Origin: Anaerolineales bacterium UBA2200 | GTDB taxonomy: Bacteria > Chloroflexota > Anaerolineae > UBA2200 | NCBI GenBank assembly: GCA_002327925.1 | Contig: DCVA01000018.1 | Location: 1 to 27,828 of the forward strand | Direction: 5' to 3' | Length of the DNA: 27,828 bases | Part shown: positions 1 to 27,828 of the stretch, piece by piece | How the letters are laid out: the number at the start of each line of letters is the position of its first letter | Numbering within the stretch: position 1 is the first letter of the stretch | Made by a program: the position numbers and the translations under genes | Notes under the pieces: model-generated | Seen by the model: only the letters and a program-made list of their open reading frames with translations | Database searches by the model: none | Told to the model about the DNA's origin: nothing

Positions 1-18
1 GCCCCGTCTTCGCGGGGC
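1..18 (+). terminator. GC-rich hairpin at the window edge (GCCCCG-N6-CGGGGC); possible 3' hairpin of an upstream gene
   Basis: Perfect 6-bp inverted repeat at positions 1-6 and 13-18. No U-tract follows. It is truncated by the window edge. Confidence 0.2.
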
Positions 19-27
19 GAACGGCTA

Positions 28-56
28 TTGACGTGCTCGCCTTTTGCCTGTACAAT
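28..56 (+). promoter_or_regulatory. sigma70-like promoter (TTGACG-17-TACAAT) upstream of the large secreted protein gene
   Basis: TTGACG at 28-33, a 17-nt spacer and TACAAT at 51-56. The predicted TSS near 63 gives a ~180-nt leader before the ATG at 244. Confidence 0.4.
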
Positions 57-243
57 GGAACCAGGTGGCGGGCCGAGTGATGCAGAAGCACAGATGGTTC
101 CCGCCCGGGTCTTGCCACAGACTGCGGTCCCTATCGGTGTGGTCAGGGTGACCGTCGTTTGTGGTTGTTGTGTTCGCGTCTGCGTGCCCTGTTTAGGGCT
201 GTCGCGCGCTGGAAAGCAGGCCAACACTGTTCTGGGAGAGCGA

Positions 244-3200
244 TGATGAGACGAAACACCCTGCTATTCATCTCCGTTTTCATTTCCGTGCTCCTGTTCG
301 TATTCACGGCCAACACCGTAGCCCGTGCCACCCCGATCGGCGTTACCGAGGCGTGGGTGTGTCCCACCGGTCTCTGCGGACACACGGGGAGCGAGTTTAG
401 CACCCTCCAGGCTGCTTTGACCGTTGTGGCCAAGGGCGGCACGGTGCACGTGGCCGCGGGTGACTACACCGGGCCGGTCGTGATTCTCCAGGACGTGACC
501 ATTCTGGGAGCGGGCCCGGCCGACACGATCATCCACGGTGCATCGGCCGTCTTTGACATCACCAGCGGCACGGTCGTGCTCGATGGCGTCGCCGTGACGG
601 GCGGCTATGGCTATCTGGCCTGCGGAGGCGGGATCCGTGTCAATTCCTTTGCCACGCTGACGCTGAGCAACTCGTCGGTCTATAGCAACACGGGTGAGAA
701 TGGCGGCGGCATCTGCAACTGGGGCCGGCTGTTCATGAGCAACACCAGCGTGATGAGCAACTCGATTGGCGCGGGAGGCCCTGGTTACGCCGGCGGCGGC
801 ATGAGCAACTATGGACGCGCCGAGATCACCGGCAGCACGTTTGTCAACAATTCCGCCAGCAGCTTTGGCGGCGGCCTGGCCAACGCGGCATATTGCACCA
901 TTACCAACAGCAGCTTTGTTAGCAACACCGTCGGCAAGTACGGTGGCGGAATCGCCAACGGCTGGGAGCCGGATGAACCGGCAGAGCTCGAGCTGAACGA
1001 CGTGACCTTTGATCACAACGTGATGACCTTTGACGACTATATGGATTACTATGAGCCGTTCCCGGGTGGCGGCGGGCTGCTCAACGGGGTGCTGGCCATC
1101 GTCACCGGACGGGGAGTGACGTTTACCGACAACGTCGCCGTGATAGGCCCGGAGGGCGATGGCGACATCTACCCACTGGCTCAGGGCGGCGGGCTCTACA
1201 ACATCATGGGCGGCCAGGTCGATCTGCAGGACACGTACTTTTCCGGGAATCAGGCCAACAAGGGCGCCGGCATGGCTAACATGTCCATGCAATCGTGCCT
1301 GACGGAAGGGACTACACCCGCAAGCTGGACTGAGGGACGTTTGGACCAGCCCGTGCAAGCGCAGATGATCCCGGTCTCTGACATTCGCAAGCCCTGCGCC
1401 GTTACGCTGACCAACGCATCGTTCATCGAAAACGAGGCCACTTTCTGCGGCGGCGCGATCCTAAACACGGCGTGGTTCCTGCCAGATAATGACTACGCCC
1501 CCGTAGACCGGGCGTCGGCCCAGGGCGGCTCCATTCTGTCGAAAGACGCCGTGCTCGTTCTCATTACCGCGACTCTGCACGCCAACGAGTCCACGCTCTT
1601 TGGCGGCGGCGTGTGCAATGGGGCGACGCTCACCGGCACCAACGTGTGGCTCAGTGGGAACCGGTCCGGATGGGGTGGCGGCGTAAGCAACCTGGACTCG
1701 GGGTTCATGGCAAGTTTGTACTTTTACTTTCTGGACGGAGGCACCGACTCACCGCCGGATGGGTCCAGTTCAGCCGCTCCACAAGGCGAGTCGTTGCTGT
1801 CGACACTGACCCAGCGAATGGGGCAGGCCAGCACAGCCGAGGCCGACGGGTGTACTCACCCGGCGTCGCTGGACCTGACCAACGCCGTATTCGACCGAAA
1901 CCAGGCGTGGGGCGCACCTGTGCCGATCTTTGGCATCAGCCAGGTGCCCGGCGCAGGAGGCGCGCTGCTGAATGGGATGGTACCTGGCGTTTTCGGCATT
2001 GGCGGCGACAGCGACATGGCCAGGCTGACCAATGCCACCTTTAGCTCTAACGAGACTTTCGAAGTCGGTGTCACCGAAACCGTGGAATCTCTCGGTTCGG
2101 TTCTGATGAACCTGGCCAATGGGGAGATGACCAACTGCATCGTGTGGGGCAACCGGGGCCTGCAGCAGATCCTCAGCATGTCAGGACCACCGACCTTTAC
2201 CGTGACCTACTGTGATATCGAAGGAATCGCGCTGCCCCCCCTCAACGTCATCGACGAGGACCCGTTGTTCGTCGATCCACTGGGTGCGGACCTCATTACC
2301 GGCACACTGGACGACGACCTGCGCCTGCTGCCAGACTCGCCGGCGCTCAACGCGGGCAATGACGCCGCGCTTCCGCCCGACAGCTACGACCTGGACGGCG
2401 ACGGCAACGTAACCGAGGCCCTTCCGATCGACCTGGATGGCAGCGCGCGCATTGCAGGCAGCGCGGTGGACATGGGTGCCTACGAGTACGGGCTCGCGGC
2501 TCTGCCACTGACCATCACCAAGACCGACCTGCGCGACCCGCTTCCCGCGACGTGGCGAATCCGCTGGACCATCTACGTGACCAACACCACCGGCGCAGTT
2601 GCGACCAACGTCATCGTCACTGACACACTGCCGGCCGGCATCGCCCTGTACTCGGTGCAGACAAACCCCGCGGCCTCTGCGGTGAGCGGGCCAACCGTTG
2701 TCTGGGTCATACCGACGCTCGGGTCAGGCGAGAGCGTCCAGTTAGAGATCAGTGCGGTCACCTTCTCGAGCGTCCGCGGCGTGATCACCAATCAGGTTGC
2801 GGCCAGCCACGATGGCGCTCCCGCAGCACTTGGTGAGCAGCAGACCACGATCACCGAGCCGCCGCCTCAACCGACGGCCACTCCTACGCCAACGCCGACG
2901 CCAACTCCCATACCATCCGGCACCACCGTGGTCATCAAGCGCGGAGGGCCTGGCTCAAGTCTCGATACCTACATCTACCGCAACCAGCCCTACAGCAACT
3001 ACTGGCTCGAGCCGCTCCTAAAGGTCGGCTACAAGCAGACCAACGCCAGCCTGATCCAGTTCGACCTCTCCCCCATTCCGGCGGGAGCCATAGTAGACGA
3101 GGCCTGGCTGGAGGTTTGGGCGGCGGGATGGAGCGGACCCTTCTCCGACATCACCATTGGCGCCTATGCCATCAGTGAGACGGTGCAGATCAGCCAGACC

Positions 3201-3578
3201 ACCTGGGTATCCCCCGAGCTGGGGAGCCTGTGGACCCTGCCCGGGGCCAACGACGTGGTGCTCGACCGGCGTGCCGTGCCCGAGTCCACCGTCACCACCA
3301 CCGGACCGTTGCTATGGTACCGGTTCGACCTGAGCAATCTGGTGCGGGAGTGGCTGGACGGCGGCACGGCCAACAACGGCGTGTTGCTGCGCTGCGAGTC
3401 ATGTACGGGCAAATTCCTGGCCGGGTCCCCCGACTTGGCCCCTCCGGCAGACGAGTTGAGGCCACAGCCATATCTGGGCCCGCTGCCGGGTAACCTGTGC
3501 CCGTACACCTACTTCTTTGCTTCCAGCGAGTACAGCAATCCGGCCGTCTGGCCGCGGCTGGTGGTGAGGTACCAGTAG
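244..3578 (+). CDS. large secreted right-handed beta-helix protein with Pmp-type (GGA[ILV]/GGGxxN) repeats, DUF11-like repeat domain, Pro-Thr linker and C-terminal beta-sandwich-like domain; adhesin/surface protein-like
   Basis: ORF 159..3578. ATG-ATG at 244/247 is preceded by GGGAGAG. The N-terminus MMRRNTLLFISVFISVLLFVFTANTVARA is a typical signal peptide. Motifs FGGGLAN, GGGIANG, GGGLLNG, FCGGAILN and GGGVCNG recur at ~25-30 aa spacing, as in polymorphic outer membrane protein/pectin-lyase-fold repeats. TDTLPAGIALYSV...VVWVIPTLGSGESVQLEI resembles a DUF11 domain. TPTPTPTPTPIP is a linker. Confidence 0.8.
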
Positions 3579-3613
3579 GCGGTCCGGCCGTTTGGCAGGA
3601 GCGGAGAGAGAAG

Positions 3614-3650
3614 AACCGGGTTCCCCGTTGGGGAGCCCGGTTTTGTTGTT
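3614..3650 (+). terminator. rho-independent terminator after the beta-helix protein gene
   Basis: AACCGGGTTCCCC-gttg-GGGAGCCCGG stem-loop immediately followed by TTTTGTTGTT. Confidence 0.55.
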
Positions 3651-3659
3651 GGGGGGCCT

Positions 3660-3687
3660 TTTGCCGTTACCACGGCAGGGCTATAAT
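3660..3687 (+). promoter_or_regulatory. candidate promoter (TTTGCC/TTGCCG-15/16-TATAAT) for the mod-res operon
   Basis: Perfect TATAAT at 3682-3687. The -35 is weak. A long ~230-nt leader lies before mod. Confidence 0.25.
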
Positions 3688-3920
3688 GACCTCGTGAGAC
3701 AGCTCGGCGCTTCGCCGGGCTCGGTTGTCGCGGTCACGATGAAGTGGGCGTCGCAGGATTTGGCTTGATGAGTCACCCGTCCACTGCTTGGGATGGACGG
3801 GTTGTGGATTCTCGCGCCAATGACGCGCCTCGGCCAAGCAAGGCGCATTCCCCCTTGGGGGTGTCAACGCAATTCCTTTCGGTACGGATTGCCCAGGTTG
3901 CCGAGAGAAAGGGGACCCTC

Positions 3921-6026
3921 ATGCCACGACTGACCGAGCAAGAGCAACAAGACATCCTCCGCTACATCGAAGCCGACAAGCCCCTGCCCGACAAGTACCG
4001 CTTCTTGCTCTTTGCCGACAAGCGCGAAGTCGAACTGGTCTGGAACGGCAAGACGAATGAAGTCTGCAACATCGTCCTACCCTTCCAGGTCATCGAGCAG
4101 GTCGACGAGCCGCGCGCCGAAAAGCCCGCAGATGCAGCCCTGCAACTGGGGCTGTTCGACGATCGAGGCCGCCAGCTCAAGGGCTGGACCAACAAGCTCA
4201 TCTGGGGCGAGAACAAGCTCATCCTCTCTTCGCTGAAGAACGGCCCCCTGCGGGAAGAGATCGAAAAGCAGGGCGGCCTCCAGCTGATCTACATTGACCC
4301 GCCCTTTGACGTGGGCGCGGACTTTTCCATGGACCTCGAGATCGGCGACGATACCTTCACCAAGAAACCGAACATCCTCGAGGAGATAGCCTACCGTGAC
4401 ACCTGGGGCAAAGGCGCGGATTCCTTCATTGCGATGATCTACGAGCGCCTGGCGCTGATGCGCGACTTGCTCACCGAGGATGGCAGCATCTACGTTCACT
4501 GCGATTGGAGGGTCAACAGCTTCATCCGACTCGCGCTAGATGAGGTCTTCGGTGCCTCGAACCTTATCAACGAGATCACATGGCACTTCCCAAGCATGTC
4601 TGCTGCGAGGAACAAGTTTCCTGTCAAGAGCAACACAATATACCGCTATGGCAGAGGCGCAGACTCGATCTTCAATGCGGACGCAGTGCGAGTGCCATAT
4701 GAGGAATCCTCTCTTGCGGTGATGAGCGCAGGCTATGGCGGCGGCCTGGCAACAGGCGGCACATCCGTTCGGCAGGCCTACGGCAATGAGGGAGGAAAGG
4801 TCCCTGATACCGTTTGGCGCATTCGTCATGTTAGTAGTGGGGCGGAAAATGTCGGGTACCCCACGCAGAAGCCCGAACCTCTCCTCGAACGCATAATCAT
4901 GTCTTCGTCAAGCGAAGGCGACCTGGTCGCCGATTTCTTCTGCGGTTCAGGAACCACCGCCGTCGTTGCAGAAAGGCTAGCCCGCAAATGGATCGCCTGC
5001 GACTTGGGCAAGTTCGCGATTCATACCACGCGCAAGCGCATGATTGGCGTGCAACGCCAGCTCAAAGCCGAGGGCAAGGACTATCGAGCCTTTGAGATCC
5101 TCAACTTGGGCAAGTACGAGCGCCAGCACTATGTCGGCGTCAACACCAACCTTCGCCAAGCCGAACAGGAACAGCAACTCCAAGAGAAAGAAACGGCCTT
5201 TGTCGACCTGATCCTCCGTGCCTACCGCGCCGAAAGAACGCAGGGCTTTGCCACCTTTCACGGCAAGAAGGGTGGGCGGTTGGTGGCCGTGGGGCCGGTG
5301 AACCTGCCAGTCACACGCCTGTTCGTGGAGGAGGTCATCCTGGAGTGTCGCCAGAAACACATCACCCGTGTCGACATCCTCGGGTTCGAGTTCGAGATGG
5401 GCCTCTTCCCCAACGTTCTCGATGAAGCCCGCTCCAAAGGCATCGACATCGCTCCCAAGTACATTCCGGCCGAGGTCTTTGACAAACGGGCCGTAGAAAG
5501 GAATCAGGTCGTCTTTCACGACGTCGCCGCCATCGAAGTCAAGCCCCACATCAAGAAGAACACCGTGGCGGTGCAACTGACCGACTTTTCGGTCTACTAT
5601 TCGCAGGATTCCATTTCCTCTGCCGAGGCTACGCTCAAAGACAAGACCAGCAAAGTCGTGGTGGAGAGGGGCCAGATCGTCAAGGTCAGCAAGGACGCCC
5701 ATGGTTTTGTGAACCGTGAAGTCCTGACCAAGAAGTGGACAGACTGGATCGACTACTGGGCGGTGGACTTTAACTTTGAGAGCAAGCGCGAAATCGTCCG
5801 GGTCAAGGACGAACAGAGCGGCGCGTGGGAAGAACGATGGACTGGCGACTATATCTTTGAGAACGAGTGGCAATCCTTCCGCACCAAGAAGGACCGCTCC
5901 CTCGAGCTCACCAGTCCCTTTCACGAGTGCACCCCAGGGCGCCGCAAACTCGCAGTGAAGGTGGTCGACATCTTTGGCAACGACACCATGACCATCGTCG
6001 ACGTTGCCGTGGGAGGGACAAAGTAA
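3921..6026 (+). CDS. mod: Type III restriction-modification system methyltransferase (Mod), beta-class N6-adenine/N4-cytosine MTase
   Basis: ORF 3744..6026. The internal ATG at 3921 is preceded by GAGAGAAAGGGG. Motif IV LIYIDPPFDVGADF precedes motif I FFCGSGTTAVVA (beta-class order typical of Type III Mod). GC is lower than the flanking DNA. Confidence 0.85.
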   Translation: MPRLTEQEQQDILRYIEADKPLPDKYRFLLFADKREVELVWNGKTNEVCNIVLPFQVIEQVDEPRAEKPADAALQLGLFDDRGRQLKGWTNKLIWGENKLILSSLKNGPLREEIEKQGGLQLIYIDPPFDVGADFSMDLEIGDDTFTKKPNILEEIAYRDTWGKGADSFIAMIYERLALMRDLLTEDGSIYVHCDWRVNSFIRLALDEVFGASNLINEITWHFPSMSAARNKFPVKSNTIYRYGRGADSIFNADAVRVPYEESSLAVMSAGYGGGLATGGTSVRQAYGNEGGKVPDTVWRIRHVSSGAENVGYPTQKPEPLLERIIMSSSSEGDLVADFFCGSGTTAVVAERLARKWIACDLGKFAIHTTRKRMIGVQRQLKAEGKDYRAFEILNLGKYERQHYVGVNTNLRQAEQEQQLQEKETAFVDLILRAYRAERTQGFATFHGKKGGRLVAVGPVNLPVTRLFVEEVILECRQKHITRVDILGFEFEMGLFPNVLDEARSKGIDIAPKYIPAEVFDKRAVERNQVVFHDVAAIEVKPHIKKNTVAVQLTDFSVYYSQDSISSAEATLKDKTSKVVVERGQIVKVSKDAHGFVNREVLTKKWTDWIDYWAVDFNFESKREIVRVKDEQSGAWEERWTGDYIFENEWQSFRTKKDRSLELTSPFHECTPGRRKLAVKVVDIFGNDTMTIVDVAVGGTK

Positions 6027-8713
6027 TGGCCCTACACAAGGACTTTCCCGAGTCTCCCTATGCCATCCTCGACCCGTCAGTGCGTTGGTTTCCCGCAGAC
6101 GAGTCGCTCCGCGATACCAGCATGGACAAGCTCATGCCCCCGCTGGTGGCAAACCTGCGAAAGAAGGTGAAGGATTGGCGAAACGGTGGTTACGGCGGTG
6201 CCACAAAGACCAGCAGGAGCTTGCTGACATGGTGGTTCAAGACTCCGCACCTCCTGCCCAAGCCCGATGGTACGACTGCCGAGTTTCATTACTACTTTGC
6301 TCAGCGCGAGGCACTCGAGACCATCGTCTATCTATACGACGTGGCCGCCGTGCGCGACAAGTTCGACCTGATGCGCTATGACAGTTCGGGCGCTGTTTCT
6401 GCAGGGATGTTTGACGAGACGTGGCGACGCTTTGTGGTGAAGATGGCGACTGGTACAGGCAAGACCAAGGTCCTAGGGCTAGTCCTCGCCTGGAGTTTCT
6501 ATCACAAGCTCTATGAGCCGGCATCCGAGCTGGCACGCAACTTTTTGGTGATCGCCCCCAACATCATCGTCCTCGACCGGATCTACAGGGATTTCCAGGG
6601 CCTACGCATGTTCTTTGAGGACCCGGTCATCCCTGACAATGGCGTCGATGGGCACAACTGGCGCGACGATTTTCAACTCACCCTGCACGTGCAAGACCAG
6701 GTGCACATCACCCGACCAACGGGCAACATCTTTCTGACCAACATCCACCGCGTCTATGCCAGCAATGACACCACCCCCTCGGCTGACGACGACGACGTAC
6801 GAGACTATTTTCTGGGCACGCGTCCCACAGGCGCCACAACCGACTCCAAGGTGGACCTGGGCATCATCGTCCGCGACATTGATGAGCTGGTCGTGCTCAA
6901 TGACGAGGCGCACCACATCCACGACCCGCGTATGGCCTGGTTCAAATCCATCGAAGACATCCACAACAGGCTCAAGCAAAAGGGCGCAGCGCTTTCCCTC
7001 CAAGTAGACACTACCGCCACGCCCAAACACAACAATGGGGCCATCTTCGTCCAGACGGTGGCCGATTACCCGCTGGTGGAGGCGATCTCCCAAAACGTGG
7101 TCAAGCACCCCGTGCTGCCCGATCCACCGAGCCGTGCCAAACTGGCGGAGCGGCAAAGCGCCAGGTTCACCGAAAGATATGCCGACTATATTCACCTCGG
7201 CGTGATCGAATGGCGCAAGGCCTTCGCTGAGCACGAAAAACTGAACAAGAAAGCCGTCCTCTTCGTGATGACCGACGATACCCGCAACTGCGACGAAGTG
7301 GCCGAGTACCTCGAAGCCCACTACCCTGACCTCAAGGATGCGGTCCTCGTCATCCACACCAAAGACAATGGTGAAATCTCGGAGGCGACCTCGGGCAAGA
7401 GCAAAGACGAACTCGACGAGCTTCGCCAGCAGGCGAACGAGATCGATGGCCTGGACAGCCCCTACAAAGCGATCATCTCCGTGATGGTGCTGAAAGAGGG
7501 TTGGGACGTGCGCAACGTCACCACCATAGTAGGCCTCCGCGCCTATTCCGCCCAGAGCAACATCCTCCCCGAACAGACTCTAGGTCGCGGTCTGCGCAAG
7601 ATGTACACCAGCACCGTCGAAGAATACGTCAGCGTGGTGGGCACAAACGCCTTTATGGACTTTGTCGAGTCGATTCAAGCCGAGGGCGTGGTGCTGGAAC
7701 GCAAGCCGATGGGCGAGGGCACCGGCCCCAAGACGCCCCTCTTCATAGAGGTCGACAACGAGAACGTGAAGAAAGACATCGGCGCACTGGACATTGAGAT
7801 CCCGGTGTTAACGCCCCGCATCTACCGCGAATACAAAAACCTCGCCGCCCTCGACCCAGCCACACTCGAGCACCAACGCGTGGCCTACCTGCAATTCAGT
7901 CCTGAGGAGCAGCGAGAGATCGTCTTCAAGGACATCACCACTGGCGAAGTGGACCACACGACAATACTGGACTCGGCGGGAGTCCCGGACTATCAAAGCG
8001 TCATTGGCTATTTCGCTCAGACAATCATGAGGGACCTCCGGCTGGTGAGCGGCTACGATGTGCTCTACCCCAAGGTCAAGGCATTTGTCCAACACCACCT
8101 CTTTGACCAGAGCGTGGACCTCGAGAACCCCAACACTCTGCGCAACCTGTCCGAGCTGGCCGCCACAAAGACAATTCTGGAGACGTTCAAGGGAGCCATC
8201 AATGCCCTTACGGTGCAGGACAAAGGTGACGCCGAGATTCGGGACAGTATCAAACTGCGGGAGACGCGTCCATTCGTAGTAAAGGAGCAGGGGTACCTAG
8301 TCCCGAAGAAGAGCGTCTTTAACCGCATAGTCGGCGACAGCCACTTCGAACTTCTTTTCGCTCGGTTCCTCGACGACTGCGAAGACGTCGTTGCCTACGC
8401 CAAGAACTACTTCGCGGTGCACTTTAGGCTGGACTATGTCAATGCTGACGGCGGAATCTCGGACTACTACCCTGACTTCTTGGTCAAGACATCTAACAAG
8501 CGCATCGTGGTCGTCGAGACCAAGGGACCAGAAGACTTGGACGTGCCACCGAAGATGGCCCGACTGCGGCAATGGTGCGAAGACATCAACCGTGTTCAGT
8601 CGCGCACAAAGTACGACTTTGTATACGTGGACCAGGAAAGCTTTGATCGGTTCAGGCCTGCGTCGTTCGCGCAGTTGGTCGATGGCTTTCGCGAATACAA
8701 AGAGCACAAATGA
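6026..8713 (+). CDS. res: Type III restriction enzyme Res subunit (SF2 helicase/ATPase plus C-terminal PD-(D/E)xK endonuclease)
   Basis: The start ATG overlaps the mod stop as TAATG. Motifs are Walker A MATGTGKT, DEAH box LNDEAHH, helicase motif VI QTLGRGLR, and a C-terminal YYPDFLV...VVVETKG nuclease motif. Confidence 0.85.
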   Translation: MALHKDFPESPYAILDPSVRWFPADESLRDTSMDKLMPPLVANLRKKVKDWRNGGYGGATKTSRSLLTWWFKTPHLLPKPDGTTAEFHYYFAQREALETIVYLYDVAAVRDKFDLMRYDSSGAVSAGMFDETWRRFVVKMATGTGKTKVLGLVLAWSFYHKLYEPASELARNFLVIAPNIIVLDRIYRDFQGLRMFFEDPVIPDNGVDGHNWRDDFQLTLHVQDQVHITRPTGNIFLTNIHRVYASNDTTPSADDDDVRDYFLGTRPTGATTDSKVDLGIIVRDIDELVVLNDEAHHIHDPRMAWFKSIEDIHNRLKQKGAALSLQVDTTATPKHNNGAIFVQTVADYPLVEAISQNVVKHPVLPDPPSRAKLAERQSARFTERYADYIHLGVIEWRKAFAEHEKLNKKAVLFVMTDDTRNCDEVAEYLEAHYPDLKDAVLVIHTKDNGEISEATSGKSKDELDELRQQANEIDGLDSPYKAIISVMVLKEGWDVRNVTTIVGLRAYSAQSNILPEQTLGRGLRKMYTSTVEEYVSVVGTNAFMDFVESIQAEGVVLERKPMGEGTGPKTPLFIEVDNENVKKDIGALDIEIPVLTPRIYREYKNLAALDPATLEHQRVAYLQFSPEEQREIVFKDITTGEVDHTTILDSAGVPDYQSVIGYFAQTIMRDLRLVSGYDVLYPKVKAFVQHHLFDQSVDLENPNTLRNLSELAATKTILETFKGAINALTVQDKGDAEIRDSIKLRETRPFVVKEQGYLVPKKSVFNRIVGDSHFELLFARFLDDCEDVVAYAKNYFAVHFRLDYVNADGGISDYYPDFLVKTSNKRIVVVETKGPEDLDVPPKMARLRQWCEDINRVQSRTKYDFVYVDQESFDRFRPASFAQLVDGFREYKEHK

Positions 8714-8879
8714 TGAAACCATAATACCGGCGCTGATTGCGGCGGGTACTACCGGCTACTCGTCAAGCAGGGGACGTCCATGACATGCTTGCCGCTTGCG
8801 CCCAAGCGTAGGCAGTCGGTCGTCACGCGCCAGGCGCGAGCTGTGAACGCCCATCCACGCACCGTCAAGGAGGTATCTG

Positions 8880-9524
8880 ATGGACGTGCCAGGAACTCAC
8901 ACCGAATCGGTGTGGCTGCAGCCGAACGTCTCTGGCTACTACTTCCTAGCTCTCAAAGGCATGATGACGCGCCTGTCCGCAGGGACCGCAGCGCGCAATC
9001 CTGAGTTCATTGCATTCGTGATTACGCTGGCAGCAGCGCTCGAATCCCTCCTGAATGATTTGATTATTGGGCAGATGGCCTACACCTTCGAGCCGGAACA
9101 CTACCGAAAGTACGCCGAAGCGCTCATCGGCATGTCGGCGCGAAACAAGCTGGAGTACATCGTCCCGCTGTGCAGTGACAATCAATTTGTGCTCAAACGG
9201 GACAGTAGCACCTATCAGCAGCTGACCAAGTTGGTCAGCCGTCGCAACTGCCTGATGCACAACAAGGCTTACTTGCAAGAGTACCAGGCCGAGTTCCATC
9301 CAATCGATGCCGCCACTTGTAACATCAATATCAAGGTCCCGTACTCTACCATGGATCCGGCACTTGGCATCACGCTGCAGGAGTGCACAGACTATTTCGA
9401 CGCGCTTAAGAGCTTTCTCAAAGTGATGTCGTCAAAAGCTTGGCTCGAGAGTGCCTTGATCTGCAGGAACCCAGGGGCCGCTGATAGCCCCGGCGAGCAA
9501 GTGTCCCCCGCGCCTTCCAGCTGA
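8880..9524 (+). CDS. hypothetical lower-GC protein with HEPN-like Rx4H motif (RRNCLMH); candidate Abi/HEPN RNase-type defence effector next to the Type III R-M
   Basis: Strong RBS AAGGAGGT 6 nt before the ATG at 8880. The ORF is visibly AT-richer than its neighbours. The sequence VSRRNCLMHNKAY fits the HEPN R-[N]-x3-H signature and the protein looks all-alpha. No other recognisable domain. Confidence 0.55.
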   Translation: MDVPGTHTESVWLQPNVSGYYFLALKGMMTRLSAGTAARNPEFIAFVITLAAALESLLNDLIIGQMAYTFEPEHYRKYAEALIGMSARNKLEYIVPLCSDNQFVLKRDSSTYQQLTKLVSRRNCLMHNKAYLQEYQAEFHPIDAATCNINIKVPYSTMDPALGITLQECTDYFDALKSFLKVMSSKAWLESALICRNPGAADSPGEQVSPAPSS

Positions 9525-9557
9525 ACCGGGCAAGGGTAGCTTCGAACTGATCCCTCC

Positions 9558-9592
9558 AAAAAACACGGCTGACCCTCTCGGGCCAGCCGTGT
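9558..9592 (-). terminator. rho-independent terminator for the minus-strand ABC exporter operon (hairpin is also positioned to stop the convergent + strand ORF)
   Basis: On the minus strand: CACGGCTGG-cccgagagggt-CAGCCGTG followed by TTTTTTGG. It lies between convergent genes ending at 9524 (+) and 9619 (-). Confidence 0.55.
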
Positions 9593-9618
9593 TGAAGTCA
9601 TGACAGGCGAATGCTCCT

Positions 9619-11622
9619 CTACGCGGCGGTCGTCACTCCGCCATTCTCATCCTTCCGGAACTGCCGCTGGTACAACCCGTAGTACACGCCCTTCTTCTCC
9701 AGCAGGCTGGCGTGCGTCCCCCGCTCCACAATCCTCCCGCCCTCGATCACCAGCACCTGGTCGGCGCTGCGGATGGTGCTGAGCCGGTGGGCGATGACAA
9801 AGCTGGTCCGCCCCTTCAACAGCTTGACCAGGGCGGCCTGGATCAGGCGCTCGGTGCGCGTGTCCACGCTGGAGGTGGCCTCGTCCAGGATCAAAATCCT
9901 GGGGTCGGCCAGGGCGGCGCGGGCGATGGCGATGAGCTGCCTCTGTCCCTGCGACAGCCCGGCTCCGTGCTCGCCCAAAGTCGTGTCGTACCCTTTGGGC
10001 ATGCGCTGGACAAAATCGTCGGCGTGAGCGAGCTGCGCGGCGGCCTTGACCTCGTCGTCCGTCGCCTCGGGGCGGCCAAAGCGGATGTTGTTCAGCACCG
10101 TGTCGCTAAAGAGGAAGGTGTCCTGCAGCACCATGCCGATCTGCCGGCGCAGGGTAGCGGCTTGCACGTCGGCCACGGAGAGGCCGTCGATGCGGATGGC
10201 GCCCTCGGCCACGTCGTAAAAGCGCGGGATGAGGTTGGCGATGGTGGTCTTGCCCGCGCCGGTCTGGCCGACAATGGCCACGGTCTGGCCCGGCTCGGCG
10301 GTGAAACTGACGTCCTTGAGCACCATTTCGCCCGGCACGTAGCCGGCGCAGACGCTCTCGAACTCGACCCTGCCCTGGATGGGCGGCATCTCGACCGCAC
10401 CGGGCCTGTCGGTGACTTCGGGTTTGGTGTCCAGGATCTCAAAGATGCGCTCGGCCCCGGCGACGGCGCTCTGCATGTTGGTCCACATCATGGCGATCTG
10501 CGAAATGGGCTGGTTGAAACGCTGGACATAGGCGATGAAAGTGATGATCAACCCCAGCGAGACAGTGGCGCCAAAGAGGGACTGGCCGCGCAGCAGGGCT
10601 ATGCCGCCGACGATGGTCACGAGGGCAACGGCCACGTAGCCCAGCGCTTCGAGGATCGGATGGAGGGCCGCGGAGAAGGAGACGGCGCGGATGTTCGCGT
10701 CGCGGTTGGCGGCGTTCGAACCGCGGAAGGCGGCGACGTTGGCGTCCTCGCGGCCAAAGGCCTGCACTTCGCGCACGCCGGCGAAACTCTCCTCCAGCGA
10801 GGCGTTGACGCGAGCGATCTCCACACGCGTGACCCGGAAGGCCTTGCGCGCCTGATTGGATATGTAAAGCGTGGCCAGCAGCATCAGCGGAGCGACGGCC
10901 ATGCTGATGAGGCCGTAGACCAGGTTGAGACTGAGCATCTTGACGGCGATCCACACCAGCAGCAGCGTGCTCGACAGCACCTGGACCAGGGCAAAGCTGA
11001 CGGCCTGCTGGATGGTTTCCACGTCGTTGGTGATGCGGCTCATCACCGCCCCGGCTTCCTGCTCGGCGTAGTAGCCCAGGCTGAGACGGTGCAGGTGGCG
11101 GAACACCTCGCTGCGCAGGCGGCGCAGCACGTGCTGGGATGCCCAGGACATCAGGTAGAACATCAGGCCGTTCATGATCGCGCCGGCGGCGTAGAGGGCC
11201 AGCACCAGCAGAACGAGGCGGCCCAGCCCGGCGATATAGTCCTCTGTGGTGGCCGTGGCCGGCAGTGTGGCATACCAGCAGGTCGACTGGCTGGCCCCGT
11301 CTGCGCGGGGCGCAGTAGCGGCCGTAGACCCGCCCATCAACTGCGCCAGCTGCGAAGCTCCCGCGCCCCCCTGCTCCGCCATGCGCGCGGCCATGGCCGG
11401 GGTGACAAAGCAGTCAATGCCCTGACCGGTCAGCTCGGGCGTGCGCACCTGCGTGTAGGTGGCGCCGATCATCAGCACAACCACCAGCGCGAGCACAGCC
11501 AGGAAGGGCCTGAAGTAGACCAGCAGACGGCCCAGGGTCGCGCCGGCGTGTCTGGGCTTGCTCACCTCCTGGGTCATCATGCCCATCGGGCCGCCGGGTC
11601 CGTGTCCTCCACGCATGGCCAT
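9619..11622 (-). CDS. ABC exporter fused permease/ATPase subunit (MsbA/multidrug-type, half-transporter)
   Basis: Six-TM N-terminal region, then NBD with Walker A GQTGAGKTT, signature LSQGQRQ and Walker B ILILDEATS. The start ATG overlaps the upstream gene's stop (TAATG), preceded by AAGGAGG. Confidence 0.9.
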   Translation of the reverse strand: MAMRGGHGPGGPMGMMTQEVSKPRHAGATLGRLLVYFRPFLAVLALVVVLMIGATYTQVRTPELTGQGIDCFVTPAMAARMAEQGGAGASQLAQLMGGSTAATAPRADGASQSTCWYATLPATATTEDYIAGLGRLVLLVLALYAAGAIMNGLMFYLMSWASQHVLRRLRSEVFRHLHRLSLGYYAEQEAGAVMSRITNDVETIQQAVSFALVQVLSSTLLLVWIAVKMLSLNLVYGLISMAVAPLMLLATLYISNQARKAFRVTRVEIARVNASLEESFAGVREVQAFGREDANVAAFRGSNAANRDANIRAVSFSAALHPILEALGYVAVALVTIVGGIALLRGQSLFGATVSLGLIITFIAYVQRFNQPISQIAMMWTNMQSAVAGAERIFEILDTKPEVTDRPGAVEMPPIQGRVEFESVCAGYVPGEMVLKDVSFTAEPGQTVAIVGQTGAGKTTIANLIPRFYDVAEGAIRIDGLSVADVQAATLRRQIGMVLQDTFLFSDTVLNNIRFGRPEATDDEVKAAAQLAHADDFVQRMPKGYDTTLGEHGAGLSQGQRQLIAIARAALADPRILILDEATSSVDTRTERLIQAALVKLLKGRTSFVIAHRLSTIRSADQVLVIEGGRIVERGTHASLLEKKGVYYGLYQRQFRKDENGGVTTAA

Positions 11623-13535
11623 TATTGGACCTCCTTCGCCCCTGGCGCGTCTTCCACCAGCTGCGAGTTGTAGATTTCGGCATAGGCGGGGCTGTTTTCC
11701 AGCAGGTCTTCGTGGCGCCCGCTGGCCACGATCTGCCCCTTGTCCAGCACCAGGATCTGGTCGGCCATGCGCACCGTGCTGATGCGCTGGGCGATGACAA
11801 AGCTGGTGCGGCCCTTCATCAGGTGGGTCAGGGTCTGCTGGATCTCGTACTCGGTGACGGCATCGACCGAGCTGGTCGAGTCGTCCAGGATGAGAATGCG
11901 CGGGTCCATCAGCAGGGCGCGGGCGATGGCCACGCGCTGCTTCTGGCCGCCGCTCAGCGTCGTCCCGCGTTCGCCGACGCGCGTGTCATAGCCCTGAGGA
12001 AAGCTCATGACAAAGTCGTGCGCCAGGGCCGCTTTGGCCACGGCGATGACCTCGTCCAGGGTCGCCTGTGGGCGGCCGAAGGCGATGTTCTCGCGGATCG
12101 TGCCGCTGAACAGGGTCGTATCCTGCAGCACGATGCCGATTTGCGAGCGCAGCGAGTCCAGGCACACGTCGCGTATGTCGTGGCCATCGATGAGCACCGC
12201 ACCCGAGCTCGCATCGTAAAAGCGCGGGATCAGGTTGATGATGCTGGACTTGCCTGAACCCGTAGCGCCCAGCAGGGCCACGGTCTGGCCTGGTTCGGCC
12301 ACAAAATCGACGTCCTTCAGCACAGGCTCGCCTGAGCCAAAGTAGCTAAAGCTGACCTTCTTGAACTCGACGCGGCCCTCCACGGGCGGCAGGTTCTGGG
12401 CGTCGGGCTTGTTCACCACGTCGCTTTTGGCGTCCAGTATCTCAAAGACGCGCCTGGCCGAGGCGCTGGCCATGGCCATCTGGTTGATGATCATGCCCAG
12501 CATGCCCAGGGGGAAGAACACGTACATCAGGTACATGGTGAACTTTTGCCATTCGCCCAGAGTCAGCGTGCCCAGGATCATCTGGCGCCCGCCAAAGTAC
12601 TGCAGGGCGGCCTGGCCCAGGTTCATGATCAGAAAGACCAGCGGAAAGATGAAGGAAAAGATGCGCGAGACCTTGATGTGCTGCTGCATCAGCGAGTCGG
12701 CGGCGGAGTCAAAGCGCGCCTGCTGTTCCGGCTCGCGGGCAAAGGCCTTGATTACCTTGATGCCGGCCAGGTTTTCCTGCAGGATGGTGTTGAGGTGCGC
12801 CATGCGGGCCTGCACCTCGCGGAAGAGCGGAGCGGCCATCCCCGAAAAGACGCCAAAGATCAGCATGGCCACGGGCAGGAGAGGCAGCACCACCAGAGCC
12901 AGCCGGGCGTTGGTGGCAAAGAGCAGCACGAGGCTGGCCACCAGCATCACCACGGCCTGGGTCATCATCAGCAGGCCCTGGCTGATGTAAATGCGCACCT
13001 TTTCCACGTCGTCGGTGGCGCGCACCATGAGCTGGCCGGTCTGATTCTGGTCGTGATAGCTGAAGGATAAACGCTGGATCTTGCTGAACAGGTCGTTGCG
13101 AAAGTCAAAGGCCACGCTCTGCGAGACCCGCTCGGACATGTAGGTCTGGGCATAGGCGAAGAAGGCGCGGGCCACGGCAAAGGCCACGATCAGCCAGCCG
13201 GCGTTGATCAGGGCCGACTCGGCGCCAGCGCCATAGCTGGCGTACTGCTCGGCGGTCCAGCCCAGCTTTTGCAGGGCCAGGGGCAGAAAGGCCGCGGGAA
13301 TCCCGGCCAGTTGTTTGGCCACCACGCCGTTGGTCACGGCGTTGATGATGCGCTGCATGAGCTGGGGAACCATCAGCATCGCCCCTGTGGCGATGAACAG
13401 CGACAGGTAGGCCAGCAGAGTGTACTTCTTGTAGTGGCCCAGGTAGCGGATGGCGCGGCCCAGCGCGGGGGGCTGTCTTTCGCCCTTCGCGGGGCGGGTT
13501 CGACGGTGGGCCATGCGGGTTGCGAATGATGTCAC
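11622..13535 (-). CDS. ABC exporter fused permease/ATPase subunit, partner of the downstream half-transporter (heterodimeric exporter)
   Basis: ORF 11622..13565. Motifs: Walker A GATGSGKSS, signature LSGGQKQR, Walker B LILDDSTS. The start is ambiguous: GTG at 13535 lies 4 nt after GGAGGT, with alternatives ATG 13514 or GTG 13565. Confidence 0.88.
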   Translation of the reverse strand: MTSFATRMAHRRTRPAKGERQPPALGRAIRYLGHYKKYTLLAYLSLFIATGAMLMVPQLMQRIINAVTNGVVAKQLAGIPAAFLPLALQKLGWTAEQYASYGAGAESALINAGWLIVAFAVARAFFAYAQTYMSERVSQSVAFDFRNDLFSKIQRLSFSYHDQNQTGQLMVRATDDVEKVRIYISQGLLMMTQAVVMLVASLVLLFATNARLALVVLPLLPVAMLIFGVFSGMAAPLFREVQARMAHLNTILQENLAGIKVIKAFAREPEQQARFDSAADSLMQQHIKVSRIFSFIFPLVFLIMNLGQAALQYFGGRQMILGTLTLGEWQKFTMYLMYVFFPLGMLGMIINQMAMASASARRVFEILDAKSDVVNKPDAQNLPPVEGRVEFKKVSFSYFGSGEPVLKDVDFVAEPGQTVALLGATGSGKSSIINLIPRFYDASSGAVLIDGHDIRDVCLDSLRSQIGIVLQDTTLFSGTIRENIAFGRPQATLDEVIAVAKAALAHDFVMSFPQGYDTRVGERGTTLSGGQKQRVAIARALLMDPRILILDDSTSSVDAVTEYEIQQTLTHLMKGRTSFVIAQRISTVRMADQILVLDKGQIVASGRHEDLLENSPAYAEIYNSQLVEDAPGAKEVQ

Positions 13536-13548
13536 GTGTACCTCCGAA

Positions 13549-14097
13549 CTAGACGGATCGGGCACAGCCGAGGCTGGCGAAGAGGGAGCGGCACAGCTTG
13601 TCCAACACGGTGATGGCCAGCTCGCGCTCGTGGCCGGTGAGACTGGAGGCCAGCTCGTTGAGCTGCCTCATGCGGTCCGGGGCTTTGGTCTGCACCAGGC
13701 TCCGCCCGGCGGGAGTGAGCTGGATGCGGAAGAGGCGCAGGTCGGCCGCATCGAGGGCGCGCTCGATCAGCCCCTGCTCCTCCAGACCGCGCAGCAGAGA
13801 GCTGATGGTGTTCTTGGAGACGTTCTGGAAGCGGCTGAGGGCGGTAGGCGTAAGGCCGCTCCGGCCGCCGTGCCGCTCTTCGACAAAAAGGCGCAGCAGC
13901 AGGCCGAAGCGAGCCGCAGAGACGGCCTCATCGCCCGAGGCGCGGTTCTCCAGGGCATCGCTCAGGTTGGCGGCCATGCGCAGCAGCGAGATCAGCTCGA
14001 TGCCGCTGACGTCGTCCAGGCCGGTCATCTGGCGCACGTGCTCGCGCATTTCGTAGCGCTGCGGGGTCATGTGGTTGGGTCTCTGGCTGGGGTCCAT
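13549..14097 (-). CDS. MarR-family transcriptional regulator, first gene of the marR-ABC-ABC operon
   Basis: ORF 13549..14298. The internal ATG at 14097 is preceded by CAGGAG-N7. The winged-helix region is KNTISSLLRGLEEQGLIERALDAADLRLFRIQLTPAGR. Its stop lies 13 nt before the ABC gene start. Confidence 0.85.
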   Translation of the reverse strand: MDPSQRPNHMTPQRYEMREHVRQMTGLDDVSGIELISLLRMAANLSDALENRASGDEAVSAARFGLLLRLFVEERHGGRSGLTPTALSRFQNVSKNTISSLLRGLEEQGLIERALDAADLRLFRIQLTPAGRSLVQTKAPDRMRQLNELASSLTGHERELAITVLDKLCRSLFASLGCARSV

Positions 14098-14125
14098 GGG
14101 TTCGCTCCTGTTTGTTAGGCGCGGA

Positions 14126-14154
14126 ACTGTACCACATCGTACTAATTTTGTCAA
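14126..14154 (-). promoter_or_regulatory. promoter of the marR-ABC operon (minus strand TTGACA-17-TACAGT), with GTAC-N6-GTAC repeat in the spacer as a possible MarR operator
   Basis: Minus-strand read: cacTTGACAaaattagtacgatgtggTACAGTtcc, then CAGGAG-N7-ATG. Confidence 0.4.
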
Positions 14155-14167
14155 GTGAAGGGGGTTC

Positions 14168-14584
14168 CTTGACACCTGCCCTCCGACGGGCCACAATGGC
14201 GGCACTATGGACGAAACCGCACTCACTTCCACTCTGGACCGCACCATCACCCTCAGCGCCCTCTCGATGGACGAGGCGCGGGAGCAGGCCAGGGCCATGC
14301 TCGCCCCAATGGTGGAGGTGCAGTACCTGGCGCCTTCGCTCTACTCCTTCACGCTGGGCCCGAAGCGGGTCTACAACCTGGTGCGCACCTGGGGCGGCCA
14401 CGGGCAGAGGGTGGAAGAGTTCTATGCACCTGCCGGCATTGCTCTGGATCAGGCCGGAAGGGTCTATGTGACGGACAACGGGCTGTACATGAGCAAGAGC
14501 GGCACGCTCAAGCAGCCCTACTCGCGCGTGGTCAAGTTCGACGCCAACGGGCGCTGGCTGGCCATGTGGGGCGAGCGCGGCGAG
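14168..14584 (+). repeat. copy 1 of duplicated promoter plus 5' coding blocks of the NHL paralogs (144 bp + 273 bp at ~99% identity to 21893-22036 and 22370-22642)
   Basis: Direct visual alignment gives 2 mismatches in 144 bp and 3 in 273 bp. Downstream of 14584 the identity falls to roughly 60-70%. Confidence 0.85.
14169..14197 (+). promoter_or_regulatory. promoter of NHL paralog copy 1 (TTGACA-17-CACAAT), essentially leaderless
   Basis: TTGACA at 14169-14174, a 17-nt spacer, CACAAT at 14192-14197 and the ATG at 14207. There is no SD. The element is duplicated at 21894-21922. Confidence 0.4.
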
Positions 14585-15288
14585 CGAGAGGAGCAACTGC
14601 TCGAAGCGCAGGGCCTGGCCATCGACGCAGCGGGCAACGTATGGGTCGCCGATGGCGGCTCGGGCAAGATCGTCGTGTACGAGGCCCGGATGAGGTGAGT
14701 GCGCTCCTTTGGCAGCAAGGGCAGCGGTGAGGGGCAGTTCTCCGGCGGCACGCTGCACGTGGCCCTGGCGCCGGGCGCGAACGTGTATGTGTCGGACCGC
14801 ATGGCCCACCGCGTGCTGCGCTTTACCCGTGAGGGCGAGTACGTGGGCTGCTGGGGCGAGCGGGGCAAGGGCGAAGCGCAACTCGAGCGCCCCGAGGCCA
14901 TTGCCGTCGACTCGCAGGGTACGGTCTATGTGGCCGATGGCGGCAACGACCGCATCTGCAAATTCACCGCCGACGGCACCTATCTCGGCCAGTGGGGCGG
15001 TCGCGGACCTGCGGGGGCGTCGGCCAAGGATATGCCGGACGGCAGTCTGGCCGTGCCCAAGGGCATCCGCTTTGACCGGGCCGACTTCCTGTATGTGGTC
15101 TCGGCGGGCATCCCGGTCAAGTCCCCAGCGGGGGGCGGTTCCTGGCGCGCTGGTACACGTTCAAGCCCACGACGCGGTCGAGCACCAATCCGCTGGATGT
15201 GGCGGTGGATGGGGCGGGGCGGGTGTACGTGCCAGAGGGGAGCCGCAAGCTGGTGGAGAAGTACGAGCAGGGGGCGCTTGACAGATAG
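14207..15288 (+). pseudogene. NHL-repeat (six-bladed beta-propeller) protein paralog, disrupted by an in-frame TGA at 14696-14698 and a frameshift near the G6 run at ~15125
   Basis: ORFs 14207..14698 and 14699..15343 are in the same frame, separated only by TGA. The C-terminal homology to copy 2 (ARWYTFKPTTRSSTNPLDVAVDGAGRVYVPEGSRKLVEKYE versus ARWATYQPKNQPLSNPVDVAVGGAGRVYLLEASRKLVEVYE) continues in a different frame, ending at TAG 15286-15288. Confidence 0.5.
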
Positions 15289-15306
15289 GCTAGAGTCTAC
15301 TAGAAT
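15278..15306 (+). promoter_or_regulatory. promoter of the toxin-antitoxin operon (TTGACA-17-TAGAAT), followed by TACTAG/CTAGTA inverted repeat (15310-15326), a likely autoregulatory operator
   Basis: TTGACA at 15278-15283, a 17-nt spacer and TAGAAT at 15301-15306. The imperfect direct repeats AGAGTCTACTAG / GGAGACTGCTAG and the inverted repeat lie between the -10 and the RBS AAAGGAG. Confidence 0.4.
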
Positions 15307-15342
15307 CGTCTGGAGACTGCTAGTATCAAAAGGAGTCGACTG

Positions 15343-15657
15343 ATGACCGATGCCAAACCGATCCTCACGCCGGATGAAGTGGCGGAATATCTGCGCCTGG
15401 CGCCGGACACGGTGTACCGGTATATCCGCCAGGGCAAGCTCGTTGCCTCGCGTTTGGGGCGGCAGTACCGGGTGACCCGTGAGAGCGTCGAGCTGTTCCT
15501 TGTGAACTCTGAGACGGCAAGGCGCGTCGAACCGGTGCGAGTGGTGGCTGAGGAGATACCCGTGTACTCCCTTTCCGAGCTGTTGGAGGGCCTGACCGAA
15601 GACAATCGTCACGAGGAGACGCAGATGGGTCCCGCTGTGGGGGCCGAGGTATGGTGA
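15343..15657 (+). CDS. antitoxin: N-terminal excisionase-type HTH (HTH_17-like) fused to a MazE/PemI-like C-terminal toxin-binding tail
   Basis: RBS AAAGGAG lies 7 nt upstream. LTPDEVAEYLRLAPDTVYRYIRQGKLVASRLGRQYRV is an excisionase-family HTH. The C-terminal SELLEGLTEDNRHEETQMGPAVGAEVW resembles the acidic MazE/PemI tail. The gene overlaps the toxin gene by 7 nt. Confidence 0.75.
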   Translation: MTDAKPILTPDEVAEYLRLAPDTVYRYIRQGKLVASRLGRQYRVTRESVELFLVNSETARRVEPVRVVAEEIPVYSLSELLEGLTEDNRHEETQMGPAVGAEVW

Positions 15658-15995
15658 TTGGCAAATCTTCTGTCCCCGAGCGCGGCGACATCGTCTGGTT
15701 GGATTTCGATCCCCAGGCGGGGCACGAGCAGGCCGGGCGCCGACCCGCGCTGGTACTTTCTCCTGCCGAGTACAACGGCAAGGCCAGCCTAGCCATCGTG
15801 TGCCCGATTACGAGTCAGGTTAAGGGTTATAACCTGGAGGTGAGCCTGCCGCACGGTTTGCCAGTGCAGGGAGTGGTGCTCTCCGACCACATCAGGAGTG
15901 CGGATTGGCGGATCAGAAGGGCAGAACTGATCTGCCGCGCGCCGCGGACCGTCCTGCTCGCGGTACTTGGTCGGGTGCGCACGCTGCTATTCTAG
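15651..15995 (+). CDS. MazF/PemK-family endoribonuclease toxin
   Basis: RGDIVWLDFDPQAGHEQAGRRPALVLSPAEYN is the hallmark PemK/MazF N-terminal motif. The product is 114 aa and the gene overlaps the antitoxin by 7 nt. Confidence 0.8.
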   Translation: MVIGKSSVPERGDIVWLDFDPQAGHEQAGRRPALVLSPAEYNGKASLAIVCPITSQVKGYNLEVSLPHGLPVQGVVLSDHIRSADWRIRRAELICRAPRTVLLAVLGRVRTLLF

Positions 15996-16108
15996 ACCGG
16001 AGAATTCGGCGCGCAGTGGCGGAGGACACGCACAAGGCTGACCTGGCGCTGAACCTCGCGACGGCCGCGGTGGTATGGATGGGTGACGCGCAGGATCAAG
16101 GAGGCAAC

Positions 16109-16717
16109 GTGGCACCTGTCACCCGCCGGAGACGTGTCGGCGTTCTCACCGTTCTGATGTGCTTTCTACTGCTGGCCGCGTGCGGCCAGACCGTGGCCGA
16201 TTCCCCTACCCCACCCCCGCCCACGCCGACCCCTACGGTCGTCCCGTGGTCGCCACTGCCGAGCACCCCGGTCCCATCGAGATCTCGTACATCGACAACT
16301 CTGGCTTTTTGATCGTGGGCGGCGGCAAAAAGGTGCTGATCGATGCGCACCACCTCGCCGTGCCGGAGGACATCCGCAAGGCCATAGAGACCGCAAGGCC
16401 GCCGTTCGACGACGTGGACCTGATCGTGATCACTCACAACCACGCCAACCGCACAGAACGTGGGCTTTGTCCTGCATCTGGCGGGGAAGAAGCTGCTGCA
16501 CACGGGGGACATCCTCAATACCGCCCAGTTGGCCCCGTACGACCTGCAGGATGACCACCTCGACGTGGCCTTTTTCGAGGTAGTGTGGCTGATGGAGAAG
16601 GCGTATCCCAGGAACGGGATCGCCGCGATTGTCAACATCCTCGGAGCGGAGTGGATCGTGCCCATGCACCCGTCGCCGTACCGGTTCGGGTCGGAGGAAC
16701 TGATGGCCACGCTGTAG
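16109..16717 (+). pseudogene. decayed lipoprotein MBL-fold (Lactamase_B_3-like) metallo-hydrolase: two frame changes and an internal ~80-aa deletion
   Basis: AAGGAGG-N4-GTG at 16109 opens a lipoprotein signal (RRRRVGVLTVLMCFLLLAACG), followed by a PT linker. The MBL core (EISYIDNSGFLIVGGGKKVLIDAH...DLIVITHNHAN) continues in a second frame. The GFVLHLAGKKLLHTGD...PMHP segment is in a third frame, only ~5 codons after the HxH motif. ORFs 15905..16312, 16159..16554 and 16460..16717 cover it. Confidence 0.5.
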
Positions 16718-16854
16718 CAGCAATACCCGAAGAGTCTGCTCTTTCGCGCCCCGCTGGAGCCGCTGGTCGTGCCCCAGGAGGGAAGGGAGGGGGGGTCCGC
16801 CAGGCTGTCGGCGCCCCACACGGGTGCATTGGCCTCCACGAGGAGGTCTGTAGC

Positions 16855-16883
16855 TTGCCTACCCTCGGGAGGCGGTGTAGAAT
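16855..16883 (+). promoter_or_regulatory. promoter of the ATPase-TOPRIM operon (TTGCCT-17-TAGAAT)
   Basis: TTGCCT at 16855-16860, a 17-nt spacer and TAGAAT at 16878-16883. A ~65-nt leader follows, then AAGGGAGG and the ATG at 16956. Confidence 0.35.
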
Positions 16884-16955
16884 AGCCTCGGCGAAGCTGA
16901 ACCTGCGCCCTCGCGGTCCGATGTGGGCGCAACTGCCCGGAGCAAGGGAGGCAAG

Positions 16956-18035
16956 ATGTACACGTCGTTTACCGTCCGCAACTACCGGTGCTTTGAGGAG
17001 CTGGAGCTAACCGGCCTCAAGCGCATCAATCTGGTAGCGGGCCGCAACAACGTGGGCAAGACCGCGTTGTTGGAAGCGTTGTTTCTACATATTGGGGCCT
17101 ACAACCCCACCCTGGCGCTGAAGGTTGAAGCGTTTCGCGGTCTCGAGTTCATCAAGGTAGAACTGACTAGCTGGGCTGAGGCACCCTGGAGCTCGTTGTT
17201 TCCCGATTTTGATTCGGCCAAGACGATCGAGCTCGTTGGCCGTGACACCTCACGCGGCAGAAGCTCGGTTCGAATCAGCGTGCCGGACCAGGAGCCGCAG
17301 GTGGCGCCCGTGCCAGACGCCGGGCCGAGCGCCTACGCATTCGTTCGAGACGAACCTGCTGGCTATGAACGGTTCCCGGCTCTGCTGCTGGAGCACAAGG
17401 GACCCAGGGATAGCCAGACCTATCAGCTGAGATTAGGGCCTGACCTTCAGGTTCGACCGACCCCGCCACCTCCCCCCTTCCCCGGAGTCTTTCTCGGGGC
17501 CAGGAATCGCGTGCCTCCGTCTGAAGATGCGCGGCGATTCAACGACTTGCAGATGGCTGGTCGCGAGCACGTGGTTCTGCCGGCCCTTCGGCTGCTAGAA
17601 CCTCGCCTGAAGCGCCTGACTCTGGGGATCACCCGAGGCGTGACCACCCTGCACGGCGATATTGGCCTCAGCCGGCTGCTCCCCTTGCCAGATATGGGCG
17701 AGGGCATGGTGCGCGCCGCAAGTCTCGTGCTGGCCATCGCCAGCTCCCCGGGCGGCGTTGTACTGATTGACGAGATCGAGAACGGCCTTCACCACTCGCT
17801 GCTCGGCCCCATCTGGCATGCGCTTGGTGAGGTGTGTGCGGCCGCGGATGTGCAACTTTTCGCCACCACGCACAGCTGGGAGAACATCGTGGCCGCACAC
17901 GACATCCTGGGCCGTGGGCGCGAGGCAGTACTGGAGCTGATGAGACTGGACCGGGTCGACGGTTCGATCAGAGCTGTCCGGTACTCACCACGCCTGCTCC
18001 AGGCGGCCATCGAGGGTGCCGTGGAGGTAAGATGA
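16956..18035 (+). CDS. ABC-type/AAA_21-like ATPase (OLD/AriA/PtuA-like) of a two-gene candidate defence module
   Basis: ORF 16923..18035. The ATG at 16956 follows AAGGGAGG. Motifs: Walker A GRNNVGKT, Walker B VVLIDEIENGLHH and H-loop ATTHSWE. An insert-rich middle region separates the two ATPase lobes, as in OLD/AriA-type ABC ATPases. There is no TM segment and no nuclease domain. Confidence 0.8.
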   Translation: MYTSFTVRNYRCFEELELTGLKRINLVAGRNNVGKTALLEALFLHIGAYNPTLALKVEAFRGLEFIKVELTSWAEAPWSSLFPDFDSAKTIELVGRDTSRGRSSVRISVPDQEPQVAPVPDAGPSAYAFVRDEPAGYERFPALLLEHKGPRDSQTYQLRLGPDLQVRPTPPPPPFPGVFLGARNRVPPSEDARRFNDLQMAGREHVVLPALRLLEPRLKRLTLGITRGVTTLHGDIGLSRLLPLPDMGEGMVRAASLVLAIASSPGGVVLIDEIENGLHHSLLGPIWHALGEVCAAADVQLFATTHSWENIVAAHDILGRGREAVLELMRLDRVDGSIRAVRYSPRLLQAAIEGAVEVR

Positions 18036-18682
18036 CTGCGGACACGGCCGGCGATCCGAGTACGCCCACGCAACAGCCCGAGTCCATCTCGCACCCGATT
18101 CTCGTGGTCGTCGAGGGCAAGGAGGAAGTCGCGCTCTTCGACGCACTGGCCAAGCACATGGGGCTCTCCGACATCCAGCCAACGGACACCGGGGGCAAAG
18201 TAGGATTGGCTGCGAAGCTAGAGTTGCTGAGACGGGGCTCAGGGTTTGAGCGGGTGAGGGCGATTGGAGTGGTGCAAGATGCCGACAGAGACCACCAGGG
18301 CAGGTTCAAGAGCGTGTGCGGGGCCCTGCGCAGGGCGCGGCTCCCCGTGCCAACTTGCGAACTTGAGCCTGTTGGAGAACACCCGCGAGTGGTTGTGCTA
18401 ATTGTCCCAGGCGAGGGGCGCCCCGGAGCGCTCGAGGACATCTGTCTTGAAGCCGTACAGAACGAGCCGGCGATGGCCTGCGTGGAGAGCTTCTTTCAGT
18501 GTCTGAAGGGTGCCGGCGTCCCCGCGCCGCGCGAATTGTCGAAGGCCAAGACCCGTGTCTTCCTGGCGTCAAGGCCAAAACCAGACCTGGCGCTCGGCGT
18601 GGCGTGTGCAGAAGGCTATTGGCCGCTCAAGGGGAAGGCTTTCGACGACCTGCGCAAGCTTCTGTCCCTGCTGTGCGCCTAG
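18032..18682 (+). CDS. small TOPRIM-like protein (DUF4276/DUF4435-like: conserved Glu in VVVEGKEE and DxD in VVQDADRD), translationally coupled partner of the ATPase
   Basis: Its ATG at 18032 overlaps the ATPase stop (ATGA). The N-terminal beta-strand plus EG(K/x)(E/T)E and a later DxD are the TOPRIM catalytic signature seen in OLD, Gabija GajA and PARIS AriB. The product is 216 aa. Confidence 0.65.
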   Translation: MTADTAGDPSTPTQQPESISHPILVVVEGKEEVALFDALAKHMGLSDIQPTDTGGKVGLAAKLELLRRGSGFERVRAIGVVQDADRDHQGRFKSVCGALRRARLPVPTCELEPVGEHPRVVVLIVPGEGRPGALEDICLEAVQNEPAMACVESFFQCLKGAGVPAPRELSKAKTRVFLASRPKPDLALGVACAEGYWPLKGKAFDDLRKLLSLLCA

Positions 18683-18708
18683 ACTGCCCTGGAGTGGCAC
18701 TCATCGCG

Positions 18709-21700
18709 CTAGCTCTGCCCCTCGACGATTGCGATCTCTTCCTCGGTCAGCCCGTACAGCTCATCGACCAGCGCATCGATCTCCCTGTCCGTGGCGGTGA
18801 TCTGGCGGGTGTACAGCTCGCGGTCGGCTTCGGTGCGGGCGGCGGCCAGGTGCTTGTGCAGCTCGAGCATAAGGTTGACCAGCTCGACCATGCGGGCGTG
18901 GCGGGCGGCGTCGGCCGGGTCGGAGAAGTCGATGGCGCGGATTGGCAATTGCTCAATGTATTGCTTGTTCGCCGCATAGTAGCCGCCGTGAAACCTGCTG
19001 GCAAGGCGCCTGAACTGGAAGTCCAGCAGCGTGGAGTTAAGGAGACCACACAAGTAAATTAACCCCATTGGCGAGTCTGTGACGAGGCCGTACCCGCCGG
19101 TGGTGACGTTGATGAAGTACAGATCCTCGGAGAGATCAAGGTACGCCGAAAGCCGGCTGACCATGTAAGGTACCATCAGCTTGCTGCGCTCCCAGGCGCC
19201 GAGGTTCTGTGTTCTGCCGAATCTGTACCATCGAGCATCCTTGAAACTGCCATGCTCACGATCCTGCAGCAGGCCCTTGTTGGCGCTCAAGTACGCCCAG
19301 GCGAGCGGGTACCGCTCACGCAGCTCGGTGGCTGAGATCAGCTCGGCCGTTCCCTCCGCAATGTGGTATGGAAAGAGCACATAAGCAGATGCGACGGCAT
19401 GGTATCGGCCGATATCTCCGCTGCGAACCACGGGGCGCAAAATGGAGGACTCGAGCTCTACCCAGCGGCCAAGCTCCTTCGACAGTACCTCGGTGACGGC
19501 GGTCCTGGCGCTCGGGCGGCTTTCCTTGAAGAGCATGACTGTGTCAGCGCTCGTTATGGGCCCCTGGTAGATGCGAGCCGCCACGGTTCCCAGCTTGACC
19601 GGCATGGCAGCCAAGCGACCGAACAGGGAGCCTTCCAAGCCCACGGCGAAATTCCAGTCTTCTCCCGTCATGCTCTTTGCGGGAACGTGACCACTTGTCG
19701 CCGCGCCCGACGCCTGCCACTCCGACAAGTCGATGACCTTCCGAACGTCGACCTGCTTTGCCCCTGCCTTGTCCAGAAACATCAGGCAGGTGTAGGTGGT
19801 AGCTCCCGAAAAGACCTGTTGGTCCCCAAAGTGCACCACGTGCGAGAGGTGCTTTCCTTTGGCGATCAGCTCGCGCAGCGGCCTTCCGTACTGGGCGTTG
19901 AAGAACTTGTGCGGCAGGATGAAGCCAAGCCGCCCGTGCGGATTGAGCAGACTCAGTCCCTTCTCGACAAACACGACATAGATGTCATAGTTGCCCTTGC
20001 TGGCCGCGACATAGTGCTGCTTGTACAGCTCGACCTCGAGGGGCGCCCACTCCTTCATCGTCTGGATACGAATGTAGGGCGGGTTGCCGATCACGACGTC
20101 AAACCCGCCCGCCTTCATCACCTCGGCGAACTCCTTTCGCCAGTCAAAGGCATTGACCCTACGCTCCTCCTTGTCATCGTAGAACAAGCTTCGGGGCACC
20201 TGGTCCGGCCCAATGAGCGAGTTGCCACATTTGATGTTCTTGCCCAAATCCGGCAGGGCGCGCTCCTGGAACAGCTTGAGCTGTTGTCCCAGCGTCTGCT
20301 CGTTCTCCCCCTCCAGCACCTTGAGCAGGAGGTTCAGCTTGGTCACCTCCACCGCCTGGCGGTCGATGTCCACGCCGTAGATGTTGTTCAGCAGGATGCG
20401 TTTCTTTTCGGCAGTGGTCAGGCGCCACTCGTCCTTCGACAACCGGCGCACGGGCGGCTTCTTGGCGGCAGCCCACTTTTCCAGATCGTGCCGCGTGTAC
20501 CACTCGAGATGGTAATCCAGCAGGTGCTGGTAGGCGCCGAGCAGGAATGACCCCGAGCCGCAGGCCGGGTCGAGTACGCGCAGTTTGCTGATCTGCTCGG
20601 GGGTCTGGTCCTTGATTTGCCCGCCCACGGTGTGCTCGACGATGTAATCGACGATGTAGGTGGGGGTGTAGTAGACGCCGCCGGCCTTTTTGACCTCGGG
20701 CTTTTCCTCGACCACGGCCCTGTGCGCCGGGGTGAGGCGGATGACCTTGCCCAGGAACTGCTCGTACACCTGGCCGAGGATGTCCACGGGTATTACGTCG
20801 AACATGTACTTGGAGGCGGGGTAGTACAGGGCCGAGATGATCTCCTTCAGCGGCTTGTCGTCGACATTCAGGTCGCGCGAAACAGAGTCCTTGCTCAAGT
20901 CAAACAACCCCGAATTGTACCTGTCATTCGCACGGCCAATCAGGGTCTTGACCTGTTCGTAGATGTCAGGTTGGCCAAGCAACTGCTCGAGTTGGCGCTG
21001 AGGCTCGCAGCGGCGGTCCTCCGCCACTCGCAGGAACAGGATTCGATCGATCGTCGCCTGCACGGCGTGGTTCATTTCGCTGACTGACAGGGTCGGGTTG
21101 CGCAGGGCGAGGCTGCGGGCCAGCATATCGCGCCACTCCTCGATGTCCTTCAGGATTGACTGGTCGACCGTGAAGGTGCCGCGATGCTTTGCCGCTTGTT
21201 GGGCAAAGCGGTCCAGCGAACCATTTTCAACCGACCACTTGGAGAAGGTCTGCCAGAGCAGCGACCAGGGTTCGTCTTCGACGTACTGGTCGAAGGTTAG
21301 CAGGTGCCGCCGTGCGAAATCGGCGCTGTCGGCTAGGCCGGGCGGACGCGTGCAATCATAGACGGCAAACTCTTCGAAATCGGTGAGGATGGAAAGGGGG
21401 AGCCTCAGGTTCCAGGCATAGGCGCGCACCTGGAGAGCCGGACCGGTTCCTGCAGTGATGTGAACGGCTGGCTTTTTCGCCTCGACCAGGAATTTGCGCT
21501 TGCCATCGATGCGAAAGCTATAGTCGGGCGCTCTGACGGTGTCGGAGTCACGCACGGACTCCTCGCGAACCACGTCCTTCAGCAGCTGCGAGGCGCCCGA
21601 CCGATTGTGCACGTCCCAGCCGAGGGCCTCGAAGAAGGGGTCGATGTACTCGACGCGGACCTCGGTCTCATGGTACCCCGAGGAGCGGTAGCTATCGAGG

Positions 21701-21765
21701 TGGCTCCGGAAGCGCTCGACCAGGTTGGCGACGTCGCTCCTGGCCTTGTCCATTGGCTCTGTCAT
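18709..21765 (-). CDS. Type IIG (MmeI-like) single-polypeptide restriction-modification enzyme: N-terminal PD-(D/E)xK nuclease (HsdR_N-like), gamma-class N6-adenine MTase, C-terminal target recognition domain
   Basis: The nuclease motif is APDYSFRIDGKRKFLVEAKKP. MTase motif I is VLDPACGSGSFLLGAY and motif IV is VVIGNPPYIRIQ. The ~300-aa C-terminal TRD contains LNSTLLDFQFRRL. No separate specificity or helicase gene is present. Confidence 0.8.
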   Translation of the reverse strand: MTEPMDKARSDVANLVERFRSHLDSYRSSGYHETEVRVEYIDPFFEALGWDVHNRSGASQLLKDVVREESVRDSDTVRAPDYSFRIDGKRKFLVEAKKPAVHITAGTGPALQVRAYAWNLRLPLSILTDFEEFAVYDCTRPPGLADSADFARRHLLTFDQYVEDEPWSLLWQTFSKWSVENGSLDRFAQQAAKHRGTFTVDQSILKDIEEWRDMLARSLALRNPTLSVSEMNHAVQATIDRILFLRVAEDRRCEPQRQLEQLLGQPDIYEQVKTLIGRANDRYNSGLFDLSKDSVSRDLNVDDKPLKEIISALYYPASKYMFDVIPVDILGQVYEQFLGKVIRLTPAHRAVVEEKPEVKKAGGVYYTPTYIVDYIVEHTVGGQIKDQTPEQISKLRVLDPACGSGSFLLGAYQHLLDYHLEWYTRHDLEKWAAAKKPPVRRLSKDEWRLTTAEKKRILLNNIYGVDIDRQAVEVTKLNLLLKVLEGENEQTLGQQLKLFQERALPDLGKNIKCGNSLIGPDQVPRSLFYDDKEERRVNAFDWRKEFAEVMKAGGFDVVIGNPPYIRIQTMKEWAPLEVELYKQHYVAASKGNYDIYVVFVEKGLSLLNPHGRLGFILPHKFFNAQYGRPLRELIAKGKHLSHVVHFGDQQVFSGATTYTCLMFLDKAGAKQVDVRKVIDLSEWQASGAATSGHVPAKSMTGEDWNFAVGLEGSLFGRLAAMPVKLGTVAARIYQGPITSADTVMLFKESRPSARTAVTEVLSKELGRWVELESSILRPVVRSGDIGRYHAVASAYVLFPYHIAEGTAELISATELRERYPLAWAYLSANKGLLQDREHGSFKDARWYRFGRTQNLGAWERSKLMVPYMVSRLSAYLDLSEDLYFINVTTGGYGLVTDSPMGLIYLCGLLNSTLLDFQFRRLASRFHGGYYAANKQYIEQLPIRAIDFSDPADAARHARMVELVNLMLELHKHLAAARTEADRELYTRQITATDREIDALVDELYGLTEEEIAIVEGQS

Positions 21766-21794
21766 TACGGCCCCCGCGCGCGGTGATAACGCCC

Positions 21795-21823
21795 AGTGTA
21801 GCGCAGGGCGGGCAAGAGGCCAA
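21795..21823 (-). promoter_or_regulatory. candidate promoter of the Type IIG gene (minus strand TTGGCC-17-TACACT)
   Basis: Weak consensus match. The leader to the ATG at 21765 is ~25 nt. Confidence 0.25.
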
Positions 21824-21892
21824 ACCGCGCCAGCAGAGCTCGATCAGCCCCCGACCCTCCAGACCCAGCAATTGCGAACGGAATGGAGGCTT

Positions 21893-22642
21893 CTTGACAC
21901 CTGCCCTCCGACGGGCCATAATGGCGGCACTATGGACGAAACCGCACTCACTTCCACTCTGGACCGCACCATCACCCTCACCGCCCTCTCGATGGACGAG
22001 GCGCGGGAGCAGGCCAGGGCCATGCTCGCCCCAATGCAGGTAATCGTCGCTGAGGCGCTGCTGCAGGCGGGGGAGACCGACCTGCTGCAGGGTCAGGGCG
22101 TCACGGCCCGGCTGGCCATCCTCCAGGCGATGCAGCAGGCCCCTGTGGGCAGCCGCGTGGTCAGCGCCCGCGAGCTGGACCCGGCTGTGCCGCGCACCGA
22201 GTTTGTCCTGGCGCATGGCGAGGAGCAGGCGCGGCTGCAGGCAAGGCGTGGGCTCAAGCGCGGGGAGGTTCTCGTTGAGCTGGAGCTGACCGCCGCGGCG
22301 GAAAAGGGCAAGCTGGGGGTGGGGCGCAAGCCAGCTCAGTACCAGGCCTCCATCGTGCGGCAGGCGCGGGTGGAGGTGCAGTACCTGGCGCCTTCGCTCT
22401 ACTCCTTCACGCTGGGCCCGAAGCGGGTCTACAACCTGGTGCGCTTCTGGGGCGGCCACGGGCAGAGGGTGGAAGAGTTCTATGCACCTGCCGGCATTGC
22501 TCTGGATCAGGCCGGAAGGGTCTATGTGACGGACAACGGGCTGTACATGAGCAAGAGCGGCACGCTCAAGCAGCCCTACTCCCGCGTGGTCAAGTTCGAC
22601 GCCAACGGGCGCTGGCTGGCCATGTGGGGCGAGCGCGGCGAG
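21893..22642 (+). repeat. copy 2 of duplicated NHL promoter/5' blocks (21893-22036 and 22370-22642), interrupted by a 333-bp in-frame insertion (22037-22369) absent from copy 1
   Basis: Same alignment as for 14168-14584. The insertion encodes QVIVAEALLQ...IVRQAR (111 aa). Confidence 0.85.
21894..21922 (+). promoter_or_regulatory. promoter of NHL paralog copy 2 (TTGACA-17-CATAAT), leaderless-type
   Basis: The -10 ends 9 nt before the ATG at 21932 and there is no SD. It is a duplicate of 14169-14197. Confidence 0.45.
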
Positions 22643-23308
22643 GGCGAAGGGCAGATGCTCGAGGCGCAGGGCATCCAGGTGGGCCCGGACGGCCATGTGT
22701 GGGTGGCGGACGGCGCAGGGGCGAAGGTGGTCGAGTTCGATCCGCGCATGCGCCCTGTGAGGTGGTGGGGCGGCCGGGGAGAGGGCGAAGGTCTGTTCTC
22801 CGGCGGCGCCCTGCACCTGGCCCTGGCGCCTGACGGCAGCATTTACGTGTCGGACCGGCTGGCGCACAGGGTATCGCGCTTTGACCGCTCGGGGGCTTAC
22901 CTGCTGGGCTGGGGCGGCAACGGCAGCGACCCGGGCCAGTTCGAGCGGCCCGAGGGAGTGGCCGTGGACTCGGCCGGCAACGTCTACGTGGCCGACGGGG
23001 GAAACGACCGCATCGGCAAGTTCACCGCCGAGGGCGCCTTCCTCACGCAGTGGGGCGGACGGGGCGTGGCGGATGGCTCCCTGGCCGTGCCGCGCGGCCT
23101 CGCCATCGACCGGGCCGACTGCCTGTATGTGACCTCGGCGGGCATCGCGGTCCAGAAATTCAGCACAGAGGGCGAGTTCCTGGCCAGATGGGCCACCTAC
23201 CAGCCAAAGAACCAGCCGCTGAGCAATCCCGTGGACGTGGCCGTGGGCGGTGCCGGACGGGTGTACCTGCTCGAGGCCAGCCGCAAGCTTGTCGAGGTGT
23301 ACGAGTAG
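21932..23308 (+). CDS. NHL-repeat beta-propeller protein (intact paralog), no signal peptide, unknown N-terminal domain
   Basis: ORF 21725..23308. The ATG at 21932 follows the leaderless promoter. Repeated blades of the form GxxxxPxGIAxDxxGxVYVxDxxNxRIxKF occur six times. Confidence 0.8.
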   Translation: MDETALTSTLDRTITLTALSMDEAREQARAMLAPMQVIVAEALLQAGETDLLQGQGVTARLAILQAMQQAPVGSRVVSARELDPAVPRTEFVLAHGEEQARLQARRGLKRGEVLVELELTAAAEKGKLGVGRKPAQYQASIVRQARVEVQYLAPSLYSFTLGPKRVYNLVRFWGGHGQRVEEFYAPAGIALDQAGRVYVTDNGLYMSKSGTLKQPYSRVVKFDANGRWLAMWGERGEGEGQMLEAQGIQVGPDGHVWVADGAGAKVVEFDPRMRPVRWWGGRGEGEGLFSGGALHLALAPDGSIYVSDRLAHRVSRFDRSGAYLLGWGGNGSDPGQFERPEGVAVDSAGNVYVADGGNDRIGKFTAEGAFLTQWGGRGVADGSLAVPRGLAIDRADCLYVTSAGIAVQKFSTEGEFLARWATYQPKNQPLSNPVDVAVGGAGRVYLLEASRKLVEVYE

Positions 23309-23409
23309 GCCCTTCATTCGCCGCTGCGTGAGGTGGCGGGTCACTTCTCTTCATCCGGGCCCTGCTCCTGAGCCGGCGGCGACAGACCACTTCCCCGAAC
23401 AAACCCCTG

Positions 23410-23437
23410 TTAACTTAAGCCGTAATCCGCGTATGAT
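23410..23437 (+). promoter_or_regulatory. candidate promoter of the flotillin gene (TTAACT-16-TATGAT)
   Basis: It lies 50 nt upstream of GAGGAAGG-N8-ATG at 23487. Confidence 0.3.
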
Positions 23438-23486
23438 CACCCGGCCCATCTGCCGCCAAGGCATTGGGCGAGAGGAAGGTCCAACC

Positions 23487-25466
23487 ATGTGGCAGTTCGT
23501 TTTGGCCGTGTTTGTTACGATGGTACTGCTTTTGTTCCTGTTCCTGACGGTGCGCTTCATCCCCAACAACCGGGTCGGCGTGGTCGAGAAACGCTTTAGC
23601 GCCAAGGGCTCTGTCAAGTCGGGCTTGATCGCGCTGAACGGCGAGGCGGGCTTTCAGCCCGAGGTGCTGCGCGGCGGCATCCACCTGCTGATGCCGATTC
23701 AGTACCGCGTGCACACGGTGCGGCTCATCACCATCCCGCAGGGCAAGATCGGATACGTCTTTGCCCGCGACGGCGTGCCGCTCGATGGCGGCCAGGTTCT
23801 GGGCCGCCTGACCGAATCGAACAACTTTCAGGACGTCCGCGCGTTTCTCAAGAACGATGGCCAGCGCGGGCCGCAGCGCCAGATCCTGCGCGAAGGCACC
23901 TACGCCATCAACCTGGCTCAGTTCGTGGTGATTACCCAGGATTCTGTGCAGTACCTCCGGCTCAGCAGCGACGAGACGGCCACGTTCCAGCGCATGGCGG
24001 ACATCATCACAGAGCGGCAGGGCTTTCAGCCCGTGGTGATCAAGGGCGCGGACGACAATGTGGGCATCGTGACGGTGCACGACGGGCCGAGTCTGCCGCA
24101 GGGTACGATCATCGCGCCGACAGTGGGCGACGATCCGGGCAGGCCCGACGTGTTCCACAACGGCTTTCAGACGCCGGAGAGTTTCCTGCGCGCAGGCGGC
24201 AGGCGCGGCCGGCAGCTTCAGGTGCTGGTCGAGGGTACCTACTACATCAACCGGCTGTTCGCCACGGTCGAGGTGATCCCCAAGACGGTGATCGACGTCG
24301 GCTGGGTGGGGGTGGTGGTTTCCTACACCGGCGAAACGGGCACCGACCTGAGCGGCGAGGACTATAAGCACGGCGAGCTGGTGCAGCAGGGCCAGCGCGG
24401 CGTCTGGAGCATTCCGCTCATGCCCGGCAAGTATGCCTTCAACACCTATGCGGGCAAGGTCATCGCCATCCCGACCACCAACTTTATCCTCAAGTGGGTC
24501 GCCAGTGAAGTAGGGGTGCACCACTTTGACGAGGACCTGTCCGAGATCCAGCTCATCACCAAGGACGCCTTCGAGCCGTTGCTGCCTCTCTCGGTGGTCG
24601 TGCACATCGACTATCGCAAGGCCCCTCTGGTGATCCAGCGCTTTGGCGAGATCAAGCGGCTGGTGGACCAGACCCTGGACCCGATGGTGGCGGCGTACTT
24701 TAAGAACAGCGCCCAGACGCGCACGCTGATCCAGCTTATCCAGCAGCGCAGCGAGATCCAGAGCCGGGCCAGCGAGGAGATGAAGGAAAAGTTCGCCCAC
24801 TACAACCTGGAGCTCGAGGAGGTGCTGATCGGCACGCCGCTCTCCAGGGCGGGCGACCATAACATCGACCTCATTCTGCAGCAGTTGCGCGACAGGCAGA
24901 TCGCCGAGGAACAGGTCGAGACCTACGGCCGCCAGGAAAAGGCCTCGTTCAAGGAGCGCGAGCTGCGCGAAGTGGAAGCACGCGCGCGCCAGCAGCAGCT
25001 CCTGACCGAGTCGGAGGTCAGCATCAGCATCCAGGCCAACCAGGGCAAGGCCGAATACCAGCGCTCGCTGCAGCAGGCGGCGCAGATCCGTGCTCTGGCC
25101 GACGCGGAGGCGGAAAAGATAGCCCGCATCGGCATCGCCCAGGCCATGGCCATCGAAGAGCAGGTTCGCGCCTACGGTGGGCCACGCTACCAGGTGGTGC
25201 AGCAGGTAATGAACCGCTTCTCGGAGGCGGTGGAAAAGAGCAAGATCGAAGTCGTGCCGCGCGTGGTGGTGTCGGGCGGCGGCAAGGACGGCGGCCAGGC
25301 CATGGCCGGGGGCAACGCGCTCGAGTCGCTGCTCACCGTGCTGCTGGCCGAGAAGATGGCCGAGCCGGCCAGCGCCGGCACGTCGCCCAGGTCACCCGAG
25401 ACCGAGTCCCTGCGCGAGCAGATTCGCCAGGGGCTGAAGGCAAAGCAAGAGGGCGACAAGGCCTAG
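23487..25466 (+). CDS. flotillin-like SPFH/band-7 domain membrane-scaffold protein (FloT-like) with long C-terminal coiled coil
   Basis: ORF 23250..25466. The ATG at 23487 follows GAGGAAGG. There is an N-terminal TM helix (MWQFVLAVFVTMVLLLFLFLTV) and an SPFH core. The coiled coil carries EA/Q-rich repeats (EAEKIARIGIAQAMAIEEQVRAY). Confidence 0.85.
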   Translation: MWQFVLAVFVTMVLLLFLFLTVRFIPNNRVGVVEKRFSAKGSVKSGLIALNGEAGFQPEVLRGGIHLLMPIQYRVHTVRLITIPQGKIGYVFARDGVPLDGGQVLGRLTESNNFQDVRAFLKNDGQRGPQRQILREGTYAINLAQFVVITQDSVQYLRLSSDETATFQRMADIITERQGFQPVVIKGADDNVGIVTVHDGPSLPQGTIIAPTVGDDPGRPDVFHNGFQTPESFLRAGGRRGRQLQVLVEGTYYINRLFATVEVIPKTVIDVGWVGVVVSYTGETGTDLSGEDYKHGELVQQGQRGVWSIPLMPGKYAFNTYAGKVIAIPTTNFILKWVASEVGVHHFDEDLSEIQLITKDAFEPLLPLSVVVHIDYRKAPLVIQRFGEIKRLVDQTLDPMVAAYFKNSAQTRTLIQLIQQRSEIQSRASEEMKEKFAHYNLELEEVLIGTPLSRAGDHNIDLILQQLRDRQIAEEQVETYGRQEKASFKERELREVEARARQQQLLTESEVSISIQANQGKAEYQRSLQQAAQIRALADAEAEKIARIGIAQAMAIEEQVRAYGGPRYQVVQQVMNRFSEAVEKSKIEVVPRVVVSGGGKDGGQAMAGGNALESLLTVLLAEKMAEPASAGTSPRSPETESLREQIRQGLKAKQEGDKA

Positions 25467-25495
25467 GCCGCCCTCCCACAGTTCACCGAACGTGT

Positions 25496-25529
25496 ACCCG
25501 GCGCGGTCAACAGAGTGACCGCGCCGGGT
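25496..25529. terminator. perfect 14-bp stem / 6-nt loop hairpin between convergent flotillin and TetR genes (terminator-like, no U-tract)
   Basis: ACCCGGCGCGGTCA-acagag-TGACCGCGCCGGGT. Confidence 0.4.
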
Positions 25530-25575
25530 TCCTCATCCCGGCAAACGGCCGTCCGTTCCGCCTGCAGCGTCGCCG

Positions 25576-26280
25576 TCACACTGCGGGTGATGGCTTACAA
25601 CGCATCAGCGGCAGGCCCGGCCGGAGAAAGGCCTCCACCTGTCGGGCTATGTCCTCCGCTGTGAGCTGGTAGCCGCGCAGGCGCCAGTACTTGACGCAGG
25701 CAAAGCTGGCATAGATGGTCACATAGCCGTACATTTCGGCGTCCACGCCGCGGGTCTCGGCGGGGGGCAAGGGATGGATGCGCTCCTTCAGCAGCAGTGA
25801 CAGCCGGCCGCAGAACTCGTCCAGGGTCAGCCCCGGAAGGCGCGAATCGAGGATGGCGTCGTAGAGGTCGCGATGGTCATAGATATGCTGATAGTGGTCC
25901 ACCTGGACCGCCAGAGGCAGGGAGCCGTCTCCCCCCTGCTCCAGCGCCCGCACATAGTCAACCGTGTGCTGCACAAAATGCGACAGCTCGTGTTCGATCA
26001 TCCTGCTCGCCAGGTCGTACTTGTCGGCATAGCGGGCGTAGAAGGCGTTCCGGCTAAAGCCGGAGCGAGCCAGGATATCGGTGACGCGCACGTCGCCAAA
26101 ATCCATCTCCTTGAGCATGGCGGCAAGCGCGGCGGCGAACGCCTTCTCCGAACGGGTTAGTGGTTTCTCCCACACGGCATCACCCGGCCCCGGCCAGGGG
26201 CCCCTCCACTCCACGCAAACACCACCCGGCAGTACTGCTCTTTCCTCCCAAAATGGGACGGAATCGCCGGATTTGTCCAT
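25576..26280 (-). CDS. TetR/AcrR-family transcriptional regulator
   Basis: The HTH is VRVTDILARSGFSRNAFYARYADKYDLASRMIE. The start is uncertain: ATG at 26280 or an internal GTG. It is divergent from the SDR gene. Confidence 0.75.
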   Translation of the reverse strand: MDKSGDSVPFWEERAVLPGGVCVEWRGPWPGPGDAVWEKPLTRSEKAFAAALAAMLKEMDFGDVRVTDILARSGFSRNAFYARYADKYDLASRMIEHELSHFVQHTVDYVRALEQGGDGSLPLAVQVDHYQHIYDHRDLYDAILDSRLPGLTLDEFCGRLSLLLKERIHPLPPAETRGVDAEMYGYVTIYASFACVKYWRLRGYQLTAEDIARQVEAFLRPGLPLMRCKPSPAV

Positions 26281-26329
26281 TGACGGCGCGATTGAGGCCC
26301 ACTATAGTGGTCACCAGCGAGCCCATCAA
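26280..26329. promoter_or_regulatory. overlapping divergent promoters sharing a palindromic -10/operator CCACTATAGTGG (26299-26310): plus TTGACG-17-TATAGT (SDR), minus TTGATG-17-TATAGT (TetR)
   Basis: The 12-bp perfect palindrome contains TATAGT on both strands. TTGACG lies at 26280-26285 and rc-TTGATG at 26324-26329, each exactly 17 nt from the shared -10. Confidence 0.4.
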
Positions 26330-26402
26330 GCCGCAGGCGGCGGCCGGGCGCGCCGGCACCCGGAAGCGAGTGCCTCAGACCAACCGATGGGAGATGAAAA
26401 CG

Positions 26403-27731
26403 ATGCCAGTCACGATCGACAGCAAGCTGAAAAACATTCTGGACGATCCGCAGGCCAGGGCCATCCTCGAGGAGATGAGGCCGGGGTTTGCCTCGAACCC
26501 GATGATCAAACTCGCCCTGGGCATGAACCTGAGCGCCCTGCTCAAGTTCCCGCAGGCGGGCTTTAGCGCCGAGCAGGTCGCCACGTTGACCGAGCGGTTC
26601 GCTGCGCTGGGCAAGCAAACCCCGCCAGCCACGGCCACGTCCAGTGACGCTGCCCCGGCGGCCGCCGCTGCGGACGAGCCCCAGGCGGCGCCCAGGCTCG
26701 GCTTTGAGAGTGTGGCGGGCAAGGTTGTCATCGTGACCGGCGCGAGCCGCGGCATTGGCGAAGCGATCGCCAGATGCTATGCGCAACACGGTATGAAGGT
26801 CGTGTGCGCCAACCGCAAGCCAGCCGATGGAGAAAAGCTGGCGGAGTCGATCAAGGCGGCGGGCGGAGAGGCGGTCTACTGCAAAACCGACAGCAGCGTT
26901 CCGGCCGAGGTCAAGGCGCTGGTCGAGTTCACCGTGGCCACCTACGGCCGGCTCGATGGCATCGTCAACAATGCCGGCTTGGGGCTGGGAGCAACCCCGC
27001 TGCACGAGTACACGCTCGAAGACGGCGACAGGATTGTGGACCTCAACCTCAAGGGCGTGTTCGTAGGGATGAAGTACGCCGCCGAGGCCATCTTCAAGAC
27101 GAAATCCACGGGCGGCTTTATCATCAACATCGCTTCCATCGCCGGCATTATGCCCCAGTCCGGGATGAGCCTGTACACGGCCACCAAATTCGGCGTGGTG
27201 GGCATGACCCGGTCGGCAGCGCTGGACTATGCGCCGCACAATCTGACCGTCAACGCCATCTGCCCCGGTCATACTCTGACCTCGATTTACGACATAGCTC
27301 CCCCCGAGGCCATGGAAATGTTCCGCGGGCAGTGCCCCTCCGGGCACATGTGGGAGCCCCAGGACTGTGCGAACCTGGCCCTGTTCCTGGCTTCCGACCT
27401 GGCTCGCAACATCACCGGCGCGGTGATCCCCGTGGACGGGGGCCAGGCAGCGGGACAGCGCAGCATCATGATGTGGCGGCATCCCGAGATCGTCGGAGAA
27501 GGGGACGGGTCGATCAGCTCCGACAGCACCATCGCGGCCATCCTGGAGGTTCCGGGGGCGGCGGAGATCGTCGACAGGTACCTGCCCGGCTTTTCGACCA
27601 ACGAAGAGGCCAAGCCCGCGTATGGCCTGACGTTCAAGGCGCTCTGCGAAATCCCCGCCGTGGGTGTTTCCGCGGAGGATGCCAAAAAGCTCTGCGATGA
27701 GCTGGACGAGCTGGGCAAGAGACTACGCTAG
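26403..27731 (+). CDS. SDR-family short-chain dehydrogenase/reductase flanked by two paralogous ~65-aa accessory domains (N- and C-terminal)
   Basis: ORF 26160..27731. The ATG at 26403 follows GGGAGA-N8, with an alternative ATG at 26394. Motifs: TGASRGIGEAIA (NAD(P)-binding), NNAG and catalytic YTATK. The flanking domains align as ILDDPQARAILEEMRPGFASNP...GFSAEQVATLTERFAALGK versus ILEVPGAAEIVDRYLPGFSTNE...GVSAEDAKKLCDELDELGK. Confidence 0.85.
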   Translation: MPVTIDSKLKNILDDPQARAILEEMRPGFASNPMIKLALGMNLSALLKFPQAGFSAEQVATLTERFAALGKQTPPATATSSDAAPAAAAADEPQAAPRLGFESVAGKVVIVTGASRGIGEAIARCYAQHGMKVVCANRKPADGEKLAESIKAAGGEAVYCKTDSSVPAEVKALVEFTVATYGRLDGIVNNAGLGLGATPLHEYTLEDGDRIVDLNLKGVFVGMKYAAEAIFKTKSTGGFIINIASIAGIMPQSGMSLYTATKFGVVGMTRSAALDYAPHNLTVNAICPGHTLTSIYDIAPPEAMEMFRGQCPSGHMWEPQDCANLALFLASDLARNITGAVIPVDGGQAAGQRSIMMWRHPEIVGEGDGSISSDSTIAAILEVPGAAEIVDRYLPGFSTNEEAKPAYGLTFKALCEIPAVGVSAEDAKKLCDELDELGKRLR

Positions 27732-27806
27732 GGGCCGGCAGCCAGGCCCCAAGTTCGGAGGTGAGATACCAGACGGCCGGGTGACATAGAGTGTCACTCG
27801 GTCGTC
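27731..27806 (+). other. two tandem hairpins after the SDR stop (GGGGCC-N8-GGCCCC at 27731-27750; 15-bp imperfect stem GACGGCCGGGTGACA-tagag-TGTCACTCGGTCGTC at 27772-27806), followed by AGGAGGA RBS of the next gene
   Basis: Inverted repeats read directly from the sequence. No U-tract follows. They may be a terminator or a 5'-UTR structure of the downstream gene. Confidence 0.3.
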
Positions 27807-27828
27807 TGCCCTTAGGAGGAGATTGGCG

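Follow-up and report, generated by a model that had tools for sequence, protein, structure and literature searches.

A chimeric NHL-repeat pseudogene at an integrase-free variable region of an Anaerolineales bacterium

The two NHL-repeat (beta-propeller) genes found in direct orientation in the 27,828-nucleotide stretch of Anaerolineales DNA analysed here (the window) are not the arms of a dedicated excision device: copy 1 is a chimeric relic in decay, and the variable region in which it lies is an ordinary one. On balance, we favour a reading in which this integrase-free region turns over by general recombination, and copy 1 was overwritten from copy 2 and subsequently decayed.

Results

The two NHL genes share two near-identical blocks

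The first-pass annotation had reported near-identical direct blocks of 144 and 273 bp in the two genes. Repeat search, MAFFT and megablast all recovered two collinear direct repeats, confirming the block boundaries within the window. Block A spans positions 14168-14311 in copy 1 (plus strand; promoter 14169-14197, ATG at 14207, first 35 codons) and 21893-22036 in copy 2 (plus strand; promoter 21894-21922, ATG at 21932). Over 144 nt, its copies differ by 2 mismatches (98.6% identity), one in the -10 hexamer (14194) and one at 14256 (Ser/Thr). The predicted promoters are sigma-70-like, with 10 of 12 consensus positions in copy 1 and 11 of 12 in copy 2 (promoter scan). Block B covers 274 nt, at 14311-14584 in copy 1 and 22369-22642 in copy 2 (plus strand); its copies are 98.9% identical, the 3 mismatches falling at 14387-88 and 14524. 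The longest perfect runs between the copies are 26, 61 and 55 nt in block A, and 76, 135 and 60 nt in block B.

The offset between the copies increases from 7725 in block A to 8058 in block B, and copy 2 thus carries 333 additional nt (111 codons, 22037-22369, plus strand). The size and in-frame position of this segment are as first described; all full-length family members have it, and it was deleted from copy 1, in which block A is joined straight to block B with 1 nt of microhomology at the junction. Downstream of block B, identity drops to 69.6%, within the 60-70% initially given for the remainder of the genes. The switch occurs after nt 711 of the gene, with 1.1% mismatches to its left and 30% to its right (maximum chi-square, 121.7).

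Copy 1 is a chimeric pseudogene

NHL copy 1 (14207-15288, plus strand) had been described as disrupted, and four lesions could be located: the 333-nt deletion between blocks A and B; an in-frame TGA at 14696-14698, where orthologues have TGG; a frameshift due to the loss of 4 nt after 15118; and the replacement of the normal stop by CAG at 15268-15270. As judged from these lesions, copy 1 is a dead gene. Its 3' part (14585-15288) is 80-81.6% identical in nucleotides to that of a sister Anaerolineae species, a level similar to that of the flank (82%), compared to 71% for copy 2, and shares a 24-nt indel with the sister species. These comparisons identify this part as the vertical orthologue of the single NHL gene of the sister species, and copy 1 as the NHL gene that was inherited vertically beside MarR.

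The 5' part has a different ancestry. In block B, the proteins of both copies are 66-68% identical to the clade formed by P0003, P0013, P0122 and P0123, compared to 78-81% within that clade, whereas the C region of copy 1 reaches 77-83% with the same proteins. For copy 2, amino-acid identity to the copy-1/sister clade is 66-69% in B as well as in C. In neighbour-joining trees of block B, copies 1 and 2 group together (100% bootstrap) outside the sister clade (97%); in those of the C region, copy 1 falls within the sister clade and copy 2 is excluded (100%). Taken together, the trees and identities place the promoter and first ~710 nt of copy 1 (gene coordinates) in the copy-2 lineage and the remaining 3' part in the resident one. 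A sharp breakpoint flanked by discordant phylogenies is the mark of gene conversion or of a chimeric paralogue, and the incongruence between the block B and 3'-region trees supports the first-pass interpretation of the mosaic as the product of a late event, either a non-reciprocal transfer or a partial duplication, and not of an old duplication.

Copy 2 lies in a separate window-specific segment

NHL copy 2 (21932-23308, plus strand) is intact, encodes 458 aa, belongs to a coherent divergent lineage and is followed by a terminator-like hairpin at 23316-23341. As delineated by sequence comparison, it is located within a separate window-specific segment of ~6.1 kb (21830-27828, plus strand, extending ~150 nt past the window end), which also carries genes for a flotillin (23487-25466), a TetR regulator (25576-26214, minus strand) and an SDR protein (26307-27731). 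The segment occupies the position of the intergenic region that separates the Type IIG gene from the portal/capsid block in two sister-species loci (L013 and L106), in which the Type IIG gene directly adjoins the phage-head genes. Examination of its junctions revealed no target-site duplication, no terminal repeats and no terminal inverted repeats. Close to its left end, 62 nt upstream of the copy-2 ATG, a 33-nt MarR-like remnant (21838-21870, minus strand) matches the MarR coding sequence 13761-13793 at 28 of 33 positions (LRGLEEQGLIE motif); by our own estimate, ~1e-6 matches of this kind would be expected by chance in a search space this small.

Inherited backbone and variable region

The gene order in L106 is MarR, single NHL, HTH_17, PemK, a gene encoding 266 aa, Type IIG and portal/capsid, with which the window is collinear at 75-83% nucleotide identity. 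We conclude from this collinearity that copy 1 forms an inherited backbone with the HTH/MazF pair and, further downstream, the Type IIG gene. The NHL pair had been proposed to bracket the cargo as a unit; the collinearity of the toxin-antitoxin and Type IIG genes with L106 and the placement of copy 2 in a separate segment do not support this.

The left boundary, ABC-ABC-MarR-NHL, is common to the window, L008, L013 and L106; window positions 9616-14154 are 81.5-82% identical to the sister species. The MarR-family regulator (13549-14097, minus strand; Pfam MarR_2), which is divergent from the NHL gene and preceded by a promoter-like site at 14154-14126 (promoter scan), occupies the same position in all three sister-species loci. 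On the right, the portal/capsid block is conserved at 71-77% nucleotide identity between the window lineage (contig L007), L013 and L106, the L008 sequence stopping short of it. Between these boundaries, three other cargo sets were found behind the same NHL gene. In the window, the NHL gene is followed by the toxin-antitoxin pair, a metallo-beta-lactamase (MBL) pseudogene, the AbiLi-like/DUF3226 pair, Type IIG, NHL copy 2, flotillin, TetR and SDR; in L106 by the toxin-antitoxin pair, the 266-aa gene and Type IIG; in L013 by DUF3467, five small ORFs and Type IIG; and in L008 by SBP_bac_5, a C39/PA14 peptidase and a propeller protein. The comparison with relatives therefore did reveal alternative cargo, but next to a single NHL gene and not between paired paralogues.

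In the sister species, the NHL alleles are ~1% diverged in their 5' part and 4-7% in their 3' part, and become unrelated from 8 nt past the stop. Their synonymous divergence is 3-5 times higher in the 3' part (dS 0.09-0.18) than in the 5' part (0.03-0.05), with change points at copy-2 coordinates 842 and 967 (permutation p<=0.004). In L106, an NHL 3'-end scar lies upstream of the toxin-antitoxin promoter. In the window, Pfam searches of all called genes detected no integrase, transposase or other recombinase, and neither ARAGORN (0 tRNAs) nor Rfam (0 matches) returned a hit. The idea of an integrase-free variation hotspot thus stands for the region, but not for the NHL pair as the device maintaining it: sister-species cargo varies with a single NHL gene, and the conserved boundaries are MarR/NHL on the left and portal/capsid on the right.

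Cargo genes

The labels first given to the cargo held for the toxin-antitoxin module, the MBL pseudogene, the ATPase and the Type IIG enzyme; the partner of the ATPase is a separate DUF3226 protein. The toxin-antitoxin module (15278-15995, plus strand; Pfam, NCBIfam and promoter scan) has its own predicted promoter (15278-15306) and comprises an HTH_17, 'excisionase-family' DNA-binding protein (15343-15657, plus strand) overlapping MazF/PemK (15651-15995, plus strand; NCBIfam MazF 120.5 bits, cut-off 120). It is 83.4% identical in nucleotides to the module at the same position in L106, where the HTH_17 protein is likewise kept with MazF, as its partner. The Lactamase_B_3 metallo-beta-lactamase-fold pseudogene (16090-16720, plus strand) is window-specific and frameshifted, and still shows what is left of a lipoprotein signal. 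PF13483 is matched in different frames, its N-terminal part by fragment 16159-16554 and its C-terminal part by fragment 16460-16717. It showed no similarity to the MBL genes that adjoin NHL in L001 and L002.

The next two genes (16923-18682, plus strand) are window-specific relative to the sister species. The first encodes an AbiLi-like ABC/AAA_21 ATPase (start 16923 or 16956, end 18035; AbiLi match 3.4e-45) and the second the DUF3226 protein (18032-18682; Pfam 7e-22, PDC-M38B 3.9e-06), together a candidate two-gene defence system (PADLOC AbiLi / PDC-M38A+B). No PDB sequence match was found for the DUF3226 protein, its single-sequence AF2 model (pLDDT 40) is too low in confidence to assess the TOPRIM nuclease domain that an OLD/Gabija-like system would fuse to or pair with its ABC ATPase, and the literature searched made no mention of DUF3226. 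The Type IIG restriction-modification enzyme (18709-21765, minus strand; 1018 aa, PADLOC 8.9e-254) is common to L013 and L106, with 76-87% nucleotide identity at both ends; from 18945 to about 19901-20078, it has no nucleotide similarity to the enzymes of these loci. A Type III restriction-modification system (3744-8713) lies across the ABC-MarR core from these genes. The predicted Type IIG, AbiLi-like/DUF3226, MazF and Type III systems are clustered, as in a defence island.

The duplicated arrangement in other assemblies

An ENA contig (L007/L015) is 99.97% identical to the window and has the same layout. The different left flanks of the window and ENA contigs, and the 4 SNPs that separate them in 15.9 kb, indicate that they are distinct assemblies, whether from the same sample or not. 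All four SNPs are within NHL copy 2, and one of the four matches the copy-1 base. JGI contig L016 traverses the copy-1 A/B junction at 100% identity; L016 and a second JGI contig, L019, end within block B, and block A is where contigs L017 and L018, from Logan and ENA, stop. Each contig that includes the flanking MarR or flotillin gene fits the duplicated state, and most end in or near the repeats. Excision had been predicted to leave a single NHL gene: no such deletion product was found among the contigs carrying MarR or flotillin, and a pattern search of JGI metagenome contigs gave 0 matches for a MarR-adjacent NHL gene retaining the 333-nt segment.

Discussion

According to the reading we favour, the region from the NHL gene to the conserved phage-head genes would turn over by general recombination, and the ~6.1-kb segment would have been inserted in the window lineage rather than lost in the sister species. 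After the arrival of the second NHL gene, a non-reciprocal transfer from copy 2 to copy 1, by gene conversion or homeologous replacement, would have replaced the resident promoter and 5' 750 nt, with its right-hand crossover at nt 711, where the best-conserved part of the gene ends. Copy 1, its function presumably covered by copy 2, would then have lost the 333 nt and decayed. This reading has difficulties. Conversion needs homology on both sides, but left of the promoter the copies share 8 of 14 nt, nothing convincing, and it must therefore be assumed that the incoming segment once included more of a MarR-NHL intergenic sequence and later lost it. At only ~70-75% identity, the resident and incoming 5' parts would have offered RecA a poor substrate. 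With one outgroup species, insertion and loss of the ~6.1-kb segment are not polarised. Finally, the 1.2% divergence of the blocks (5/417) is at the between-strain level of the sister species (0.9-1.5%), which suits equally well a second, less probable scenario.

In that scenario, which we regard as a minority possibility, an NHL2/flotillin allele from another strain was added instead of exchanged, and the 5' blocks are allelic copies in tandem. It supposes that within the window species the MarR/NHL-5' flank is ~99% identical between strains, which differ in 'NHL-3' plus cargo', as sister-species strains do. The right end would have recombined in the head-gene block and the left end would have been joined illegitimately in the Type IIG/portal spacer; conversion becomes unnecessary, the copy-1 chimera stemming from an older exchange within the NHL gene. 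The block divergence equals that of the sister-allele 5' parts (6-10/684), the steep rise in divergence along those alleles fits, and a segment whose left end lies within the MarR-like remnant, free of target-site duplication, is expected of an illegitimately joined MarR-NHL fragment. However, the remnant is only 85% identical to the resident MarR, not the ~99% expected of a conspecific donor, the ~350 nt expected between remnant and promoter are absent, and the searches turned up no strain carrying just one of these alleles. Homology-facilitated illegitimate recombination, with additive integration of foreign DNA, was reportedly described by de Vries and Wackernagel in 2002. The window resembles this process in having one homology-anchored end and the other joined without homology, no target duplication, and a retained recipient sequence that leaves related genes in tandem; here, the mechanism is deduced from junction anatomy only.

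It appears improbable that the paired blocks are working parts of the hotspot, repeatedly excising or exchanging the toxin-antitoxin/MBL/AbiL/Type IIG unit and leaving a chimeric NHL gene. Identical direct runs of up to 135 nt suffice for RecA-dependent deletion (minimal processing segments), no integrase is present and the cargo differs among relatives. Yet in those relatives a single NHL gene accompanies the varying cargo, and the paired arrangement occurs in this strain only; the toxin-antitoxin and Type IIG genes belong to the backbone instead of a unit inserted between repeats; and the contig searches yielded neither the deletion product nor a MarR-adjacent NHL gene with the 333-nt segment. 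Moreover, the blocks gathered 5 differences and copy 1 its four lesions, with neither homogenisation nor loss, and the two strains are almost identical. That the blocks are an artefact of a collapsed or chimeric contig is very hard to credit: short-read contigs of three datasets do break within them, a hard spot for assemblers, but two distinct long assemblies cross both copies identically, copy-specific SNPs keep exact repeat runs at or below 135 nt, under k=141, and a JGI contig reproduces the copy-1-specific junction and alleles.

Two other known processes were considered and rejected. An integrative mobile element (prophage, ICE or integrase-borne island) would bring a site-specific recombinase and, at its two ends, short att direct repeats, often within a tRNA gene. 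The window has neither recombinase nor tRNA, its ~6.1-kb segment has no terminal repeats, and the repeats at the flanks consist of promoter and coding sequence of a host gene, over 144 and 274 nt. Silent-cassette antigenic variation (pilE/pilS-like), in which an expressed copy receives variable segments from silent cassettes lacking a promoter, is at odds with a single extra, promoter-bearing copy, a transfer from an intact to a dead copy, and strain-to-strain copy-2 SNPs of which one in four has the copy-1 base. Ectopic gene conversion between paralogues, a source of chimeric genes or pseudogenes, shares with the window the abrupt switch from 99% to 70% identity, the discordant trees and the coherent donor copy; unlike in that process, the tract here takes in the promoter, one of its ends lies at or close to a boundary of non-homology, and the recipient additionally lost an internal 333 nt.

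The region corresponds to hotspots of horizontal gene transfer free of mobile genetic elements, explained by recombination in flanking core genes: all four of their features were found, namely the same flanks, different content, neither recombinase (integrase, transposase) nor tRNA, and recombination or incongruence of the flanking core gene, here NHL, with raised synonymous divergence. The model of the paper describing them is clean double-crossover replacement; here, by contrast, the flanking gene is partly duplicated, and the locus keeps both copies, an additive state in which one of them is a chimeric pseudogene. The core defence hotspots cDHS1 and cDHS2 of Pseudomonas aeruginosa are likewise chromosomal sites with conserved flanks holding varying anti-phage systems, and homologous recombination in these flanks has been proposed as their route of transfer (Johnson et al. 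2023, PMC10250203). The present case differs in its Chloroflexi (Anaerolineae) lineage, known from metagenomes only, in its right boundary, a phage-head gene block, and in the non-defence cargo of L008 (SBP_bac_5, peptidase, propeller proteins), which makes it a general variable region.

The NHL-to-portal/capsid interval is thus an integrase-free variable region of a known hotspot kind, with a well-resolved mosaic, and the near-identical blocks would be a by-product of its history, not the cause of the hotspot. Recombination between them is a physical possibility rather than an evidenced event: the blocks could support RecA-mediated deletion of the copy-1 3' part with the toxin-antitoxin, MBL, AbiL and Type IIG genes, which would leave one NHL gene beside MarR.

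Near-identical 5' blocks in two NHL genes of unequal integrity

The two NHL-repeat genes that lie in direct orientation around the defence cargo share two blocks, on which a repeat finder, pairwise alignment and megablast were concordant. Block A (14168-14311 = 21893-22036; 144 nt, two mismatches) contains a sigma-70-like promoter (14169-14197; 21894-21922), the ATG and 35 codons, and block B (14311-14584 = 22369-22642) comprises 274 nt with three mismatches. The repeat coordinates, block sizes and identities of the first-pass annotation were thus correct. Exact repeat runs do not exceed 135 nt, being broken up by copy-specific SNPs. A maximum chi-square scan placed the switch in identity after gene nucleotide 711, with 1.1% mismatches to its left and 30% to its right, and the 3' remainders of the two copies are 69.6% identical. 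Between the blocks, the offset shifts from 7725 to 8058, and copy 2 is therefore longer by 333 nt. This difference had been read as an in-frame insertion in copy 2. Full-length NHL homologues, however, are all 447-458 aa long and all carry the 111-residue segment, which identifies a deletion in copy 1 instead. Copy 2 (21932-23308, plus strand) is an intact gene encoding 458 aa with NHL repeats, followed by a terminator-like hairpin (23316-23341). Copy 1 (14207-15288, plus strand) is a pseudogene, as its reported disruption implied, and should be annotated as such; its four lesions are the 333-nt deletion (1 nt of microhomology at the junction), a TGA at 14696-14698 where orthologues have TGG, the loss of 4 nt after 15118, and a CAG at 15268-15270 in place of the normal stop.

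Separate assemblies of the window strain rule out an assembly artefact as the source of the duplicated blocks. An ENA contig (L007/L015), which is a separate assembly because its left flank differs and it carries four SNPs, is 99.97% identical to window 11913-27828 and shows the same copy 1, cargo and copy 2 layout. A JGI contig (L016), 100% identical to window 3549-14475, bears the copy-1-specific alleles and spans the copy-1 A|B junction without the 333 nt before ending within block B. A second JGI contig (L019) begins within copy-2 block B, and Logan and ENA contigs (L017, L018) end in block A. The window strain is present in SRR5323280, JGI 3300001580, ERZ27315071/72 and the source data of the NCBI MAG. 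Left of 11913, the ENA contig departs from the window inside an ABC exporter gene (11622-13565) and continues into CusB/ACR_tran efflux genes, then a NarG-like gene, whereas JGI and Logan contigs match the window there; the difference is due either to a genuine rearrangement or to a chimeric join in the ENA assembly. Over 15.9 kb, the window and the ENA assembly differ at four nucleotides, all of them within copy 2 (22509-22510, 22828 and 22837; N in the JGI contig at the last two), which amount to one Q193R change and two synonymous sites. They look like local polymorphism or micro-conversion. Only one of these nucleotides agrees with copy 1. The reading of the NHL pair as an antigenic-variation cassette was rejected.

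Mixed ancestry of copy 1

In a sister Anaerolineae species, three loci (L008, L013 and L106) carry a single MarR-adjacent NHL gene. The 3' part of copy 1 is 80-81.6% identical to this gene, at the level of the flank divergence between the window and the sister species (81.5-82%), and has a 24-nt indel in common with it; copy 2 is 71% identical. At 74.7% nucleotide identity to the sister species, block B lies between the two expectations, and nucleotides gave no direction of transfer. The direction was obtained from a protein-level comparison with more clade members and bootstrapping. Against the sister-clade NHL proteins P0003, P0013, P0122 and P0123, the copy-1 3' part reached 77-83% identity and the common block B just 66-68%, compared with 78-81% in B among the clade members themselves; copy 2 scored 66-69% in both gene parts. 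In neighbor-joining trees, block B of copies 1 and 2 grouped together (100% bootstrap) outside the clade (97%), and the 3' part placed copy 1 within the clade to the exclusion of copy 2 (100%). These region-wise identities and bootstraps show copy 2 to be a coherent divergent gene and copy 1 to be chimeric, with a promoter and 5' part derived from the copy-2 lineage.

Sliding identity across MarR revealed no visible left end of a conversion tract. Exact-protein look-up of window copy 2 and of protein P0001 returned no record, and the near-identical P0121 led to the ENA contig. Scanning genome contigs with copy 2 yielded distant NHL proteins only, and a second metagenome scan, using a family alignment and generic peptides, returned 80 loci, mostly distant NHL, adding nothing new to the close clade.

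Inherited backbone and window-specific cargo

Four distinct gene sets trail the NHL gene in the window, L008, L013 and L106, and homology among the sister-species alleles ends 8 nt past the NHL stop codon. Synonymous divergence (dS) among these alleles rises from 0.03-0.05 in the 5' half of NHL to 0.09-0.18 in its 3' half. A breakpoint common to them and to copies 1 and 2 (705-712) was considered and dropped, as maximum chi-square gave significant change points at c2-coordinates 842 and 967; the sole coincidence of the two switches is the variable codon 712-714. The locus lacks integrases, transposases and tRNAs and matches no Rfam family, which bears out its description as integrase-free. It fits the published description of hotspots devoid of mobile elements, with recombination in the core genes that flank them (PMC5635113), and also that of core defence hotspots (PMC10250203).

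The cargo consists of an HTH_17-MazF toxin-antitoxin pair, whose MazF scores at the NCBIfam cut-off, a Lactamase_B_3 remnant with a frameshift, an AbiLi-like AAA_21 ATPase with a DUF3226 protein (PADLOC AbiLi and PDC-M38A/B), and a Type IIG restriction-modification gene (18709-21765, minus strand). For the DUF3226 protein, the TOPRIM label of the first-pass annotation is tentative. In L106, the order is ABC, MarR, single NHL, HTH_17, PemK, a 266-aa gene, Type IIG, then 197, 86, portal and protease-capsid genes, the portal and head assignments coming from PHROG matches. The window is collinear with L106 over 10157-14154, 14332-15271 (copy 1), 15250-15977 (toxin-antitoxin pair and promoter, 83.4%), and the Type IIG stretches 18719-18918 and 20078-21829. 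The head-gene block is also collinear in the window lineage, as seen through L007, and in L013 the Type IIG gene directly adjoins it. This collinearity shows that copy 1, the toxin-antitoxin pair and the Type IIG gene make up the inherited backbone.

Two parts are window-specific. The first (15995-18709) holds the metallo-beta-lactamase (MBL) pseudogene, the AbiLi-like ATPase and the DUF3226 protein. The second, of ~6.1 kb, runs from 21830 to ~150 nt past the window end, carries copy 2, flotillin, TetR and SDR genes, and stands in place of ~200 nt of Type IIG/portal spacer. Target duplication and terminal repeats were looked for at its ends, and none was found. Eight nucleotides inside its left end, a 33-nt remnant (21838-21870) is identical to MarR coding sequence at 28 of 33 positions, and the segment thus seems to originate from another MarR-NHL locus. 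A second tblastn MarR match upstream of copy 2, non-collinear and overlapping the Type IIG upstream region, was judged spurious, and the flotillin orthologues, at 92% and 84% aa identity, occur in unrelated contexts that did not reveal the source.

Further features of the locus

In L106 (5790-5830), a scar of ~25 nt left by an older NHL 3' end (..CTGGCGGAGAGGTACGAGTAG) lies just upstream of the toxin-antitoxin promoter, 130 nt past the complete NHL stop. It records that the NHL gene was replaced here at an earlier time. In the sister species, the MarR-NHL intergenic region is filled by a 72-nt tandem array (~10 copies, 84% matches; L013 9139-9889, the corresponding place in L008, and shorter in L106, 3937-4296). 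The unit contains a hairpin, CTACGAACC..GGTTCGTAG, has no Rfam match, and varies in copy number between alleles. The array is absent from the window, where homology to the sister species stops at 14157, 10 nt before block A.

Within the Type IIG gene, the stretch from 18945 to about 19901-20078 (minus strand) has no nucleotide similarity to the sister-species genes, and both ends are 76-87% identical; its location would be compatible with a swapped specificity (target-recognition) module. On the far side of the ABC-ABC-MarR core, a second defence block (3744-8713) encodes a Type III restriction-modification pair, an N6_N4_Mtase mod (3744-6026) and a ResIII helicase/endonuclease res (5867-8713), with a GC content of 0.57 against 0.64; the sister species has other genes there (AAA_25, NTP_transf_2/HepT). 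In the distant relative L001 (8032-21356), an NHL homologue (49% aa) likewise sits among defence-like genes, namely a 594-aa AAA_15/AAA_21 protein, a 972-aa TIR-TPR protein, a RecJ-like DHH protein, PDDEXK and UvrD. In L002 and L003, an MBL-fold gene lies directly upstream of NHL; the window MBL pseudogene has no homology to the MBL genes upstream of NHL in L001 and L002.

Past the window end, a portal gene and a protease-major-head fusion gene (L007 16988-20349) have equivalents in L013 and L106, with 66-84% aa identity from one species to the other. The genes immediately before the portal gene included no large terminase. The head block, at the right-hand limit of the variable region, may represent a GTA- or satellite-like phage-head module that is domesticated or defective. 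The MarR promoter (14154-14126, minus strand; TTGACAAAATTAGTACGATGTGGTACAGT) is close in sequence to that preceding the portal/capsid block (L007 about 16090-16120, ~250 nt past the window end; TTGACAAATTAGAACGTTTGTGCTAGTAT), a promoter also preserved in L013 and L106. Together, the two promoters make up an imperfect inverted pair around the entire variable region, and a shared operator is possible.

Origin of the tandem arrangement

The account that we favor, and consider somewhat probable, is that the divergent NHL gene came with the ~6.1-kb segment, that its promoter and first 750 nt were copied onto the resident NHL gene, the right crossover falling where the most conserved stretch of the gene ends, and that the resident copy then lost 333 nt and decayed. 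In the main rival, which we regard as possible but unlikely, two conspecific alleles, each made of an NHL 3' part plus cargo, were stacked by additive integration. The 1.2% inter-block divergence is indeed usual between strains of the sister species, but the MarR remnant is just 85% identical to the resident MarR. Deletion between the blocks is physically plausible. A single NHL gene would then remain next to MarR, intact after a crossover in A and without the 333-nt segment after one in B. It is rather doubtful, though, that the window is a rare stacked turnover intermediate, in which the duplicated NHL 5' anchor links two such alleles in tandem and the cargo can be switched. If it were, a single RecA-mediated inter-block event could switch between a defence-rich and a defence-poor state (MazF, AbiL-like and Type IIG lost), each switch would restore one intact, promoter-bearing NHL gene, and cargo would be exchanged in this Anaerolineae lineage by way of the conserved 5' 711 nt of NHL, serving as a portable homology anchor.

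The first-pass annotation is upheld as to a mosaic in an integrase-free variable region; its proposal that the hotspot is operated by the paired blocks is very unlikely, since relatives vary their cargo with a single NHL gene, the toxin-antitoxin pair and Type IIG gene belong to the backbone, the MarR-bearing (4/4) and flotillin-bearing (2/2) contigs fit the tandem state, although most stop within the repeats or close to them, no JGI contig matched a search pattern for an NHL gene next to MarR with the 333 nt retained, and the repeats are old enough for five differences, against four SNPs in 15.9 kb between two strains.

The locus belongs to a known type, the integrase-free variable or defence region with flanking-core-gene recombination, and its sole unusual feature is the preserved chimeric pseudogene with its tandem paralogue. 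Its worth is that of a case study, revealing no new mechanism. For annotation, the HTH/MazF pair and the Type IIG gene count as long-standing residents, and the AbiLi-like/DUF3226 pair and the copy 2-flotillin segment are window-specific. The interval from MarR-NHL to portal provides a marker locus for mining cargo diversity in the window's lineage. The window offers a clean, well-resolved case, from an uncultured member of the Chloroflexi, of how such a region is remodelled, in which a core flank gene was recombined and partly duplicated, leaving a chimeric pseudogene behind.

Follow-up and report, generated by a model that had tools for sequence, protein, structure and literature searches.

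In OLD proteins of classes 1-3, an ATPase and a TOPRIM nuclease are fused in one protein. Residues E400, D455/D457, E508 and K562 of Bp OLD are needed for cleavage (PMC6755086). PARIS is a split operon, in which the ABC ATPase AriA sequesters the TOPRIM nuclease AriB and then releases it (PMC11464382, PMC10802264). AbiL has been described as an ABC ATPase with a TOPRIM/OLD-like partner (PMC13064643, PMC11464382). PDC-M38 was recorded by PADLOC as one of 145 phage-defence candidates of the PDC series and was picked because copies of it sit inside BREX, DISARM or Type I restriction-modification (RM) loci (Payne et al. 2024, bioRxiv 10.1101/2024.01.29.577857). HEC-01, a related candidate comprising an ATPase and a TOPRIM protein, gave no defence in the assays of the same authors (Payne et al. 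2024).

In this study, we analyzed a locus of two genes, A and B, located in the window, which denotes the whole stretch of 27,828 nucleotides of DNA under analysis. The locus is probably a self-contained two-gene conflict module in which an OLD-family nuclease has been split into two polypeptides. PDC-M38 is likewise a two-gene cassette, in which the gene of a small partner comes after that of an ABC ATPase, and its models were matched by gene A and, weakly, by gene B: gene A matched the PDC-M38A model PDLC04611 at 7.8e-45 and four more PDC-M38A models at 1e-20 to 1e-31, and gene B matched the PDC-M38B model PDLC04624 at 3.9e-6, this being the sole PADLOC family that it matched. As the latter match is weak (24.7 bits), the pair is regarded as a divergent sub-branch of PDC-M38. 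The copies that defined PDC-M38 lie inside defence loci, whereas the pair analyzed here is free-standing and adjoins a Type IIG enzyme. PDC-M38 is itself only a candidate, and membership therefore does not establish function. A preliminary description had called the pair a possible abortive-infection module that was not known to have been validated; the family is already catalogued as the candidate PDC-M38 and is therefore less novel than was implied.

The coordinates of the two genes, their motifs and their neighbours are listed in Table 1. The genes lie in two forward-strand open reading frames of the window, 16923-18035 and 17834-18682, and the start of gene A was set at ATG 16956 on the basis of homologue alignments, in which a conserved MYxSF... 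start was found. The preliminary description had read the ATPase as ATGA-coupled to a partner of 216 aa, and the ATG of gene B (18032) indeed overlaps the TGA of gene A (18033-18035), an arrangement by which gene B is predicted to be translationally coupled to gene A. It had also credited the pair with a promoter of its own; the sole sigma-70-like match within 15300-19000 is the one upstream of gene A, which agrees with that claim by consensus only, shuffled sequence averaging 0.4 matches. The flanks were correctly described as a toxin-antitoxin (TA) module, formed by the HTH_17 and PemK/MazF genes upstream, and a Type IIG RM enzyme downstream, the latter with Pfam matches to Eco57I (3.3e-51), N6_Mtase, MmeI_Mtase and TaqI_C. 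The defence context of the window further includes a Type III RM system. An NHL gene is also present downstream of the pair.

Table 1. Positions of the gene pair, its conserved motifs, expression signals and neighbouring genes in the window
Feature	Position	Strand	Remark
HTH_17 antitoxin-like gene	15343..15657	+	Pfam HTH_17 5.9e-16; PADLOC mad1 5.9e-11
PemK/MazF toxin gene, overlapping the HTH_17 gene	15651..15995	+	PemK/MazF 1.1e-26
Sigma-70-like promoter match, TTGCCT-17 nt-TAGAAT	16855..16883	+	73 nt 5' of gene A start; consensus match only
Putative Shine-Dalgarno of gene A, GGGAGG	16946..16951	+	4 nt 5' of ATG; read in sequence
Gene A, ABC-type ATPase	16956..18035	+	359 aa, soluble, SMC/Rad50-type
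Walker A / P-loop of A, G29-R-N-N-V-G-K35-T36	17040..17063	+	Homologue alignments A4, A5
ABC signature-like motif of A, M247-G-E-G-M-V-R253	17694..17714	+	G248, G250 invariant; R253 nearly
Walker B of A, V268-V-L-I-D272-E273, then D-loop IENG	17757..17774	+	D272, E273, G277 invariant
H-loop of A, T304-T-H306-S307	17865..17876	+	T305 invariant; T304, H306 nearly invariant
Putative Shine-Dalgarno of gene B, GGAGG	18023..18027	+	Within 3' end of gene A, 4 nt 5' of ATG
C-terminal tail of A, E357-V-R359	18024..18032	+	Last codon runs into ATG of B
Gene B, DUF3226 protein, predicted nuclease	18032..18682	+	216 aa
Codon of E28 of B (VVVEG), TOPRIM glutamate	18113..18115	+	Kept in 99%
Codons of D83-A-D85 of B, TOPRIM DxD motif	18278..18286	+	D83 100%, A84 96%, D85 60-80%
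Codon of E135 of B (G-x-L-E), candidate metal-B ligand	18434..18436	+	Kept in 99%
Codon of K171 of B (S-K-A-K), candidate catalytic lysine	18542..18544	+	Kept in 98%
Type IIG restriction-modification enzyme, convergent with B	18709..21765	-	1018 aa; PADLOC REase_MTase_IIG 8.9e-254

Pfam analysis showed that gene A encodes an AAA_21/AAA_15 ABC ATPase (9.7e-20 and 3.9e-16, respectively), and no effector domain was found, in keeping with the earlier claim. Among the PADLOC models, the AbiLi model PDLC02336 was matched at 3e-45, residues 1-359 falling on profile positions 1-340 of 340, and a second AbiLi model at only 1.1e-11. AriA models were matched at 3.5e-24, below AbiLi and PDC-M38A, with the best stretch covering only residues 219-307. 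The NCBIfam search returned only sub-threshold matches to the N-terminal P-loop (MADS3, RecF, Eco8 and PtuA), all of them far under the cut-offs (for example, 31.8 bits against 172 for RecF). Motif conservation was assessed in two homologue alignments, A4 and A5, comprising 39-71 homologues, in which the Walker A, Walker B and H-loop motifs first reported for the ATPase were all present with their key residues invariant or nearly so. In Walker A, neither alignment shows variation at G29, G34 or K35, and slight variation is seen at N31 in A5 only and at T36 in A4 only; S307 of the H-loop likewise varies slightly in A5 and not in A4. The C-terminal tail is also conserved, with no variation at R359 and only slight variation, confined to A4, at E357, and a homologue of gene A encoded on a Klebsiella plasmid likewise terminates in WEVR. 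The AF2 model of gene A (pLDDT 79) contains a variable insert at about residues 56-195, which is modelled with low confidence as beta-rich, and no coiled coil is present in the model.

Gene B is a member of Pfam family DUF3226 (PF11536), with an E-value of 6.9e-22, a score of 78.7 bits (cut-off 27), and a match extending over profile positions 3-206 of 208. The same domain was present in all ten of the homologues of gene B obtained from a word index (10/10), and 5,496 clusters at 50% identity matched the family profile at E<=1e-3. The partner had been compared with DUF4276 in the preliminary description; this assignment was dropped, and DUF4276, DUF4435 and RloB were all ruled out, as no Pfam or PADLOC match to them was found at E<=1. 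No NCBIfam family was matched, nor were the AriB and AbiLii models of PADLOC at E<=1, and the score against Pfam OLD-like_TOPRIM stayed under the cut-off (12.5 against 23.2 bits, E 0.22). A search of the PDB with the single gene B sequence gave nothing meaningful, and the family profile matched PH0156 (PDB 2p62) at 3e-5. No mention of DUF3226 or PDC-M38 was found in the literature searched.

Two motifs of gene B, VVVEGKEEVALF at residues 25-36 and VVQDADRD at residues 80-87, contain the glutamate and the DxD that had been taken as a TOPRIM signature. Across 135-142 relatives, residues E28, D83, E135 and K171 are each kept in 97% or more, so that the glutamate and the first aspartate stand as claimed; DxD is the consensus of the family, although the second aspartate, D85, varies, being present in only 60-80% of the 135-142 members. 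Three cysteines, C138, C150 and C157, are also conserved.

The AF2 model of gene B (pLDDT 95.1, pTM 0.89) was compared with known structures using Foldseek, and ranks 1-5 were all occupied by C-terminal regions of class 2 OLD proteins (probability 0.99-1.0). The modelled TOPRIM fold also matches T7 primase, DnaG and the small Toprim protein 2i5r, and the match to the Bp OLD C-terminal region covers 151 of its 204 residues. On the basis of this model, gene B is predicted to adopt a TOPRIM plus helical-domain fold like that of the OLD nuclease C-terminal region; the TOPRIM-like character first assigned to the partner was thus supported by both profile and structure comparison. By hhalign, the LLVEGK...GGK segment was aligned to residues 391-435 of P2 Old, with E28 placed on the LLVEGK motif. 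In the model, E135 is at the N-terminal end of the first helix to follow TOPRIM strand 4, and K171 lies within helix 169-179. E28, D83/D85, E135 and K171 occur in the same order as E400, D455/D457, E508 and K562 of Bp OLD. We therefore propose that E28 is equivalent to E400 and D83/D85 to D455/D457, and that E135 and K171 may correspond to E508 and K562, the last two assignments being suggested by the order of the residues and by the matching fold, not by residue-level superposition.

These results bear on how closely the pair resembles PARIS. The locus had originally been described as split OLD/PARIS-like and as only distantly related to characterized PARIS. The distance is upheld, and of the double label the split OLD part fits better, by fold, and the PARIS-like part less well. 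A strict toxin-antitoxin of the PARIS type, in which monomers of B are kept sequestered by an A oligomer until a phage anti-restriction protein such as Ocr binds A and frees B to dimerise and cleave specific tRNAs, is considered unlikely. A dimer of B is suggested by a natural tandem B-B fusion (P0011, 443 aa), and the location of the pair beside RM systems in the window would fit an 'anti-anti-restriction' back-up role. However, DUF4435 and AriB profiles miss gene B as noted above, AriB (8ux9_A) appears only at Foldseek rank 47 (probability 0.41, TM 0.31), far behind the OLD C-terminal regions, and gene A scores better against AbiLi and PDC-M38A than against AriA. AriA moreover forms a hexamer and carries a coiled-coil insert, which builds that hexamer and the trigger pores, whereas the model of gene A has a beta-rich insert in its place.

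To place the pair in its genomic setting, related loci were identified by a genome scan with a 10-sequence alignment of the gene B family, which yielded 43 loci and biased this set towards close relatives. In 40 of the 40 loci having upstream DNA, gene A lies directly upstream of gene B, mostly with gaps of -4, -1 or 0 nt. The identities of A and B are correlated (Mantel correlation 0.86, reached in 0 of 2000 permutations). No conserved third gene was detected, the 132 neighbouring ORFs matching 189 Pfam families, each of which occurs in at most four ORFs. The two genes are an obligate, co-varying two-gene unit found in variable genomic contexts. Type III methyltransferases, AbiEi, HEC-09, TIR and HNH proteins are neighbours in some relatives, and defence genes make up a minority of the neighbours across the 43 loci. 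The distribution of the pair is patchy over distant phyla and includes an archaeon (Methanospirillum), and tandem arrays of the pair also occur (locus L036). Close relatives were absent from the phage records searched (0 records) and were found in one of 2.9 million viral contigs (IMG/VR). This scarcity and the minority share of defence genes weigh against reading the pair as a split OLD-like defence module, as do the negative result for HEC-01, the weak PDC-M38B match of gene B and its sub-threshold OLD-like_TOPRIM score.

A homologous but distant pair was found in 132 plasmid records of K. pneumoniae, most of which, among the matches listed, are 4167 bp in length. The 4167-bp Klebsiella plasmid that was examined carries, besides the pair, only Rop and an HTH gene, and its homologues match the same PDC-M38 models of PADLOC. 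The Klebsiella plasmid pair spans 437-2184 of NZ_CP024435.1. The Klebsiella plasmids with the pair are small, non-mobilizable and of ColE1 type (ColRNAI), and are widespread in K. pneumoniae. Such near-sole cargo could point to an addiction module without antiviral role on plasmids or islands, with B as toxin and A as antidote, loss of the element killing or arresting the cell; the tight coupling and co-variation of A and B and the PemK TA module adjoining the pair in the window are consistent with this. We nevertheless consider addiction as the only role improbable, as an ATPase of 359 aa with fully conserved catalytic motifs would be an unusually costly 'antitoxin', the known relatives with such a layout (OLD, Gabija, PARIS and AbiL) act against phages, and members of the family are mostly chromosomal. 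An addiction role and a defence role could coexist. A housekeeping pair for DNA repair or recombination, composed of a RecF/Rad50-like ATPase and a nuclease in analogy to SbcCD or Mre11-Rad50, is highly improbable: the NCBIfam matches of gene A, RecF included, fall only on the generic ABC head and far under the cut-offs, its model has no coiled coil, and the pair is spread patchily over distant phyla, occurs on small plasmids and in tandem arrays, and has a variable neighbourhood with no conserved third gene.

Under the preferred reading, that of a split OLD-family nuclease, gene A is a compact SMC/Rad50-type ABC ATPase with intact ATP-binding, signature and hydrolysis motifs, carrying a variable, probably beta-rich insert where Rad50, SMC and AriA have a coiled coil, and gene B, composed of a TOPRIM and a helical domain, would keep a predicted two-metal site (E28, D83/D85 and E135) together with the lysine K171. 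A and B may form a complex in which A holds the nuclease B in check, and A could sense a cue from an invading phage or plasmid through its variable insert in concert with the binding and hydrolysis of ATP. B might then be switched on either through its release from A, the PARIS mode, or through a change of conformation inside the complex, the mode of OLD and Gabija, and active B would cut nucleic acid, so that growth of the infected cell would stop. As the target of B, DNA is slightly favoured over tRNA by the modelled fold. A broader proposal is offered tentatively, as falling a little short of an even chance: DUF3226 proteins may be stand-alone OLD-type nucleases, paired in every examined locus with a compact ABC ATPase free of coiled coil, that form a distinct split OLD-like immune class, not shared with PARIS, AbiL, Gabija or the retron OLDs, with its own trigger and target, and compact and autonomous enough to be the near-sole cargo of 4.2-kb Klebsiella plasmids.

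If a role of the pair in phage defence is true, a function would be provided for the large DUF3226 family, including PH0156, for which a crystal structure lacking any functional annotation was deposited in 2007, and a minimal split version would be added to the group of OLD, Gabija, PARIS and AbiL. From minimal versions it can be learned how an ABC ATPase detects infection and regulates a TOPRIM nuclease. The homologue on the ColE1-type Klebsiella plasmids could serve as a test system that is both tractable and of clinical relevance, and a defence role would also give a reason for the upkeep of small 'cryptic' plasmids in K. pneumoniae. A known theme would thereby be extended, leaving the current picture of bacterial immunity unchanged.

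Compared with the known systems, the pair shares with the OLD family the glutamate and DxD of TOPRIM in gene B and, in gene A, the ATPase motifs (Walker A, ABC signature, Walker B and H-loop), which are accompanied by a fold match and belong here to a separate polypeptide; the fusion of OLD classes 1-3 is replaced by two ORFs, which are split in 40 of 40 related loci. PARIS likewise separates ABC ATPase and TOPRIM nuclease in an operon, gene A matches the AriA models, and a shared logic of ATPase sensor and nuclease effector is plausible by analogy; AriB however belongs to DUF4435 and is about 35 kDa in size, whereas gene B is a DUF3226 protein of 216 aa, and PARIS itself is triggered by Ocr-like proteins and cleaves tRNA-Lys. 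With lactococcal AbiL (AbiLi/AbiLii), the likeness extends over the full length of gene A but not to gene B, which lacks a match to AbiLii or RloB, and the AbiLi/PARIS-i superposition given in a review cites 453 aa (PMC13064643), against 359 aa for gene A. PH0156 of Pyrococcus horikoshii, the structural-genomics founder of DUF3226, is only 16% identical to gene B. The pair belongs to a kind that already has candidate status, PDC-M38; it is a good test case and not a new kind of system, and it is most likely an anti-phage or addiction module.

Gene A, which encodes an ABC ATPase, was found to carry the Walker A, Walker B and H-loop motifs quoted in the preliminary description, and the same was true of both motifs quoted there for its partner, gene B. 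By its Pfam match B is a DUF3226 protein (6.9e-22, 78.7 bits vs a cut-off of 27), so that the likeness to DUF4276, suggested earlier on size, was abandoned; DUF4276, DUF4435 and RloB, considered as identities of B, were all without a Pfam match at E<=1. The Pfam OLD-like TOPRIM models gave E-values of only 0.22-0.36, below the Pfam threshold, and PDC-M38B, the partner component of the PADLOC phage-defence candidate PDC-M38, was the sole PADLOC family matched (3.9e-6). A word-index search returned only 10 relatives of B, and an exhaustive profile search returned 5,496 clusters at E<=1e-3 (1,281 at E<=1e-30), from which DUF3226 is a large family.

Foldseek comparison of B with the whole PDB placed class 2 OLD C-terminal structures at ranks 1-5 (probability 0.99-1.0, TM about 0.5) and AriB, the PARIS nuclease (8ux9_A), at rank 47 (probability 0.41, TM 0.31). 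Fold-match figures were 8.5 for both Thermus OLD and T7 primase, 7.9 for a small Toprim protein, 7.8 for GajA and about 7 for DnaG. The family profile reached PH0156 (2p62), a crystal structure that carries no annotation, at 3e-5, and in a profile-sequence comparison the LLVEGK...GGK segment was aligned to residues 391-435 of P2 Old (E 5.6e-4, probability 30%). With the Glu and DxD consensus conserved and OLD structures leading the Foldseek ranking, the TOPRIM-like character proposed for B was upheld, as was its distance from PARIS.

In the OLD nuclease Bp OLD, cleavage depends on E400, D455 and D457 as ligands of metal A, on E404, T506 and E508, which the helical domain contributes through its first helix, as ligands of metal B, and on K562 (PMC6755086). 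The putative counterparts in B follow in the same order: E28 with an acidic residue at +3/+4 (E31/E32), D83/D85, E135, which opens the first helix that follows TOPRIM strand 4, and K171, located in a helix further along the chain. Among 135-142 aligned family members, D83, P107, C150 and C157 are invariant, E28, G29, G55, A84, P126, G132, L134, E135, C138 and K171 are kept in at least 90%, and D85, the second aspartate of the DxD, is kept in a majority (60-80%); E28, D83, E135 and K171 are thus near-invariant. From this order and conservation we infer that E28, D83/D85, E135 and K171 are equivalent to the Bp OLD catalytic residues. Three cysteines of the helical region, C138, C150 and C157, are present in 93-100% of 135 close members and missing from the Klebsiella homologue; they may bind a structural metal or be linked by a disulfide.

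Gene A matched AAA_21 (9.7e-20) and AAA_15 (3.9e-16) in Pfam, and its top PADLOC matches were an AbiLi model (3e-45, full length) and PDC-M38A (7.8e-45), with weaker matches to AriA, the PARIS ATPase (3.5e-24), PtuA, GajA, HEC-01A and HEC-02A; NCBIfam gave sub-threshold P-loop matches only. The AlphaFold model (mean pLDDT 79) has a confident ABC head; confidence is low at residues 56-80 and 115-139, and beta-rich structure, with no coiled coil, fills the stretch from Walker A to the signature motif. Together, these results identify A as a generic defence-type ABC ATPase head that is not specifically AriA-like. Homologues have invariant catalytic motifs and a variable middle part, and close ones share a nearly invariant PxPPPPPFP stretch. 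The residues E-V-R at the very end of the protein are fully or almost fully invariant across homologues, Klebsiella included, and the last codon of A leads into the start codon of B.

The ORF listing of the window gave plus-strand ORFs at 16923-18035 and 17834-18682. The start of A was placed at ATG 16956 because homologue alignments begin at M-Y/L-x-S-F, with which all aligned A homologues start (38 locus-derived and 70 database sequences). The ATG of B overlaps the TGA of A, as the ATGA coupling described earlier implied. Of the promoter claimed for the pair, a promoter-like site stands, the sole match in 15300-19000 (shuffles average 0.4), but its basis goes no further than a consensus match. 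Four independent metagenome assemblies contain the identical pair, on contigs of up to 104 kb.

Features of the window in and around A-B
Feature	Position	Strand	Remarks
DUF11 ORF	159-3578		1139 aa; DUF11 repeat domain, 2.4e-13
Type III RM, Mod	3744-6026		N6_N4_Mtase, 2e-43
Type III RM, Res	5867-8713		ResIII, 4e-14
NHL-repeat gene, upstream copy	14160-14610		ORFs 14207-14698 and 14699-15343 share frame; in-frame TGA 14696-14698
Further NHL-repeat stretch	15033-15121
HTH_17 gene	15343-15657		paired with PemK/MazF; upstream of A-B
ORF fragments	15905-16717		between PemK and A
Promoter-like site	16855-16883		TTGCCT-17-TAGAAT
GGGAGG	4 nt before ATG 16956	+	read from sequence
Gene A	16956-18035	+	359 aa
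Walker A	A residues 29-36		GRNNVGKT
PxPPPPPFP stretch	A residues 168-175
ABC signature	A residues 247-253		MGEGMVR
Walker B	A residues 268-273		VVLIDE
H-loop	A residues 304-307		TTHS
E-V-R C-terminus	18024-18032		A residues 357-359
GGAGG	precedes ATG 18032	+	read from sequence
Gene B	18032-18682	+	216 aa
Glu motif	B residues 25-36		VVVEGKEEVALF
DxD motif	B residues 80-87		VVQDADRD
C138, C150, C157	18443-18445, 18479-18481, 18500-18502
Type IIG RM enzyme	downstream of B	-	1018 aa
NHL-repeat gene, downstream copy	21885-22668		458 aa; 333 nt extra
Further NHL-repeat stretch	23067-23155
Efflux/ABC/MarR block	in window

A locus scan with one genome per species yielded 43 loci from Chloroflexota, Cyanobacteria, Bdellovibrionales, Desulfobacterota, Acidobacteriota, Bipolaricaulota and others, together with one Methanospirillum. 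All 40 loci that extended far enough upstream had an A homologue immediately before B on the same strand (phmmer 1e-21 to 1e-110), mostly with a gap of -4, -1 or 0 nt. Pairwise identities of A and B were correlated (r = 0.86, reached by 0 of 2000 label permutations), to which shared phylogeny contributes; A and B travel together. When two genes per side were considered (132 ORFs), 189 Pfam families were matched and none occurred in more than 4 ORFs, so there is neither a conserved third component nor a fixed neighbourhood. Defence genes, among others Type III methyltransferases, AbiEi, HEC-09, PDC-M37B and mad2, form a minority of the neighbours, and one relative has TIR, HNH and NOV_C genes close by. 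Phage collections contained essentially no close relatives. In one Gammaproteobacteria MAG the genes are repeated in tandem, as A-B, A-B and a third A (L036, 6865-12473). In a 443-aa family protein (P0011) two complete DUF3226 units are naturally fused head to tail, hinting at a dimer as the working form of B.

A plasmid protein search returned 137 records, 132 of them from K. pneumoniae, on small ColRNAI plasmids that, among the matches listed, are mostly of 4167 bp and non-mobilizable. One 4167-bp ColRNAI plasmid (NZ_CP024435.1) has the pair at 437-2184, and its annotated genes are only an ATP-binding protein (371 aa), a DUF3226 protein (210 aa, 1-nt overlap), Rop and an HTH protein. The plasmid pair is a homologue of A-B: across its whole length the ATPase shares 26% identity with A (E 5e-42), and it likewise terminates in WEVR, the DUF3226 protein aligned to B with an hhalign probability of 99.8%, and the two proteins matched the AbiLi/PDC-M38A and PDC-M38B models in PADLOC. 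On pKP13c the ATPase is annotated in fragments.

The flanking TA module and Type IIG RM enzyme were present as had been described, and with the Type III RM system, the second RM system in the window (3744-8713, inside a stretch of 57% GC vs 62-67% elsewhere), the term defence island is fair for this locus. The two copies of the NHL-repeat gene, with 97% identity over about 450 nt, enclose A-B together with the TA module and the Type IIG enzyme in a segment of ~7.7 kb and may be a trace of the island's acquisition or rearrangement; the upstream copy is broken by a stop codon. The HTH_17 protein also matched the PADLOC mad1 model of MADS (5.9e-11), probably through a shared excisionase-type HTH domain and no more. 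The ORF fragments before A, one with a lipoprotein-like signal (…LLLAACGQ…) and another with a weak metallo-beta-lactamase-fold match (Lactamase_B_3, 6e-4), look like a frameshifted pseudogene, and the DUF11 ORF is likely a large surface protein unrelated to A-B.

A-B joins an ATPase with full catalytic motifs to a nuclease-like partner whose putative two-metal site and lysine are conserved, the two being tightly coupled in translation, obligately paired and co-varying, mobile across phyla and autonomous on tiny plasmids. The same two modules are joined for anti-phage abortive infection in OLD, Gabija, retron-OLD, PARIS and AbiL (PMC13064643, PMC11464382). A-B is accordingly proposed to be a split OLD-like module: A would control B on an invader-derived cue, and cleavage by B would arrest the cell. 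Because B is closer to the OLD nuclease region than to AriB, the comparison weakly favours DNA as the substrate and activation inside the A-B complex. In PARIS, an ATPase hexamer keeps the TOPRIM nuclease inactive, and Ocr sensing leads to ATP-dependent nuclease release, dimerisation and tRNA-Lys cutting (PMC11464382, PMC10802264); a comparable release of a B dimer is a live alternative. An addiction module with no antiviral role is a smaller rival. A housekeeping repair role is unlikely, since distribution is patchy, genomic context variable, copies are plasmid-borne and A has no coiled coil.

The split OLD-like pair belongs to a family that is already catalogued, and by its model matches it is probably PDC-M38. 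That candidate, which goes back to two cassettes of an ATPase and a partner with 84 and 66 occurrences, is among 145 untested phage defence candidates drawn from genes that lie inside BREX, DISARM and Type I RM loci (Payne et al. 2024, bioRxiv 10.1101/2024.01.29.577857). DUF3226 and PDC-M38 were mentioned in none of the searchable papers, and the Pfam accessions of the ATPase tree of Burman et al. 2024 include TOPRIM-Old, DUF4435, RloB and DUF4276, with DUF3226 not among them (PMC11464382). The main value of A-B is that it would give a large DUF family a function, and the Klebsiella plasmid homologue offers tractable test material. A-B is well supported as a candidate system and is a divergent addition to a known group: it is not a member of PARIS, it resembles AbiL on the ATPase side only, and with OLD it shares the fold of B, although it is split and falls below the Pfam threshold.
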